From sequence record JN849462.1: a stretch of 64,000 nucleotides of DNA; one strand, 5' to 3'. A model generated the notes under the pieces. That model saw nothing but the letters and a program-made list of their open reading frames with translations, did not search any database and had not been told where the DNA came from. A program made the translations under genes and the position numbers. The first letter of the stretch is position 1, and every line of letters begins with the position of its first letter. Below, piece by piece: positions 1-64,000 of this stretch.

Positions 1-1
1 A

Positions 2-9
2 TATTTAGA
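2..9 (-). promoter_or_regulatory. Probable gp55-type late promoter (TCTAAATA) pointing out of the window
   Basis: tatttaga on + strand; in T4 the late gene 34 is divergent from rnh; the same 8-mer recurs at 11530 and 58832. Confidence 0.5.
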
Positions 10-40
10 CACACGATATACACATATAGGAAACGGTAAC

Positions 41-973
41 ATGAGTTTAGAGGGTTTCTTCAAACGAAAGACAAAATCGTTTGACGGATTGCCAGCGGGG
101 GTTAATCTCGTTGACTTCAGTCAGATTGTTTTGAGTACAATCATGGCGACATACAAGCCAACTGACTTGCTTACAGTCGATTTGATTCGGCATATCGTTT
201 TGAACACGCTACGAAGTAACGTGCTTAAAAACAAGATTAAATATCCACGCATCATCTTGTGTATTGATAACGGCAAAGGCGGTTATTGGCGCAAGAAAGA
301 GGCATGGTATTACAAATTCAAGCGTAGTGAACAGCGTGACGAATCTGGTTGGGATTTTGAGACTATTTTCGATGCAATGGCACAAATCAAAGACGAAATA
401 AAGCAGAATATGCCGTATTACGTCATGGACATTGAAGGCGTTGAAGCCGATGATCATATTGGTGTGCTGACTAATTACTACGTGAGCAAAAACGTACCAG
501 TTTTGATTACTTCTTCGGATGGCGACTTTACTCAGTTGCACACAAGCAAACTTGTAAGTCAATGGTCACCTATTCAGAAGAAGTGGGTCAAGCCAAAACA
601 TGGTTCGCCAGAAATGGACATCATGTACAAGTGCATCAAAGGCGATAAGAAAGACGGAATAGCTCCGTTGAAAGCGCCGAGCGATCACTACACGCATGGC
701 GATGGTCGACGAGCGCCTTCTGTTCGCAAAGAAGAGCTTCGCACGCTCATGACATCAACGCCAGAAGAGCTTAAAAAGCTTTTAACCGACGAGCAGTACG
801 CTCGTTATGAAGAAAACAGAAAATTGTTAGATTTTGCGTTTATCCCTGAGCATATCAGTGATAGTATTATCGAACAGTTTGAAACGCAAAAGCCGGCTCC
901 TCGCAGTAAAATCATGATGTATTTCGCTTCTAAGAAGTTAGATAAGCTGATTGAGAGCATGAGCGAATTTTAA
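41..973 (+). CDS. rnh: T4-type RNase H (5'-3' exonuclease, FEN-1 family)
   Basis: Motifs VDFSQI, YWRK..YKFKR, EADD, SSDGDFTQL, IKGDKKDGIA. Confidence 0.95.
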   Translation: MSLEGFFKRKTKSFDGLPAGVNLVDFSQIVLSTIMATYKPTDLLTVDLIRHIVLNTLRSNVLKNKIKYPRIILCIDNGKGGYWRKKEAWYYKFKRSEQRDESGWDFETIFDAMAQIKDEIKQNMPYYVMDIEGVEADDHIGVLTNYYVSKNVPVLITSSDGDFTQLHTSKLVSQWSPIQKKWVKPKHGSPEMDIMYKCIKGDKKDGIAPLKAPSDHYTHGDGRRAPSVRKEELRTLMTSTPEELKKLLTDEQYARYEENRKLLDFAFIPEHISDSIIEQFETQKPAPRSKIMMYFASKKLDKLIESMSEF

Positions 974-980
974 AAAAAGT

Positions 981-1009
981 GTTTAGAACGAAACGTGCTG
1001 CTGTATAAT
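981..1009 (+). promoter_or_regulatory. Class B sigma70-like promoter GTTTAG...TATAAT with the -10 in the loop of an inverted repeat
   Basis: gtttag 981-986, tataat 1004-1009; cgtgctgc/gcagcacg arms 994-1019. Confidence 0.65.
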
Positions 1010-1055
1010 GAGCAGCACGAAACAACGACATTGAACAAAACATATTGAGGTAACG

Positions 1056-1328
1056 ATGGACATTCTTGAATACGAAACAATTTCAACTCCGCAAGACAAG
1101 CAAGAAGTGGTTAACATGGTTAAGGAAGCTTCTGCATCTTTGTTGCGTATTGATTCTGAGCGCGATCTTATCAAAGACATTGCAAACCGCGCAAAAGAAG
1201 AATTTGAGATCAAGCCTGCTGATTTCAATAAAGTTGTGAAAATGTATCACAAGCAAAATCGCCAAGAAGAACAGGCGAAGTACGAGAAGATCGACAATCT
1301 ATACGAGAAGCTATTTGATGAAGAGTGA
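1056..1328 (+). CDS. dsbA: dsDNA-binding protein DsbA
   Basis: IKDIANRAKEE..FNKVVKMYHK pattern; syntenic rnh-dsbA-33-59-32. Confidence 0.8.
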   Translation: MDILEYETISTPQDKQEVVNMVKEASASLLRIDSERDLIKDIANRAKEEFEIKPADFNKVVKMYHKQNRQEEQAKYEKIDNLYEKLFDEE

Positions 1329-1611
1329 AGACTACGTTCTTAAAGAAGAGCTTGGTGATTTAGTGCCACCTATTAAAGGTAGCCTTAGACAGCAAATCTC
1401 TCTAGAAATTGAAGAGATTTACAATAGCTGTCCCGCCATGACCTATCTTGAAGCGTGTTTATTCTTTATTGAGCAATACGATTACGACATTAGTCGCTTC
1501 CCGTATCTGATTAATCAGACGTTGCGAGACAAAATTGAGACTGAGGCGATAAATGAAAAGACTATTAGAAGTCGATTTGGTTCTGCCTCGGACTTGGGTC
1601 AATGGGTATAG
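1315..1611 (+). CDS. 33: Late transcription coactivator gp33
   Basis: MTYLEAC..FIE..KIETEAINE resembles T4 gp33; synteny. Confidence 0.8.
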   Translation: MMKSEDYVLKEELGDLVPPIKGSLRQQISLEIEEIYNSCPAMTYLEACLFFIEQYDYDISRFPYLINQTLRDKIETEAINEKTIRSRFGSASDLGQWV

Positions 1612-2203
1612 CGTATTTCGCGTCTATTGCGCTGTCAAAGCGCATATGGGTGGCAAGTACGACATCTCCAAGTACAAACTCGGGATGAAAACACCTAGAT
1701 CTGCGTTCGAGAAGCGTTCAGATAAGGTGTTTTTTGAACGGCTAGCCAAACGGCTAACACTGAACGATTGCTATCAGTTGCTTGTTAGCAACTTAGCAGC
1801 TAACCCGAACGCTATCTCATACGAGATAGCGGGTGCTGACGCTCATGAATTCTGGTTGAAACATACGGGATTTTTGGAAATTTACAGTCAACACTACAAA
1901 AACGAGTTACTTTCGATTTTTACTCTTATAAATAAAGAGAATAAAAAATTCAAAGATTTGTTTAGAGGCGAAGGGCATCCAGTTATAATGCAACTCGTAT
2001 TACGAAACACTATCTCGATTGAGACGTTCGTAATTCTGAATAGACTTTTGAACTTCGTCCCTGTAATCGACAAGACATACAGTGATGACATTTTCTGGCA
2101 CGAGTTCAAGACGCGAGCTTTAGCATACGATAAGTTGCTGAAAATCGACGAAGAACTTGCGAAGGAATTGTTTATTCAAGTAAAAAATCAAAGTAAAATA
2201 TAA
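1553..2203 (+). CDS. 59: Helicase loader gp59
   Basis: NGYSVFRVY..K.H..GKYD..KY, FEKRSDKVFFERLA; synteny. Confidence 0.88.
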   Translation: MKRLLEVDLVLPRTWVNGYSVFRVYCAVKAHMGGKYDISKYKLGMKTPRSAFEKRSDKVFFERLAKRLTLNDCYQLLVSNLAANPNAISYEIAGADAHEFWLKHTGFLEIYSQHYKNELLSIFTLINKENKKFKDLFRGEGHPVIMQLVLRNTISIETFVILNRLLNFVPVIDKTYSDDIFWHEFKTRALAYDKLLKIDEELAKELFIQVKNQSKI

Positions 2204-2207
2204 AACA

Positions 2208-2237
2208 CAATACGATACAATATCATACTATACAATA
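2208..2237 (+). repeat. Six tandem NNATA pentamers in the gene 32 leader
   Basis: caata-cgata-caata-tcata-ctata-caata. Confidence 0.7.
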
Positions 2238-2253
2238 CAAGGTAATATACAAT

Positions 2254-3165
2254 ATGTCTATGTTCAAACGCAAATCTCCAGCACAACTTCAAGAAAAACT
2301 AGAAAAAATGTCAAGCAAAAAGTCATTTGACAACGCTGACGAGTGGAAACTAACCACTGATAAACTAGGTAACGGTTCTGCGGTGATTCGCTTCCTTCCT
2401 GCAAAAGGCGAAGACGACCTACCATTCGTAAAAATCTTCACTCACGGTTTCAAAGAAAACGGCAACTGGTTCATCGAAAACTGTCCATCGACTATCGATC
2501 TTCCTTGTCCATGCTGTGCAGCTAACGGCGAGCTTTGGAAAACTGAGAACGAAGACAATCAAAACATTGCGCGTAAACGCAAGCGTACTCTTTCATACTG
2601 GGCTAACATCGTTGTAATCAAAGATGACGCAGCGCCAGAAAATGAAGGCAAAGTTTTCAAATACCGCTTCGGTAAGAAAATTCTTGACAAGATCACTCAA
2701 GCTGCTCAAGCAGACGAAGATCTAGGTGTACCGGGCATGGACGTGACTTGTGTATTCGACGGTGCTAACTTCAGCTTGAAAGCTAAGAAAGTATCTGGGT
2801 TCCCTAACTACGACGACTCTAAATTCGGCCCAAGCACTGAGCTATACGGCGGTGACGAAGCTAAACTTAAAGAAGTTTGGGATGCAATGCACGATCTGAA
2901 CGCAATCATTGCGCCTTCAGCTTTCAAATCAGAAGCTGAACTACAGAAACGCTTCTTGCAAGTAACTGGTGCGGCTCAGCCAAAAGCATCGGCTGCTCAG
3001 AATCTTGAAGCGCAACTGAACACTTCTGCACCTGCTCAAGCAAATGCTCCAAAAGCGGCTGCTAAGCCAGCGGCATCAGTAGACGTTGATCCAGAGCCAG
3101 TAACTGACTCTGTTGACGACGAGCTAGACGCACTGCTTGCTGACCTAGAGCTAGGCGACGATTAA
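2254..3165 (+). CDS. 32: ssDNA-binding protein gp32
   Basis: MFKRKSPAQL, AVIRFLPA, HGFK..G.WFIENCPST, CPCC zinc site, acidic tail. Confidence 0.97.
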   Translation: MSMFKRKSPAQLQEKLEKMSSKKSFDNADEWKLTTDKLGNGSAVIRFLPAKGEDDLPFVKIFTHGFKENGNWFIENCPSTIDLPCPCCAANGELWKTENEDNQNIARKRKRTLSYWANIVVIKDDAAPENEGKVFKYRFGKKILDKITQAAQADEDLGVPGMDVTCVFDGANFSLKAKKVSGFPNYDDSKFGPSTELYGGDEAKLKEVWDAMHDLNAIIAPSAFKSEAELQKRFLQVTGAAQPKASAAQNLEAQLNTSAPAQANAPKAAAKPAASVDVDPEPVTDSVDDELDALLADLELGDD

Positions 3166-3172
3166 TGAATGG

Positions 3173-3194
3173 AAAGGGGCTGTTAAGCCCCTTT
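3173..3194 (+). terminator. Intrinsic terminator after gene 32
   Basis: aaaggggc-tgttaa-gccccttt. Confidence 0.75.
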
Positions 3195-3215
3195 GTTCTC
3201 TCTATAGGAGATTAA

Positions 3216-3761
3216 ATGAAAGTTCAAATCGTTTTTGCACATGCTATGAGCAAATCACCACATGCCCCTTTTGGCAATCAAAACGCACTCCCTTGGAAAC
3301 ACAATAAAGAAGACTTAGTACGATTTAAAGCCGCGACAATGAATAGCGTGCTTGTAATGGGTTCTAAGACGTTTGAATCACTACCGGGTAAGTTGCCCCA
3401 TCGTCCTCACATTGTGCTTAGTAGCAGCGATACAGCGACGGCTAGAAATGGTCAGCGTGCCGATGTTTACTGTTCGTGTGACGACTTCGGAGCGTTAATT
3501 AAGAACATCGAAAATGTTTATCTTATCGAAGGCTTTGATAAAATAAGTGTTATCGGTGGCCCTAGTGTTATCGAGTCTGCATTACCTTTTGCAGACTGCA
3601 TATATAAAACTACAATCGTTGAAGAAATTGAATCGTACGACGTTACAATTGATTTGACTAAAATATTCTGGCATTTCCCTCACAGAGTGGAATCGGAGGT
3701 CGTTGAATGTCAAAATGGCTCAACGATTTTCATTGAAAAGTTAACAAAGGGTGACTTATGA
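3216..3761 (+). CDS. frd: Dihydrofolate reductase
   Basis: FG.QNALPWK, VMGSKTFESLPGKLP.R, VIGGPSV. Confidence 0.9.
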   Translation: MKVQIVFAHAMSKSPHAPFGNQNALPWKHNKEDLVRFKAATMNSVLVMGSKTFESLPGKLPHRPHIVLSSSDTATARNGQRADVYCSCDDFGALIKNIENVYLIEGFDKISVIGGPSVIESALPFADCIYKTTIVEEIESYDVTIDLTKIFWHFPHRVESEVVECQNGSTIFIEKLTKGDL

Positions 3762-4477
3762 TTTTTAAGAACAACATTGGATGGTATGCAGGGGCAGGTT
3801 CTGTACGTCATGATTTCTACATCAACGGCCCGATTGAAGAGCCAAGCGATTATGAAGAAATGCTTCAGATTCTACATACCGCGTCTGAAACGGACTTGGT
3901 TTACTTGCACTTGAACACACCTGGCGGTAACTTTGCTGCTGCTTGTCAAATCTGTGATGCAATCATGCAATCCAAAGCGGGCGCGGTTATTGCGTGCGCT
4001 GAAGGCGAAGTATGTAGCGCAGGTACTATGATTTTCCTTGCTTGTAACGGCTGGCACGTATCGCCATTTGCAACGTTTATGTTCCACACATCTAGCGGTG
4101 GTCAAATCGGTAAAATGCCTGACACGTTGAAACAAGCTAAGGCACATGAAGAGCATCTTAACCGCGTTTGTGGTTTGCTTTACGAGCCGTTCTTCGATGC
4201 TGACGAAATCGACGAGATCATCAACCATAACCAAGACTTGTGGTTGACGCCAGACGAAGTTACTGAGCGTCTACAGCTTATGTCTAAGAAATTTGAATCA
4301 GACATGAAAGAAGCTGAAGAAAAAATTGCTGGTGACATCGAAGCTCAATTAGAAGAGCAAATTGCCGAGCGTGTTGCTGAAGAGCTTCGCAAGCTGAAAG
4401 AAGATCCTGACGACGAAGAAGTTGAAGAGATTGAAGAAAAGCCGAAGCGCAAACGCAAAACTGCGAAAAAAGCCTAG
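3758..4477 (+). CDS. ClpP-like serine protease with acidic/basic tail
   Basis: LHLNTPGG, CSAGTMIFLA (catalytic Ser), FMFH (catalytic His), DLWLTPDE. Confidence 0.75.
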   Translation: MIFKNNIGWYAGAGSVRHDFYINGPIEEPSDYEEMLQILHTASETDLVYLHLNTPGGNFAAACQICDAIMQSKAGAVIACAEGEVCSAGTMIFLACNGWHVSPFATFMFHTSSGGQIGKMPDTLKQAKAHEEHLNRVCGLLYEPFFDADEIDEIINHNQDLWLTPDEVTERLQLMSKKFESDMKEAEEKIAGDIEAQLEEQIAERVAEELRKLKEDPDDEEVEEIEEKPKRKRKTAKKA

Positions 4478-4543
4478 TTTAGTTTCTGTTGTAATTTAAG
4501 GGGTGGCAATTTGCTGCTCCTTTCTTAGTTAAAAGGTAAAATA

Positions 4544-5644
4544 ATGTCAGATTTAATGAAATCACTGAAAAAGTCGAGCACTTCTGGTTACGCGCAAGTT
4601 CTTTCTGAAAGCCAGTTTATGTTTGACAAAGACCACACTCGTACGTATGTACCTGCGATTAACATTGCATTCAGTGGTGAAGTAGATGGTGGCTTGACTT
4701 CAGGGTTAACTGTTCTAGCGGGTCCATCTAAGCACTTTAAATCAAACTTAGGTCTAGTCGCCGTCGCTGCTTATCTGAAGAAGTACCCAGACGCAGTTTG
4801 TGTGTTCATTGATACAGAATTCGGTATTACACCGTCATATTTGCGTTCTCAAGGGGTTGACCCAGACCGTGTTCTTCATATACAATGTGAGAGCGTTGAG
4901 CGTATGAAGTTTGAAATGGCTAATCAGCTTAAAGATCTTGCAGAGCGTAAGCGTGCGAAGAAAGCGGGTGAAGAGCCAGACCGCGTTATCTTCTTCATTG
5001 ACTCGGTTGGTAACGTAGCATCAGCAAAAGAAATCGACGACGCTCAAAACGAGAAGTCGGTTGCTGATATGTCACGTGCGAAACAGTTGAAATCACTGTT
5101 CCGTATCATCACGCCGTATTTCACAATGCTAGACATTCCTTGTATTGCGATCAACCACACGTATCAGACACAAGAAATCTACTCAAAAACTGTCATGTCT
5201 GGTGGTACGGGTATCATGTATTCTGCTGATACGGTAATCATTCTTGGTAAGCAACAAGAAAAAGACGGCAAAGACATCATCGGTTATCACTTCATCATGA
5301 ACATCGAGAAATCGCGTTTCGTGAAAGAGAAAATGAAAGTTCCGTTGACTGTTACATACGAAAACGGTATCGACCCGTTCTCTGGTCTTCTTGACATTGC
5401 TCTTCAGACTGGTCACGTTGTTAAGCCGTCTAACGGATGGTATCAGCGTGCGACTGTTGACGAAGAAACTGGTGAAATGATCGTCGAAGAAAAGAAATAT
5501 CGCGCAAAAGAAACGCAGACTATTTCTTTCTGGAAAGACATCATCAATTCGCCTACGTTCAAAGAAGGCGTCAAGCGCATTTACTGCCTCGGTCAATTAG
5601 ACGAATCTGAACTATTCGGCGAAGTTGACAGCCTATTCGACTAA
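4544..5644 (+). CDS. uvsX: RecA-like recombinase UvsX
   Basis: AGPSKHFKS Walker A, DTEFG, DMSRAKQLKSLFR, SGGTGIMYSAD. Confidence 0.97.
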   Translation: MSDLMKSLKKSSTSGYAQVLSESQFMFDKDHTRTYVPAINIAFSGEVDGGLTSGLTVLAGPSKHFKSNLGLVAVAAYLKKYPDAVCVFIDTEFGITPSYLRSQGVDPDRVLHIQCESVERMKFEMANQLKDLAERKRAKKAGEEPDRVIFFIDSVGNVASAKEIDDAQNEKSVADMSRAKQLKSLFRIITPYFTMLDIPCIAINHTYQTQEIYSKTVMSGGTGIMYSADTVIILGKQQEKDGKDIIGYHFIMNIEKSRFVKEKMKVPLTVTYENGIDPFSGLLDIALQTGHVVKPSNGWYQRATVDEETGEMIVEEKKYRAKETQTISFWKDIINSPTFKEGVKRIYCLGQLDESELFGEVDSLFD

Positions 5645-5651
5645 TACCCAC

Positions 5652-5681
5652 GAGACCCGTTGATTTGTCAGCGGGTCTTTT
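5652..5681 (+). terminator. Intrinsic terminator after uvsX
   Basis: agacccgttga-tttg-tcagcgggtctttt. Confidence 0.7.
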
Positions 5682-5703
5682 AGCCATTTGAGGACGCCAA
5701 ATT

Positions 5704-6006
5704 ATGTCACCGACTCAAGCTAGTGAAATACTGACTGAACTACAAGAACGAGTGAAATTTAGTATCATGATTGATGATATTGAAGTTTATATCACTGATA
5801 TTATAGTAGATAATAGCGGGAGACTCAAAATTGAATTTGTTACTCAACATCCAGACAAAGAAGATCAAATTCGTCCGCATGTTGAGGCATGTATTATGAA
5901 ACTTATTAGTGAAGAACAAAAACGTAACGGGGTAGAAGAACAATGCAAATCGAGAAGTCGATTTTCTCAAATCTTATCGAAAATCAAGAGTACTTTGCTA
6001 CCGTAA
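5704..6006 (+). CDS. 40: gp40-like head vertex assembly chaperone
   Basis: Position between uvsX and 41; VYITDI..IEF..PHVEACI pattern. Confidence 0.6.
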   Translation: MSPTQASEILTELQERVKFSIMIDDIEVYITDIIVDNSGRLKIEFVTQHPDKEDQIRPHVEACIMKLISEEQKRNGVEEQCKSRSRFSQILSKIKSTLLP

Positions 6007-7343
6007 TCCCGCACTTAAAGAAAGAGTATTTTCAGTCAACTGCTCATCAGCACATTTTCATGATGATTAAGAATCACGCGGATGAGTATAAACGTCGTGC
6101 AACGCCTGAAGTGCTTAAAGTATGTCTTGAATCTCTCACGGGGATTAGTGAATACGACTATGCGGAAATTCAGCAAACTATTAATGAATTAGATCCACAT
6201 CCGAGCCATGATTTGCGTTGGCTCATTGACATGACTGAACAGTTTTGTATTGAACAAAGTGTTTTCAACGCCCTGAGTGAATCATTAGCGATTCAAGAAA
6301 ACGCAGCAAAGCCACTTGATCAACAAAACAAGCGTATTAAGCCGCTAGGCGCGATTCCCGAATTAATGCGTGACGCGCTCAACGTGTGTTTTGATACGTC
6401 AGTAGGTCATGATTATTTTGAAGACTGGGAACCTCGATACAAATCATATATCGAGAAAGCAGCAAAAATCCCGTTCAAAATGAACATTCTTAACAAGATC
6501 ACTCAAGGTGGTGTTGAAAGAAGTACTCTGAATCTTCTTCTAGCGGGTTCTAACGTAGGTAAATCACTTGCATTATGTCACTTAGCGACTGAGTATCTTC
6601 TGCAAGGCTACAACGTTCTATACATCAGTATGGAAATGAGTGAAGCGGCAGTATCGAAGCGTATTGATGCCAACTTAATGGACATCAGTATGGACGATTT
6701 CGATACTATTACTGAAAAAACATACGGCAACAAGATTCAGAATCTTGAGAAGAAAACTCAAGGTAAGTTATTCATCAAACAGTTCCCAACTGCTGGTGCT
6801 AACGTAACTCACTTCAACACGCTCATGAACGAGCTTCGTACGAAGAAGAACGTTATTCCAGACATCGTGATTGTCGATTACTTGGGTATCTGTGCGAGTT
6901 CTCGTGTAAGCAGTTCTGAAAACACATACGTACACGTTAAAGCAATCGCTGAAGAGATTCGTGGTTTTGCTGTTGAACACAACGTAGCTGTTTGGTCGGC
7001 TGCTCAGACCACACGTAACGCATGGGATGCAAGCGACATGGGAATGGGTGACATTGCTGAATCGGCTGGTCTTGCACATACTGCTGACTTGATTCTAGGT
7101 ATAATGGAAACTGAAGAAACAGTTGCACTTGGACAACAACGAGTCAAGCAGATTAAGTCGCGTTATGCCGACCGAAATCAAGATCAGACATTTATGATTG
7201 CTGTTAATAAAGGCAAACAACGATGGGGTGATATTGATGGTACAGCGAATTATTCAGCGCCTGCTCAGTCTCAAGCGAAATCGGCGTCTCCTTTCGCGCA
7301 GAAGAAAGAATCGTCGGCAAAAGCAGAGGCGGTAAATTGGTAG
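5943..7343 (+). CDS. 41: Replicative DNA helicase gp41
   Basis: AGSNVGKS Walker A, YISMEMSE, VDYLGIC, SAAQTTR, ESAGL. Confidence 0.97.
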   Translation: MQIEKSIFSNLIENQEYFATVIPHLKKEYFQSTAHQHIFMMIKNHADEYKRRATPEVLKVCLESLTGISEYDYAEIQQTINELDPHPSHDLRWLIDMTEQFCIEQSVFNALSESLAIQENAAKPLDQQNKRIKPLGAIPELMRDALNVCFDTSVGHDYFEDWEPRYKSYIEKAAKIPFKMNILNKITQGGVERSTLNLLLAGSNVGKSLALCHLATEYLLQGYNVLYISMEMSEAAVSKRIDANLMDISMDDFDTITEKTYGNKIQNLEKKTQGKLFIKQFPTAGANVTHFNTLMNELRTKKNVIPDIVIVDYLGICASSRVSSSENTYVHVKAIAEEIRGFAVEHNVAVWSAAQTTRNAWDASDMGMGDIAESAGLAHTADLILGIMETEETVALGQQRVKQIKSRYADRNQDQTFMIAVNKGKQRWGDIDGTANYSAPAQSQAKSASPFAQKKESSAKAEAVNW

Positions 7344-7582
7344 AGATCATCGGGTCTAAGTATTGTCTGGCGTGTCGCAAATTATGTGAGACGCTAGACA
7401 AGAGAGACATTAAATACACATTTTATGACGCATTTGTTCCAAATGAACGCTATGTGATTCTTCAGAAAATTGCTGAAGACGAAGGTTATATTGCCCACCC
7501 GATAGCGTTCTACAACGGCGAATGCCTTGGCGAGGGTGTGAGCGTCTTATCTCGCATCGACAAACGGTTAGAAGAGGAATGA
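7337..7582 (+). CDS. Glutaredoxin-like (NrdH-type) redoxin
   Basis: CLAC CxxC motif; directly upstream of nrdD; TTG start. Confidence 0.65.
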   Translation: MVEIIGSKYCLACRKLCETLDKRDIKYTFYDAFVPNERYVILQKIAEDEGYIAHPIAFYNGECLGEGVSVLSRIDKRLEEE

Positions 7583-9418
7583 ATGAAAGACGACATTTTA
7601 GACATTGTTAGCGGTTCGGGTAATATTAAAGAAAATGCCAATAAAGACTCGAAAGTGATCCCTACAATGCGTGACTTGGTAGCTGGTACAGTGTCGAAAC
7701 AATATGCACTGGAAGAATATCTACCGAAGCACATTGCAGACGCTCATATCGACGGCGATATTCATTTTCACGACCTTGATTACAGCCCACTATTCCCACA
7801 ATTCAACTGTATGCTTATCGACATCAAGGGGATGTTCGAAGGTGGGTTCAAAATGGGTAACGCTGAAATTGAAGAGCCAAATAGCATTGCGACTGCTGCT
7901 ACTATCGTAACTCAGATCATTCAGCAAGTAAGCAGCCACATCTATGGCGGCAACACAATCAATCGCATCGACGAAGTGCTTGCTCCTTATGTTCGCAAGT
8001 CGTACTACAAATGGTTAGAAATCGGTCGAGAAGAACATCCAGATTCAGATTCAAAAGCCGCGATCTTTGCTCGTAAACGAGTTGAGAAAGAAACGTATGA
8101 TGCGTTTCAGACTTTTGAATACCAAGTTAATACAATGCAGACTTCAAATGGTCAGACACCATTCACGACAATCAACTTCGGTTTAGGCACGTCGTGGGAA
8201 GAGAAACTGATTCAGAAAAGCATTCTGCAAAATCGTATTGCTGGTCTAGGCAAGACTAAGAAAACTGCTATCTTCCCGAAACTTGTTTTCACGTTGAAAG
8301 ACGGTGTTAACTTGAAAGAAGGTGATCCGTGCTACGGTATCAAGAAGCTTGCTCTTGAATGTGCAAGTAAACGCATGTACCCAGACATTTTGAACTATGA
8401 AAAGTTAGTTGAAACAACTGGTGGATTTAAGTCGCCGATGGGATGTCGTTCATTCTTGGGTGATTGGAAAAATGAAGACGGTGAGACTGTATTCGATGGT
8501 CGTAATAACTTAGGTGTTGTTTCTATCAACATCCCGCGTATTGCAATCGAAGCATCGGGAGACACTGAACGTTTCTTCGAGATCTTGCACGAACGTTGTA
8601 CACTAGCTTACGAAGCGTTGATGCTGCGTATCAAGCGTTTTGACGATGTTACTGCATCAGTTGCACCGATTCTATATTGTGAAGGCGCAATGGGCGTACG
8701 CTTGAAGCCAACTGATAAAGTCAGTGAAGTGTTCAAGAACGGTCGCGCAAGTATTTCACTCGGTTACATCGGTCTGCATGAAGCTGTAACGCTGCTTTCG
8801 CCTGACAAAGACATGCATACATTCGAGTCGCAGCACAAGCAATTCCTTGCTGAAAAGATTGTTGAGACGCTTAGAGCGTACACAGACGCATGGAAAGAAC
8901 TGACTGGCTATGGCTTCAGCCTATACAGCACGCCAAGCGAATCGCTATGTGATCGTTTCTGTCGTCTCGACCAAGAGAAATACGGTATCATTACGGGTAT
9001 CAACGACAAAGACTATTACACGAACTCGTTCCACTTAGATGTGTTCAAGAAAGTGAACCCGTTTGAGAAGATTGATTTCGAAGCAGCATACCCGATGTAC
9101 GCGAATGGTGGTTTCATCTGCTATGCTGAATTCCCGAACATGCGAGACAACATCAAAGGTCTAGAGCGCGTATGGGATTACGCATACACGAAAGTTGCGT
9201 ACTTCGGCACAAACACGCCTATTGACCAGTGTACTTGTGGTTGGTCTGGTGAAGCACATACAGATTCGGATGGTTATTCATGTCCTGTATGTGGCGAACG
9301 CGACCCTGAAAAATTACACGTGACACGTCGTGTCTGTGGCTATCTCGGTAACCCGGGTGCTCGTGGATGGAATCACGGCAAGACTGTCGAAATGCAAAAT
9401 CGAGTTAAACACTGTTAA
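7583..9418 (+). CDS. nrdD: Anaerobic ribonucleoside-triphosphate reductase
   Basis: HFHDLDY, PMGCRSFL, YSTPSESLCDRF, CPVC zinc site, RRVCGYLG glycyl radical motif; uninterrupted. Confidence 0.98.
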   Translation: MKDDILDIVSGSGNIKENANKDSKVIPTMRDLVAGTVSKQYALEEYLPKHIADAHIDGDIHFHDLDYSPLFPQFNCMLIDIKGMFEGGFKMGNAEIEEPNSIATAATIVTQIIQQVSSHIYGGNTINRIDEVLAPYVRKSYYKWLEIGREEHPDSDSKAAIFARKRVEKETYDAFQTFEYQVNTMQTSNGQTPFTTINFGLGTSWEEKLIQKSILQNRIAGLGKTKKTAIFPKLVFTLKDGVNLKEGDPCYGIKKLALECASKRMYPDILNYEKLVETTGGFKSPMGCRSFLGDWKNEDGETVFDGRNNLGVVSINIPRIAIEASGDTERFFEILHERCTLAYEALMLRIKRFDDVTASVAPILYCEGAMGVRLKPTDKVSEVFKNGRASISLGYIGLHEAVTLLSPDKDMHTFESQHKQFLAEKIVETLRAYTDAWKELTGYGFSLYSTPSESLCDRFCRLDQEKYGIITGINDKDYYTNSFHLDVFKKVNPFEKIDFEAAYPMYANGGFICYAEFPNMRDNIKGLERVWDYAYTKVAYFGTNTPIDQCTCGWSGEAHTDSDGYSCPVCGERDPEKLHVTRRVCGYLGNPGARGWNHGKTVEMQNRVKHC

Positions 9419-9420
9419 GA

Positions 9421-9444
9421 AAGCGCCTTCGGGCGTCTTTTTTT
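9421..9444 (+). terminator. Intrinsic terminator after nrdD
   Basis: gcgcc-ttcg-ggcgtc followed by T run. Confidence 0.75.
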
Positions 9445-9457
9445 GTTTTTGTCGAAG

Positions 9458-9539
9458 AAAAAGGTTGCAACACGAGTCAGGAGTGCGTAATATTAACTTC
9501 ATCGAGACGACATCGACTAACAGAGAGAGAAACATTATG
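9458..9539 (+). promoter_or_regulatory. Class A early promoter cassette plus conserved leader
   Basis: TTGCAA 9465, 17 nt, TAATAT 9488; catcgagacga..agagagagaaacattATG. Confidence 0.75.
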
Positions 9540-9956
9540 CTATACATCAACTTGACTACTTGCAGCGTTATCGACGAACATTCAGTAGCTGAACAGTGCC
9601 GCATTCGAGAGGGTCACAATGTTGAATCTCGATGGGATTGGGATTCACTTGAGCGAGTTACTGAAGTCTGTAATATGCTTGACCAAGATCTATACATGGT
9701 TACAGACGAAGGTTCTGGCTGCTCACCGCGCTTTGACATTATCAAAAAGCCACGTGTAGGTGATCCAGTTAGCTATTGTTTCAATGGTGACAGTCGTCCC
9801 GACGGTGAAATCACTAAGATTTCAAAAACAATGAAAATGATCACGACATCAACTGGCAGCAAATACTATCGCCGTAAGTTGACTGGTCGATGGGTTCGGG
9901 GCGGCTGTTGGACGTTAGTACGCGGTCATGTGTCTAAAATGAATGAGGAATTTTAA
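9537..9956 (+). CDS. Hypothetical early protein (start reassigned from 9330)
   Basis: ATG 9537 follows promoter and AGAGAG RBS; the upstream part of the ORF crosses a terminator. Confidence 0.8.
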   Translation: MLYINLTTCSVIDEHSVAEQCRIREGHNVESRWDWDSLERVTEVCNMLDQDLYMVTDEGSGCSPRFDIIKKPRVGDPVSYCFNGDSRPDGEITKISKTMKMITTSTGSKYYRRKLTGRWVRGGCWTLVRGHVSKMNEEF

Positions 9957-10525
9957 TGTATTTCCCACGAGAGCGAAGAGTTCCTGTCATGCAGCCAACG
10001 CCTTTAGCTGTTGGCAGTATGGTTCGAGTATACGTTGATCAAAAACAATATCTCGGTGCTAAATTTGTGTATCAAGGCGAGTGTGAAGAGTACATCCTGT
10101 ATGATTACATGAACACTGAGACTTTCATTGTCGAGAATGGTCTAATACGCTCAAACACAAGCGGATTATTGATCTCGCGCATCGAAGAACAAGCAACATG
10201 TCAAGAACTGTTTATGCACGACGGTGTTCTGTCATACAATACAGAAACATTTGAAACGAAGATGGAATATGTTCGTATCAAAGCGGGCGACAAGATCAAA
10301 GTCTATATGAACTGTCAGTTCTCACCTAGACAAGAAGAAGCAACGGTTGTGTTCTGTAATGACGACTTTCTAACCGTTGTTTGCGACGGTATACCGTTTA
10401 CATTTTCTCGTCGTGAAGTTATGTGCAAAAATATTGTTCATGTGTCTAACGACGGTATCAGAGAATCTTGCCGCATAAACGAAGACGTTTTTGTAGGTAT
10501 CCCTAGTGAAGTATCAAAAAATTAA
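9956..10525 (+). CDS. Hypothetical protein, possibly tandem SH3/Tudor-like beta domains
   Basis: TAATG coupling; LAVGSMVRV and IKAGDKIKV repeats. Confidence 0.7.
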   Translation: MYFPRERRVPVMQPTPLAVGSMVRVYVDQKQYLGAKFVYQGECEEYILYDYMNTETFIVENGLIRSNTSGLLISRIEEQATCQELFMHDGVLSYNTETFETKMEYVRIKAGDKIKVYMNCQFSPRQEEATVVFCNDDFLTVVCDGIPFTFSRREVMCKNIVHVSNDGIRESCRINEDVFVGIPSEVSKN

Positions 10526-10982
10526 CGAATTTGATTTTGCAAACGGCGAAGGTGTTCGATTGAGCATCTTCGTTTCTGGTTGTGAGCATCGCTGTGCGGG
10601 CTGCTACAACGAATCGACGTGGAACTCGAACGATGGTATTGATTTTACCGAAGAAACGCTTAGAGACGTTCTGACGAGCTTAGAAAAGCACGATGGTTTG
10701 AGTCTCACGGGCGGGGATCCGTTATATCCGAGTAATCGCGAAGCGATTTTGCGTATTTGCAAAGCAGTGAAAGAACGCTATCCCGACAAAGACATTTGGA
10801 TGTGGAGCGGGTACAAGTTATCTCATGTTTATCATTTAGAGATAATGAATTACATTGATGTTTTCATTGATGGGCGTTACAAGAGACATCAACCAACGCA
10901 GAAAGCGTGGCGCGGTTCTGACAATCAAATATTGTACGTTCGGGTAAATGATGAATTAGTTATTGACGAAGAGAGAAATTAA
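10506..10982 (+). CDS. nrdG: Anaerobic RNR activase (radical SAM)
   Basis: ANGEGVR, GCEHRCAGCYN, GLSLTGGDPL, WRGSDNQ. Confidence 0.96.
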   Translation: MKYQKINEFDFANGEGVRLSIFVSGCEHRCAGCYNESTWNSNDGIDFTEETLRDVLTSLEKHDGLSLTGGDPLYPSNREAILRICKAVKERYPDKDIWMWSGYKLSHVYHLEIMNYIDVFIDGRYKRHQPTQKAWRGSDNQILYVRVNDELVIDEERN

Positions 10983-11506
10983 TGAGTTGTGTTTGGATTA
11001 CAAGTGACTTGCATTTAGGTCACAGAAATATTGGTAAGTTTCGCGACGGGATTGAAGACACTCAAGCGAACACCGACTGGATTGTTGACTTCTGGCTGAA
11101 GAACGTTCGCAAGCGTGACACTGTGATCATGCTTGGCGATACTGCATTCACTGAAGAAGCTATTGGCATTCTTGCGGGTCTACCGGGTCGTAAAGTACAA
11201 TATGGCGGAAATCACGACGACCTGCCTGTTTCAAGCTACATGCGTGCATTTGACGTAATCCGTGGTTGTGAGAAGTTCAAGAAGCTTGGGTGGTTGAGTC
11301 ATTTCCCTCTGCACCCTGCTGAATTACGTGGTCATTTCAGCATTCATGGTCACGTGCATTACGAAACAATTGACGACTATCGTTATGTTAACGTTTGCTG
11401 TGACAATTTGCAACGTCACATTGGTCAACCGATGATCCGTCTTACCGATTTGCGGCAACTTCTTGACAAACGACGCGAGTCTAAAGAGGTCAGTTACGAC
11501 TTCTAG
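10982..11506 (+). CDS. Calcineurin-like metallophosphoesterase
   Basis: SDLHLGH, LGD, GNHD, HGHVH. Confidence 0.88.
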   Translation: MSCVWITSDLHLGHRNIGKFRDGIEDTQANTDWIVDFWLKNVRKRDTVIMLGDTAFTEEAIGILAGLPGRKVQYGGNHDDLPVSSYMRAFDVIRGCEKFKKLGWLSHFPLHPAELRGHFSIHGHVHYETIDDYRYVNVCCDNLQRHIGQPMIRLTDLRQLLDKRRESKEVSYDF

Positions 11507-11529
11507 AACGTAGTCTATCTGCATGAACA

Positions 11530-11537
11530 TCTAAATA
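11530..11537 (+). promoter_or_regulatory. Late promoter TCTAAATA inside a long inverted repeat (11514-11578) that includes the downstream ATG
   Basis: tctatc-tgcatgaaca ... tgttcatgca-ctat-gataga. Confidence 0.6.
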
Positions 11538-11570
11538 CTGGTATGGTATTAAAGATGGTGTTCATGCACT

Positions 11571-12416
11571 ATGATAGATGTTTTGTTAAGATATGACGCA
11601 AGGATCATCAATAGCAGAAAGATAGTCATCTATACAGATGAAAATCGTCTCAGTCTTATTGTGAAACTCGCGAAAGAGCTTAACGGGACGTACAAGAAGT
11701 GCGATCCCGGTAGTTCAATTGGTTGTATACAGATGGAAAAATGCAGAGTATACGTCAAACCAACATCTAATCCTGGCATCGAGAATGAACGCAATTTCTA
11801 TACTATTGTAAAGCAACACATTGATTCTGGCTGTACGCGGATTAAAATTGGTGGGCGTCTTATAAAAGGTGTTCAGTCAATCGAAATGACTGGTCACGAC
11901 ACGAAAAACAATAAGAAAGCCGATATGGTCTTGAAAACAGACAAAGGCGACTTTCCGATTTCAATCAAAAAATCAAATGCAGAACGTTGGGCGAGTACTG
12001 ACGTTATTCACGGCACAGAAGCATGTAAGCTGTTAAATCGCATGGTAGACAAGAAAATCGTCACACTAACCGATTTCTCAGATGACGGAAAAGTAAAACG
12101 ACTGAGCCAGCCCATTGCTAGACGACTTAGAGACGATGAGATCAATCACGTTGTATTCGGGTCTGATATTCTCGGGAAGGGTCTTGTTGTCGTCAATAGC
12201 TTTACTCTAGATGATTTTGTATTCAAGCGCGGTACTTTACATATTAGCGGTGAAGTGCTTTTAGATTCGAGTGATGTAAAAGACACAATTTACCACCCAT
12301 ATATGATGATTAGAAATGATGCATGTCGCCGCTCGAAGGCATTGCCTTATGGTGTACGTGTTGAAGTTGTATTCGAGTCAAGAATTACTAAAAATACGAT
12401 TGTTTACGAGGAGTAG
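11571..12416 (+). CDS. Putative PD-(D/E)XK (restriction-endonuclease-like) nuclease
   Basis: GIENE..., KKADMVL..DFPISIKK catalytic-like motif. Confidence 0.55.
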   Translation: MIDVLLRYDARIINSRKIVIYTDENRLSLIVKLAKELNGTYKKCDPGSSIGCIQMEKCRVYVKPTSNPGIENERNFYTIVKQHIDSGCTRIKIGGRLIKGVQSIEMTGHDTKNNKKADMVLKTDKGDFPISIKKSNAERWASTDVIHGTEACKLLNRMVDKKIVTLTDFSDDGKVKRLSQPIARRLRDDEINHVVFGSDILGKGLVVVNSFTLDDFVFKRGTLHISGEVLLDSSDVKDTIYHPYMMIRNDACRRSKALPYGVRVEVVFESRITKNTIVYEE

Positions 12417-12419
12417 CTA

Positions 12420-13244
12420 ATGGCTATCAAAGATAAATTGGAAGAACTTATTGCGTCGGTTCACCAATGTACTACAAAAGACGGCGTAGTTGAAATTGAA
12501 AAACTATATACGCAAAAGAAAAAAGAACTCGGTGCCAACATCACCCCGATGATGGATATTCGCGTTCGTGACGCAATTCGTGGTAAAATCACGATGTTCG
12601 ATAAAGAAAATGCTGCTGCTAAAGAAGAAGCTAGACGGAAAAAACAACAAGAAGAAGCTGAAGCAATTGCGGCTAAACTCGATGAGGGTATTTTTGTTGT
12701 TTCAGAGAAAGAGTTCTTTGATCACGAAACCGTTGTGAATGAGTGTGCGATTGATGCTGCGTGTATTATGGACGTAGACTCAAGCATACCTTCTGTTGGT
12801 CATAAAGAACTGACTAAAACGCTTTCCGAGGCATGTGAGCATGTTGGTGCAGTAGGTAAAATATTTGTACCTGAGTCACAGAACAAAGTATTGTCGCTGC
12901 AAGAGCGCGTTGAACTATTTGAATCATTCTCAGACGTTGATGTTGCACCCAAAGGTGTGATGTTTGCTGAGGTTGAGAACATGATTCAGAAAGGCATTAC
13001 TCGTGTATTTGCATTCGTAGAAGCGAATAAAGTCGCGGAGTACCGTCGTCTCGGTCGCCATTTCTTGCGTGTTGGTGGCACTCGCTTTGAGATTGTTGAA
13101 GTCAAGAACAAAGTACCATCTAGCACGATTGAAAATCTGATTCGTGAGGATAATCTCATTGAGTTTATGCGTAGTGTACCGATGCCATTAAACGAAGCCG
13201 AGAAGATCTTTGATCGTCAGCTTGAACAACTACTGGGGGCGTAA
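12420..13244 (+). CDS. UvsW.1-like domain fused to a degenerate HIGH-type nucleotidyltransferase-like domain
   Basis: CTTKDGVVEIEKLY..DIRVRDAIRGK vs T4 UvsW.1 CQTLEGLEELEAYY..DISVRDALAGK (recalled); PSVGH, LSLQERVEL, SSTIENLI. Confidence 0.5.
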   Translation: MAIKDKLEELIASVHQCTTKDGVVEIEKLYTQKKKELGANITPMMDIRVRDAIRGKITMFDKENAAAKEEARRKKQQEEAEAIAAKLDEGIFVVSEKEFFDHETVVNECAIDAACIMDVDSSIPSVGHKELTKTLSEACEHVGAVGKIFVPESQNKVLSLQERVELFESFSDVDVAPKGVMFAEVENMIQKGITRVFAFVEANKVAEYRRLGRHFLRVGGTRFEIVEVKNKVPSSTIENLIREDNLIEFMRSVPMPLNEAEKIFDRQLEQLLGA

Positions 13245-13720
13245 TGAGTGTAGCTAAACGTGGCGCAGATGGGTTTTATGCTCTTCGCTTATCTCGTTTG
13301 CTTCATCTTCGTTTTGATCGTTGGGAAGCATATCGAATGGGGATCATCGACGCAGATGGTAAAAAACTGCGTGACCCTGTAACTGCTCAAGAAAAGAGTA
13401 ACTGGACGTTATTTCACGTAACTGTGCGCAATATCAAGCGAATGGTTGGCGCATTGCCGGGTGGTAAGACAGCACTTGATTACGGCGCGTCATATCTGTT
13501 GCTAATTGAACTTGCAAAAGAGTACGGTTTATCTGACCAATTTGCAGATGAGTGTATTCGAGTAGAAGAATCCGTTGTTGCGGGTGATTCGGGTGGTGAT
13601 GTAGGCGCTATTGCTTCTGGTGAAACTACTGGTGCAGTTACAAGCGCAGGGCCCGAGACTCTTGGTGACAAGAAGAAAAAGAAAAAGAAGAAGCTGAAAA
13701 AGTTCAGACACTTCGACTAA
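13244..13720 (+). CDS. 61.1: T4 gp61.1-like conserved protein
   Basis: EAYRMGIIDADGKKL, TLFHVTVRNIKRM; upstream of primase. Confidence 0.75.
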   Translation: MSVAKRGADGFYALRLSRLLHLRFDRWEAYRMGIIDADGKKLRDPVTAQEKSNWTLFHVTVRNIKRMVGALPGGKTALDYGASYLLLIELAKEYGLSDQFADECIRVEESVVAGDSGGDVGAIASGETTGAVTSAGPETLGDKKKKKKKKLKKFRHFD

Positions 13721-13727
13721 TTAAAAT

Positions 13728-13749
13728 GCCTCGTTTTCGGGGCTTTTTT
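13728..13749 (+). terminator. Intrinsic terminator
   Basis: gcctcg-tttt-cggggc-tttttt. Confidence 0.7.
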
Positions 13750-13800
13750 ATGTTTATCGTATCGTGATGCCATGTAATAATAAGACACGGAGGTTATATT

Positions 13801-14859
13801 ATGCAGATTTTGATTGATATACAATATGCCAAAATGCTTCAGCATCGTTTGTTATTGCCAAAAGTGCATAGCAATCGACCATTCAAAATAAATGCTCGTT
13901 GCCCGATCTGCGGCGACTCAAAAAAGAACAAGTACAAAACTCGTTTCTGGATTAATGAAGTCAAGACGAAAAGCGGTGAACTTCACTTGCGCTGCTCTTG
14001 TTGGAACTGTGACTACAACGAATCGCTGTACACTTTTTTGAAAGATCACGAGCCCGCTCTATTTTCTCAATATCGAGTTGATCTTTTCAAAGAACGCAAC
14101 TCACGCGAACGCAAAGAACGCGAGCCTGAACCAGTCGTTGAAAAGAAAGAAGCGACGGTTATCGAGAAAGAACAAGAAGAACAGCTTTTTTACAACATCA
14201 CTGCACTGAAAGAAGGTCATGTGATGCACAAGTATCTTGAATCTCGCAAAATACCGAAAGACAAGTGGCATTTGCTTGGGTTTACTCGCGGTTGGACTAC
14301 AATGGCGAAGACATTACGCCCCGACTTGTACGAAGGTGAGATCAAGAATGACCACCCGCGTCTTGTAATTCCGATTTACAACAAAGACGGTCTGGTGGCA
14401 GTTCAAGGTCGTGCGTTGACGAACAAACACGCTCAACGTTATATGACGATTAAAATCGACGATGATTTTGACAAAATCTATGGTACTGAGCGCATCAACG
14501 AAGAAGATCCTGTAATTTTCGTTGAGGGCCCGATTGATAGTTTATTCCTATACAATTGCTGTGCTATAGTAGGTGGACAAGTCAGCCCAAACAACGCACC
14601 ATATGCTGGTAATCGCATATGGGCGCTTGATAACGAGTGTAGGCACCCTGACGTTATAAAGCGTATGCAGACTCTGATTAGAGCGGGTGAACGTGTTGTT
14701 ATTTGGGATAAGCTCCCACCGCAAATCATTGGTAAGAAAGACATCAATGATTTCATCAAAGCTGGCGTATCTGCTGAGTTCATTCAGCAATACATTTATG
14801 AAAATGCCGTTAGTGGTCTAATGGCTACAAATCGACTTAACAGATGGAAGAAAATTTAA
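13801..14859 (+). CDS. 61: DNA primase gp61
   Basis: RCPICGDS..C.NC zinc finger, LVIPIY, QGRAL, VEGPIDS, DNE, KDIND TOPRIM. Confidence 0.97.
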   Translation: MQILIDIQYAKMLQHRLLLPKVHSNRPFKINARCPICGDSKKNKYKTRFWINEVKTKSGELHLRCSCWNCDYNESLYTFLKDHEPALFSQYRVDLFKERNSRERKEREPEPVVEKKEATVIEKEQEEQLFYNITALKEGHVMHKYLESRKIPKDKWHLLGFTRGWTTMAKTLRPDLYEGEIKNDHPRLVIPIYNKDGLVAVQGRALTNKHAQRYMTIKIDDDFDKIYGTERINEEDPVIFVEGPIDSLFLYNCCAIVGGQVSPNNAPYAGNRIWALDNECRHPDVIKRMQTLIRAGERVVIWDKLPPQIIGKKDINDFIKAGVSAEFIQQYIYENAVSGLMATNRLNRWKKI

Positions 14860-15356
14860 TGAAGATTATTTACCTGCCGCACTACAAAGAAAACAAAGAA
14901 CTTGGTCTGGACGCAATTGAGCCAATCGGTGTTAAAGACCCAGATGACGCGGGTATTGATCTGCGTGCTGCAATTGAAGAATCAATCGAGTTACAACCGG
15001 GTGATTCAGTCGTTATCCCGTCTGGTGTCAAGATTCACATTGGGTCGCACCCGCTTCACCAACAATACACTGATTTGGGTGTATACGGTGCAATTGCACC
15101 GCGCAGTGGTCTTGGGTTCAAGCACTTCTTGCGTCTAGCAAACACAATCGGGATTATCGACGCTAATTATCAAGGCGAAATCATGATCAAAATTCGCAAC
15201 GAAGGCGACGACGTACTGCATATTGAGCGCGGTGATCGTATCTGTCAATTGATTTTCCACACTTACGTGAAGAACGTTCAGTTTGAAGAAGTTGATACTT
15301 TTGACGAAGAAACTGACCGTGGTGCTCGTGGGTTTGGTGGTAGCGGGGTGAAATAA
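14859..15356 (+). CDS. dut: Trimeric dUTPase
   Basis: AGIDL, PRSGLG, GIIDANYQGEI, GDRICQL, RGARGFGGSG; start taken at the TAATG overlap (ORF track gives 14844). Confidence 0.95.
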   Translation: MKIIYLPHYKENKELGLDAIEPIGVKDPDDAGIDLRAAIEESIELQPGDSVVIPSGVKIHIGSHPLHQQYTDLGVYGAIAPRSGLGFKHFLRLANTIGIIDANYQGEIMIKIRNEGDDVLHIERGDRICQLIFHTYVKNVQFEEVDTFDEETDRGARGFGGSGVK

Positions 15357-15592
15357 TGCATACACCTATTTCTAGAACTGGTGAGATTCTAGGGTCAATG
15401 CGTTCTGTGCTCATGGATGAGCGCATTGAAGCTGCTCTTCGCATGGATATTGCACGCGATCAAGAGCAAAAGGAAAAGATGTTGAATTCGAATCGAACGA
15501 TGATTTCGGATATTGACAAGCAACAACGCAGAATCGAATCTAAGCTCGATTTACTACATACATTACTTGACGTGAAGAAGGAAATATCATGA
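15356..15592 (+). CDS. Hypothetical coiled-coil protein
   Basis: Coupled ORF (TAATG/ATGA overlaps). Confidence 0.65.
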   Translation: MHTPISRTGEILGSMRSVLMDERIEAALRMDIARDQEQKEKMLNSNRTMISDIDKQQRRIESKLDLLHTLLDVKKEIS

Positions 15593-16281
15593 GTGATAAA
15601 CCCGTCTATGACATTCTAATCGACTATGAGGGATTCGACGTGACTCCCGACGCAGCGGTTATCGAACTAGGTGCAGTTGAATTCGAGCACGATTTTACTA
15701 AAGTTCCCGATTACCAAGAGCTTGTGAAGAACTCGTTTCGCTGTAAGTTTGAGATTAAATCTCAAAAAGGCAAACGCAGCATCAATAAAGCGACTGTGCA
15801 ATGGTGGTCTGAGCAGTCTCAAGAAGCTAAAGAAATTCTAATCCCTAGTGCAGAAGACGTGACGGTTGAAGAAGGTCATAAGCTTTTTATCGAGTGGATT
15901 GAACAAAACACTCGTTACGACGGTCGTTCTCATTTCTACTGCCGTGGCAACAACTACGATATTCCGCTCATGGCTGATTGTTTCCGTTACAGCGGTTTGC
16001 GTCATGCGATCATCGAGCGATTCTGGAAATTCCGTGACGTTCGTACTCGTATTGAAGCATTGATGCTGCAACGCGACATGTGTAAAGTGCCGATTCGACG
16101 TGATGCAATGCCAGGGTTTATTCACCACAACGGCGTTCACGACTGTGCTAAAGATGCAATGATGCTTATCATGGCAGCGCGTTACGCACTTGACTTAGAA
16201 GATCTGCCCGAAAAAATGGAATGCCATGAAGTATCGGTTGACTTCACTGACGAAGAGAAAGAGGAACTTGGGCTACTATGA
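15589..16281 (+). CDS. dexA: Exonuclease A (DEDD family)
   Basis: IDYEGFD, CRGNNYDIP, RDVRT, HNGVHDCAKD. Confidence 0.9.
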   Translation: MSDKPVYDILIDYEGFDVTPDAAVIELGAVEFEHDFTKVPDYQELVKNSFRCKFEIKSQKGKRSINKATVQWWSEQSQEAKEILIPSAEDVTVEEGHKLFIEWIEQNTRYDGRSHFYCRGNNYDIPLMADCFRYSGLRHAIIERFWKFRDVRTRIEALMLQRDMCKVPIRRDAMPGFIHHNGVHDCAKDAMMLIMAARYALDLEDLPEKMECHEVSVDFTDEEKEELGLL

Positions 16282-16439
16282 TGATTGCTGTACATCTACT
16301 ATCACAAGCCAAGCCAGTTGTTCATGAGCACGTAAAGAACGCTTACACCAAAGACGGTCTTTACTGCTTGATGATGAAAGACGGTATGGTTTACAAATAC
16401 CCACTGATCAATATTTTCCGAATCACAGAAAATATGTAA
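16278..16439 (+). CDS. Small hypothetical protein (53 aa, not in ORF track)
   Basis: ATGA overlap with dexA; MMIAVHLLSQAKPVVHEHV... Confidence 0.6.
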   Translation: MMIAVHLLSQAKPVVHEHVKNAYTKDGLYCLMMKDGMVYKYPLINIFRITENM

Positions 16440-16442
16440 AAA

Positions 16443-16510
16443 GTGGTTGCGTTGTCGGTGTGACTTGTGTAATATACTCACATCGACAACGAAAAGAGAA
16501 TATTATTATG
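16443..16510 (+). promoter_or_regulatory. Class A early promoter plus leader
   Basis: TTGCGT 16447, 17 nt, TAATAT 16470; catcgacaacgaaaagagaa..ATG. Confidence 0.7.
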
Positions 16511-16645
16511 ACAACGAATCGCCTAGATTGGACAATTGAAAAGAAAGCTCAGTTCATCGCGACATACAAAGACGGGACTGTTTTAGTTGCGCGAACTCGC
16601 GAAGCTCTTAATTCTCAAATCAATGAGTTTGAAAAGACGCTATGA
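16508..16645 (+). CDS. Small early hypothetical protein
   Basis: Start after promoter and RBS, in frame with ORF 16460. Confidence 0.6.
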   Translation: MTTNRLDWTIEKKAQFIATYKDGTVLVARTREALNSQINEFEKTL

Positions 16646-17040
16646 ATTTCCAAACTTTCATGTACAAATGGAAAAGATTTTCATTTGATTTCAACAATTA
16701 CGCAGTTGAGAAGCAACGCGGGTTAGTCGGGGTTGTTGACTTTGTGATGAAGAAACACTTCACGCATCGAGTATATGATCGATTCTGTGCTGCTGAATTC
16801 TCGATTCTACGTAGAATGTTGTATCATACTGTTAACAAACACTTAGGTGAAGTTCTGTTTTGGTACTACAGCACTGATAAGCGTGAACTTGCTATCAAGC
16901 GTGAAGATATTTTCATCATCATGCAACGTGGTATCACGGGTTGTATTTTGATCACTACGGTATATCGTAATGAACATAAGCAAAACTCTGATAAGTTCTT
17001 TTTGATTGACATAAGCAGAAAGCAAAATGAAGCAGATTAG
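16642..17040 (+). CDS. Hypothetical protein, weak RegB/RelE-fold endoribonuclease resemblance
   Basis: KHFTHRVYDR..KHLGEV vs recalled RegB QHLLDRAIQR..DHVLEV. Confidence 0.35.
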   Translation: MNFQTFMYKWKRFSFDFNNYAVEKQRGLVGVVDFVMKKHFTHRVYDRFCAAEFSILRRMLYHTVNKHLGEVLFWYYSTDKRELAIKREDIFIIMQRGITGCILITTVYRNEHKQNSDKFFLIDISRKQNEAD

Positions 17041-17272
17041 ACTTGGTGACTTCATTGAAGTCACTGAAAGACTTGACCAAGAGAGCTTTTTTGGTCAGTT
17101 AATTGATATTGCACCGTGTCTATGGGCACGTGGTGATTTTCTACGACTTGTCGATGACGCAGGTAATGAAGTTCAAGTGAACACTGTGAACATCGACATG
17201 ATTAATGGCACTGTTGTGAGCGAAATCATTCGCAACGCTCATGGCTTTATGTATTGTGAGGAAAAGATTTGA
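17027..17272 (+). CDS. Hypothetical protein
   Basis: Overlapping operon ORF. Confidence 0.65.
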   Translation: MKQIRLGDFIEVTERLDQESFFGQLIDIAPCLWARGDFLRLVDDAGNEVQVNTVNIDMINGTVVSEIIRNAHGFMYCEEKI

Positions 17273-17712
17273 AAGGTTACGTATTTGTAAATCGCTACTG
17301 TAAAGGTATTCAGGCTGGTATTCAAGGCGCTCATGCGTTGCTACGTCTTGCGCGTAAAGCAGAAAATCCGGTTTTCAATACATGGCTAAATGACCACGAG
17401 ACGATTTGTGTTCTGTCTGCGTCTGGTCACGACCATCTTGAAGAAATCGAAAAGACCATTCGTGAAATGAATGTTGTAGAAGACATCACGTTTTTTCAAG
17501 AAGAAGGTTTACATCACTCTCTAACGGGTGTAGCATTCATTGGTGACGACACGCTAATGAAAGTTCAAGCCGAAATGAAAGAATGGCGCGAACTTCGTAA
17601 AATTGGCGAAGGTCCGAAGCGTCGAGACTTCGACTCAGATATGTTCTACAAGTACGGTCGAACATATGAACTTGCAAAATACTTAGAGGGGTTTCATTCT
17701 CATCATGGATAA
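17269..17712 (+). CDS. Peptidyl-tRNA hydrolase II (Pth2)-like protein
   Basis: GIQAGIQGAHA, ETICVL, FQEEGLHHSLTGVAF resemble PTH2-fold motifs. Confidence 0.55.
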   Translation: MKGYVFVNRYCKGIQAGIQGAHALLRLARKAENPVFNTWLNDHETICVLSASGHDHLEEIEKTIREMNVVEDITFFQEEGLHHSLTGVAFIGDDTLMKVQAEMKEWRELRKIGEGPKRRDFDSDMFYKYGRTYELAKYLEGFHSHHG

Positions 17713-17935
17713 CTTAAATCTTAAATTGACTACTGCTTCTCGTTTTGAAGAATTGATGACGCGCCCTGGCGTCATCGTCAAGAACAGCTCTTCGGGTCCT
17801 GAATACATCACGACTGTTTACGATAAAGGCGAGTTAATTGCCGAACGTGTCCTGTACGTATCGCAAGCAGAGCATTTCGAGCTACAACTTCCTGAAGCAG
17901 TAAAAGCAGTTCGAAAGCCTAGTAAACTGCCGTAA
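17705..17935 (+). CDS. Hypothetical protein
   Basis: Overlapping operon ORF. Confidence 0.6.
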   Translation: MDNLNLKLTTASRFEELMTRPGVIVKNSSSGPEYITTVYDKGELIAERVLYVSQAEHFELQLPEAVKAVRKPSKLP

Positions 17936-17940
17936 AAACT

Positions 17941-17970
17941 GTTTAACAACTAACTTTGTGAGTGTAATAT
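17941..17970 (+). promoter_or_regulatory. Class B promoter
   Basis: G-TTTAAC, 17 nt, TAATAT 17965. Confidence 0.6.
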
Positions 17971-17971
17971 T

Positions 17972-18172
17972 ATGAAATCTAAAGGTTTTACTCTGATCGA
18001 ATTGATGGTCGTGATTGTGATTTTAGGTGTTTTGGCGACAATCGGCGCAGGTGCATTGGGTTTAGGTCAAACTGCATCGTACACGACTCAACCGCAATCA
18101 GTGACATATGAAATTGACGGTCAGTTGATGCAATGTACTCCTGTGCAATCTGCATGGGACGATGATTTTTAA
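17972..18172 (+). CDS. Type IV prepilin-like protein (class III signal peptide)
   Basis: MKSKG|FTLIELMVVIVILGVLA: canonical G/F cleavage site, E5 and hydrophobic helix. Confidence 0.8.
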   Translation: MKSKGFTLIELMVVIVILGVLATIGAGALGLGQTASYTTQPQSVTYEIDGQLMQCTPVQSAWDDDF

Positions 18173-18181
18173 AGGTAATTG

Positions 18182-19081
18182 ATGAAAAACTACTTGCAAC
18201 TATGTACTGAAATTCTCAACGAAGGTGATTTTCTTGAGAATCGAACAGGCACAAACACTGTTAGCGTGATTTCGCGTGAGCTTCGCTGGGATTTATCGAA
18301 AGGTTTCCCGTTACTGACGACTAAGAAAATGGCAACTAAAGCCATCTTCGGTGAACTTCTATGGTTCTTGAGTGGTTCGGGACTGATCAGCGACTTGCGC
18401 AAATACACTGAGCTTTCAGACGAAGATTTCTGCATTTGGCAGCAAAATCTCGACGAGCTAAACGAGCGTGCAAAGAAAGCAGGTATTGTTCGAAATGAAG
18501 ACGATCTCGGTTATGTTTACGGTAAAGTATGGCGTAAGCGTCTATCTGTGACTGCTGACAAAGAAGTGACTGAGTTCGACCAGATTCATCAATTACTGTG
18601 CGATATTGCAGCGGTTAAAGAAGACCCGACGCAAAGTGCGCAGCGTCGCATGATAGTTGAAGCATGGGACCCGTACTTCCACACTGAAAGCAACTCAGTT
18701 GACGTAGCTCTACCGCCGTGTCACTATGGCTTTCAAGTGTTTGTGCGTAATGGTAAGATCAGTCTGAAGTGGAATCAACGTTCAGTTGACACATTCTTGG
18801 GTCTGCCGTTCAATATCGCATCGTATGCACTATTGGTTCACATTCTAGCACAGCTAACTGGCTTGAAAGTAGGTGAACTGATTTTCTCTGGTGGTGATGT
18901 TCACATTTATGAAGATCACATTGTGCAGGTACTGAAACAATTGCGACGTACTCCGCGTGAGTTACCGCAAATTCAACTACCTGAATTTGATACGTTGTCA
19001 CAATTGTTGACTAAACGTGCAAGCGACTTTGTTGTGTACGACTATGATCCGTACCCAGCACTAAAAGGTAAAATGTCATGA
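18182..19081 (+). CDS. td: Thymidylate synthase (ThyA type), intronless
   Basis: NRTGT, FPLLTTKK, GELLWFL, LPPCH, QRSVD.FLGLPFNIASY, GDVHIY. Confidence 0.98.
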   Translation: MKNYLQLCTEILNEGDFLENRTGTNTVSVISRELRWDLSKGFPLLTTKKMATKAIFGELLWFLSGSGLISDLRKYTELSDEDFCIWQQNLDELNERAKKAGIVRNEDDLGYVYGKVWRKRLSVTADKEVTEFDQIHQLLCDIAAVKEDPTQSAQRRMIVEAWDPYFHTESNSVDVALPPCHYGFQVFVRNGKISLKWNQRSVDTFLGLPFNIASYALLVHILAQLTGLKVGELIFSGGDVHIYEDHIVQVLKQLRRTPRELPQIQLPEFDTLSQLLTKRASDFVVYDYDPYPALKGKMS

Positions 19082-19272
19082 TCAGCAAAACCGATTATTT
19101 TGAACTGAAAACAGGTACGCCAATCATCGTGATTGAGCGCATTGACACAATCGACGGTGAGCTTCTAAAGCTCCCGTTCAGTAAAGTTGTTGCCGCAGAT
19201 GATCCGAATATCAGCGAATCGTTAGCTGACGGTAAAATTCACTATCTTTTTGACTTCGAAATAGGTGAGTAA
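19078..19272 (+). CDS. Hypothetical protein
   Basis: ATGA overlap with td. Confidence 0.6.
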   Translation: MISKTDYFELKTGTPIIVIERIDTIDGELLKLPFSKVVAADDPNISESLADGKIHYLFDFEIGE

Positions 19273-19274
19273 AC

Positions 19275-19481
19275 ATGAACGTTGGTGAGTTCGTAGAAGG
19301 GTTGTTGACATTAATGGTATATGGTATCATTGCAGTTTGTCTTATTCTCGTACTGTCAGTTGGCGGGCTTATCTTCGGAACGTGGCTCATCATTTCGGGT
19401 CATACAATCGCTGGGTGGGTTGTTTCTGTTGTCTCAGCGATTATTTTTGCTTTCATATGCGCATTAATGAGGAATTTGTAA
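19275..19481 (+). CDS. Small membrane protein (2 TM)
   Basis: Two long hydrophobic stretches. Confidence 0.65.
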   Translation: MNVGEFVEGLLTLMVYGIIAVCLILVLSVGGLIFGTWLIISGHTIAGWVVSVVSAIIFAFICALMRNL

Positions 19482-19771
19482 TGTCTTTACACATTTACGT
19501 AGAAGTTGACACCAACGACGGTGATTATGTCGGCGGTCTAACCGCAGCATCAAGTGAAGAAATCGAAAGATTTGAAACACTTGTTCATCTTTCGGGTGAT
19601 AGTCTAGCGAGTTGGACAGAAGGCGAATGCCAAGATCGCCCGAATTCAGAAGTATACCCGCAGTTTAGCGAAAATGACATCGAGTTCATTTTCGATAAAA
19701 TGCCTCACTGTGAATACGGCTTTCACACAGTTGAAAAAATTAAAATTGTTGATGTGTTGAATACGCTATGA
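19481..19771 (+). CDS. Acidic hypothetical protein
   Basis: TAATG-coupled start with AGGA RBS; in frame with ORF 19337. Confidence 0.7.
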   Translation: MSLHIYVEVDTNDGDYVGGLTAASSEEIERFETLVHLSGDSLASWTEGECQDRPNSEVYPQFSENDIEFIFDKMPHCEYGFHTVEKIKIVDVLNTL

Positions 19772-20088
19772 TCAATGAAATTCTAGCTTCAAGTAAGCGA
19801 ATCGACAACGGTCGAACTGTTAAAGACGTTCATATGAGCGTTGTTGAAGAAGTAGGCGAACTAGCAACTGAAGTTCGCGTCAAGTACGGCACGTCGTACA
19901 AAAACGCTGACGTTGACGGCATTCTGGGTGAAGCGGTAGACGGGATTTTGTGTCTCGTTGATCTGATTTACGTTGATAACCCGAACATCACTGAAGCTGA
20001 AATCATGAACGTTGTTCGTAACAAGCTCGCCAAATGGGAGCGCAAAGAAAACGAACACAAAACAAAATCTGAACAAATGGTGAAATAA
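19768..20088 (+). CDS. MazG-like nucleotide pyrophosphohydrolase
   Basis: VEEVGELA and GEAVD ExxE/ExxD motifs. Confidence 0.7.
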   Translation: MINEILASSKRIDNGRTVKDVHMSVVEEVGELATEVRVKYGTSYKNADVDGILGEAVDGILCLVDLIYVDNPNITEAEIMNVVRNKLAKWERKENEHKTKSEQMVK

Positions 20089-20385
20089 ATGACAAATCGT
20101 TATACATTCGAAGAAATTCTTGGTGAAGACTACGAAAACAAAGACTATCTTGACTTTCTGCTATATGGCGATGGTGACTTCTCGGGCGTAAACTTCATTG
20201 AACAAGATGGTGGTGGCGAAGGTGGTTCTGAATACTGCTACACGATTCTTGAAAAAGACGGTCGTTACTTCAAGACTGAATACAGTTACTACAGCTACCA
20301 CGGTTACGACAACTACGGTGATTCGTTCGTTGAAGTTTACCCAAAGCAAGTTACGATCACCCAATACGTGAGCACTCCTCAGTAA
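20089..20385 (+). CDS. Hypothetical acidic/Tyr-rich protein
   Basis: GGGEGGSEY motif; operon position. Confidence 0.7.
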   Translation: MTNRYTFEEILGEDYENKDYLDFLLYGDGDFSGVNFIEQDGGGEGGSEYCYTILEKDGRYFKTEYSYYSYHGYDNYGDSFVEVYPKQVTITQYVSTPQ

Positions 20386-21146
20386 TGCGTATTGTTGTCG
20401 GGTCAACTGCGTTGCATCATAATGGTATTCGACTGCGTAAGACCATTAAAGATCTAGATGTATTCGTAGACTCGCCCGACTCGGCTAACGACGGGGATGA
20501 TTTTATTGTCATGCCCGTCGAGATATTGCAGATGTTCGATGGTGATATAGCAACTGCTGACGAAATATACACGATTAAGTGCAGTCATCTTGGTTGGGAT
20601 GAGCATAAAGTCGGATATAGTCAGTTTGGTGGTTCGACATTGTGGGACAAGCATAAGCGTGATGTTATGGCGCTGTCGCGATTCTGCAAAATCAAGCCTG
20701 AGCTATACGCAGCGTTGACGAATCATTGGCGAAGAACGCTTGGCAATAAAGAGTATCTGTGCTTGAACAAAGACGCAGACGACTTCTTTAATGACAAAGT
20801 GAGATACGTATATGACCATGATGAGCTTCATCGAATGGTTGCAGCACCAAATCGCCCGTTGTATGAGAAAATTCTCAAAGACGACTGTGATGTTTTAGTC
20901 AGTAAAGAGAAGTTCGAACAATTGTCATTCGAAGACAAGATCAATTTGTTCCACGAGGAAATTTCGGTGATTGCTATTGAACGATATATTGTTCACGGTA
21001 TGATGCCGCTGAATGCGTGGAATCATGCGTTGAAGAAGACAATTACACGGCTGACCAAGAATTGGGCATGTGATTTCATTTGTGCAAACATGAGTCATTA
21101 CATGAAGCCGAAATATAATTTGAATATTCTTGAAGAAAAGGGTTGA
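20385..21146 (+). CDS. Putative Pol-beta-superfamily nucleotidyltransferase
   Basis: VVGSTA followed by KDLDVF (GS..DxD). Confidence 0.55.
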   Translation: MRIVVGSTALHHNGIRLRKTIKDLDVFVDSPDSANDGDDFIVMPVEILQMFDGDIATADEIYTIKCSHLGWDEHKVGYSQFGGSTLWDKHKRDVMALSRFCKIKPELYAALTNHWRRTLGNKEYLCLNKDADDFFNDKVRYVYDHDELHRMVAAPNRPLYEKILKDDCDVLVSKEKFEQLSFEDKINLFHEEISVIAIERYIVHGMMPLNAWNHALKKTITRLTKNWACDFICANMSHYMKPKYNLNILEEKG

Positions 21147-21218
21147 CTGCGGTCAGCCCTTTCGCGTATTATAGCTTCATCAACACGACGTTGACCAAAA
21201 CAAAGAGAGAACATTATG
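21137..21218 (+). promoter_or_regulatory. Class A terminator/promoter hairpin cassette
   Basis: aaagggTTGACT-gcg-gtcagcccttt; TATTAT 21167; catcaacacga..agagagaacattATG. Confidence 0.75.
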
Positions 21219-21545
21219 ACTGACCTAACTAAATTCGACATCAAATTTGCTGAAATCAAAGTCGTTTATTCTATGCGTGCAGAACACCAAAAAGTAGCAA
21301 TGCGCCTTGAAGACGGTACAATCATGCTGCATGAAGTGCTTTTCATGGATGCGAAAGGTTCATATTGTGAAAGTCGCAAACTGTGGAGCACTACAGTTGA
21401 AAAGGCATGTGCATGGCCAGGTTATGAGTCAGCGCAGCTTATTGACAAAATCAAAGCAGCGGGTAAAGTGTCACTTAAACACTGGCGCGCAGCATCAAAC
21501 GGCGACTACGAAATCTTTCGCCTTATCGAATCATTTGAGGGTTAA
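21216..21545 (+). CDS. Early hypothetical protein
   Basis: Follows class A cassette. Confidence 0.75.
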   Translation: MTDLTKFDIKFAEIKVVYSMRAEHQKVAMRLEDGTIMLHEVLFMDAKGSYCESRKLWSTTVEKACAWPGYESAQLIDKIKAAGKVSLKHWRAASNGDYEIFRLIESFEG

Positions 21546-21547
21546 TC

Positions 21548-21949
21548 ATGTCAGAAGTTTACCAAATGTGGGAAAAGAAAATCCAACGCCTTGACGAAAT
21601 GCACAAGAAAATCTACGACATGGGTCAACTTGCTGCTGGTGATGAAGGCAAGTATATTTTCAAGACTGAAATGAAGCGTGAACATCTATCACGCGAGATT
21701 TCACATGAAATTGACCATAAAGGTCTAGATCTACACCATCTTATGTACAAAGGTTTGCATGAGACAGCACGTGAATATCAAAGTGCAATCATGATTTTCT
21801 GCAAAGAAATGCCTCTTGAACAGCGTAGAGAACTGTTTGACAAGATTCGCGCTGTGTTCAATATTGATGCTTACACCGACGAAGCATGGGAAGGCGTTCT
21901 TAAACGTTTTAAAGATTCACTGTTAAGCCAAGGTATGATTGAGGAGTAA
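21548..21949 (+). CDS. Hypothetical protein
   Basis: GAGG RBS; operon ORF. Confidence 0.7.
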   Translation: MSEVYQMWEKKIQRLDEMHKKIYDMGQLAAGDEGKYIFKTEMKREHLSREISHEIDHKGLDLHHLMYKGLHETAREYQSAIMIFCKEMPLEQRRELFDKIRAVFNIDAYTDEAWEGVLKRFKDSLLSQGMIEE

Positions 21950-21952
21950 ATT

Positions 21953-22660
21953 ATGAGCAGCTACAATGTCAAGAAAGCAGAGTGTGAAAAGCGCGGCATT
22001 GCATTCAACTTCACAGAAGAACAATGGAAAACATTACAAAATATGAAGAACGGTGGTCGTTGTGCGTACACAAACCACCCGTTTAATCCAAGCAGCAAGA
22101 AAATGCGTGCTACAGTCGAGCGCATTGATGAGTCGATGCCGTATGAACCAAAGAACTGTGTTCTTGTGACTCAGCTTGCTAACAACGTAAAGTGTAACTA
22201 CATCGAGCAGAATCAGCCCGTGAGTAAAGCAAATGCTGAAGAAGTTCATACATTGAAGCAGATTCAACGTGTGCTTGCTGATGATAAGAAAGTCAAAAGC
22301 ATTATTCAGACATATCTTGATCGCTACAAAGGTGAAGTTATTGAAACTCCGATGACTGATCTTGAGATCACCAAGCTATACGTGAAGTACGCAACTGAAG
22401 CACAGCGCAAAGGTAAGCACTTTGAAATCACGATAGGCGACTTCAAACGAACTGTATCGCGTAAACGCTGTCAGGTTAGCAAAGTACTACTGCCGAACAT
22501 GAAACAGCGCGTAGTGCGCGTTATAGACGATTCTAAGCCTATTACGTGTGACAACATTCAAGTAACTTCGCGTCAAATCGACGAAATCATGACTGCCATT
22601 GAAGAAATGGACATGACACTCGCGCAAAAACGCGCAATGATGAAATCAATTGGAGCATAA
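21953..22660 (+). CDS. Srd-like / degenerate HNH-fold protein with internal duplication
   Basis: KRGIAFNFT..CAYT..TVERIDESMPYEPKNCV..N..K, echoed by RKGKHFEIT..CQVS..VIDDSKPITCDNI. Confidence 0.5.
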   Translation: MSSYNVKKAECEKRGIAFNFTEEQWKTLQNMKNGGRCAYTNHPFNPSSKKMRATVERIDESMPYEPKNCVLVTQLANNVKCNYIEQNQPVSKANAEEVHTLKQIQRVLADDKKVKSIIQTYLDRYKGEVIETPMTDLEITKLYVKYATEAQRKGKHFEITIGDFKRTVSRKRCQVSKVLLPNMKQRVVRVIDDSKPITCDNIQVTSRQIDEIMTAIEEMDMTLAQKRAMMKSIGA

Positions 22661-22661
22661 C

Positions 22662-22922
22662 ATGAGCTATTTGTTATCAATGAACAAAGGTTGTTCAACT
22701 GTAGTAATGGTTAGTGGTGTACCGTTAGTTGTTGATCACGAGATCGAGTACGTGACGGTTGATAAAAACGGTTACGTGACGGGGTGGACTGAACGCCCTT
22801 ATTTCGACGAAGACGATAAAACGTGGTCATGTTACGAGCTATATGGTGAACAATGGCATCTTGCAACGATTGCAAATCCAACACCAGAAGCAATTGAAAC
22901 ATTAATTGAGGTATATCCATGA
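22662..22922 (+). CDS. Hypothetical protein
   Basis: GGAG RBS before ATG 22662. Confidence 0.65.
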   Translation: MSYLLSMNKGCSTVVMVSGVPLVVDHEIEYVTVDKNGYVTGWTERPYFDEDDKTWSCYELYGEQWHLATIANPTPEAIETLIEVYP

Positions 22923-23287
22923 AAACCGTAATGCAACAACTTGCAGATGAGTATCGTAACTCAGATAAAAATGATCCTGAGTTACACTGTGACATTTTTC
23001 TTTTACCCGTTAATGAAGACGGCGGGATTGATTCAGAGTATATCAAAGAGACACTTTCTGCGGTGTATGCTGAAATTCGTCGATTTACGGGAATGACTCT
23101 CACTGAAGCAAGAGAATGGTTCTCGAAACAACAATGTGAAACGTGGTTTGGTGAATCAAAAATCGTAAACGAAAAAGTTTATAAGTCGTTCTACGTGCGA
23201 TACGATATTCCTGAAGACTTATTGAAACCCGTATTCACGTCAGATTGGACACAGGGTCCGTCTGCAACATTTGAGGAAGCAATTTGA
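22919..23287 (+). CDS. Hypothetical protein
   Basis: ATGA-coupled ORF. Confidence 0.65.
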   Translation: MKTVMQQLADEYRNSDKNDPELHCDIFLLPVNEDGGIDSEYIKETLSAVYAEIRRFTGMTLTEAREWFSKQQCETWFGESKIVNEKVYKSFYVRYDIPEDLLKPVFTSDWTQGPSATFEEAI

Positions 23288-24024
23288 GAATTTTTATTTT
23301 TAGTGGTGCTGGACTTGACGCCGAATCAGGTATCAGCACGTTTCGAGACGCAAATGGTTTGTGGGAAAATCATGATATTATGCAAGTTTGCAATATCAAT
23401 ACATTCCTCAACAACTACGAGTTGACTCACAAGTTTTACAACCAACGTCGCGTGCAATTGGCAGATGTTCACCCGAACGCAGCACATTACAAAATTGCTG
23501 AACTATGCGAAAAATACGACGTTGACAATTACACTGCGAACGTTTCTGACCTATTAGAGCGTGCGGGGTGTAAAGATGTGAAGCACATTCACGGTGAATT
23601 GACCAAGATTGTGCAAGATTACACATCAAAAGACAGTACGGTCATTGACATTGGTTACAATGAATATGAACTACGCACTGGTCGACGCGATAAACCGGGC
23701 GTTGTATTCTTCAATGAAGGCGCGCCGATGTACACGCAGTTCTGGGGTGATATTGACACTCTATTGCCAAGCGACATTGCTATCGTTGTTGGTTCAACTC
23801 TCGAAATCAACCCAATCCATTGGGATTTGGCAAAAACGGGTTGTAAATTCATTTTAATTAATCCGACTGGCATTGATACAGAGAAACACACTGAATTGAA
23901 TGAAGCTATCCGAATGTGTGATATTTTCATCAACAAGCCAGCCACTGAGGCATTTGATGAAATTGACAAGCATATTGAAGAACATGTTTCTATTCACTTT
24001 CCACATGGCATCCCTTCTGTTTGA
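23284..24024 (+). CDS. Sir2/sirtuin-family NAD-dependent enzyme
   Basis: FSGAGLDAESGISTFRD, HIHG, KPGVVFFNE, VGSTL; TTG start. Confidence 0.92.
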   Translation: MRIFIFSGAGLDAESGISTFRDANGLWENHDIMQVCNINTFLNNYELTHKFYNQRRVQLADVHPNAAHYKIAELCEKYDVDNYTANVSDLLERAGCKDVKHIHGELTKIVQDYTSKDSTVIDIGYNEYELRTGRRDKPGVVFFNEGAPMYTQFWGDIDTLLPSDIAIVVGSTLEINPIHWDLAKTGCKFILINPTGIDTEKHTELNEAIRMCDIFINKPATEAFDEIDKHIEEHVSIHFPHGIPSV

Positions 24025-24187
24025 AGCAATCGGGATTATCATTAGTGCGAGTGGTGCTGCTGTTTCTTTCATATCAGCGTTTTTACTCATTCTAGATAAG
24101 TTGTATATTTTAGCAGTATGTGCGTCTATACTAGGCGCACTGTTAACGTACTGCTATGTGAAATTGAGTGAGGAACATGATGTCTAA
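24005..24187 (+). CDS. Possible small membrane protein
   Basis: Hydrophobic C-terminal half of ORF 23900 fills the gap; no clear RBS. Confidence 0.4.
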   Translation: MASLLFEAIGIIISASGAAVSFISAFLLILDKLYILAVCASILGALLTYCYVKLSEEHDV

Positions 24188-25973
24188 GCAAGACAATTTT
24201 CAAATTTTATCAGACAAACAACACGTGCTTAAACGCCCGGGCATGTACATCGGGTCAGTTGATAGAGAAGCACATGAACGTTTTGTTCTAGGCGAATACA
24301 AGCAAATCGAATATGTACCGGGTCTTGTGAAAATCATCAACGAAGTGATTGACAACTCTCTTGATGAAGCGATTCGTACGAAATTCAAATTTGCAAATGT
24401 CATCGAAGTCAAGGTCGAAGGCAATCGAATTACTATTGCAGATAACGGTCGTGGTATTCCGCAAGACAAAGTTATCGACCCGCATGGTAATGAACTTCTT
24501 CGTCCAGAAGCTGCGTGGACTCGCACAAAGGCAGGTAGCAACTTTGAAGACGACCGAACAACTGTTGGTATGAACGGGGTTGGTGCTGCATTAACTAACT
24601 ACTTCAGTCATCAATTCATCGGTAAAACGTGTGACGGTAAGAACACAGTTACCGTAAGCTGTTCGAACAACGCAGAGCGTATTTTCGTTAGAACTTCGAA
24701 AGGCGGTACACAAGGTACGTCGGTTGAATTCATCCCTGATTTCAATCGTTTTGGTGTCTTCGGTATTTCACCACAAGACGAAGAAATCATCAAAGATCGA
24801 TTAGCTGCGTTATCAGTAGCATTCCCTGAAATCACGTTCAAGTACAACGGTAAGAAGCACGCACCTACGCTGAAGCAATACGCGAAGATGTTCGGGACTG
24901 ATGTTTCATTTGAGTTTGATAACGTCGCGTTGTTTATTGCAGCGTCTGATGAATTTAGACATAATAGTTTCATCAATGGTGTGCATACTATTAATGGCGG
25001 TACGCATGTTGATTATTTCTCGAATAAATTAGCCGATGAGCTAATCCCGATGATTAAGCGCAAGCACAAAATCAACGTGCCGAAGCCACAATTGAAGAAC
25101 GGATTGACAATTGGTCTGTTTATCAGAAACTTTGTTGACCCGAAATTCGATAGTCAGACAAAAGAGCGTCTAACGAGTTCTCAAGGTGATGTGTCGCCAT
25201 ACTTGAAAGACATTTCTTACGACAAAATTGCCAAGAAGATTTTAGCTGATGATGACATCATCATGCCAATCATCGAAGCATTGCTTGCAAAGCAACATGC
25301 AGCGGAAGCACGCGAGTTAGCACGCAAGCAGAAAAAAGCACAGAACGCAAAAGTCGCAGATCACATCAAAGCAACTATGCCTGGTGGTACGTTGTTCTTG
25401 ACTGAGGGTAAGTCAGCGATTGGTTATTTGATCAAAGTTCGTGACAGTAAGAAACACGGTGGTATTCCGCTGCGTGGTAAAGTACTGAGCACATGGGGTA
25501 AACGCCCTGCTAAGATCATGGAAAACAAAGAACTGTGCGATATTATGTCAGTTCTGAACATTCAGCTTGGCAACGACGACATTCGAGACATGTATTACCA
25601 CGACATCGGAATCTTAGTGGACGCTGACGTTGATGGTAAAGGTTCGATCTTCCCGTTATTGCTTGCGTTTTTCTATAACTGGCCAGAGTTATACAAACAG
25701 AAGCGAATCAAATTCGTTCGTACGCCAGTAGTGATTGCGACTAACAAGAAAGAAACTAAATGGTTCTATTCTATTGATGAGTATCGCAAGGCTAAGCTGT
25801 CTAAAACGTGGAAGATTCGTTACATCAAGGGTTTGGGTTCATTGACTGAAAAAGAATACAAGAAAGTTATTAACGAGCCAGTTTTTGACGAGATTGTAAT
25901 TGATGACCCATCTTGTTTTGAACTACTATTCGGTGACGACACTGATAAACGTAAGGATTGGATGACCCAATGA
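24177..25973 (+). CDS. 39: Type II topoisomerase large subunit (unsplit gp39+gp60)
   Basis: RPGMYIGS, EVIDNS.D, DNGRGIP, GMNGVG, TEGKSA, PLRGK, DADVDG, YIKGLGS. Confidence 0.97.
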   Translation: MMSKQDNFQILSDKQHVLKRPGMYIGSVDREAHERFVLGEYKQIEYVPGLVKIINEVIDNSLDEAIRTKFKFANVIEVKVEGNRITIADNGRGIPQDKVIDPHGNELLRPEAAWTRTKAGSNFEDDRTTVGMNGVGAALTNYFSHQFIGKTCDGKNTVTVSCSNNAERIFVRTSKGGTQGTSVEFIPDFNRFGVFGISPQDEEIIKDRLAALSVAFPEITFKYNGKKHAPTLKQYAKMFGTDVSFEFDNVALFIAASDEFRHNSFINGVHTINGGTHVDYFSNKLADELIPMIKRKHKINVPKPQLKNGLTIGLFIRNFVDPKFDSQTKERLTSSQGDVSPYLKDISYDKIAKKILADDDIIMPIIEALLAKQHAAEARELARKQKKAQNAKVADHIKATMPGGTLFLTEGKSAIGYLIKVRDSKKHGGIPLRGKVLSTWGKRPAKIMENKELCDIMSVLNIQLGNDDIRDMYYHDIGILVDADVDGKGSIFPLLLAFFYNWPELYKQKRIKFVRTPVVIATNKKETKWFYSIDEYRKAKLSKTWKIRYIKGLGSLTEKEYKKVINEPVFDEIVIDDPSCFELLFGDDTDKRKDWMTQ

Positions 25974-26200
25974 TTACAGCAAAAGAAGCACGAGCACGCA
26001 GGAAGAAACTCCCTGCTGCTGTTGAAAAATCGCTTGAGGAACTGGATTTTGCGGTGCAATGCGCCGCTCAGTCGAAGAACCGTGTCGATTTTCGCACTGA
26101 CAAACTGACCGAAAGTGAACGCGATCAACTACGAGCTATATTGATTAGCCTCGGTTATGAAGCGTTTATTGCCGGTGAAAAACTTGAGGTAATGTGGTAA
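25970..26200 (+). CDS. Hypothetical protein (paralog family member 1)
   Basis: MITAKEARAR..GYEAF..LEVMW. Confidence 0.7.
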   Translation: MITAKEARARRKKLPAAVEKSLEELDFAVQCAAQSKNRVDFRTDKLTESERDQLRAILISLGYEAFIAGEKLEVMW

Positions 26201-26415
26201 TGAGCAATTTTCTTCGAATTCTAGAAGACATGTGTCGCGACTTTCGCGGCGAACTGAACGAAGCAGCGACTGCCGAGGTTGATTACTACCTCATTCAGAT
26301 ATATGTCGCGTTGCTTTCACTAGGCTTCGGCGTGCAGATTGCGATTTTCGTTGCATTTTATGCAATTTTTTACATCCCAATGAGTATGATCGGTCGAGTG
26401 GTAGGTATTAAATAA
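26200..26415 (+). CDS. Small membrane protein
   Basis: TAATG start; C-terminal hydrophobic segment. Confidence 0.6.
   Translation: MSNFLRILEDMCRDFRGELNEAATAEVDYYLIQIYVALLSLGFGVQIAIFVAFYAIFYIPMSMIGRVVGIK
26407..26414 (+). promoter_or_regulatory. Late-promoter-like ATTAAATA
   Basis: gtATTAAATA, identical 10-mer at 28264. Confidence 0.5.
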
Positions 26416-26432
26416 GAGACGGAGGTGGCACT

Positions 26433-26699
26433 ATGCTAAAGTCTTTTATTGAAATATCACTGAACGAAATGACATACCAAGAGTTGCGTGATCTCACGAT
26501 CAATGAGATTCACGCGCTCGTTAAGAAGCTGAAGAAACAGCTTCCGAAGAAGTACAAAGACATTATCGACGAACTAGAACCAGACATGTATGAAGATCTG
26601 ATTGCAGAAATCGCATATGATGGTGGGTTAAAAGGTAAGAAATTTGTCAACTTAAAAATCCCGAAGCGAATCTTAGATAGGTACGCTGACTACTTCTGA
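26433..26699 (+). CDS. Candidate small internal head protein
   Basis: MLKSFIEISLNE CTS-like N-terminus; late-like promoter; GGAGG RBS. Confidence 0.55.
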   Translation: MLKSFIEISLNEMTYQELRDLTINEIHALVKKLKKQLPKKYKDIIDELEPDMYEDLIAEIAYDGGLKGKKFVNLKIPKRILDRYADYF

Positions 26700-26709
26700 G
26701 AGAAATATT

Positions 26710-27102
26710 ATGTTTGATGCTGCTAGTATGCGGGCCCGTTATAAGCCGAAACAACCGTCCGACCTTCAGATGCAGAAAATCGAAGAATTTCAAGATTTTT
26801 TGTATAACACTCTGCAATCAATTGATAAAATAGCTGATACGGAACTTGAGATAAAAGTCGGCGTGAAAGCTGAATTTTATGAATCAGCGGTTGTGCAATT
26901 TGAGAAATTAGGTTACAATATCAGAGCAGTGAAGAAGACATTCGATATTGAAAATCGAATCAATCCTCACGAGCCGCCAGAAATCGGTTACTTAAAGTAC
27001 GAAACTCACAGTTTAGCACTTGCTTATGTGAATCGTATGTTGAGAGAACGCGGTTCTGAACACATGATATTGACGATAATTGATTGGAGACGTAAGGCAT
27101 GA
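26710..27102 (+). CDS. Hypothetical protein (possible paralog family member 2)
   Basis: MFDAASMRAR..LGYNI..IIDW. Confidence 0.65.
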   Translation: MFDAASMRARYKPKQPSDLQMQKIEEFQDFLYNTLQSIDKIADTELEIKVGVKAEFYESAVVQFEKLGYNIRAVKKTFDIENRINPHEPPEIGYLKYETHSLALAYVNRMLRERGSEHMILTIIDWRRKA

Positions 27103-27362
27103 TTATGAAAGCCGAAGAAGCACGAGCACGCAGCATCAAAGTAATGGAAGAGAAATTCCCAGTTGACGATCTAGAACATCTAGATGAGCGCATTGCACAA
27201 GCAACCGACGAAATGCGTTTTGGTATCAATATTCGAATTCGCGACGAAATGCCAGGTATCAATAGCCACAGTCTGAAACGACTATTGATTGAATATCTGC
27301 GTTTGCACAATTACAACGCATTTTATGTTGATGACATCTTGGAGATTCGATGGCAAATTTAA
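27099..27362 (+). CDS. Hypothetical protein (paralog family member 3)
   Basis: MKAEEARAR..NYNAF..LEIRW. Confidence 0.7.
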   Translation: MIMKAEEARARSIKVMEEKFPVDDLEHLDERIAQATDEMRFGINIRIRDEMPGINSHSLKRLLIEYLRLHNYNAFYVDDILEIRWQI

Positions 27363-28078
27363 AGGTTTATTACTGTAGTGACATTCATAATGATTATCAC
27401 GACGAAAACGCGCTAGAACGCATCACGGGCGACAAAGACGCTGTATTGGTAGTAGCAGGTGACATTAACAGCAAAGGGCGAACAGTGCGCGATTTAGAAG
27501 CTGTCGCCGACCGCTGGCGTGCTGTTATCGCAGTGCCGGGAAATCACGATTGGTGGGGTCTTGCGATTCACGAGCGACACAAATTTGAAACTTCGGTTGA
27601 CAATGTTCACGTATTGCTTGAAGATACAGTTCAGATTGACGACGTGACATTCTGCGGGACTACGCTGTGGCACGAAGTCAATGACTGGTTTGAAGGTCAA
27701 CGCTGGAAAGAAAACATGAACGACCGTCGTAAGATTCGCGGTCCTCAATGGCGACCTTTGTATGGTGAAGATGTTCACGCGCTTCATTGCCAATCAGTAA
27801 AATTTATCGAGAAATGTCGCGAGATTGAAGGTAAGAAAGTGTTAATAACACATCACGCCCCGTCTCTGAAGAGCATTTCATCTTACTATGCGTACTCAAG
27901 TACGAATAGTTTTTATTGCACTGACCTTGAGCATTTGCTTGAAGGGTTCAACTTTGCAATTCACGGTCATGTTCATCAAGAATTTGACTATCACGTAAAC
28001 GGCTGTAATGTACTGTGTAACCCACGTGCATACGGCTCAGAAAACCCGGATTACGGGCTTAGGATTTTCGACATATGA
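27350..28078 (+). CDS. Calcineurin-like metallophosphoesterase
   Basis: SDIHND, AGD, PGNHD, THHAP, HGHVH, NPRAY. Confidence 0.88.
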   Translation: MANLKVYYCSDIHNDYHDENALERITGDKDAVLVVAGDINSKGRTVRDLEAVADRWRAVIAVPGNHDWWGLAIHERHKFETSVDNVHVLLEDTVQIDDVTFCGTTLWHEVNDWFEGQRWKENMNDRRKIRGPQWRPLYGEDVHALHCQSVKFIEKCREIEGKKVLITHHAPSLKSISSYYAYSSTNSFYCTDLEHLLEGFNFAIHGHVHQEFDYHVNGCNVLCNPRAYGSENPDYGLRIFDI

Positions 28079-28262
28079 CTTTTTTCTTGGTTACTTACTA
28101 ATCGGTGCTTTGCTTACTATTGCTATCAACCCTCAATTGAGTAAGCACTTTAAGCAAATGGGTGGCGAAAGCATCATTCTTATGAATGTAGCATCGGTAG
28201 TACTATCGCCGTTATTCGTAGTTATCCTGCTGATTAAAAAGCTGTTTGGTAAACTAAAATAA
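28075..28262 (+). pseudogene. Membrane protein gene interrupted by a T6 run (needs -1 shift)
   Basis: ATGA-coupled ATG ACT TTT TTC stops at 28099-28101; the -1 frame gives MTFFLGYLLIGALL... to 28262. Confidence 0.55.
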
Positions 28263-28265
28263 CGT

Positions 28266-28273
28266 ATTAAATA
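28266..28273 (+). promoter_or_regulatory. Late-promoter-like ATTAAATA
   Basis: gtATTAAATA, as at 26405. Confidence 0.5.
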
Positions 28274-28307
28274 CGTGCGTCTAATAATAACTTAAAAGGT
28301 AATACAA

Positions 28308-28553
28308 ATGACGCACGATTTGAATATGCTTCTTGAGCAGTACAACCTCGCGAATTACGATTGCGACGGTGATTTTGAAGACTATTACTGGTCGGTGGCA
28401 GAATGGATTGGTCAGACTGTCTTTAGTCACGGTACAATTCGTAAACACGATATTCTTGAACTGCTTTGCGATTTACTTGAAATATCTGAAGACCAAATCA
28501 ACGTAGATGACGTTGACGATTTTCTAACCGAAGTTTATGAGGTGATTGAATAA
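28308..28553 (+). CDS. Highly acidic small protein (possible DNA mimic / internal protein)
   Basis: 21 D/E vs 2 K/R in 81 aa by hand count; MTHDLNMLLE. Confidence 0.65.
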   Translation: MTHDLNMLLEQYNLANYDCDGDFEDYYWSVAEWIGQTVFSHGTIRKHDILELLCDLLEISEDQINVDDVDDFLTEVYEVIE

Positions 28554-28613
28554 TGAAGAAAATTCATCGTAAGGAGCTGTTTCACTGAGTAATTTAACTC
28601 GGAGAAACAGCAA

Positions 28614-29126
28614 ATGACTGAAGTCAAAAAATACAAAGGCGTAAAAGAAAACGAACTACCAATCTACAACTCTCGTGAAATGCGCTACAGGTACATTTAC
28701 AAGGTAGATGAAGGTTCATGGGTACCAGAGTGGGCTAGAACATATGTTCGTTACGAACGTTTCTGGACGATGCGTCTAGAAGTCGGGTTTTACATTGCCG
28801 ACGAAGCAAGTCGCAAGCTAGATCTGATTCGCAAAGCCGAACGTCTGGCATCATACAAAGGTAACTACGTTTTCCGTTACACGCCAGTGCCACATACAGG
28901 TGGCTACAAGAACTGGGTATCAACCATTCGTGGTAAAGGGTTGATGTCTGAGATCCATCACAATAAGATTTGCAAAGACGAAATTGAGCCAGAATACGGT
29001 AATGTCGTACGCAAAAAGCGTGATAAACTAGTGCGCTGTCTTAGAGATTGGGATGGTCTAGAGTCGTATCATTCACAACAACGCGGTTGGAAACGTTCTA
29101 AGAAGCGTAAGCAGTGGATGAAATAA
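28614..29126 (+). CDS. Basic hypothetical protein
   Basis: GGAG RBS; RYTPVPHTG..RKKR..WKRSKKRKQW. Confidence 0.75.
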   Translation: MTEVKKYKGVKENELPIYNSREMRYRYIYKVDEGSWVPEWARTYVRYERFWTMRLEVGFYIADEASRKLDLIRKAERLASYKGNYVFRYTPVPHTGGYKNWVSTIRGKGLMSEIHHNKICKDEIEPEYGNVVRKKRDKLVRCLRDWDGLESYHSQQRGWKRSKKRKQWMK

Positions 29127-29131
29127 TGAAG

Positions 29132-29198
29132 AAAAGGGTTGCAATTCGCAGCCCTTTTTAGTATCATACAGTAGATTCACCTTGAGAGATATATTATG
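29132..29198 (+). promoter_or_regulatory. Class A terminator/promoter cassette
   Basis: aaaagggTTGCAAttcgcagccctttt; 17 nt; TATCAT 29162. Confidence 0.75.
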
Positions 29199-29792
29199 AC
29201 TGATAAGAAACAAAAACCAACTCTAATTTTTGACGTAGATGGTGTTCTAATTGATTGGGCAAGCCAGCTACCGTTATTCTGCAAACGCTGCGGAATCGAC
29301 CCTGTTCGTGCGCTGAAGCATTTCACAGCGAAAGAACACGTTGACGTACGCGACCTATTCGGCGTTGAACAACGCTCAATTGCATTTGATTTGCTTGAGA
29401 AATACAATCTCGAACATGGCAAATACATGACTGCTTTCCCAGATGCGGTCGAGCACGTACACAAAATCGCCAAAGAGTACAATCTAGTCGCATTGACTAA
29501 ATTCGGTGACACTACAGATCACTGGCTAGTTCGCAAGTTCAATCTTGAGACGTTCTTCCCTGGGTGTTTCAGTGAGTTGATCACAATTCGCGGTGATGAG
29601 AGCAAAGTCGGGTATGTTGCTGCATTACAAGCAGATCATAATGTAGTTGGTTTTATCGACGACCAGCTTGAGAATATTCAAGCAATCAGTCGAGCAACGA
29701 ATCTCAAAACGATTCACCTAAACCGCTACGATGAACGCGCTGATGTTCATCACATGTCGAAGCTATTAGACTTTCTTCACGAAAAAGTTTAA
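29196..29792 (+). CDS. HAD-family hydrolase (T4 gp30.2-like)
   Basis: LIFDVDGVL, FIDD..N. Confidence 0.8.
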   Translation: MTDKKQKPTLIFDVDGVLIDWASQLPLFCKRCGIDPVRALKHFTAKEHVDVRDLFGVEQRSIAFDLLEKYNLEHGKYMTAFPDAVEHVHKIAKEYNLVALTKFGDTTDHWLVRKFNLETFFPGCFSELITIRGDESKVGYVAALQADHNVVGFIDDQLENIQAISRATNLKTIHLNRYDERADVHHMSKLLDFLHEKV

Positions 29793-29840
29793 TACAGCAA
29801 TAACTCATCGTATAATAAAGCTCCGTTTGGGGCTTTTTTT
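29787..29840 (+). promoter_or_regulatory. Class B promoter overlapped by a terminator-like hairpin
   Basis: G-TTTAAT, 17 nt, TATAAT 29811; aagctcc-gttt-ggggcttttttt. Confidence 0.6.
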
Positions 29841-29850
29841 GGATTCGAAG

Positions 29851-30150
29851 ATGATTAAACGAGCTTATATTATTCACGCAGATAGCGCACTTGCAAAACG
29901 CGCAGTCGCGCTTGACAAACGAGAAGCAAAAGGTAAACCGTTCTTCACTAGTAAAGAAGAGTGGGAAGCTGAACTGCAAACGGATTGGCAAGAATGGAAC
30001 AAGGAAGCATGTGATTACATCGTTCACATATACGGCGATCATATCGCTGGGAAAACATTCTTAGTTACAATTCAAGACGGCAACGTATATTTTGAGGAAA
30101 ATGATGTTTGCTATACTAATGAAAAGCAACCAAGAAGTGGCGATTATTGA
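29851..30150 (+). CDS. Hypothetical protein
   Basis: ATG in frame with ORF 29827. Confidence 0.65.
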   Translation: MIKRAYIIHADSALAKRAVALDKREAKGKPFFTSKEEWEAELQTDWQEWNKEACDYIVHIYGDHIAGKTFLVTIQDGNVYFEENDVCYTNEKQPRSGDY

Positions 30151-30322
30151 TCTCGGTGATGTTACAATGCCTGCATTGTACATGAAAGAAGATGACGCGC
30201 TTCGAGTGTTGTACAAAAATGATTTACACGACCGTTGCTTTGTTGCACGTGTTCGTCCTGAAATTTATATAGAGGGTCCAGATGATTCTACCGATTCTAA
30301 ACAAACTAGCAGCAACGACTAA
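30119..30322 (+). CDS. Hypothetical protein
   Basis: ATG in frame with ORF 30092. Confidence 0.5.
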   Translation: MKSNQEVAIIDLGDVTMPALYMKEDDALRVLYKNDLHDRCFVARVRPEIYIEGPDDSTDSKQTSSND

Positions 30323-31625
30323 GCGTACTGAAAAAGAGAAGATCTTGAAGTCTGAAGCAAGCAACGAATTGCTGAAGCGAGTCTTCCAACTTGCGTACAC
30401 GCCAACATATCAGTACAACATGAAAAAACTGCCTGAAGTTTGTCATGAAACTGCTGCTCTACACGTCGATTGCTATCTTCCGCTTGAAGAAGCACTTGAG
30501 CATGTGTTTGATGCGCTAGTGACTAAACAAACTCGCGGTCAAGCTGCTCAGACTGTTGTCTCTAACATCTTGAAGCAAGTAACTGCTGATGATGCTGAGG
30601 TGATTCGTCGTGTGATTCTACGAGATTTGCGCACTGGTTGTACTGGCAGCACTGCTAACAAAGTGTGGAAGAAACTGATTCCTGAGCAGCCACAAATGCT
30701 TGCAAGTGCGCATAACGAAAAGCTAATCGACGCGATTCTGACTAAAATCGCATACGCTGAACTAAAAGCAGACGGAGCACGCTGTTTTGCTCACGTTGAC
30801 CTTGACGGTAATATTACGCTGACATCGAGAAACGGCAAACCGTATCTTGGCTTACAGAAAGTCGAGAAAGCATTGACTGCAATGGGCGTGAATGGCTTTG
30901 TAATTGACGGTGAGCTTGTCTATGCACCGAATGGTCTCCACGCAGTTGAAGACCGTTCAACTGGTAACGGCATCGTTAACAAAGCAAGCAAAGGCACGAT
31001 TTCTCTAAAAGAGCAAGCTGACATCATCTTCCAAGTATGGGACATCATCCCAGAAGATGTGTACTTCGGCAAGTCAAACGAACTCAACATGGCGTACAGC
31101 AAGCGTAAGAGTGTTTTAGCAGATGTTGCGCTTAAAGCAAAGGGTGTCATTGAGCCGATTCCGTGGCAAACAGTTTCGACTAAAGAACAAGCGTCTGAAA
31201 TCTACAATCAGTACGTTGCTCAGGGTCTAGAAGGCATCATCTTGAAAGATCCAGATGCGCTTTGGGAAAACAAGCGAAGCAAATCACTTGTGAAGTACAA
31301 AGAAGTGCATGACGGGGATCTTGAGATCATTGAAGTCATCGAAGGCGACAAGAAGAACAAAGGCAAGATGGGTGCTCTTCTATTGCGTTCAGCTTGCGGT
31401 AAGTTGATTACTAAAGTTGGTAGCGGATTCACTGACAAAGATCGCGAAGAAATCTGGGAACGACGTGATGAAGTTATCGGCATGATTGTCGAAATCAACT
31501 ACAACGCGATTACTCGCGCACGAAACAAAGACACATGGTCGTGTTTCTTGCCAATTTTCGTGCAATTCCGCGACGACAAAGACGTTGCGAACACGCTTGA
31601 AGAAATGAGCGGGTTCAAGGGTTAA
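30282..31625 (+). CDS. 30: ATP-dependent DNA ligase gp30
   Basis: ELKADGAR, SRNGK, IDGELV, EGIILK, WENKRS, FLPIFV.FRDDK. Confidence 0.97.
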   Translation: MILPILNKLAATTKRTEKEKILKSEASNELLKRVFQLAYTPTYQYNMKKLPEVCHETAALHVDCYLPLEEALEHVFDALVTKQTRGQAAQTVVSNILKQVTADDAEVIRRVILRDLRTGCTGSTANKVWKKLIPEQPQMLASAHNEKLIDAILTKIAYAELKADGARCFAHVDLDGNITLTSRNGKPYLGLQKVEKALTAMGVNGFVIDGELVYAPNGLHAVEDRSTGNGIVNKASKGTISLKEQADIIFQVWDIIPEDVYFGKSNELNMAYSKRKSVLADVALKAKGVIEPIPWQTVSTKEQASEIYNQYVAQGLEGIILKDPDALWENKRSKSLVKYKEVHDGDLEIIEVIEGDKKNKGKMGALLLRSACGKLITKVGSGFTDKDREEIWERRDEVIGMIVEINYNAITRARNKDTWSCFLPIFVQFRDDKDVANTLEEMSGFKG

Positions 31626-31626
31626 T

Positions 31627-31650
31627 AAAAGGGGCTTTCGCCCCTTTTTT
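31627..31650 (+). terminator. Intrinsic terminator
   Basis: aaaaggggc-tttc-gcccctttttt. Confidence 0.8.
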
Positions 31651-31652
31651 CG

Positions 31653-31660
31653 TATAAATA
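31653..31660 (+). promoter_or_regulatory. Consensus T4 late promoter TATAAATA
   Basis: Exact match immediately after the terminator. Confidence 0.8.
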
Positions 31661-31683
31661 CTTTCATTTAGAGAGAACCGAAA

Positions 31684-32565
31684 ATGATTATATTCGAAGA
31701 CATTAATCCGCTTTGTGAAGCATTTGATCGTCCAGCACCATACAAATGGGATTCTATGTACAACGAAGCCCGATTTACGGTTGGGAACGTGCAGTATGTC
31801 GCGTTTATCAAAGATAATGACACAGCAAGAGGTTTAAGTCTGTATGTGGCATTTCAGCGTCGTGATAACGCAACTGGTCAATGGACTCACTCACTTGCTA
31901 AAGGCTCGCCGAAAGACGCAATGACGGTATTGAGCACAATACTGGCAGCAACATTTGACAAGGCATCAAAAGTTGAACCGAATGAAATTACATTCAGTGC
32001 ATTTCGTGACGCAGATGACGAAGACGCAAATAAGCGTTTTAGGCTGTACAAGCGTATGGCTGAGCGATACGCAAAGCAAATGAATTACACAGTTCATATC
32101 ACTGGTAATAGCTTCACACTAACAAACAACAATCCACCTAAGATCAGACGACTCCACAATGACGGCATTCACAAAGAAGATGAACTTACATACGTAAATT
32201 TCCCTGCTTGTAATGCATTTACATGGGCGAAGATTTTCTGGCTTGACAATGACGGCGATTACATCAAACTTACATTACCGCACGGTCGTATTCACATTGT
32301 GAGAAAATCAAGTGACGTAATTGAAATCGAAGCAATTACACCGAAAGGTCGTTTTGACAATCTAGATTCAGATGAGATTTGGATGTCGATGTTATCTGAT
32401 ATTAAAGTGAAAGCTAGAGGCGGAAGAACATTTACTATATCAGAGAAAGGCGCGATTTTAGATGCGGGTGATATGATTTTGTGTGAGCAAGGTACGTTTT
32501 ATTACCTAAGTTCTGAAGATGATTTCAAAGAAATCTGGGGGTATGAAATCGACTCGATTGAATAA
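31684..32565 (+). CDS. Late hypothetical protein, candidate internal head protein
   Basis: Own late promoter and terminator; MIIFEDINPLCE. Confidence 0.75.
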   Translation: MIIFEDINPLCEAFDRPAPYKWDSMYNEARFTVGNVQYVAFIKDNDTARGLSLYVAFQRRDNATGQWTHSLAKGSPKDAMTVLSTILAATFDKASKVEPNEITFSAFRDADDEDANKRFRLYKRMAERYAKQMNYTVHITGNSFTLTNNNPPKIRRLHNDGIHKEDELTYVNFPACNAFTWAKIFWLDNDGDYIKLTLPHGRIHIVRKSSDVIEIEAITPKGRFDNLDSDEIWMSMLSDIKVKARGGRTFTISEKGAILDAGDMILCEQGTFYYLSSEDDFKEIWGYEIDSIE

Positions 32566-32566
32566 G

Positions 32567-32593
32567 AAAAGGGAGCAAATTGCTCCCTTTTTT
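32567..32593. terminator. Bidirectional terminator between convergent genes
   Basis: aaaa-gggagca-aat-tgctccc-tttttt. Confidence 0.8.
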
Positions 32594-32595
32594 GA

Positions 32596-34260
32596 TCATG
32601 GTGTCAGAGGACTACGTTCTTTCACTTTGCGGTCTTCGTCGATTTCAATATCAACAACTCGCATGAAGTTAGCAACTTGCGCTAACTCACTCAAACGTTC
32701 CTGCTTTTTGTAAGCAGACAGGACGCCGCTTTTCGATGAATTGTCTTTGGCTTTCAAGCGAATCACCGCATCGAATTCTGATAATTGAACAACGTCGGCT
32801 TCGAACATCGTATTACGGTTGATGATGAAATCACAATCGCCTTTCTTCCCGTATTTGCCTGGTGCTAAAACAGGTAACCCGTCAGACTCAATAACAAACA
32901 CAACGTTCAGTTTTCTGTCAGATTCGAGCATATCACGCATAATTGATTTGCTATTCTTGCTCGTCGCGTTGACGATTGTTTTCGCGCTAGATTCAACAAA
33001 GTCACATACAACAAATGGATCAGTTGATGATGTGATGAACGCAGTTGAAACGAACGCGCCAGATTCAAGAATCGAGCCGACACGTTTGCTAGACATTTCA
33101 CAACCACGATATAGCGTAACGCCATTCGACACCTTACCAGCTTCATAGAAAGCTCGATCTAAGCGAGAAATTGCATCCCTAACCTTTTCATCACCAGTTC
33201 CGTGAACTAACTCTTCATTGACCTTCCACGAATAACGAGACGCAGAATAGCGAGAAATTGCAGCTTGAGTAAGAGAAGATAGACCAGCATATGAATCTTC
33301 TTGCATCATTTGCAACGATAATTGGTCATATTGCTTCTCAAACGCACGTGAGCGGGCTTTTAACAGTGCGGAGCATACTTCACTAATCAAATTAGATTTA
33401 ACGCCCTCTGAACGTGCTGAAGCGATATATGGGTTCATTCGTTCTGCTACATCAACAAGGTCGATGTTCATATCAACAATTGCTTGAGCAGCGTTAGCCA
33501 ATTTAGTTAGACCGTCAGTTGCTGCCGCTTCTGTTAATTGCTGCTTGATAGATGCACTGACCCGCGCTTCCGTTTGTGGCATTTGCAGAATTTGATTCGG
33601 GACGCGAACGGCAGGGTTTTCTTCTACCCATTGACCTAGAACATCATCTTCATAATCATCATAGCCAGCATCGGCAGTCACGATGATTGTTTTCTTGCTT
33701 GAAATGTCAGTCTCTTTCGCCATTTTAGCAGCAAGAATATTGATTGTTTCTTCGGTTGCTTCGACGAGTTTATCAGCGTCATAGCCGGGTTTCGTGATCA
33801 CGAAGAAGCTGAAATCTTCAGCCATTTCATTATCACCGACGTTCATGATTTTAGTCGTTTCGCAGCCGTATCGAAGTTTCTTGAACAGCGTTTTAACACG
33901 CATGTCGAACATTTTACCGCTACCGATCTTTTGAATACGCATAGACACAGCGTTGGCACGTGTTTTCAACATGAAACTTTGGATCAATTTAACCAATGTT
34001 TCTTGAAACTTTTCTTGGTCTCCCATGTCACGGATGGTTAATCCGCCTTTTTTGCCTCGCATTGCTGAGACAGTACAGAACCACGAACGTTTTCCACGAT
34101 TTCCGATGTCTGATTTTGTTTTAGTTGTGAACGAAACTACAACGTCACGAGCTTCGCCTTTCATATCGATCACAAAGAATTTGTTTTCTTTGGTCGAGCG
34201 AGCCGGATAGTAGTCGTACGTTGCGCTCATGTTTTCAGTTAATTGTTGAAATCCAATCAT
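32596..34260 (-). CDS. alt: Alt-like ADP-ribosyltransferase
   Basis: TLYRG and TSST ART motifs; N-terminus like T4 Alt (AVSMRIQK); late-like promoter; DCD in place of ExE. Confidence 0.75.
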   Translation of the reverse strand: MIGFQQLTENMSATYDYYPARSTKENKFFVIDMKGEARDVVVSFTTKTKSDIGNRGKRSWFCTVSAMRGKKGGLTIRDMGDQEKFQETLVKLIQSFMLKTRANAVSMRIQKIGSGKMFDMRVKTLFKKLRYGCETTKIMNVGDNEMAEDFSFFVITKPGYDADKLVEATEETINILAAKMAKETDISSKKTIIVTADAGYDDYEDDVLGQWVEENPAVRVPNQILQMPQTEARVSASIKQQLTEAAATDGLTKLANAAQAIVDMNIDLVDVAERMNPYIASARSEGVKSNLISEVCSALLKARSRAFEKQYDQLSLQMMQEDSYAGLSSLTQAAISRYSASRYSWKVNEELVHGTGDEKVRDAISRLDRAFYEAGKVSNGVTLYRGCEMSSKRVGSILESGAFVSTAFITSSTDPFVVCDFVESSAKTIVNATSKNSKSIMRDMLESDRKLNVVFVIESDGLPVLAPGKYGKKGDCDFIINRNTMFEADVVQLSEFDAVIRLKAKDNSSKSGVLSAYKKQERLSELAQVANFMRVVDIEIDEDRKVKERSPLTP

Positions 34261-34293
34261 TTTTATAGACTCACCCTTTAGAAAATATATGAG

Positions 34294-34301
34294 TATTTAT
34301 G
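34294..34301 (-). promoter_or_regulatory. Late promoter variant CATAAATA for the alt-like gene
   Basis: tatttatg on + strand, 33 nt upstream of start. Confidence 0.6.
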
Positions 34302-34342
34302 ATGCACATAACACCCGTTGAAAATATTTTAAACTTTTCGCA

Positions 34343-34423
34343 AAAAAAGGTTGCACAACGATAGTGTTGTCTCCTATTATTATCTCATCGAAACGAATTA
34401 ACAAACAAGAGAGAATAATTATG
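34343..34423 (+). promoter_or_regulatory. Class A early promoter plus leader
   Basis: aaaaaaggTTGCAC, 18 nt, TATTAT; catcgaaacga..agagagaataattATG. Confidence 0.7.
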
Positions 34424-34924
34424 AATGCACAATCAATGACTAACGCTCAAATCGCTGAACTATTCGACATGACAGTTGACGCAAACGGTTTTCAAGCAGT
34501 TGATGCGAAAGGTCGTCGTCATTACCTGACCGACTTACGTCAAAAAGCAATGAAAGCTGCTAAGACGAAGAAAGCACGTAAAGTACGCGCTGAAGCACAA
34601 CCTAAAGCAACTGCCGAAGAACTACTTGCAGAACTACAAAGCGAGTCGTCAGATTTCTGGGAAATTCGCGAATCTCAGCCAGGGATGGACTCTGAAGAAC
34701 ACGGTCTGAACGTGTACGTGACTGCTGGTCTGCCTGATCGTCACCGCGTAATGATTCGCTCAAGTGTTTTAACAAACAAAGAGCTTGATCGTGAACTCGG
34801 CTACCTGAATCCATCAAAGCAGAAAGAAGAACAGCGTCGCAAAAAATCGACAATTATTTTCTCAAACCGTTCAGCGAAAGAAATCGTTGAAATCATTGAA
34901 AAAGTGAAGTCAATTAGTGAATAA
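34421..34924 (+). CDS. Early hypothetical protein
   Basis: Start reassigned to ATG after the cassette. Confidence 0.75.
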   Translation: MNAQSMTNAQIAELFDMTVDANGFQAVDAKGRRHYLTDLRQKAMKAAKTKKARKVRAEAQPKATAEELLAELQSESSDFWEIRESQPGMDSEEHGLNVYVTAGLPDRHRVMIRSSVLTNKELDRELGYLNPSKQKEEQRRKKSTIIFSNRSAKEIVEIIEKVKSISE

Positions 34925-34952
34925 TGTGAACTAACTCACGAAAAAGTAGTTT

Positions 34953-35035
34953 TCGGGTATTGACAATAACACATCAATACCCGATAATAAACACATCAAG
35001 ACGAGATACGAACTACTTAAAGAGAGAACATTATG
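34953..35035 (+). promoter_or_regulatory. Class A promoter in an 11-bp inverted repeat plus leader
   Basis: tcgggtaTTGACA..tcaatacccGATAAT; 17 nt spacer. Confidence 0.75.
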
Positions 35036-35845
35036 ACAATCACTAAAGCAGAAATGAAAGCAATCGCACTTGACCTAATGAGCGGTAACAATCTAATGCA
35101 ACGCGATTTGATTGCTGAAGGTTGGTCTTTCGAATTCTCAACTCGCAAAGCTGCACTTGGTGACTGTAACTACCGTACTAAAGTACTACGTCTTTCTGAA
35201 GTGTACTTGAATGCTCGTACTAAAGAAGAGCAAATCAACACAATCACTCACGAAATGGCTCACGCAATCGCGTACACTGATTTCAACGAACGTGGTCACG
35301 GTGCTATCTGGAAGCGTGTGCATCGTCAACTAGGTGGTACTGCTGAACGTTGTTCAACTGTTTCAAATCCTGAAGCTGTAGACAGCAAGTACGTTGTTTT
35401 CTTCGAAAACGCTCAAGGTGAACTAGAAGTAGTTCAAAAAATGGATCGCATGACTAAGCGTTTTCAACCAGTACACATCAAGTCTCTATACTTGAAAGGT
35501 CGCAAAGCTGAAACTGAAGGTCAACTTCGTTGTGTTTCTTCAGCGACGTTCAAAGCTATCAAAGCTGATTTAGAAGCTAAGAAAGCTGATAACGCTGAAG
35601 CATCAAAACCAGTTGCACCTAAAGCTAAGAAAGCTGAAACACCTAAAGCTAAGAAAGTTTCAGCACGCGGTCAAGCTGCTCGTGACGCAATCGCAGAAAT
35701 CGTGATGACTACTACTCATAAAGGTTGTAAGTCAGTGTCTTTCGAACAGCGTGGCAAATACAAAGACTGGTACATCATGATTGAACTAGAAGCTCACACA
35801 ATCGAACAGCGTCTAGACACTTTCAAAAAGAAACACAGCCTGTAA
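35033..35845 (+). CDS. SprT-like zinc metalloprotease
   Basis: ALGDCNY, THEMAHA (HExxH), HG..WK; K/A-rich linker. Confidence 0.8.
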   Translation: MTITKAEMKAIALDLMSGNNLMQRDLIAEGWSFEFSTRKAALGDCNYRTKVLRLSEVYLNARTKEEQINTITHEMAHAIAYTDFNERGHGAIWKRVHRQLGGTAERCSTVSNPEAVDSKYVVFFENAQGELEVVQKMDRMTKRFQPVHIKSLYLKGRKAETEGQLRCVSSATFKAIKADLEAKKADNAEASKPVAPKAKKAETPKAKKVSARGQAARDAIAEIVMTTTHKGCKSVSFEQRGKYKDWYIMIELEAHTIEQRLDTFKKKHSL

Positions 35846-35855
35846 TCTCTCATTT

Positions 35856-35876
35856 AGCCCCGAAAGGGGCTTTTTT
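35856..35876 (+). terminator. Intrinsic terminator
   Basis: agcccc-gaaa-ggggctttttt. Confidence 0.8.
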
Positions 35877-35906
35877 AGGTTTGAGCCGGAAAAATTCCGT
35901 CTCATC

Positions 35907-35951
35907 TTAGTAGAATTAGTGCTTTTAGTAATATTAGAAGTATTAGTAAGA
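35907..35951. repeat. Five tandem 9-bp units starting TTAG
   Basis: TTAGTAGAA TTAGTGCTT TTAGTAATA TTAGAAGTA TTAGTAAGA. Confidence 0.7.
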
Positions 35952-35954
35952 TTT

Positions 35955-35984
35955 GTTTAACAAACACCTTGACAGCCGTATAAT
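35955..35984 (+). promoter_or_regulatory. Class B promoter
   Basis: G-TTTAAC, 17 nt, TATAAT 35979. Confidence 0.65.
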
Positions 35985-36002
35985 ACACGTCGAGGTGATG
36001 AA

Positions 36003-36242
36003 ATGATAACGATATACACAATTCCTAACTGTGACGGTTGTCGTCACGCTATCGCCCTCTGTAAGTTCAAACACGTTCCGTATACTGTAATCGAGTTACA
36101 GTCGCAGACTGACATCGACCAATTACATCAAAAGCTTGGTGATAATCGCAATATTCGCGTTCCTCTTGCTATGCATGGTGACACATACATCGGTCACCTG
36201 CCTGAATTGAAGAAATGGGTTGATGAACAGACGTATAAATAA
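36003..36242 (+). CDS. Glutaredoxin
   Basis: PNCDGC CxxC, RVP, YIG. Confidence 0.8.
   Translation: MITIYTIPNCDGCRHAIALCKFKHVPYTVIELQSQTDIDQLHQKLGDNRNIRVPLAMHGDTYIGHLPELKKWVDEQTYK
36234..36241 (+). promoter_or_regulatory. Consensus late promoter TATAAATA
   Basis: Exact match upstream of capsid-fold gene. Confidence 0.8.
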
Positions 36243-36300
36243 AAGAAATTACGTACATTCTCTCCGCTGAAATGCGGCAATAAATTAAAGGAATCAAACA

Positions 36301-37197
36301 ATGACTGTATCTAATAGTAACGGTTTACCAGACATTGTTACTGTTCAAAAACGACTATATCCGCTGATCTTCACGGAAATCGTTTCTGAACAGCCAACAA
36401 AGCAACCCGTTGCAACTGCTTACGGCTTTAAAGCTGTACCTGAAGCTGATGACGGCAGCGGCTGGACACAATTCGGGTTTAGACTTGATCGTTGGTATGC
36501 TCAAGTTGAATCTTCAAAAATGAAGACTGAAATCTCTCTTGAAACGCTGCAAGATATGCAAGCACTTGGTGTTAGTAATTCAGTGATCGTAGACTCACTA
36601 GCTGACCAAATTGCCGATGAAATCAATACGTCGATCATAAGTGCGTTGAATAGTATTTCAACTGTTGGTACTGCACTAACCCTGACGGGTAATACTGATT
36701 TTGAAAAAGGTCAAGATCTTTATACGAAAGTACATCTAGCAGCGTCTGAAATTGAAAAAACAACTGGTTGTAAAGGCACATATGTCGTTGCTGGTGGTAA
36801 ATGTTTCGGTTATTTGACTGGTTGTGGTGTTGTACAGCGAGTTGGCGAATCTGACGTTTACAAAGCATGGTCTGGTTTATACATCGTACACGACAAATAC
36901 GCAACAAGCGATTACGTGACTGTAGGTGTTAAGAAAGACATGGGTGATTATGAAATCTCAAGTCTAGTATTCAGCCCGTATCAATTCGACCAAGCGAATG
37001 ACGGCGCGATTGCTTATCAATACAAGGGCACTGACCCGAAATCATTCCACCCTGTGTATGGTGTTATTGCTCGTTACGCACTAACTGTTCCGCCACTAGA
37101 AGACAATCAGACTGGTGCAGTTGAGATTGATTGGTCGAACTTAGGCGCGCTTGCTAATAGCTCAAAGCTTTCATACACATACGCAGTAACAGTATAA
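36301..37197 (+). CDS. 24: gp23/gp24-family capsid-fold protein (probable vertex protein gp24)
   Basis: FRLDRW..SKMKTEISLETLQDM..DQIADEINTSII resembles the gp23/24 core; FSPY; late promoter. Confidence 0.7.
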   Translation: MTVSNSNGLPDIVTVQKRLYPLIFTEIVSEQPTKQPVATAYGFKAVPEADDGSGWTQFGFRLDRWYAQVESSKMKTEISLETLQDMQALGVSNSVIVDSLADQIADEINTSIISALNSISTVGTALTLTGNTDFEKGQDLYTKVHLAASEIEKTTGCKGTYVVAGGKCFGYLTGCGVVQRVGESDVYKAWSGLYIVHDKYATSDYVTVGVKKDMGDYEISSLVFSPYQFDQANDGAIAYQYKGTDPKSFHPVYGVIARYALTVPPLEDNQTGAVEIDWSNLGALANSSKLSYTYAVTV

Positions 37198-37205
37198 GGT
37201 GTGAC

Positions 37206-37718
37206 ATGAAAAATCATTATGTAGATAATAAAGCTCTATACGCATCACTATGCGAATGGAAAGACGAAATGAATAAGAATCCTGATGCGACAATCCCAGT
37301 ACCTGATGTGGTCGCGATTAGCATCATGAAGATTAGCGAGAACCTGTCTCGCCGTTACAACTTTAGTGGTTACACTGCTACGTGGAAAGAAGAAATGATT
37401 GGTGACGCAATCGAACATTGCTTGCGTTACATCAAAAATTTCGATACTGATAAGTACAACAATCCACACGCTTACATCACTCGTATCTGTTTCAATGCGT
37501 TCGTGCAACGCATTAAGAAAGAAAGAAAAGATACAGCGATTAAATATAAAGTATTCTTATGTGATTCGTCTAACTACACAGTTGAAGGCGAAGAGACTGA
37601 TTTCGAGTTTCTTCAGCAAATGTTAGAGCGTGTCAATTCTTACGAGTCTGGCAAAACGGCTAAAGCTCAACCAGATGAACAGAAAGAACCACTTAACTTA
37701 CAGAAATTTTACGATTAA
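37206..37718 (+). CDS. 55: Late sigma factor gp55
   Basis: NHYVDNK.LY, RYNFSGYT..WKEEMIGDAIE, NPHAYITRICFNAFVQRIKKE. Confidence 0.96.
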   Translation: MKNHYVDNKALYASLCEWKDEMNKNPDATIPVPDVVAISIMKISENLSRRYNFSGYTATWKEEMIGDAIEHCLRYIKNFDTDKYNNPHAYITRICFNAFVQRIKKERKDTAIKYKVFLCDSSNYTVEGEETDFEFLQQMLERVNSYESGKTAKAQPDEQKEPLNLQKFYD

Positions 37719-37727
37719 GGAATTAAC

Positions 37728-39173
37728 ATGTTAGGTAACTTTGACTCATTTCTGAGTGAAAATCGCCGTCAAACTCAGGGTGGAAAAATCTACCCTAAGT
37801 TTGGTCAAGTTATTGTTGAGCTAGGCACTGCATCTACTGAGTTCAGCAAAGGCAAAGGCGTTGAAACAACTATCGGCATGATGGAGAAGGCAAATGAGCT
37901 TAAATCTATCATGAACACTAAACTGGCTGAAGATAAAAACGTCGATGAGAAACATTTCGACATCAATCTGAGCGAGAACGTAAGCACGGTTAACCTGCTT
38001 ATGGAAAACGAATTCTTGGCGCTGCCAGCTCATGAGCTACAGCAAGTCAAATCAATGATCATGTGTACTGAAGCACGTCTTCCTAGCATCGTGATTAAAG
38101 GTGGTTCATTGGATCAAGTTGTTGCTGAAGCAACGAAACTAGGCTACAAGAAAAGTGACATTCACGTTGTTTTCCCGATGCGTGAAATGAAAATCAATCT
38201 TGCTGACTCTGACAAGCTTGTTATTGAATCTCTATCAATTGACGACAATTCAGCGTCTGAGATTCTTTCAATGGCTGAAAACATCGAGCTTGGTGACGTT
38301 TATGTGACTGTAGAATCGGTTGATTCTAAGGCTGAACTGTCTGAAATCACTGAACTGAAGATTAAATCTGGTAAAAATGCGCTGACACTAGCTGCACTTA
38401 ACCGCAAGATCATGGATCAGTTTATCGTGAAAGAAGCGAAAGAAGTTTCATATGCACGTGAGCGCAAAGAAGACACTGGTCTCCCAATGCTTGAAGGGTT
38501 CAAGGCATACGATCTGAAACAGAACATCACCATGATTGAACATGCTCAGAACGCATTCACAAAAGAGATTACAGTAGCTCCGCTATCTTCGACTGCGTGG
38601 CAAAATCTTGTTGATGTTAAAGAAGCTTACTTCGATAACGGTTGGAAACTGAAGCACAACAATACAAGCATCGTTCTAACAAACGCTGAACACGCAATGC
38701 GTGCTGGTCGTGTTTGTGAAGAATATCGAGTCGAGCTATCTGAAGCAGGTTATCCTCTTCTTGATATGATCGCAATGATGGAAAGCAAGGGCATGACTCG
38801 CTTTGATTGTAAATCATTTGCTGAAGCAATGATGAAATTCGACGGCTGTGTTACGCCAGAGCGCCAGACTGTGACTGCATTTGTTACTGAATCTGCTAGT
38901 AATCGCGTATTTCACCCGAATATTATGTCAAGCCTACGTCCTGTGACCGAAATGGTTGATGATGTTGACAGTCTAATTCGTGCGCTTGCTAATGATCAGT
39001 TCAGCACGTTCAAAATCGGACAATCATTCTCTGAATCAATGCTTGACCAAGAAACGCTATACTCTATGATGGAAAGCATTGTTTCTGATGGTGTTGATGT
39101 ATCAGTGGACGGGACTTTGATTGAATTCAAAGTGAATGCAACCAATTACCTAATCAATATCGACATAAAATAA
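37728..39173 (+). CDS. Large hypothetical protein, candidate internal head protein with degenerate P-loop-like N-terminus
   Basis: MLGNFDSFLSE; GGKIYPKFGQVIVELG. Confidence 0.7.
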   Translation: MLGNFDSFLSENRRQTQGGKIYPKFGQVIVELGTASTEFSKGKGVETTIGMMEKANELKSIMNTKLAEDKNVDEKHFDINLSENVSTVNLLMENEFLALPAHELQQVKSMIMCTEARLPSIVIKGGSLDQVVAEATKLGYKKSDIHVVFPMREMKINLADSDKLVIESLSIDDNSASEILSMAENIELGDVYVTVESVDSKAELSEITELKIKSGKNALTLAALNRKIMDQFIVKEAKEVSYARERKEDTGLPMLEGFKAYDLKQNITMIEHAQNAFTKEITVAPLSSTAWQNLVDVKEAYFDNGWKLKHNNTSIVLTNAEHAMRAGRVCEEYRVELSEAGYPLLDMIAMMESKGMTRFDCKSFAEAMMKFDGCVTPERQTVTAFVTESASNRVFHPNIMSSLRPVTEMVDDVDSLIRALANDQFSTFKIGQSFSESMLDQETLYSMMESIVSDGVDVSVDGTLIEFKVNATNYLINIDIK

Positions 39174-39181
39174 GGTGAAAC

Positions 39182-39829
39182 ATGAAACAATTTTGTAATT
39201 TTTTAGCTGAAGTTCAGAAATACAGTTCAGCGGCTACGTCGATTCGCGGTAAAGAAGTTGCTGCATTGGTTAAATTGTTCAAGTCAGGCATGTTCGTGCC
39301 TGGCGGAACAGCACTTGACTACGGCGCGGGCAAATACGGTCGTAATGCTGAATTTCTTCGCAGTGAAGGCATTCGCACTTACGCATACGACAAATTCAAT
39401 GGGACATCGGCTGATGGTTGGAACGCAGTTAGCTTAACTATCCCGAATGGTGAGACATTCGATACTGGCTTCACGTCATACGTATTGAACGTTGTTCCTG
39501 AAGAAGTCGAAGCAGAAATCATACGTGATGTTGAGTCTCGTACACGCGGTAAAGTGTTCCATATTACACGCGGTACTGACATCACTCAGACTGTATTCAA
39601 CGTAATCAGCGGTAAGAGCAAGAATGACGTAATGATGCAATTCATTGCTCAAGAATATCCAGAGATTTACGGTCAGATTGTCGCGAACGGTGGGACTAAA
39701 GAATTGGCTAAAGAGATTGCAACTCGTGGAGTTGTAACAGCTAAAGACAGTTTCCAACGTATTCCAGACCTATCGAAATACGGTTACAAGAAATCTGGTT
39801 CAGGCGCTTCAGTCGTTTGGACAAAATAA
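39182..39829 (+). CDS. Class I SAM-dependent methyltransferase with CTS-like N-terminus
   Basis: ALDYGAGK motif I, YAYD, FTSYVLNVV; MKQFCNFLAE. Confidence 0.75.
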   Translation: MKQFCNFLAEVQKYSSAATSIRGKEVAALVKLFKSGMFVPGGTALDYGAGKYGRNAEFLRSEGIRTYAYDKFNGTSADGWNAVSLTIPNGETFDTGFTSYVLNVVPEEVEAEIIRDVESRTRGKVFHITRGTDITQTVFNVISGKSKNDVMMQFIAQEYPEIYGQIVANGGTKELAKEIATRGVVTAKDSFQRIPDLSKYGYKKSGSGASVVWTK

Positions 39830-39846
39830 TTTGAAATTATTTGAAT

Positions 39847-39926
39847 AAAAGGGTTGCTTCGGCAACCCTTTTTGCGTATTATAGCTACATCGAAACGAGA
39901 TACGAACACAAAGAGAGAACGTTATG
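39847..39926 (+). promoter_or_regulatory. Class A terminator/promoter cassette
   Basis: aaaagggTTGC-ttcg-gcaaccctttt; 17 nt; TATTAT 39877; near-identical copy at 55207. Confidence 0.8.
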
Positions 39927-40184
39927 ATGATTACTGAATACCTACGCAATAATACAGTTCGCGAAATGCTAGATTGCCCTGCTACTTCGCTTGCATTCTG
40001 GTCACAAGAATTCATGATCATCCCTGATGAAGACCTAACTTTTGTTGAAAACGATGAAAACGTTCTAATCAAGATGAACGAAATCGAAGTTGTTGTGCCG
40101 TACAATATGACGCTTGAAGTTCTTGAGCAAATGTTCGGTGACGCACTAAGTGAACATGTTAGAAAGATTAAAGAACGTGTTTAA
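39924..40184 (+). CDS. Early hypothetical protein
   Basis: Follows cassette. Confidence 0.7.
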   Translation: MMITEYLRNNTVREMLDCPATSLAFWSQEFMIIPDEDLTFVENDENVLIKMNEIEVVVPYNMTLEVLEQMFGDALSEHVRKIKERV

Positions 40185-40208
40185 CATCGGTTTATCTCAT
40201 CCTATAAT
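40179..40208 (+). promoter_or_regulatory. Class B promoter
   Basis: G-TTTAAC, 17 nt, TATAAT 40203. Confidence 0.65.
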
Positions 40209-40231
40209 ACTCAAACATTGAAGGAAATATT

Positions 40232-40690
40232 ATGATCTACATTGAAACAAGCAACATCCTTTCTGATGACACTCTCGGCTTTGCAATGGCTGGCGCGCCT
40301 CAAGTCGATAAACTTGAGAAAAAAGAGCGTGACAATGTGCTTAACAAAGCTGTTGAAGTCAAGCTCTACGAACGTCTTCCATCGACTGCTGTACTTGATT
40401 TTCTCTTGAATCAAAAAATTCCCTTCATCGCCGTACTGAGCAAAGTAGAAGTTATTGCTGAACAGCAACGTGCGTGGTTTGATGCAATTGGCAAGCACTT
40501 GAATATTGATGTGATGTACACAGATTTTCAAGAAGTCGAGCACAATCTCGATACGCTGTTGATTGCTGAAGATCGACATGAACTGAAACGTCACGCTCAA
40601 AATAACGGTAGAATTCTACCATTCACAACTGAAACACAATTTCAATTCATTATCGACCATCTATCTTCGGTCGACAATAAGGAGCAGTAA
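40232..40690 (+). CDS. Hypothetical protein
   Basis: AAGGA RBS; first gene of the operon leading to 47/46. Confidence 0.7.
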   Translation: MIYIETSNILSDDTLGFAMAGAPQVDKLEKKERDNVLNKAVEVKLYERLPSTAVLDFLLNQKIPFIAVLSKVEVIAEQQRAWFDAIGKHLNIDVMYTDFQEVEHNLDTLLIAEDRHELKRHAQNNGRILPFTTETQFQFIIDHLSSVDNKEQ

Positions 40691-41040
40691 TGCAAGAGAA
40701 GCCAGATTTACTCAAAGACGACGAAATTGTTGATGTAGTTGAAGATCAAGAAGTTCTTGACTATCTTGATGAACTACAAGCTCAACGTCGTGCGCTTGTC
40801 GAGAAAGAAGCACATCGTCGTATCAAGAAAAACTCGCGTGAGATTAAACGTCTGCATAAACACGCTGAAAAGTGTCTAATCGAAGGTAACAAAGCGGGTT
40901 ACGTCTACGCAATCGGCAAACTTCGTTCTATTACTGGTCAGACAGTTGGTGACGATGTACTTGAAACGTTATGGAAAACTAGTCGTGAGCAAGTACTAAC
41001 AATCGCACGTTCATTTGCAGAAGCGAAAGCAGGTCAATAA
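40690..41040 (+). CDS. T4 a-gt.4-like protein
   Basis: RRIKKNSREIKRLHKHAEK..Y.YAIGKLR pattern. Confidence 0.7.
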   Translation: MQEKPDLLKDDEIVDVVEDQEVLDYLDELQAQRRALVEKEAHRRIKKNSREIKRLHKHAEKCLIEGNKAGYVYAIGKLRSITGQTVGDDVLETLWKTSREQVLTIARSFAEAKAGQ

Positions 41041-41504
41041 TGGACATTAAATCAGGCGCTGGTTATCCAGCCAGTGCGCTGTCAAACTTTGCGCCTCACG
41101 CATTCGTTGTGCGTGGTGTTGAGTGTGCTTCTATGGAAGGGTTTCTTCAGTCATTGAAGTTCAAAAACCCAGAAATGCAACGTGAAGTCTGCAAACTTGT
41201 GGGTAAAGTTGCTAAAGCACGCGGTGCGAAGAAAAACTGGCAACGCACTCAGACACTTTATTGGCAAGGTGAGCCGATTCAGCGTGCTTCGGTTGGGTAT
41301 CAAACGTTGCTCGATGATGCATACGCTGCATTAGCTCAGAACGTGAAATTTCAAAAGGCACTGCTTGCTACTGGTAAAGCTACCCTTACACATTCAATCG
41401 GGCGTAAGAAGCAGGCAGAGACGGTTTTAACTGTACAAGAATTCTGTAGCCGATTGACAGTGATTCGGGAACATTTGCAGAATGAAGCTGATGAATGTAG
41501 TTAA
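41040..41504 (+). CDS. NADAR-family protein (T4 gp30.3-like)
   Basis: ALSNFAPH.F..G..C.SMEGFLQSLK, TLYWQG. Confidence 0.8.
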   Translation: MDIKSGAGYPASALSNFAPHAFVVRGVECASMEGFLQSLKFKNPEMQREVCKLVGKVAKARGAKKNWQRTQTLYWQGEPIQRASVGYQTLLDDAYAALAQNVKFQKALLATGKATLTHSIGRKKQAETVLTVQEFCSRLTVIREHLQNEADECS

Positions 41505-41994
41505 ATTAATGATTCGTGCGATTGCTCGTGCGAAGAAAACAGACAAGCCTATCGTATACATTGACATGGACAACGTGCTGGTTGACTTTCAGAGTGGAAT
41601 AGATGCTCTTTCTATCTGGGAAAAGAATCAGTATGAGGGTCGATATGACGAATGTCCGGGTATTTTCGCTCATATGAAGCCGATGAAAGGTGCGATTGCT
41701 GCATTTGAAGTGTTGAACAAACACTTTGATTGCTATATACTGTCTACCGCCCCGTGGGATAATCCCGGGTCATGGCAAGATAAGCGTCTGTGGGTTGAAC
41801 GTTACTTGGGCAAAGGTGCTTACAAGCGACTGATCTTGTCACATCACAAGCAGTTAAACTTCGGTCATTATCTCATCGACGACCGCACGAAAAACGGTGC
41901 AGGTGAGTTCATGGGCGAACACATTCACTTTGGCACAGACGAATTCCCTGACTGGTTTTCGGTTGTGACTTATCTTACGAGTGAGAACAAATGA
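41482..41994 (+). CDS. 5'(3')-deoxyribonucleotidase (HAD)
   Basis: YIDMDNVL, ILSTAPW, LIDDR. Confidence 0.85.
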   Translation: MKLMNVVKLMIRAIARAKKTDKPIVYIDMDNVLVDFQSGIDALSIWEKNQYEGRYDECPGIFAHMKPMKGAIAAFEVLNKHFDCYILSTAPWDNPGSWQDKRLWVERYLGKGAYKRLILSHHKQLNFGHYLIDDRTKNGAGEFMGEHIHFGTDEFPDWFSVVTYLTSENK

Positions 41995-43031
41995 AAGTAG
42001 CATTGCTAGGTGACTTGCATATCGGCATCAAAGATGACGACATGTGGGTACAAAATTACCAGCGCAAGTTCTTCGACTTTATGTTCGCAGAACTAGAAGA
42101 GCGCGGTGTAAAAGAAATAATTCAACTCGGTGACTGGTTTGACGTACGTCGAGGCGCAACGCAAGAAACACTGATGTTTCAACGAACGTATCTGAATGGC
42201 ATGTTGAAAGGTCACAATACACACGTTCTAGTGGGTAACCATGACATGCACTTGCGTGAATGCATTGTACCGAATACTCCGTATGAAGTATTGAGCGTTG
42301 TACCAGACGTTACAATCTACGAGCACCCGACGACGGTTGAGTTTGATGGTGTTAAAATTGACATAATTCCGTGGATTTGTAAAGAAAATGCAGTCGAAAT
42401 CGACGAATTCATTAAAAATTCAACGTCTGAATATTGTGTCGGTCACTTTGAGTTGAACGGGTTTGAATTTCATAAAGGTCAAAAAGCAACTGGCTGTCTT
42501 GATGCTGGTTTCTTGAAGAAATACAAACAAGTTTGGTCTGGACACTTTCATACTCAGTCTGAAGCGGGCAATATCAAGTATCTCGGTACGCCGTATACAT
42601 TGACTCTTGCAGACGCTGACGATAAGCGTGGTTTTTGGTTGTTCGATACTGAAACACACGAAATGGAGTTCATTGAGAACCCCGATTGTTGGCACACCAA
42701 GCTGTATTTTGACGCTGAAACGTTTGACGCGAAAACAATCCCGTCATATGAAAATCGCAACGTCAAGATCATCGTTGAACGACGTTCAAGTGACAAGCGT
42801 GAAATCTCTTTTGATGTAGTCGAAGATCGCATTGCGCAAATTGCACATGCGTGTCAGACTCTCGATGAGCTAGACATCAAAAAAGACGTAGCAGATGACA
42901 TCAAATCTATCAAAGATATTGATGATTATGTTGCTGAATATGCAGATACGCTAGACGAATCGACTGAAGTCAAGTCAAAAGTCAAAGCAATCTTCTCGGC
43001 GCTTCGTGCTGAAGCTCAGGAGAATGCGTAA
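41991..43031 (+). CDS. 47: Recombination endonuclease gp47 (Mre11-like)
   Basis: GDLHIG, GDWFD, GNHD, GHFEL, SGHFHT, YLGTPY. Confidence 0.95.
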   Translation: MKVALLGDLHIGIKDDDMWVQNYQRKFFDFMFAELEERGVKEIIQLGDWFDVRRGATQETLMFQRTYLNGMLKGHNTHVLVGNHDMHLRECIVPNTPYEVLSVVPDVTIYEHPTTVEFDGVKIDIIPWICKENAVEIDEFIKNSTSEYCVGHFELNGFEFHKGQKATGCLDAGFLKKYKQVWSGHFHTQSEAGNIKYLGTPYTLTLADADDKRGFWLFDTETHEMEFIENPDCWHTKLYFDAETFDAKTIPSYENRNVKIIVERRSSDKREISFDVVEDRIAQIAHACQTLDELDIKKDVADDIKSIKDIDDYVAEYADTLDESTEVKSKVKAIFSALRAEAQENA

Positions 43032-43255
43032 TGGAACGTGATTTAGTTAGTCCTTGTAAAATATGCGGTAAGCTCCCATTCATTCATAAGTCGCCAGTAA
43101 TGGCGAATGGTTGTTCATTCACAGCTTGGATTGTTGAGTGTGACAATGACGACGATGATCAGCGCACTCCGCCTTTCGTTGAACATAGTCTAGTAGTCTA
43201 TGGTTCGACAAAAGAAGAAGCAATTGACCGATGGGATGAAATAGCGAATGATTAA
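43031..43255 (+). CDS. Lar-like (restriction alleviation) small protein
   Basis: PCKICG..VEC..STKEEAIDRWD. Confidence 0.45.
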   Translation: MERDLVSPCKICGKLPFIHKSPVMANGCSFTAWIVECDNDDDDQRTPPFVEHSLVVYGSTKEEAIDRWDEIAND

Positions 43256-45485
43256 GTTCAAAGAAGTGACGTATAGCAATATCATGTCAGTTGGTAATAC
43301 GCCGATTACGATTAAGCTAGACGAATTTAACAAAACGTTGATTACTGGCACGAATGGTGCTGGTAAATCAACGTACATCGAAGCAATCTGTTTCGCACTG
43401 TACGGCAAACCATTCCGTAACATCAAGAAAACACAGATTGTCAATGCTGTGAACAAGAAAAAGCTATTGGTTGAAATTACGTTTCAAGACAATAAGCACG
43501 TGTACAAGATTGTTCGCGGTATCAAACCAAACAAGTTCGAGATTTACAAAGACGATGAACTAATTCCGCAAGAAGCCGCGGTTGCTGATTACCAAGACAT
43601 GCTTGAAAAGAACATCTTGAAGATGAATCTGAGCACGTTTAAGCAAATCGCTGTTCTAGGTACTGCGGGTTACACGCCGTTTATGTTGCTTCCGGCTGCG
43701 AAACGTCGTGAAATCGTCGAAGATTTGCTTGATATTGGTATTTTCAGTGACATGGCAGCGTTGAACAAAGTCGCACTGAAGCAACTCAATGAGCAGATCA
43801 AAGACACCGAAGCGGATATCGAACGTCGAATGGGCGAATTGAAGTTGCACATTCAGTTCCAAAAAGAACAGCAAGATAATCGCGACGGCGATTTGGCACA
43901 GCTTGAAGCACGTAAATCAGAAGCTGAAGCTGAACTCGCACCACTTTCATTCGAAATTTCTCAACTTGAATCGCAGATCAGCGAAGATAGCAAGAAATTG
44001 CGTGACTTGAAAGAAAAATTGGCATTCGAGTTGTCTGCGGCTGAAGAAGAGCAAGCAACTGAACTGATTGCACTTGATGCTGAACATCAAGCAAACATTG
44101 AAAAGATTGAAGCTGAACAAAAAGCTGAAATCGACGCGCTAAAAGCCAAGCAAACGAGTGAGCAGAACGTCATTGATGAACTCAATGAACAGGCGGTGTT
44201 AGATCTCGATAAAGATCATTCACAAGCTCTAATTGATTTTGACGCTGAGACTAAACTGAACACGCCGGAAGCACCGGATGCTGATGAAATTGCTGCTGAC
44301 ACCTCTACGGTTTTGAGCAACAAGAAAGAAATCACGAAACTCAAAGAGAATAAAGAATTCTTTGAGAAGAACGGTGACTGCGAGTGTTCGACGTGTAAGC
44401 AAACAATCTCGTCTGATTTTGCGCAAAGTGTCATTGATATGGCAGACGCACAGATCGCAACTCTGACTGAAGAAACGAAAGTTCTGGCTGAGAAGATACG
44501 TGCAGCGCAAGCGCAATCTAAAGCACGCAGTGAGTATCTTAGCACTCGCGCTAGTGAACGTTCAGCTTTAGACGAAAAACAGCGTACAGAGCGTTCTACG
44601 CTCATTAAAACGCAATCAACTGAACGTATGCGAGTCGTAGATGCGCAGCGTGAAGCAATGTCGAGCTTAACAAGCACATTCAATGAGGCTCTTTCTCTAT
44701 TGCGCAATACGCAATCGAAAGCTCGTTCTGAAATTGTATCGCAACATGCGACGATTAATGCTGAGTTGACGAAGAAAGGTGCGAGTGAGCGTGAAACGCT
44801 GACTGAAAACATTGGCAAATATCAAGCTGATCTAGCGAAGATTTTGGCTGATGAAAAGAACCTGACGTCCAAGATCGCAACGATTGAATCAGATATTGCT
44901 GATGTTAAAGCAAAAGCGGCAACTGAAGACCGTACGGACTTAATCAAGAAATTGACGGCTGAAGTGCGTGATGTTAAGAAAGGCTTACAAACTGACATGC
45001 AAACTAAGCACTGTCGTACCATTGTTGGCACGTTGTTGAAAGATGACGGTGTGAAATCAATGATTGTTCGCCAATACATTCCGATGATCAACAAGTACAT
45101 CAATGATTACTTGAAGACCATGAATGCGAACTACAACTTCGTGCTTGATGAAGAATTCAACGAGACTATCAAATCTCGTGGTCGTGATGACTTTAGTTAC
45201 ACGTCATTCTCTCAAGGTGAGCGTTGTCGTATCGACTTGGCATTGTTGTTTGCTTTCCGTGATTTGGTTAGCGCACGTACTGGCTCAATGACTAACTTGT
45301 TGGTTCTTGATGAGGTATTCGATTCAGCGGCTGACTCTGACGGTGTTGATTCTATCAACCAGATTCTAAGCAGCATCAAAGACAACGTGTTTATTATCTC
45401 ACATAGTGAGAAGCACGAACAAAGCATGTTTGATAAGCATATCAAATTTGCGAAAAAAGGCAACTTCACAAGAGAGGTCAAATGA
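43248..45485 (+). CDS. 46: Recombination ATPase gp46 (Rad50-like), elongated
   Basis: GTNGAGKS, CSTC hook, FSQGE, LDEVFD; 745 aa. Confidence 0.95.
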   Translation: MIKFKEVTYSNIMSVGNTPITIKLDEFNKTLITGTNGAGKSTYIEAICFALYGKPFRNIKKTQIVNAVNKKKLLVEITFQDNKHVYKIVRGIKPNKFEIYKDDELIPQEAAVADYQDMLEKNILKMNLSTFKQIAVLGTAGYTPFMLLPAAKRREIVEDLLDIGIFSDMAALNKVALKQLNEQIKDTEADIERRMGELKLHIQFQKEQQDNRDGDLAQLEARKSEAEAELAPLSFEISQLESQISEDSKKLRDLKEKLAFELSAAEEEQATELIALDAEHQANIEKIEAEQKAEIDALKAKQTSEQNVIDELNEQAVLDLDKDHSQALIDFDAETKLNTPEAPDADEIAADTSTVLSNKKEITKLKENKEFFEKNGDCECSTCKQTISSDFAQSVIDMADAQIATLTEETKVLAEKIRAAQAQSKARSEYLSTRASERSALDEKQRTERSTLIKTQSTERMRVVDAQREAMSSLTSTFNEALSLLRNTQSKARSEIVSQHATINAELTKKGASERETLTENIGKYQADLAKILADEKNLTSKIATIESDIADVKAKAATEDRTDLIKKLTAEVRDVKKGLQTDMQTKHCRTIVGTLLKDDGVKSMIVRQYIPMINKYINDYLKTMNANYNFVLDEEFNETIKSRGRDDFSYTSFSQGERCRIDLALLFAFRDLVSARTGSMTNLLVLDEVFDSAADSDGVDSINQILSSIKDNVFIISHSEKHEQSMFDKHIKFAKKGNFTREVK

Positions 45486-45946
45486 AACTCGTACCGATGA
45501 CGGTCGATTACAGTGAGGATATTTACACGATGTGTAAGTATCTTCTACTTAACGACACACACACAGACTGTCCAGAAACTAAGATCGGGCGATTTATGCT
45601 CGGTCGTGCGACTGGTCACACAACTTCGATGGTAAAGGCGGCTGAACGCCTACGTCGTGAAGGCTTCAACGTTCTTGAAGTCTATTACAACGAAGCGAAT
45701 CGAACAATGAATCGTCGTGGGTGGAATCATGACATGGCAACGACTTATGACAAGATCGTGCGTGACGGATTCTATCACAACGCATTCGTAGGTCGTGGCA
45801 ACGCAAACATGCCAGACATCATCTTGTTTGACACATATTCGTTTGCTGAACAACGCATTCGCGGTGTATCTACGAAAGTAGATGAATTGATGCATATTTT
45901 GCATCGTGAGTTTAACAAGAAAACTGCGTTTTTCTTCATTCAATAG
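45482..45946 (+). CDS. Hypothetical protein with degenerate P-loop-like GRATGHT
   Basis: ATGA-coupled; GRATGHTT, IILFDT. Confidence 0.65.
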   Translation: MKLVPMTVDYSEDIYTMCKYLLLNDTHTDCPETKIGRFMLGRATGHTTSMVKAAERLRREGFNVLEVYYNEANRTMNRRGWNHDMATTYDKIVRDGFYHNAFVGRGNANMPDIILFDTYSFAEQRIRGVSTKVDELMHILHREFNKKTAFFFIQ

Positions 45947-45947
45947 T

Positions 45948-45990
45948 GTTTAGACCGGTAAATAGCTGTGCTAATATGAGCGCAGCTATT
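45948..45990 (+). promoter_or_regulatory. Class B promoter with the -10 in a hairpin loop
   Basis: G-TTTAGA, 17 nt, TAATAT 45972; arms aatagctgtgct/agcgcagctatt. Confidence 0.65.
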
Positions 45991-46002
45991 GAGGAAATAC
46001 AC

Positions 46003-46212
46003 ATGAACTTAGACAATCACTTATCAATGCCAGAGATAAAGCACTGGGTCATCATTGACAGCTTCACTGGCCAAGAAAAAATTCTCCCTGAGGCGCAACT
46101 GCTTGAAGCGTTTGGTCAAGAACGTTGGCAGAAAATCACTTCTGGGATTGACGACTACTTTACAGCTTACGAGTATAACTTTGAATATACTGAACGTGGC
46201 TTTAAACTGTAA
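46003..46212 (+). CDS. gp45.2-like small protein
   Basis: GAGGA RBS; position between 46 and 45. Confidence 0.55.
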   Translation: MNLDNHLSMPEIKHWVIIDSFTGQEKILPEAQLLEAFGQERWQKITSGIDDYFTAYEYNFEYTERGFKL

Positions 46213-46246
46213 TTGAATACTATATCATAATTTTGAAGGTAAAAGA

Positions 46247-46912
46247 ATGAAACTTAACAAATCTACAATCGAAGTACTGAAGAACTTTGCAGGCATCAAC
46301 AACGGTATGGTTATTCATGCTGGTTCACGTATTCGAACTCAAGACAACTTGAACAAGCAAATCGCTTATGCTGACATCGAAGATTCGTTCCCTGTAGAAT
46401 TCGCAGTGTACGATCTGGGTGAGTTTCTAAGCGCATTGAATCTACTTGACAACGCTGAACTTGATTTCCAAGAAAAATTCGTTGTTGTTACTGGCGACGG
46501 TGGCACTAAGCTGACTTTCCAATACGCAAACGCTGAGTTCGTGACTGAAGCTCCTGAAAAAGTGAACTTCCCGACTGAACTAGACGGTGGTGCTGAATTC
46601 GACCTTAAAGGTGAAGATCTACAGCGCGTTAAGAAAGCGTCTGCGACTCTTGGTCTGTCTGACATTTGTGTACGCACTGAAGCGGGTAGCACTGCAATCA
46701 CGCTGTCAGCTACTGACGCACAAGGTTCAAGCAAGCACACGTTCGAAATCAACGTTGGTGAAGCTGATGTTGACACTGAATTCAAATTCTTCTTCAAATC
46801 AGAGCGTTTGAACATCGTCGACCAAGACTACAAAGTTTCGATTCACCCGGCGGGTATTTCTCGATTCCTTGGTCTTTCACTTGAGTACTTCATTGCAACT
46901 GAAGCACTGTAA
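46247..46912 (+). CDS. 45: Sliding clamp gp45
   Basis: MKLNKSTIEVLKNFAGIN, FAVYDLGEFL; synteny 45-44-62. Confidence 0.92.
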   Translation: MKLNKSTIEVLKNFAGINNGMVIHAGSRIRTQDNLNKQIAYADIEDSFPVEFAVYDLGEFLSALNLLDNAELDFQEKFVVVTGDGGTKLTFQYANAEFVTEAPEKVNFPTELDGGAEFDLKGEDLQRVKKASATLGLSDICVRTEAGSTAITLSATDAQGSSKHTFEINVGEADVDTEFKFFFKSERLNIVDQDYKVSIHPAGISRFLGLSLEYFIATEAL

Positions 46913-46934
46913 GAGCTAGATTTTTGTAAGTTAC

Positions 46935-46956
46935 GGGGCGTAACAGCCCCTTTTTT
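46935..46956 (+). terminator. Intrinsic terminator after gene 45
   Basis: ggggc-gtaaca-gcccc-tttttt. Confidence 0.75.
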
Positions 46957-46982
46957 GATTATTTTATTATGGGAAACGAACA

Positions 46983-47939
46983 ATGTCATTTAATTTCGAT
47001 CCAAAAGAGCTTCTATGGGAACAACGCTACCGCCCGCAATCAATCAAAGATTGTGTACTGCCTGAACGTGTTCGTAAACTGTTTCAGAAAATGGTAGACG
47101 ACAACGAAATCCCAAACATGTTGCTATGTAGCTCTTCACCGGGTACTGGTAAAACGACTGTTGCTCGTGCAGTACTTGCAGATATGGGTTATGAAGTTCT
47201 ATTTGTTAACGCATCATCAAGCCGTGGTATTGGTCTTGTTCAAAACGACTTACCGGCATTCTGCTCAACTGTTTCATTCTCTGGTAATCCAAAAGCGGTT
47301 ATTCTCGATGAGGCAGACAACTTAACTCCAGACGCTCAAAAAGCTCTACGTGGTTTGATTGAACAGTACAGCAAAAACGTTCGATTCGTTCTAACGTGTA
47401 ACTATGCTCAGAAAATCTTGACACCGATTCGTTCACGTCTGCAAGAATTTGAATTCGTGTACAACAAAGAAGAACAGCTATCTTGCGTTAAGCAAATGAT
47501 TGTTCGCTCTATGCAAATCTGTAAACAAGAAGGTGTATCGGTTACTAACGCTGCTGTTCTCAAAGAGCTTGTGAAGCGTAACTACCCAGATAATCGCAAA
47601 ACCATCGTTTCATTGCAAAACTACGCACGAAACGGCGTGATTGACGAAGGTATTCTGTCTGAAATCACCGCAAATGACGATATTTCTGAAATGCTCGACG
47701 CATTGAAATCGAAAGACTTCAAAACTGTGCGTAGTTTGATTCCGAAATACTCTGGTGACATTGCATCGTTTCTGCATAATCTTTACAAAGCAGCATACAC
47801 GCATTTGGACGGCAATAGCATCCCTGTCTTCATTCAAATTGTCGGTGAAGCGAACAACAACGCGACCACATGTGTCGATACTGAAATTCTACTAGCGTAC
47901 ACATTGGTTCAGATCATGCTTGAATGTACTTTCGCATAA
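46983..47939 (+). CDS. 44: Clamp loader AAA+ subunit gp44
   Basis: WEQRYRP, SPGTGKTT, ILDEAD, SRL. Confidence 0.96.
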   Translation: MSFNFDPKELLWEQRYRPQSIKDCVLPERVRKLFQKMVDDNEIPNMLLCSSSPGTGKTTVARAVLADMGYEVLFVNASSSRGIGLVQNDLPAFCSTVSFSGNPKAVILDEADNLTPDAQKALRGLIEQYSKNVRFVLTCNYAQKILTPIRSRLQEFEFVYNKEEQLSCVKQMIVRSMQICKQEGVSVTNAAVLKELVKRNYPDNRKTIVSLQNYARNGVIDEGILSEITANDDISEMLDALKSKDFKTVRSLIPKYSGDIASFLHNLYKAAYTHLDGNSIPVFIQIVGEANNNATTCVDTEILLAYTLVQIMLECTFA

Positions 47940-47949
47940 GGGGGGTTTG

Positions 47950-48438
47950 ATGGACATTTTTGAACTACTCGCGAAAGGTGAAGAAGCTGAGAAAGCAGCG
48001 CAGAACGAACAGGCTGAGTTCGAAGCTGAAATGAAGGCGGCGAAAGTCAAAAAACTCTCGCCATTTGACTTTCTCAATAGCTTGTACATGAAAGACTACA
48101 TCATGAACGATGATGTGAAGAGTCAATATCAAGCATTCATGGTGAATCGCGGTATGTCGAATGGCATCGACACAGTGGTTCATGCGTACATCATGGATCA
48201 AGTCGGTAGTAAACTGCCACCTGATATGCAATATGATTACTATTATCATGCAGTTCGAAAAGGTAAGCGATACAACTCGTGGGCGAAAGAAACGAAATAC
48301 GAAGCAGTTGATATGATCATGGAAATCTATCAAATCAACAAGCAAAAAGCTATTGATGTGCTTCATCGTCTGACCGCTGATGAGCTTGAGCAGTTGACTA
48401 CATGGTTTGAATCCCGAACAGGGGGCTTAACACGCTAA
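47950..48438 (+). CDS. 62: Clamp loader small subunit gp62
   Basis: MVNRGMS, QYDYY..VRKGKRY..WAK; synteny. Confidence 0.85.
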   Translation: MDIFELLAKGEEAEKAAQNEQAEFEAEMKAAKVKKLSPFDFLNSLYMKDYIMNDDVKSQYQAFMVNRGMSNGIDTVVHAYIMDQVGSKLPPDMQYDYYYHAVRKGKRYNSWAKETKYEAVDMIMEIYQINKQKAIDVLHRLTADELEQLTTWFESRTGGLTR

Positions 48439-48472
48439 TAAATATGTTTTTATTATGCTGTTGAGATTAATC

Positions 48473-48853
48473 ATGGACATTATTAACAAACTTGAAATTC
48501 AATTACCAGATGACGATGCCTTTCTAAAGATTCGCGAGACTCTAACGCGAATTGGCATCGCCAATAACAAAACAAACACTCTGTACCAGTCATGTCATAT
48601 TCTTCAGAAGCGTGGCGTTTACTTTCTGGTGCACTTCAAAGAGCTTTTAGCACTTGACGGTCGTTGTGTGGAAATCACTGCTGAAGACATTGAACGACGC
48701 AACAACATCGCCAAGTTACTCGAAGATTGGAACTTGTGTAAGATTGCTCATCCTGAGTCACATGAATTCACTGGTGACAATAAATTCCGCGTGATTTCGT
48801 TCCGCGATTCTAAAAACTGGAATCTAAGGTACAAATATCGCATAGGATCTTAA
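48473..48853 (+). CDS. regA: Translational repressor RegA
   Basis: FLKIRETLTRIGIAN, LYQSCHILQKRG.YF.VHFKELL.LDG. Confidence 0.96.
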   Translation: MDIINKLEIQLPDDDAFLKIRETLTRIGIANNKTNTLYQSCHILQKRGVYFLVHFKELLALDGRCVEITAEDIERRNNIAKLLEDWNLCKIAHPESHEFTGDNKFRVISFRDSKNWNLRYKYRIGS

Positions 48854-48855
48854 AA

Positions 48856-49482
48856 TCACTTAGACTTGCAATTGTCAAAGTGGTGACGAGTCATTGCACC
48901 GCCCTTTTTGCCTTGCTTTCCGCAATGCGGGCACGTGACAACGGGGAGATTCAAAAGAGCCTCGCGTATTTTCTGCGAGTGTTCTTTTGATTTCGAGACA
49001 CCTTTTCGTGATTTTGACATTTTTTCTTTTGTTGTATCACTAGTGGGTTCTCTATTCTCCCATGCCTTTTTAAGGTTTTCACGATGTTCTTCGCTGAATG
49101 GGGCACGTTTGATACCTGTCAGTGTTTGAGAAATGGCTTTTGCATGAGCTTCACGTGCATAACGATAGCTGTGCGAATTGTGTCGATTATCGTTGGCTAG
49201 TCGATGCCACGCATGTGCCATTTTGTTATTGTTATAAATTTTAAACAGGAGCCAGTGGACTAAGAAGTGTTCTCTTGCAGTGAGTACTACAAGATTACTC
49301 TTTTCTTCTGAATCCATGTCAAATACGTATTCATCACGTTCTATACTCTTGGTATATCTACACATAGACTTAGGTAATATGTGATGGAGTTCTACGTAGA
49401 CTGGTGCAGTTGACTTCGTCCACGCTCTTTCGACTGCTCGATTTATAATTTCGTCGTGTATTCTTTTGTAATTCATATGCAT
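48856..49482 (-). mobile_element. Free-standing HNH homing endonuclease (Mob-like) with NUMOD3-type repeats
   Basis: ELHHILPKS..NLVVLTAREHFLVH; SEEHRENL, TKEKMSK; CPHC; probable start 49476. Confidence 0.85.
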
Positions 49483-49500
49483 TCCTAAAAGGTTTCTTTG

Positions 49501-49508
49501 TATTTATA
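49501..49508 (-). promoter_or_regulatory. Consensus late promoter TATAAATA for the HNH gene
   Basis: tatttata on + strand. Confidence 0.75.
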
Positions 49509-49550
49509 ACGGAATAGTCGAAAATTCGGGTTTTATTTGAGGAATACACT

Positions 49551-50069
49551 ATGAACAACGAACGTTTTCAAGAACTACTACAATTCGGCGGTGAATTCGA
49601 AGCTGCTGTTGAGCCTAAGATAGCAAGAGTGTTCTGTCACGCTGACCCAGACGCAATGCTAATCAATACGGCAACATCCAAAACAGACCAGAAACATAAG
49701 CGCGGTCAACGCCTCATGTACTGTCAAGACACATCCGCAAGCTTTATGCTACCTGACGTGTTTGTTTTCACAAAAGGCAAACAATTCTGCGTAGAAATCA
49801 AATGCAAGAAACGCTTTTACCGACACACTGATGGTAAATTATATGGCGTAATCGACACCTACAAAGTTCAAGAGTATCGCGACGCAGTTCGCCACATGGG
49901 ATTTGATGGTATTTTCTATGTGTTCGGTGATGAAGAAACACGCTCGGTTTATTTTGCAAAAGACGACCCGATTGACATCAAAATACCTGCGTTTCGCGAA
50001 TACAAAAACAAAAAAGGTGAGTTTAAAGCCTGGCTAATCGACGATTTGCACTTTTTAGGGAAATGGTAG
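49551..50069 (+). CDS. Putative PD-(D/E)XK endonuclease
   Basis: GGEFE..LPDVFVF..CVEIKCK. Confidence 0.6.
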   Translation: MNNERFQELLQFGGEFEAAVEPKIARVFCHADPDAMLINTATSKTDQKHKRGQRLMYCQDTSASFMLPDVFVFTKGKQFCVEIKCKKRFYRHTDGKLYGVIDTYKVQEYRDAVRHMGFDGIFYVFGDEETRSVYFAKDDPIDIKIPAFREYKNKKGEFKAWLIDDLHFLGKW

Positions 50070-50098
50070 TTTAGAACTTCATTTTTCTCTGATAGCAT
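50069..50098 (+). promoter_or_regulatory. Class B promoter for gene 43
   Basis: G-TTTAGA, 17 nt, TAGCAT 50093. Confidence 0.55.
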
Positions 50099-50129
50099 AA
50101 CAGCACGTAACAACTTGTGAAGGAATAAC

Positions 50130-52682
50130 ATGACAATCTATACATCAATTGAACGAATCGGCTCTAATCTTTGCGAACGCTACATCGACGACGACGGTTT
50201 TGAGCATATGCGCAAAGTGAAATACGAACCGACGTTGTTCATTCACTGCAATGAAGAAACTGGATACAAAGACATTTACGGTCGCAACTGTCGCCCTAAG
50301 ATGTTTGACACAATGGGCGAAGCGAGTAAGTACATCAAAGACACGAAGCAGTTCAACGAAGTGCTTGGTATGGATGATTTCATCGTTACGTATATCTCAG
50401 ATGTGTATAAGCAGCGTGAATTCGATATGTCTCGCATTCGCATTGCTAACATAGATATTGAAACTCCGTCTGTGGAGTTCCCTGAAGCAGCACATGCGCC
50501 AGTGCCAATCACGTCAATTGGTCACTATGACAACATCGACGATAAATTCTACGTTTACGGTATCCCGTCAAACACTGAGTGGAAACGCGAAAGCAGCATC
50601 GTTAAGCCAGAGCTTCTAGAAAAGACTGTTTACATTCGATGTGCTACAGAAAAAGAGCTACTTGTTAAGTATCTTCAATTCTGGCGTGAGAAAACACCAG
50701 CAATCGTAACAGGTTGGAACATTGAATCGTTCGATATGCCGTACATCGTCAACCGATACAAGAATCTGTTTGGCGAGAAAGTGATGAACAGCTTGTCACC
50801 ATGGGGTAAAGTTCAAGTATCAACTACAGTCAACGACTACGGTCAAGAAATCTGTAAAGTGAACATTCTCGGCGTATCTGAACTCGATTATCTTCAACTT
50901 TACAAGAAATTCACGTATGTGACACGACCATCATATCGTCTAGATTACATCGGTGAAGTTGAGCTTGATGAGAAAAAGGTCGAGTTCGAACAAGCGAACT
51001 ACCTTGAGTTCTATGAGCAAGATTATCAGAACTTCATTGACTACCAGATTCAAGACGTTAACTTGGTTAAGCGCCTAGATGAGAAGCTTCAGCTAATGCT
51101 TTTGACTATCTCTCTAGCGTACTATGCTGGTATCAACTATCAAACGGTATTAGGCACAATCAAGCCGTGGGATGCAATCATCTTTAACAGCTTGAAAGCT
51201 GAGAAGAAGGTTGTTCCGATGATGCGTTCTCACGAAGGTGGACGATTCATGGGTGCGTTTGTTAAAGCGCCTCAAGTGGGTTACCATCGTGGCATTGGCT
51301 CTTTCGACTTGACATCACTATACCCGTCGATTATTCGCGAATGTAACATTTCACCAGAAACAATCGTTGGTCAGCTTGACTACGAAGGGTCTCTTGAAGA
51401 TCGTATCGACAAGATTGTTGAAGGGTTGATCACGTTCCCTGCTGATGAGTTATCAAACAGCGCGAACGGTATGCAGTATCGCAAAGACGTACGCGGCGTG
51501 ATTCCAGTTGAAATTGAGAAAGTTTTCTTCCAGCGTAAAGCGAATAAGAAGAAAGCATTCGAATACGAGCAACAAGCAATCGACATCCAGAAACAGATGG
51601 ATGAACAAGGTGAAACGCCTGAACTGCGTGCAGCGTATGAAGAAGCGAAACATCAAGCGAAGATCTACGACGTACAGCAAATGGCTCGTAAGATTCTTAT
51701 CAACTCACTCTATGGTGCGTTAGGTAACGAATACTTCCGATTCTATGACTTGCGTAACGCTGAAGCAGTAACAGCTTACGGTCAGCTTGCAATCAAGTGG
51801 GTAGCGCGTGACGTGAACATTTGGTTGAACAAAGTTTGTAAGACAACTGACAAAGACTACGTGATTTACGGTGATACCGACTCAATCTACGTTAACTTCG
51901 ATCCGTTGCTTGAACTGACAGGCATCAACAAGCTTGAGGGTGACGACTACACAGACAAATTCGCTAAAGTATGTGAGACTGTTGAAACGAAAGTTATCAA
52001 CCCGTCATACGAAGCACTTCACAAGTACATGAACACGTACGAGCGTCAAATGTTCATGGATCGTGAGGTACTAGCACGTACTGGCTTCTTTATCGCGAAA
52101 AAGCGTTATGCACTTGACGTACAAGATAACGAAGGCATTCGTAAACCGAAGCTGAAAATCATGGGTATTGAGACTCAACGTAGTTCAACACCACCACTTT
52201 GCCAAAAAGGTCTTAAAGAAGCAATTCGTTTGATTCTGCAAGAAGGCGAAGCGAAGCTTCAAGAATTTGTAAAGGGGTATGAGAAAGAGTTCAAGGCAGC
52301 TCCGTATCAAGAAGTGTCATTTGTATCTAGTGCAAACAACATGAACAAATACTCTGATGATAAAGGTAATCCTGGTAAGGGATGTCCGGGTCACGTGAAA
52401 GGCGCGCTGTACTACAACAAGCTTGCTGAAGAGCACGGGTTCGACAAGATCAACGAGGGTGACAAAATCGCTGTTGTGTTCTTGACTCGAAACAAGCACG
52501 GTATTGACCGTATTGCTTACCCGTCTGGCGGCAAACTGCCTGAAGCAATCTCATACTTGATTGAACACGTTGATTACAATCGTCTGTATGAAGATAAGTT
52601 CATCAAACCGTTGAGCGCGATTTCTGAAGCAATTCAGTTCGACTACAAGAAAACAATCACATTGGAGAGTTTCTTTGGCTAA
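50130..52682 (+). CDS. 43: Family B DNA polymerase gp43
   Basis: [45 protein letters not shown]; unsplit. Confidence 0.99.
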
Positions 52683-52983
52683 TGTAGATAAATTTGCAAT
52701 CGGGGGCGCAGAAATGCGCCCTGAGATTGGCGACGTGTGTCGTGACCACTTTCCGACTTCGAGAAATTGGCATGAGGATTGGAACACGACTGCGATTAAT
52801 TACGTGAAATACGAGCGTGATATTCACCTCGACATTTCATCTTGGTACGTAGATGCAGAGAACAATGTTCTATCAATCACGTTGAAAAATGAAGAGCCGT
52901 CGATTCACGGGATGATTGTTCCACCTCGTGTTTGCCTTGACCTGACTAAGGTCAGAGAAATAATCACAGAAATCTTGAAATAA
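52675..52983 (+). CDS. Hypothetical protein
   Basis: TTG start with GGAGAG RBS. Confidence 0.55.
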
Positions 52984-52987
52984 GACG

Positions 52988-53019
52988 TTGACAGTGTGCA
53001 TGAACTCGTGTACACTGTT
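52988..53019 (+). promoter_or_regulatory. sigma70 promoter within an inverted repeat
   Basis: TTGACA, 17 nt, TACACT; acagtgtgca/tgtacactgt arms. Confidence 0.6.
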
Positions 53020-53046
53020 AAAAGACTATTTTGAGAGGAAAAGACA

Positions 53047-54192
53047 ATGACTACACAAGAACTATACAATCATTTGATGACACTGACCGACGACGCTGAA
53101 GGCAAGTTCTTCTTTGCTGATCACATTTCACCGCTCGGTGAGAAACTTCGTGTGTTTAGCTATCACATTGCGTCGTACTCTGACTGGCTGCTGCCGGGTG
53201 CTCTTGAAGCGCGTGGTATCATGTTCCAGCTTGACGAACAAGATAAGATGGTTCGTATCGTGTCTCGCCCGATGGAGAAATTCTTCAATCTGAACGAGAA
53301 TCCCTTTACGATGGATCTTGACTTGACGACTACTGTTCAGCTAATGGACAAAGCTGATGGTTCTTTAATCAGTACGTATCTGACTGGTGAGAACTTCGCG
53401 CTGAAGTCAAAAACAAGCATCTTCTCTGAGCAAGCCGTTGCAGCGAATCGCTACATCAAATTGCCAGAGAATCGCGACTTGTGGGAATTCTGTGACGACT
53501 TAACTCAAGCTGGTTGTACAGTCAACATGGAATGGTGCGCGCCAAATAACCGTATTGTTCTTGAGTATCCAGAAGCGAAGCTGGTCATCTTGAATATTCG
53601 TGACAACGAAACAGGTGATTACGTGAGCTTTGACGACATCCCGCTACCTGCGTTGATGCGTGTCAAGAAGTGGTTAGTTGATGAGTATGACCCTGAAACT
53701 GCACACGCAGACGATTTCGTTGAGAAATTGCGTGCGACTAAAGGCATCGAAGGCATGATCTTGCGCCTAGCAAACGGTCAATCGGTGAAAATCAAGACTC
53801 AGTGGTATGTCGATCTGCACTCGCAAAAAGACTCTGTGAACGTTCCGAAGAAGTTGGTGACAACTATCTTGAACAACAATCACGATGATCTGTATGCGCT
53901 GTTTGCCGACGACAAGCCGACAATCGACCGCATTCGTGAGTTCGATTCTCACGTATCGAAGACTGTATCTGCATCGTTCCACGCTGTAAGTCAGTTTTAC
54001 GTGAAAAATCGACATCTGTCGCGCAAAGATTATGCAATCGCAGGTCAGAAAACACTTAAACCGTGGGAATTTGGCGTAGCAATGATCGCGTATCAGAATC
54101 AAACCGTCGAAGGCGTGTACGAAGCTTTAGTCGGTGCGTATCTGAAGCGACCAGAACTACTCATTCCTGAGAAGTATCTGAATGAGGCATAA
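53047..54192 (+). CDS. rnlA: RNA ligase 1 / tail fiber attachment catalyst
   Basis: EARGIMF, RPMEKFFNLNEN, KADGSLI, EGMIL, KIKTQWY. Confidence 0.95.
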   Translation: MTTQELYNHLMTLTDDAEGKFFFADHISPLGEKLRVFSYHIASYSDWLLPGALEARGIMFQLDEQDKMVRIVSRPMEKFFNLNENPFTMDLDLTTTVQLMDKADGSLISTYLTGENFALKSKTSIFSEQAVAANRYIKLPENRDLWEFCDDLTQAGCTVNMEWCAPNNRIVLEYPEAKLVILNIRDNETGDYVSFDDIPLPALMRVKKWLVDEYDPETAHADDFVEKLRATKGIEGMILRLANGQSVKIKTQWYVDLHSQKDSVNVPKKLVTTILNNNHDDLYALFADDKPTIDRIREFDSHVSKTVSASFHAVSQFYVKNRHLSRKDYAIAGQKTLKPWEFGVAMIAYQNQTVEGVYEALVGAYLKRPELLIPEKYLNEA

Positions 54193-54465
54193 ATGCACCA
54201 CTTTGTATTTCAAAACGGGGAGCCGATGCGAGTCGGCAACCCACAAGAGTTCATAGAAAAATTCAACAAATATTTCCTACCAGAGCTGCAAAAACGATTA
54301 GATGACGACCCGAAAACTCGCGGTGGTCGAATCGTGTATGCGGGCCCTTCTAAAACAGACACTATTCAAGGCATTGATGTTCAAATCATGGACAAAGATG
54401 GTATCGTGTCTACGTTTTACGTGAATGTCTTCACACAGACGTTCAGTCCTGTCTTCTACCAGTGA
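54193..54465 (+). CDS. Hypothetical protein
   Basis: Adjacent ORF with GAGG RBS. Confidence 0.6.
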   Translation: MHHFVFQNGEPMRVGNPQEFIEKFNKYFLPELQKRLDDDPKTRGGRIVYAGPSKTDTIQGIDVQIMDKDGIVSTFYVNVFTQTFSPVFYQ

Positions 54466-54496
54466 TAAATACTCCCGTATGAATAATATGGGAGTA
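54464..54496 (+). promoter_or_regulatory. Late promoter GATAAATA overlapping an RBS-sequestering hairpin
   Basis: tactcccgtat-gaata-atatgggagta. Confidence 0.7.
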
Positions 54497-54501
54497 ATAT
54501 C

Positions 54502-54885
54502 ATGTTCGCACAATACAAAATCTATGTGCTATTGGCTATTGCTGCTGTGTTCATTGGGTCTATTGGTTATCTGAAGTATGAGAATGTTAGTCTTGAGAAA
54601 GAACTAGTCACTCAAATTGCTGAAGTCGAACGACTGACTGGTGATAATGAACGCTTGCACGCGACTGTTGAAAGCAAAGACCGCACAATCGAGAACTGGC
54701 GTTCAGTTTACAACGAGCAAGAGCAGTATCGAAGCAAACTTCAGAAAGATCTAGACGAACTAACCGCAACTATAGACACGTATAAGTCACGTCAAGACAT
54801 CGTGTTTAAAAAGCCAGGTCTAGTTCAGATTAAAGAGCAGAAAGCTCTTGATAAGTTCTTTGATGAGGTGCGCAATGGTCAATAA
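54502..54885 (+). CDS. Inner-membrane spanin (Rz / PseT.3-like)
   Basis: N-terminal TM plus coiled coil, KPGLV; between rnlA and pseT. Confidence 0.8.
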   Translation: MFAQYKIYVLLAIAAVFIGSIGYLKYENVSLEKELVTQIAEVERLTGDNERLHATVESKDRTIENWRSVYNEQEQYRSKLQKDLDELTATIDTYKSRQDIVFKKPGLVQIKEQKALDKFFDEVRNGQ

Positions 54886-55204
54886 AATCATAGCTATTGC
54901 TCTATGTTTGATGCTGGCTGGGTGTATAGGCACACCAAAAGAGCCAGTACCCGAGCCGCCAAAGAATGAAATCGTTCATCCGAATATGCCAACACCGCCA
55001 CCAAATCCCGGTGTCAAAATATTGGTCATTACGACTGACACTATCAAAGCTAATACAGCTTACGTGGGGTTTGAGTACGACGAATGGCTAGACTTCGCGA
55101 AATGGATGCACTCGTACAAGTCATATAACCAAGATTTGCTTGAAGTTATTCGACTGTATAAAGAGCAAGATCCGAACATTCAGAAAAAAGTTGAAAATAA
55201 TTAA
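54875..55204 (+). CDS. Outer-membrane spanin lipoprotein (Rz1 / PseT.2-like)
   Basis: Lipobox LAGC; Pro-rich; overlaps i-spanin end. Confidence 0.8.
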   Translation: MVNKIIAIALCLMLAGCIGTPKEPVPEPPKNEIVHPNMPTPPPNPGVKILVITTDTIKANTAYVGFEYDEWLDFAKWMHSYKSYNQDLLEVIRLYKEQDPNIQKKVENN

Positions 55205-55206
55205 AG

Positions 55207-55286
55207 AAAAGGGTTGCTTCGGCAGCCCTTTTTGCGTATTATAGCTTTATCGAAACGACATCGACTAACAAAGAGAGCATATTATG
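55207..55286 (+). promoter_or_regulatory. Class A terminator/promoter cassette
   Basis: 40-nt near-identity (1 mismatch) with 39847; TTGCTT, 17 nt, TATTAT. Confidence 0.8.
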
Positions 55287-55583
55287 ATTCAATTCAAACG
55301 CAGAAATCTTGTACCTGACAATCAATCTCCACTATGGGCATATGATTCAGTTGACGCGCTTAAAAGCGACGATTTGAATGAGCGTAACTTTTACAACAAC
55401 GTAACAGGTGAAACTCATAACAAACTGCGTATCACACGCGGTCGATTTGACAAGAAATGGGTTCTTCGTGCTACGTCTAAAGACAACGACTTCAAATTGT
55501 TAGTTGTCGCTGATGACTTCAAAACGAAGAAAGAAGCAATTGAATACGTAAATGACGTTTACTTAAACACAAAAGGGCTGTAA
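55284..55583 (+). CDS. Early hypothetical protein
   Basis: Follows cassette. Confidence 0.7.
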   Translation: MIQFKRRNLVPDNQSPLWAYDSVDALKSDDLNERNFYNNVTGETHNKLRITRGRFDKKWVLRATSKDNDFKLLVVADDFKTKKEAIEYVNDVYLNTKGL

Positions 55584-55584
55584 G

Positions 55585-56742
55585 ATGAACGAACTTATTG
55601 ATGCAACAAACGAAGCGCGTACGCAATACGAGCAGTATGGTGCATGTAGTGCTTTTCAAATCGAAGGTCTACTTACTGAACTCGAAAAGCACGCTTCTGA
55701 CAACGCTGTTGTGAAGTCTGCACGAACTGAGTTCGACGATTACGAGAATTTGACTGGTACACGTATTGATCAACTACTGACAGTCGCTGAAGTCACCATC
55801 TTTAAAACAAGTGAGAAAAACTTAATGAAACTGATTGTAACAGTCGGTGTGCCTGCGTCCGGCAAAACTACGTGGGCTGAGAAATTCTGTGCAAACGGAA
55901 AAGCAGTAAATGTCAATCGCGACGATACTCGTCAAGAACTGTTCGGTCCCTTCAAGTGGGGCGAATACAGCTTCAAGAAGCAGAACGAAGAACTTGTGAC
56001 GAAAGTCAACAAAGACAAAGCTATGCTTGCCCTACGTTCTGGTAAAGACGTTGTAATCTCTGATACTAACCTTGTGCCAGAGCGTCGTGAAGAGTGGCGT
56101 AATATCGCTAAACAGCTTGGTGCTGAATACGAAGAGAAGTTGTTTCATATCTCTTTCGATGAAGCATTTGCACGCGATAAAGCTCGTGAAATGTCAGTTG
56201 GTGGTAAAGTTCTAACAACTATGTTCCAGAACTACCACCGAAACAACCGTGATTTGATTATCGCGCACTTCAAATCACTGCTTGAGCCTCTTTGGGAAGC
56301 TGGTACTGAGTTGTGTGTATTGTCTGACATCGACGGCACAGTTGCTGAAATGCACAAAGGTGTTAAAGGTCGTCGTAGCCCATTTGAATGGCTACGTGTT
56401 GAAGAAGACTCACCGCGTGACACTGTAATCGAAATGCTAGATCTTCTGAGCGCCCACTATCCAATCATTTTCATGAGCGGTCGTGATGGTGTTTGTGAAG
56501 AGCATACACGCCGTTGGCTATTGAAGCATATGCCATTCGCGTATTCAAGTGGGTTTGACTTGGTCATGCGTGGTAAAGGCGATTCACGCCCAGACTGGGT
56601 AATCAAACTAGAATTGCTACTAGAATTAGCAAAACGTGGTTATCGTCGTCCTATCGTGATGTTCGATGACCGTGATCAAGTAGTCAATACTCTACGTGAA
56701 GTAGGTGTTGAAGTGTTCCAAGTACAACCGGGTAACTTTTAA
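55585..56742 (+). CDS. pseT: Polynucleotide 5'-kinase/3'-phosphatase with 80-aa N-terminal extension
   Basis: GVPASGKTT, NRDDTR, SDTNL; DIDGT, SGR, FDDR; canonical start 55825. Confidence 0.92.
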   Translation: MNELIDATNEARTQYEQYGACSAFQIEGLLTELEKHASDNAVVKSARTEFDDYENLTGTRIDQLLTVAEVTIFKTSEKNLMKLIVTVGVPASGKTTWAEKFCANGKAVNVNRDDTRQELFGPFKWGEYSFKKQNEELVTKVNKDKAMLALRSGKDVVISDTNLVPERREEWRNIAKQLGAEYEEKLFHISFDEAFARDKAREMSVGGKVLTTMFQNYHRNNRDLIIAHFKSLLEPLWEAGTELCVLSDIDGTVAEMHKGVKGRRSPFEWLRVEEDSPRDTVIEMLDLLSAHYPIIFMSGRDGVCEEHTRRWLLKHMPFAYSSGFDLVMRGKGDSRPDWVIKLELLLELAKRGYRRPIVMFDDRDQVVNTLREVGVEVFQVQPGNF

Positions 56743-56751
56743 GGCAAAATT

Positions 56752-57306
56752 ATGACTGAAGTATTAATCACAATCGCTGCAATCGCATTTGTAGCACTCG
56801 TAGTAACACTGATCGTACGTGCTCGTATCAAGCAAAAAGAAGAAGCTGCGAATGCATTGTCAATGCGTGAAGCTGCGGCTAATCGCACACGTGAACAACT
56901 CGAATCAATCAGCGCAATGAGTAACGGTGCTTCTCGTATGAAGCCTAAAGCTCCATCACGACCTGCGAGTTCTTCTCGACATAGCGCACCATCACGTTCT
57001 CACGTGTCTCGTACGCGACGTGACGACGATGACATCATCACTAACCCGTTGCACCCGTTAAATCCGATTACTGACCCGGTCGGTCTGTATGAACGCGACG
57101 AACCGGTACGTGAAACACGCTCAGAACCAAGCTACTCTGCACCTGAGCCGAGTTACAGTGAGCCAGAACGTAGTTCTAGCGTATCAAGCCCAGGCAGCTA
57201 CTCATTCGGTGGTAGTTCGGATAGCGGCTCAAGCTACTCAAGCTCAAGTGACAGTGATTCAAGTTACTCAAGTAGCGGTAGTAGTTCAGGCGGGAGCTTC
57301 GACTAA
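56752..57306 (+). CDS. Membrane-anchored protein with Ser-rich disordered tail
   Basis: N-terminal TM; SSSSDSDSSYSSSGSSSG tail. Confidence 0.75.
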   Translation: MTEVLITIAAIAFVALVVTLIVRARIKQKEEAANALSMREAAANRTREQLESISAMSNGASRMKPKAPSRPASSSRHSAPSRSHVSRTRRDDDDIITNPLHPLNPITDPVGLYERDEPVRETRSEPSYSAPEPSYSEPERSSSVSSPGSYSFGGSSDSGSSYSSSSDSDSSYSSSGSSSGGSFD

Positions 57307-57818
57307 TGATTGTATCTGAAATTCGTGGCGACTTGGTCGCCACCCTTGCTCAAGCAATTGAAAATCCGAATCATCAACGTACGTTTATCATGGGGCAAGG
57401 TTGTAACTGCTTTATCAGACAAGGTTCTGGCATTGCAGGTCAGCTACGCCGTTTCCCTGAAGTATATCAAGCTGATATTGACTACGGTCGTGAAGGCGAT
57501 CCGTTGAAACTTGGTGAATTCTCTGTTGCATTGTTCGACAAACACGGAACTGTTCCACAAGCTGCTGTGTTCAACCTGTACACGCAGTTCAGTATGGGGA
57601 CTCGTGAGCGTCATGCTGAATATTCAGCAATCAAAGAAGGCGTTCGCGCTATGGTTCGCTACCTTGAAGACAATGACGACAAGATCTACTTGCCATTAAT
57701 CGGTGCTGGCTTAGCTGGCGGCGATTGGGAAATCATTCGCCATATCATCGACAAAGCAAGTGGAAATAAAGAAATTGTCATTGTACATTTCGAAGAAGGC
57801 ACACTAATCGACTGGTGA
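57306..57818 (+). CDS. Macro-domain protein (T4 Tk.4-like)
   Basis: GDL, GCNCF..GSGIA, NLYTQ, LPLIGAGLAGGDW. Confidence 0.88.
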   Translation: MIVSEIRGDLVATLAQAIENPNHQRTFIMGQGCNCFIRQGSGIAGQLRRFPEVYQADIDYGREGDPLKLGEFSVALFDKHGTVPQAAVFNLYTQFSMGTRERHAEYSAIKEGVRAMVRYLEDNDDKIYLPLIGAGLAGGDWEIIRHIIDKASGNKEIVIVHFEEGTLIDW

Positions 57819-57821
57819 TTT

Positions 57822-57992
57822 ATGTTTACCTCAGCATTTGTGTATAACGCACTGATTTTTCTCGCTATTCTATCTGTTGGTGCTATTTTTGCATATTTTA
57901 TTGCGAAAATGCTTGACAAGAGTGAGGAGAAACGTGTTAAACTACGTCACAAGCTCATAAGACAACGAGCGAGAAAGAGACTACCGAAATGA
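57822..57992 (+). CDS. Small single-TM protein (56 aa, not in ORF track)
   Basis: MFTSAFVYNALIFLAILSVGAIFAYFIAK plus basic tail; ATGA overlap with next gene. Confidence 0.55.
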   Translation: MFTSAFVYNALIFLAILSVGAIFAYFIAKMLDKSEEKRVKLRHKLIRQRARKRLPK

Positions 57993-58219
57993 GTTTTGAA
58001 ACAAACAAAAAGCTTGCCGAAGCATTTGACTCATGGCGTGTAGTGCCTAGAATTTTAGTTGCACTGTACTGTTACTTACTGTATACTACAGCAATATGGT
58101 TCATGGCACTGCCTGATCCGTCAGCAACTCAATCAGCATTCGTATCGACAATTGTCGGTGCGGGTGCTGCAATCTTCGGCTTATACACTAATTCTGGAAA
58201 AGGAAAGACTAATGGCTAA
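57989..58219 (+). CDS. Small 2-TM membrane protein (holin-like)
   Basis: DSWRVVPR, two hydrophobic helices. Confidence 0.6.
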   Translation: MSFETNKKLAEAFDSWRVVPRILVALYCYLLYTTAIWFMALPDPSATQSAFVSTIVGAGAAIFGLYTNSGKGKTNG

Positions 58220-58403
58220 ACGACTATACCCACATGAAGTTGATCACGAACTACAGCGTCGCGACGTTTGGTTGAAAGCGTGGTGTCATACTGCTAACGC
58301 TAATGACTGTAAAGAAACATCAACTGCAACAAACTATGCTGATGCGTGTCTGGCTGCATTTGACCGTCGTTTTGAAGCTATCGAGGTAATTAAACATGAC
58401 TGA
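58212..58403 (+). CDS. Hypothetical protein
   Basis: ATG with AGGA RBS in frame with ORF 58059. Confidence 0.6.
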   Translation: MAKRLYPHEVDHELQRRDVWLKAWCHTANANDCKETSTATNYADACLAAFDRRFEAIEVIKHD

Positions 58404-58794
58404 TTTTGATATTGCACTACTTAATCCGACTATCATCAAGTCAACTGAAATCGCAGGTCATAACTTCGGTAACAAAGTTATCGAGATTGTGAGTGATCAC
58501 ATTGACGGCGATGACATGGATAACTTCATTGAATTCATCGTTGAAGCTGAAGCACGAGAGCGTGAGCACCCGTATGTAGGTCATTTCTACGGTGATTTGT
58601 TAGTCATGAGCTTGTCTGAAGACCGTCATCACTTCGAAGCACGTATGTCTGACGAAGACATTGCGAATCTGACAATCACGATTGATGATGCATTCATTCA
58701 ATACACAAATGAGTTTATTGAATGGTACAAGCAGAAAGCGCGAGAGTTCTTCGATGATGATGAATTGGAATTCATCATTGAAAACGAAATCTAA
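58396..58794 (+). CDS. Acidic hypothetical protein
   Basis: GAGG RBS; D/E rich. Confidence 0.7.
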   Translation: MTDFDIALLNPTIIKSTEIAGHNFGNKVIEIVSDHIDGDDMDNFIEFIVEAEAREREHPYVGHFYGDLLVMSLSEDRHHFEARMSDEDIANLTITIDDAFIQYTNEFIEWYKQKAREFFDDDELEFIIENEI

Positions 58795-58795
58795 C

Positions 58796-58823
58796 AAAAT
58801 CCCGTCTTAATGGCGGGATTTTT
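58796..58823 (+). terminator. Intrinsic terminator
   Basis: aaaatcccgtc-ttaat-ggcgggattttt. Confidence 0.75.
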
Positions 58824-58831
58824 AGTTTTCA

Positions 58832-58839
58832 TCTAAATA
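58832..58839 (+). promoter_or_regulatory. Late promoter variant TCTAAATA
   Basis: Directly after the terminator, same layout as 31653. Confidence 0.6.
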
Positions 58840-58866
58840 GAAGAAACAACACAAAAAGGTATCATA

Positions 58867-60321
58867 ATGAAACTGTTTACTGAATTTTATCAAGAAGTTC
58901 GACTTGACGAAATCTCAGATCGTGCGAATATCGACATTGATTGGGATTGGGGTCATGAGAACGGTACGGGAGAAACTTCGGCGAGATTTGACGCAGCCGG
59001 TGAGAAATTCCAAGTTAGCGTTGACGAGAGCAACCCGGGTTATTTCACAATCACATTCCAGAACTCTAGTGGTTATTCTCAGACTGGTAGAGCGGGACAC
59101 TCTGCGGCTGCTGTATTCTCTGGCGTATTGACGACTTTACGTGAATTCACCGAAACGTACGAAGAAGAAATGGGCATGAAACCATATGAATATGACTTCA
59201 GCGCAGCGTACGAACTACCGAGAAATCACGACTATTACTCGTTGGTTCACAATCGTCGCGAGGCAACTCGTTTAGATGAAGAAAGCAAGAAAAAGCTATT
59301 GAAAGACTTGATTTCTCGCCCTATGCTTTACTACGCACTATCGTTGACGTTTGGTAAAGAATACGGCTATTCAACTGAAATTAGCGACCGTTGGCTTGCT
59401 CGTCTTGCAGGGGGCGCGAATGATTTCCGTTCCGTTCGTAAGAACGTGACTCGAAGCATTCTGTCGATGAATGACAACGACGTTAACCAAGCGTTGATGA
59501 ACATGAGCGGTTCTGTTTCGTTCACTCTTACCAACGAAAACGAACGTCCTAGCAGCTACGACACAGCATTCGGTGGCGGTCCGTCTCTTGAAGACTACGT
59601 TGATGAAGCAGACCAGTACCAAATCGAAGCGTGGATCAATGATGGTCGTGAAGATGAAATCATCGAACATGCTGATTGGCAAACTCTAGTTCGCATTGCG
59701 GAATGGGGTCTGATGCACGATGAACTGATTTTCCATGATGATGAAGACGTTCGAAACGCGGTAATCCGCACAGACTACGAAATGGGCGAGAAACTAGCCG
59801 AATCGCCTGAGTGGGAACATCGTAAACAAGCTGCTGAAAATGGTTTTGGCATTTGGGATCTTGTTCTTGACTCTGACGAAGACGTGCGCGAAGCTGCATG
59901 GGACTGGTCGTTTGAAAATGACGATGCTGATACTCGAATCACATACGCGAAACGCTACGAAGGCAACTTCGGTCGCGCAATGGCTGAAGACGTGTGGGAT
60001 CGCATGATCGACGATTCAGATGACTATGAAGAGCGTCAATACGTAGCTGAACAAGGTTATCGTCTTGAAGAACTTCTAGCAGACCATGACGAAGACGTGC
60101 GTTCTTCTGCAATCAATGCTGTATTCACGGTAATGGGTCTGGATGGTCGAGAAGCGGCTGAGTTCTTGATGGAAAACTCTGAACCTTACCAAGAAGAAGT
60201 GTTTGAATACGCGATTAACGGTAACTTCGGTCCATCTTTCGATGAAGCACTAATCGAAATTGCTGAAGAAAACGGCGTTGATGTTTCTGAGTACAAAGAA
60301 GACGAAGACGAAGACGAATAA
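58867..60321 (+). CDS. Acidic protein with HEAT-like repeats, candidate internal head protein
   Basis: MKLFTEFYQEVRLDE; repeated D.DEDVR motifs. Confidence 0.75.
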   Translation: MKLFTEFYQEVRLDEISDRANIDIDWDWGHENGTGETSARFDAAGEKFQVSVDESNPGYFTITFQNSSGYSQTGRAGHSAAAVFSGVLTTLREFTETYEEEMGMKPYEYDFSAAYELPRNHDYYSLVHNRREATRLDEESKKKLLKDLISRPMLYYALSLTFGKEYGYSTEISDRWLARLAGGANDFRSVRKNVTRSILSMNDNDVNQALMNMSGSVSFTLTNENERPSSYDTAFGGGPSLEDYVDEADQYQIEAWINDGREDEIIEHADWQTLVRIAEWGLMHDELIFHDDEDVRNAVIRTDYEMGEKLAESPEWEHRKQAAENGFGIWDLVLDSDEDVREAAWDWSFENDDADTRITYAKRYEGNFGRAMAEDVWDRMIDDSDDYEERQYVAEQGYRLEELLADHDEDVRSSAINAVFTVMGLDGREAAEFLMENSEPYQEEVFEYAINGNFGPSFDEALIEIAEENGVDVSEYKEDEDEDE

Positions 60322-60326
60322 TGAAA

Positions 60327-60392
60327 AAAGGGTTGACAGATGTCAGCCCTTTCGTGTATTCTACGTATAAGAAATCAACGGAGAGTAATATG
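60327..60392 (+). promoter_or_regulatory. Class A terminator/promoter cassette
   Basis: aaagggTTGACAgatgtcagcccttt; TATTCT 60357. Confidence 0.7.
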
Positions 60393-60653
60393 AACATCCA
60401 AGACTTAACTGAAATCTTTATCAATTTTCATGACGAAAATTATGAAGTTGATGCAACACTTGACCGAATTGAAGACGTAATCGACCGAGAAGACGTGCAT
60501 GGCGTAATGCTGCCATTTTCTCAAGGCGTGAGCATCTTTATTGAAAAGGTCGACAATACCGATCTTACCATTGCTGAATATGAAGCATTCGTTGTTGAAA
60601 AACTTGAAGAAGAGTTCAACGACGAAATTGGCGAAATCGAATTCATTTACTAA
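60390..60653 (+). CDS. Highly acidic early protein
   Basis: 25 D/E vs 4 K/R in 87 aa by hand count; start reassigned. Confidence 0.7.
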   Translation: MNIQDLTEIFINFHDENYEVDATLDRIEDVIDREDVHGVMLPFSQGVSIFIEKVDNTDLTIAEYEAFVVEKLEEEFNDEIGEIEFIY

Positions 60654-60663
60654 GAGAGAAAAC

Positions 60664-61287
60664 ATGCTTCTAGCTGACTACATCAAACACGCAATGCAAG
60701 AATATCACACGATTTTCCCGACACGATTTTCTGTGCTTGAACACCTTTTCGCTACGAACGGGAATGGAATCACGCTCAAAAACGGTTATATTTATGATCG
60801 CGAGACTCGTGACGTAAAGCAAAAGCCCTTGCTATCGCGTGAAGACATCATTCTAGAAGTGAAAGACGCTTCTGAGCATTCTCTAGGCATGTGGGCTCGG
60901 TTTGTCAAAGAACTCGGTGATGAACACCCAGAGCTAGTCGAAAAATTCAAGAAGAAGATCGACGCACAGCTTGAAGAAGATGAACGCACGGTCGAAAGAC
61001 TATGTAACATCGACGAAGCATACAAAATTCATCCAGATTTAACCAATCTGCATGTATATGCATGGGGCGGGGATCGTCGATACATTCCAATGTATGACTT
61101 CGAAAACTCGAAGTACGATGACACAATCGAGCAACTTGAGTACTTCAGAGATTGCATTGCCAACGCAACTGTACGTGAAGTCACAGAAGACGACTCACAA
61201 ACCGATCAGTTCTACGCTCGTGGACTCGTATCGTGGAAAGAAAACATCGGTGAAATCGACAAAATCATCGAGAAGCTTCGTAAGTAA
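60664..61287 (+). CDS. Hypothetical protein
   Basis: AGAGAG RBS before ATG 60664. Confidence 0.7.
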   Translation: MLLADYIKHAMQEYHTIFPTRFSVLEHLFATNGNGITLKNGYIYDRETRDVKQKPLLSREDIILEVKDASEHSLGMWARFVKELGDEHPELVEKFKKKIDAQLEEDERTVERLCNIDEAYKIHPDLTNLHVYAWGGDRRYIPMYDFENSKYDDTIEQLEYFRDCIANATVREVTEDDSQTDQFYARGLVSWKENIGEIDKIIEKLRK

Positions 61288-61288
61288 T

Positions 61289-61318
61289 GTTTAATCTCTC
61301 TTGTTTATTGACTATAAT
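61289..61318 (+). promoter_or_regulatory. Class B promoter
   Basis: G-TTTAAT, 17 nt, TATAAT 61313. Confidence 0.6.
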
Positions 61319-61344
61319 TTAAGCATAACAAGAGAGGTGAACAA

Positions 61345-61560
61345 ATGGGACATTACGATTGCAAAGAATGCGGCACTTTTGGTTGTTTCGGTGAGTGTCA
61401 AGAGCCAGCAAACGTCGAGCGAGAAAAGCAACGTGTAGAGCGTCAAGCACGTGCTGACAAATACGCTGCGATTCTTGAAGCTGAAGAGAGACGAGTACGC
61501 GACTTAGAAAAAGCACGCGCATTCTTCTTGGTGCATGATAAGAAAGGGAATCCGATTTAA
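61345..61560 (+). CDS. Small protein with N-terminal Cys cluster and coiled coil
   Basis: CKECG..GC.GEC; GAGG RBS. Confidence 0.65.
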   Translation: MGHYDCKECGTFGCFGECQEPANVEREKQRVERQARADKYAAILEAEERRVRDLEKARAFFLVHDKKGNPI

Positions 61561-61937
61561 TGCTGCACAAGTATTCGACAAATCGTTTCATGAACATGGT
61601 TAATTACATGAGTTCTCAGTTCGTACAAGGTACGATTTTCTTGGGATTCATGCCGATTACAGCGCCTGACGATTCTTGGGGAATGAACGTACCTGAGAGT
61701 GACCATCGTTGGTGCGCTGTCCATTTATTCGATTCTGAGCAACAAGCTACACGCTCAGATGAAGAAGAACGCGAACAGAAGCGAATCAATAAAGGTTATG
61801 AGTGGTTGGTCGTGCTTTATGGAACTGACAACACATCGTACATGAAACGCTTTAAACGTCGCGAAGACGCAATCGCGTGGTTCTTCAATGAAGAATCGGT
61901 AAAAACACTAGATGGGCTATTTTTCTACAATAGTTGA
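61560..61937 (+). CDS. Hypothetical protein
   Basis: TAATG-coupled ORF. Confidence 0.65.
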   Translation: MLHKYSTNRFMNMVNYMSSQFVQGTIFLGFMPITAPDDSWGMNVPESDHRWCAVHLFDSEQQATRSDEEEREQKRINKGYEWLVVLYGTDNTSYMKRFKRREDAIAWFFNEESVKTLDGLFFYNS

Positions 61938-61940
61938 ATA

Positions 61941-62008
61941 AAAAGGGTTGCACTGTGCAGCCCTTTTCTATATCATGAGCACATCAAAACGAAAGAGAGA
62001 CGATTATG
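61941..62008 (+). promoter_or_regulatory. Class A terminator/promoter cassette
   Basis: aaaagggTTGCACtgtgcagccctttt; 17 nt; TATCAT. Confidence 0.75.
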
Positions 62009-62746
62009 AACGTTGAACAAACACTACGTGAATTGAATATCACCAACAACCAAGTTTACACACGCATCGTAAATGAAGTAATGAAACCGAACATTCTTTC
62101 AATTTATGAACACATGAGATTGAAAATCGGATATAATCAAGAAATTTGGTATGGTGATGCTGATGTGTATGTATCAATCGAGCCTGCATTCGAGAAATAC
62201 AGAGAACAGCATGACGTTTTGATCATCAACAACGTTGTATCGTGCTTTGATCGAGCAATTGTCATTGCAATTATCAACAAAGAGACTGGCGACATACCAT
62301 TGTGTAAATGTGTCGAGGGTCAAGGTGTGAAACACGAGGGTTGGAATTTCGGTGATCATCGTGATTGGAAGATTGAAGGTCTCGATACGCTTCGCGAACA
62401 CAAGTGGAGATTTGGTTACGAGGATTTGCGCGACGACTCGCTTGTATTTCAGCTAGATTCGATTTGGGCTGATATTCGACCAGATAAGCCGTATAACGGC
62501 TGGCATCGTTCGTCTTATGGTTGTGGGTTTCATGTTGAGAATCTACTGTACGCAGAACGCGAAATCAGATGGGCATTCAGTTCTGTTGTTGAAGAAGAAG
62601 CATATACAATTTGCGAAAAAGATAAAAAAGGGGCGAATGCCCCTTTTTTTATGGTCTGTAGATCATGTGATTTGAACCCATTCGTTCCCATGTACCTAGA
62701 TTCATGCGATTTTTCATTTCAACGAAGAATGCGGGGTTTGCTCTAA
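62006..62746 (+). CDS. Early hypothetical protein; true end probably near 62624
   Basis: ORF reads through the terminator; one extra A in the A5 run would give a stop just before it. Confidence 0.65.
   Translation: MNVEQTLRELNITNNQVYTRIVNEVMKPNILSIYEHMRLKIGYNQEIWYGDADVYVSIEPAFEKYREQHDVLIINNVVSCFDRAIVIAIINKETGDIPLCKCVEGQGVKHEGWNFGDHRDWKIEGLDTLREHKWRFGYEDLRDDSLVFQLDSIWADIRPDKPYNGWHRSSYGCGFHVENLLYAEREIRWAFSSVVEEEAYTICEKDKKGANAPFFMVCRSCDLNPFVPMYLDSCDFSFQRRMRGLL
62624..62650. terminator. Bidirectional terminator between convergent genes
   Basis: aaaaaaggggc-gaat-gccccttttttt. Confidence 0.8.
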
Positions 62747-63704
62747 TGTCATCAAGTGGCAGTGCAACAACACCTTCAGTTTTATGCGCCAATAGCTCTA
62801 GTTTATCAAGCAAATCAGACGTTGTACGACCGTCATATTTGAATTGACTGAACCAATAACCAATCTTACTGAATTTCGTATCTCTTGTGTATTTCACATC
62901 AAAGCCTTTCAGAGCATACGCTAAGTTACTTTCTTTACCGTGAAACGGCTTGCGATATGCGCTATGTTCAGCACCAGCACGAGCAAGCAATCTCTTCTTA
63001 GCTGCGTCTGGTAGATTGAACCACCCATCAAAGTTTTTCTTGAAGTTCAACATCCATGCTTCTGGCGTAGCTGGTGAGCCTTTGAAGTATGCTTTCGTAT
63101 CAGCAATGGCTTGTGCATAGCGTGCGTTAATCTCATGAGAATAGTTCTGATATTCGTCGTGAGACGCTTCGTGACCGCTTTTAGCGTGACGGATGAACTC
63201 TTTATCAATGTATCCGCGTTTACGCCCTGAGTGTTGATACACGCCCTCTGCGTCGCTTGTCTCGAAGTCTTCAATGTCACCAGAACGATAGTTGTCGTAA
63301 GCGTGTTGCAGTTCATGTAATGCCGTGCTATACAACTGTGGTTTCTGCAATCTGAATTTCGCCATGATTTGACTAACTGCTGTTACTCCAGTTATATCCA
63401 CGACAAGCTTGAGATACCCTGCTTCTGTGATCGAGTCGTCATGTAATTTGCCATTCCAAACACCGAGTTCGGTTGGGTTATTATTGTCTAACTTCAGATA
63501 TGCTAGAATACCTTCAGCTAGTAATGCATCGAACTCACTCTCACCAGTTCTGATATTCAGAGTTTTTGTGTTGACGGATAGTTTATTTGGATCCCATGGT
63601 GCTTTACTTAGAGCGCCTTCTAACTGGCGTTCCAATGTATCGACGATGGTTTTTGACGCTTGTTCTAATGCGCGTTGTGATTGTACGTTTTCAAAAATAA
63701 TCAT
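62649..63704 (-). CDS. Putative zinc metallopeptidase (HExxH), candidate internal head protein
   Basis: LHELQHAYD and downstream HEINA; late-like promoter; MIIFENVQSQRALE. Confidence 0.65.
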   Translation of the reverse strand: MIIFENVQSQRALEQASKTIVDTLERQLEGALSKAPWDPNKLSVNTKTLNIRTGESEFDALLAEGILAYLKLDNNNPTELGVWNGKLHDDSITEAGYLKLVVDITGVTAVSQIMAKFRLQKPQLYSTALHELQHAYDNYRSGDIEDFETSDAEGVYQHSGRKRGYIDKEFIRHAKSGHEASHDEYQNYSHEINARYAQAIADTKAYFKGSPATPEAWMLNFKKNFDGWFNLPDAAKKRLLARAGAEHSAYRKPFHGKESNLAYALKGFDVKYTRDTKFSKIGYWFSQFKYDGRTTSDLLDKLELLAHKTEGVVALPLDDIRANPAFFVEMKNRMNLGTWERMGSNHMIYRP

Positions 63705-63722
63705 CTTTTTTCTCGAATTCGG

Positions 63723-63784
63723 TTGACTGTATTACTTATTTAGGTTAATATCTCTCTCATCGAAACGAAAGAGAGAACATTATG
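63723..63784 (+). promoter_or_regulatory. Class A early promoter (+) overlapping late promoter CCTAAATA (-, 63737-63744)
   Basis: TTGACT 63723, TAATAT 63747, catcgaaacgaaagagagaacattATG. Confidence 0.65.
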
Positions 63785-64000
63785 ACTAATGCAGCACGCA
63801 AATATGTATACGACATCTTCCATGATGAGCTTCAAAAGCCGGTTGTGAATCTAGACGTATTTAAAATCAAGGGTTCAGATGGTAAGCCAGTGATTAACTA
63901 TCTATCGAACCCGCACCTACGCAAACAACGCTTTATTATGTTCGTGAATAAACGACATGACAACAAGTACGGACGTTCTCTTTGGTCGCATGATATTCGT
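63782..64000 (+). CDS. Early hypothetical protein, truncated by window end
   Basis: MTNAARKYVYDIF... open to the end of the window. Confidence 0.6.
   Translation, partial: MTNAARKYVYDIFHDELQKPVVNLDVFKIKGSDGKPVINYLSNPHLRKQRFIMFVNKRHDNKYGRSLWSHDIR

Follow-up and report, generated by a model that had tools for sequence, protein, structure and literature searches.

The window, i.e., the whole 64,000-nt stretch of DNA analyzed here, corresponds to bases 1-64000 of Vibrio phage phi-pp2 (JN849462.1), a giant T4-like phage belonging to the KVP40-like Schizotequatrovirus. The ORF located at positions 39182-39829 is a genuine gene. The 215-aa protein it encodes is 100% identical in phi-pp2 and 99.5% identical in KVP40, and in a megablast search the region between positions 37000 and 42000 showed 100% identity with phi-pp2, with the coordinates unchanged, and 98.8% with KVP40. 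The gene belongs to the core set in 18/18 Schizotequatrovirus genomes, with a dN/dS value of 0.018 (PMC12028318 Table S8). The KVP40.0066 family is annotated as hypothetical everywhere. The features of the locus, along with those of the other genes considered in this study, are listed in Table 1.

Table 1. Features of the phi-pp2 methyltransferase locus and of other genes bearing similar leaders (positions are those of the window).
Feature	Position	Strand	Remarks
T4-type late-promoter box TATAAATA	36234..36241	+	60 nt upstream of gene 24
Gene 24 (head vertex protein)	36301..37197	+	first gene of the block; KVP40 annotation, ORF coordinates
Gene 55 (late sigma factor)	37206..37718	+	phrog_234 at E 1.6e-58; KVP40 annotation
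0065 (KVP40.0065, phrog_14490)	37728..39173	+	481 aa; leader MLGNFDSFLSE; directly 5' of the methyltransferase gene
Ribosome-binding site AAGGTG	39172..39177	+	4 nt 5' of the ATG; read from the sequence
Leader-bearing methyltransferase gene (KVP40.0066 homolog, phrog_14016)	39182..39829	+	215 aa, stop codon included; ORF list and sequence
Putative capsid-targeting leader MKQFCNFLAE, codons 1-10	39182..39211	+	ends in the protease motif L-A-E
Predicted mature enzyme, residues 11-215, class I SAM-methyltransferase domain	39212..39826	+	22.4 kDa, pI 9.1
Motif I LDYGAGK, residues 45-51, SAM-binding glycine loop	39314..39334	+	D46, G48, A49, and G50 invariant in 43 relatives
SYVLNV, residues 99-104, just past strand 4	39476..39493	+	L-N-V invariant in 43 relatives
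Hairpin, 11 bp, G+C-rich, followed by a U-run	39847..39872	+	likely terminator of the 24-55-0065-0066 block; folding
KVP40.0058 homolog	31684-32565		N-terminus MIIFEDINPLCE; exact late box 24 nt upstream
Alt-like ADP-ribosyltransferase	32596..34260	-	554 aa; leader MIGFQQLTE; annotated as RNA polymerase ADP-ribosyltransferase in phi-pp2 and relatives
0097 (KVP40.0097, phrog_13195)	58867..60321	+	484 aa; leader MKLFTEFYQE; weak HEAT match
KVP40.0290	outside the 64,000-nt window		372 aa; leader MKNLKSFMEE; weak PARP-domain match, E 1.3e-4

Genes 24, 55, 0065, and 0066 are spaced 8-9 nt apart, and no terminator-like sites were detected by the scanner on the + strand between the box at 36234 and position 39847. 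The hairpin located downstream of the methyltransferase gene (dG -16.3 kcal/mol, z -3.8 vs. shuffles) was missed by the consensus terminator scanner and was seen by folding. The window contains four exact TATAAATA boxes vs. 1.7 expected, and sigma-70-like matches also occur upstream, at chance frequency. The late co-transcription of the methyltransferase gene with head gene 24 fits this picture, as a reading which rests on a single 8-mer box.

The identification of the protein body as a class I SAM-dependent methyltransferase is well supported by its predicted fold, which is of the seven-strand Rossmann-like kind. The LDYGAGK motif I, which had been picked out in the earlier note, is present. 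The other residues found to be invariant in the 43 relatives include D70 (after strand 2), G79, F93-D94, L-N-V at 102-104, H127, R130, and Q192-R193, and the SAM-binding determinants as well as about 20 more residues are invariant across relatives showing 36-50% identity. The family has its own additions, namely an invariant T-S-I motif in the N-terminal part, H127/R130, and a C-terminal helical insert with F-Q-R-I-P. A Foldseek search of the PDB yielded 322 matches at E<=0.001, and those listed are all SAM-methyltransferases, including CysG, DhpI, TehB, ChlM, toxoflavin N-methyltransferase, PKMT1, and CypM; the TM-scores of the PDB matches are modest (0.35-0.52). The fold matches obtained in BFVD are AdoMet-MTase proteins.

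At the level of sequence profiles, Methyltransf_23 (PF13489) is matched by 36 of the 43 relatives and TehB by six, and some relatives exceed the PF13489 gathering score (28.8-32.5 bits vs. the 27-bit cut-off). The phi-pp2 protein itself gave no Pfam or NCBIfam match at threshold, the best E-value obtained when the alignment of the 43 relatives was compared with the PDB sequences by profile search was 0.45, and PADLOC gave no meaningful match. A search of 1.84 billion representatives at E<=1e-30 placed 131 clusters in the family, and no cellular relatives were detected in a pattern-seeded scan of 185,579 species-representative genomes; the methyltransferase family looks virus-restricted. Some of its members are fused to GNAT, DUF5661, or DUF5710 domains, and neither these partners nor the neighboring genes provide a firm lead as to the substrate. 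The genomic context of the distant relatives is not conserved, and one of the contigs involved is clearly T4-like.

The first ten residues of the protein were compared with the T4 leaders read from NC_000866.4, in which the ipI, ipII, and ipIII genes were located and translated. T4 IPII and IPIII both start with MKTYQEFIAE, and T4 IPI starts with MKTFKEF. In the ungapped alignment with the IPII/IPIII leader, MKQFCNFLAE is identical at five of the ten positions (M1, K2, F7, A9, and E10) and conservative at two further ones (F/Y at position 4 and L/I at position 8), which makes 7/10 similar. Since no more than 5/10 residues are identical and two conservative, the description of this leader as near-perfect in the earlier note was an overstatement; the ungapped alignment itself stands, and the functional positions are kept. 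According to a review covering Black's work, IPIII needs no more than its first 10 residues to be targeted to the capsid, and mutagenesis assigned the main role in targeting to residues 4 and 7 and that in processing to residues 8 and 10 (PMC9026906). At positions 4, 7, 8, and 10, the methyltransferase leader carries F, F, L, and E, which are identical or conservative with respect to T4. In the eight orthologs (66-100% identity), these positions are occupied throughout by F/L, F/Y, L, and E, and positions 3, 5, 6, and 9 are free to vary. L8-A9-E10 is the sole [LI]xE in the 215-aa protein.

Leaders were scored by ungapped BLOSUM62 comparison of residues 2-10 with the IPIII leader, at the 521 ATG starts of the KVP40-type genome having an RBS-like upstream sequence and at least 60 codons. 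The methyltransferase leader ranks 1/521, with a score of 21 and a z-value of about 4.2 (mean -6.5, sd 6.6), and the T4 IPI leader scores 24 against that of IPIII on the same scale. Judging from these scores, the resemblance of the putative leader to that of T4 IPIII is greater than chance would give. A looser regular expression selects just three genomic ORFs (0065, 0066, and 0290), and because about three chance matches with this pattern are to be expected (estimate), the weight rests on the specific leader score.

In the AlphaFold2 model built on the 43-sequence alignment (mean pLDDT 89.8), residues 1-11 form an undocked helix with pLDDT <50, and the leader is therefore not docked on the fold. 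A natural variant was found in a metagenomic contig (L033) whose genes are arranged in the same way (alc, SprT-like, nrdH-sized ORF, 24, 55, 0065, methyltransferase, 30.3, NT5C). The ATG of the methyltransferase ortholog overlaps here with the upstream stop codon (TAATG) and the protein begins with M-SQKHSS, aligned with V11-QKYSS, the leader being exactly missing, so that this variant starts at the predicted cleavage point; the 0065 neighbor located upstream retains its own leader. Leaderless members amount to 5/120 in the family. The spacer between the leader Glu and the invariant T-S-I motif ranges in the family from 8 to 34 residues, and the fusion proteins carry a similar leader at the start of their own chain, far from the methyltransferase domain. 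The leader pattern, which is seen at 3/521 genomic starts, occurs in 30/120 family members (49/120 when a shorter variant is added) but in no more than about 10% of a set of representatives that is more diverse and partly fragmentary. Leader-like N-termini are also present in family members on contigs without any clear T4-like character. Taken with the model, the leaderless members, the variable spacer, and the fusion proteins support the idea that the leader behaves as a module separable from the fold.

Similar leaders are also carried by the 0065, 0097, 0290, and Alt-like proteins, and that of 0097 is the second-best match with the T4 leader in the genome. Paralogy between 0065, 0097, and 0290 would make their shared leader trivial; this explanation was rejected, as the pairwise similarity between 0065 and 0097 and between 0065 and 0290 is confined to the leader. 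KVP40 carries the T4 head-core module (genes 20, 67, 68, 21, 22, and 23, plus inh), and its gp21 is a T4-type prohead protease giving a full-length Peptidase_S77 match (E 1.5e-104). Short hydrophobic-x-E stretches are present at the N-termini of gp21, gp22, and gp68 as well.

Particles of the Schizotequatrovirus 6E35-1a, which were PEG-precipitated, have been analyzed by tandem mass spectrometry in an ISME J 2025 paper (PMC12028318). VP6E351A_0103 (QZI87378.1; Table S8, PMC12028318) is an ortholog showing 81% identity with the phi-pp2 protein, and retains a leader, MAKSLNDFLTE, followed by VQKYSS. It was detected in the particles with 31 and 79 counts in the two replicates (PMC12028318 Table S4), and goes without comment in that paper. 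The presence in virions that had been predicted for the leader-bearing methyltransferase is thus borne out for this relative, and the enzyme is therefore probably injected with the DNA. We computed from Table S4 that the ortholog reaches about 2.3 counts per kDa, as compared with 3.7 for the portal and vertex protein, 2.8 for both the Alt-like protein and the tail tube, 1.0 for the prohead protease, and at most about 0.45 for evident cytoplasmic proteins (dUTPase 0.45, FolE 0.4, NadV 0.34, ligase 0.02); these values apply to an 81%-identical relative and to particles which were PEG-precipitated rather than gradient-purified, and the list includes cytoplasmic proteins at low counts. The peptide starting with VQKYSS that the earlier note had recommended searching for is unsuited as a diagnostic, because the tryptic N-terminal peptide predicted for the mature protein is VQK, which is too short to be detected.

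The orthologs of other leader-bearing proteins also occur in the 6E35-1a particles, namely those of 0097 (VP6E351A_0134; 58/109 counts) and 0290 (18/4 counts), as do the Alt-like (122/233 counts) and 0058 (16/61 counts) orthologs (PMC12028318). The 0065 ortholog is absent from the list of particle proteins (PMC12028318 Table S4) despite its similar leader. Three of the four proteins picked by the leader alone are in the list vs. a background of about 21% (94/about 442), which corresponds to roughly p = 0.03 by chance. All in all, we consider it reasonably probable that the phi-pp2 protein is a class I SAM-dependent methyltransferase which a T4-type capsid-targeting leader directs into the phage head; within the view that it is delivered by the virion, the packaging itself is well supported.

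Two other explanations bear on the packaging and on the leader. The protein might be an ordinary cytoplasmic phage methyltransferase, in which case the likeness of the leader would be coincidental and the mass-spectrometry signal would reflect carry-over from the lysate. The use of PEG-precipitated particles, the inclusion of dUTPase, thymidylate synthase, ligase, SSB, and NadV in the list, the fact that the leader is just 5/10 identical to that of T4, and the absence of the 0065 ortholog all speak in favor of carry-over. However, the methyltransferase ortholog exceeds the contaminants 5- to 100-fold in counts per kDa and comes near the portal, Alt-like, and tail tube proteins, the leader has the highest score among the 521 starts, and the proportion of leader-picked proteins recovered in the particles would rarely arise by chance, which makes this explanation improbable. 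It is somewhat easier to envisage, and still unlikely, that the protein is packaged but that the N-terminal helix is intrinsic to the methyltransferase family, the packaging depending on other determinants or the leader being retained. The recurrence of leader-like N-termini in the family (a quarter of the 120 members with the strict pattern, 49 with the shorter variant), even on contigs lacking a clear T4-like character, would be in line with this idea. The low-confidence, undocked helix, the five natural leaderless members, including one starting exactly at V11, the variable length of the linker, the position of the leader in the fusion proteins, and the occurrence of the same leader on unrelated proteins found in particles all argue against it.

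Other explanations concern the chemistry of the packaged enzyme. The earlier note had suggested that it might modify DNA in order to evade restriction, had placed SYVLNV at the position of the amino-methyltransferase motif IV, and had likened the protein to methyltransferases associated with phosphorothioation loci. SYVLNV does occur just past strand 4 but is not motif IV: the segment reads S-Y-V-L-N-V-V-P, and no (D/N/S)-P-P-(Y/F/W) tetrapeptide is present anywhere in the 215-aa protein. The 205-residue mature part leaves no room for a target-recognition domain, there is no DNA-methyltransferase family among the six Pfam families matched by the 43 relatives and no DNA methyltransferase in the best 50 of the 322 PDB fold matches, and the solved structures closest in fold are methyltransferases that act on small molecules, peptides, and proteins. 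The reading of the protein as a DNA amino-methyltransferase was rejected in view of the motif, size, profiles, and fold neighbors. As regards phosphorothioation, there is a weak likeness in the SAM-binding region: TIGR04096 ([quoted passage not shown]) is the commonest NCBIfam match, with 22 of the 43 relatives. These matches reach only 16-22 bits vs. a 150-bit cut-off and span positions 17-87 of the 478 in the profile, so that membership of this dnd-associated family was ruled out by score and coverage; no dnd context was found, and the pattern-seeded scan of cellular genomes yielded no relative. The phage carries a separate annotated DNA methyltransferase, KVP40.0137, which is absent from the particle list, and dPreQ1 alone was reported in the published nucleoside analysis of 6E35-1a DNA. 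With its pI of 9.1, the mature protein is basic and would adjoin the DNA in the head, as might be expected of an enzyme modifying phage DNA at packaging or entry and blocking restriction, but with the above data this explanation becomes very improbable, DNA being an unlikely target and the suggestion of restriction evasion by DNA modification having found no support. We regard as highly improbable the idea that the fold is a catalytically dead one, reused as a basic internal head protein involved in DNA charge neutralization or inhibitor binding. The basic pI and the non-enzymatic nature of the T4 internal proteins (PMC3012670) would suit such a role, but the invariance of all the SAM-binding determinants and about 20 other residues at 36-50% identity and the low dN/dS speak against it.

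On the reading that we prefer, that of an active methyltransferase packaged by means of its leader, the gene would share a transcript with gene 24 (head vertex), for which the late promoter at 36234 is the probable source. On the analogy of T4 IPIII, the ten-residue leader, which is hydrophobic at positions 4 and 7, would attach the protein to the prohead's scaffolding core. The gp21-family protease would then cut past L8-A9-E10, shortening the protein from 23.6 kDa and leaving the basic 22.4-kDa enzyme in the head with the DNA. At infection, the enzyme would be ejected with the DNA, as are the internal proteins of T4 as well as Alt, and a host protein, RNA, or small molecule might then be methylated ahead of any phage gene expression. 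That the injected methyltransferase acts within seconds of DNA entry on a specific host component, which might be a defense protein, RNA polymerase, the translation apparatus, or a small signaling/defense metabolite, is a tentative proposal which we hold to be possible.

If this picture is correct, a SAM-methyltransferase using the capsid route would bring a new chemistry into the cell before any phage gene is expressed, and would constitute a methylation counterpart of T4 Alt, that is, a previously unrecognized pre-loaded enzyme serving in counter-defense or takeover. Marine phages would share such a pre-loaded enzyme through a family which is confined to viruses and made up of at least 131 sequence clusters. 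The methyltransferase reading gives a function class to PHROG 14016, formerly described as "hypothetical," and accounts for a protein that had been listed without comment in a virion proteome (PMC12028318). A simple N-terminal signature may moreover serve to flag ejected proteins in KVP40-like phages, such as 0097, the PARP-like 0290, and the Alt-like protein, and KVP40-like phages are of interest for phage therapy in aquaculture.

Several known systems lend themselves to comparison with the phi-pp2 protein. With the Methyltransf_23 (PF13489)/TehB-type enzymes it shares a Rossmann-type fold, the glycine loop, an acidic residue after strand 2, and F-D on strand 4, whereas it falls below the profile threshold and its TM-scores with solved structures are at most 0.52. 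TIGR04096, although it is the best NCBIfam match of 22/43 relatives in the SAM-binding region, differs in that the scores are about 20 bits vs. the 150-bit cut-off, 70/478 profile positions are covered, and neither a dnd context nor a cellular homolog was found. The DarB protein of phage P1 contains a methyltransferase-like domain. DarB counters restriction, is packaged in the head, and carries its packaging signal at the N-terminus (PMC9024508), and in the last two features it resembles the predicted phi-pp2 system; unlike the latter, it is a 250-kDa multidomain protein of a non-T4 phage, showing no sequence relation to the phrog_14016 family, and its signal is longer than 9 residues, has no known consensus, and requires helper Dar proteins.

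The closest parallels are to be found in T4 itself, where T4-type capsid targeting is known to deliver the internal proteins, which inhibit restriction and are not enzymes, and a single class of enzyme, the Alt ADP-ribosyltransferase. The T4 IPI, IPII, and IPIII proteins have in common with the phi-pp2 protein a ten-residue N-terminal leader which is hydrophobic at positions 4 and 7 and carries L/I-x-E at positions 8-10, the presence of a gp21-family protease and a scaffold, and a basic mature protein, which is matched here by the detection of an ortholog in particles. They differ from it in that the mature part of the phi-pp2 protein is predicted to be an enzyme fold without similarity to any IP, encoded in the 24-55 block rather than at the IP loci, and that its cleavage and ejection are proposed here by analogy. 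Like Alt, the phi-pp2 enzyme may be delivered from the head and act before phage gene expression, and phi-pp2's own Alt-like protein has a similar short leader, its 6E35-1a ortholog having been found in particles. Alt performs ADP-ribosylation from NAD, whereas methyl transfer from SAM is predicted here, and it is about 550-680 aa in length vs. 215 aa in the present case. We have accordingly filed the methyltransferase as a candidate new enzymatic cargo of the T4-type capsid-targeting route, in which an Alt/IP-like mode of delivery would be combined with a new chemistry.

The product of the KVP40.0097 homolog starts with MKLFTEFYQE, which ranks second in the genome for its match with the T4 capsid-targeting leader, and its gene is directly preceded by a hairpin followed by a T4-type late-promoter sequence (late box) with one mismatch (TCTAAATA). 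The ortholog of this protein was detected by mass spectrometry in 6E35-1a particles, with counts of 58 and 109 in the two replicates (PMC12028318). The gene starts at position 58867 in phi-pp2 versus 58233 in KVP40, that is, 634 bp further along, and an indel therefore separates the two phages within the window at approximately 48000-58900; the phi-pp2 paper likewise reports indels. The KVP40.0058 ortholog is also included in the 6E35-1a particle list (16 and 61 counts; PMC12028318).

Features discussed, in window positions unless otherwise stated
Feature	Position	Strand	Characteristics
Late box, exact	31653-31660		TATAAATA; 24 nt upstream of the KVP40.0058 homolog
KVP40.0058 homolog	31684-32565	+	293 aa; function not assigned; N-terminus MIIFEDINPLCE
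Alt-like ADP-ribosyltransferase	32596-34260	-	N-terminus MIGFQQLTE
Gene 24	36301-37197	+	
KVP40.0065 homolog	37728-39173	+	481 aa; phrog_14490; directly upstream of the methyltransferase gene
KVP40.0097 homolog	58867-60321	+	484 aa; phrog_13195; weak HEAT-repeat match
KVP40.0290	KVP40 NC_005083.2 156073-157191 (locus L025 26073-27191)		372 aa; phrog_11974; outside the window

The N-terminus of the Alt-like ADP-ribosyltransferase constitutes a short leader ending in L-x-E, and its ortholog is abundant in the 6E35-1a particles (122 and 233 counts; PMC12028318). KVP40.0290 carries the leader MKNLKSFMEE and matches the PARP catalytic domain weakly, below the cut-off (E 1.3e-4). It is a candidate for another packaged ADP-ribosyltransferase; the counts of its ortholog in these particles are low (18 and 4; PMC12028318).

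The leader of the KVP40.0065 homolog, MLGNFDSFLSE, is kept in the orthologs from 6E35-1a and the metagenomic contig L033. Despite this leader, the 0065 ortholog is not among the proteins of the published 6E35-1a particle proteome. The KVP40.0065 homolog contains nine [LI]xE motifs, so it may be a core protein that is broken down and then expelled; alternatively, it may never be packaged at all. As regards the neighboring methyltransferase, a family member in L032, a distant contig in which T4-likeness is not obvious, is preceded by two small methyltransferase genes (Methyltransf_24 and Methyltransf_23), and this stretch of the contig (8851-10693) lies among glycan-related genes.

The processing site of T4 gp24 is a short N-terminal one. 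In the KVP40 annotation, the gene 24 product is cleaved by gp21, yet the [LI]xE motif is absent from the first 27 residues of the product encoded in the window; its processing site, if any, must differ from that of T4 gp24.
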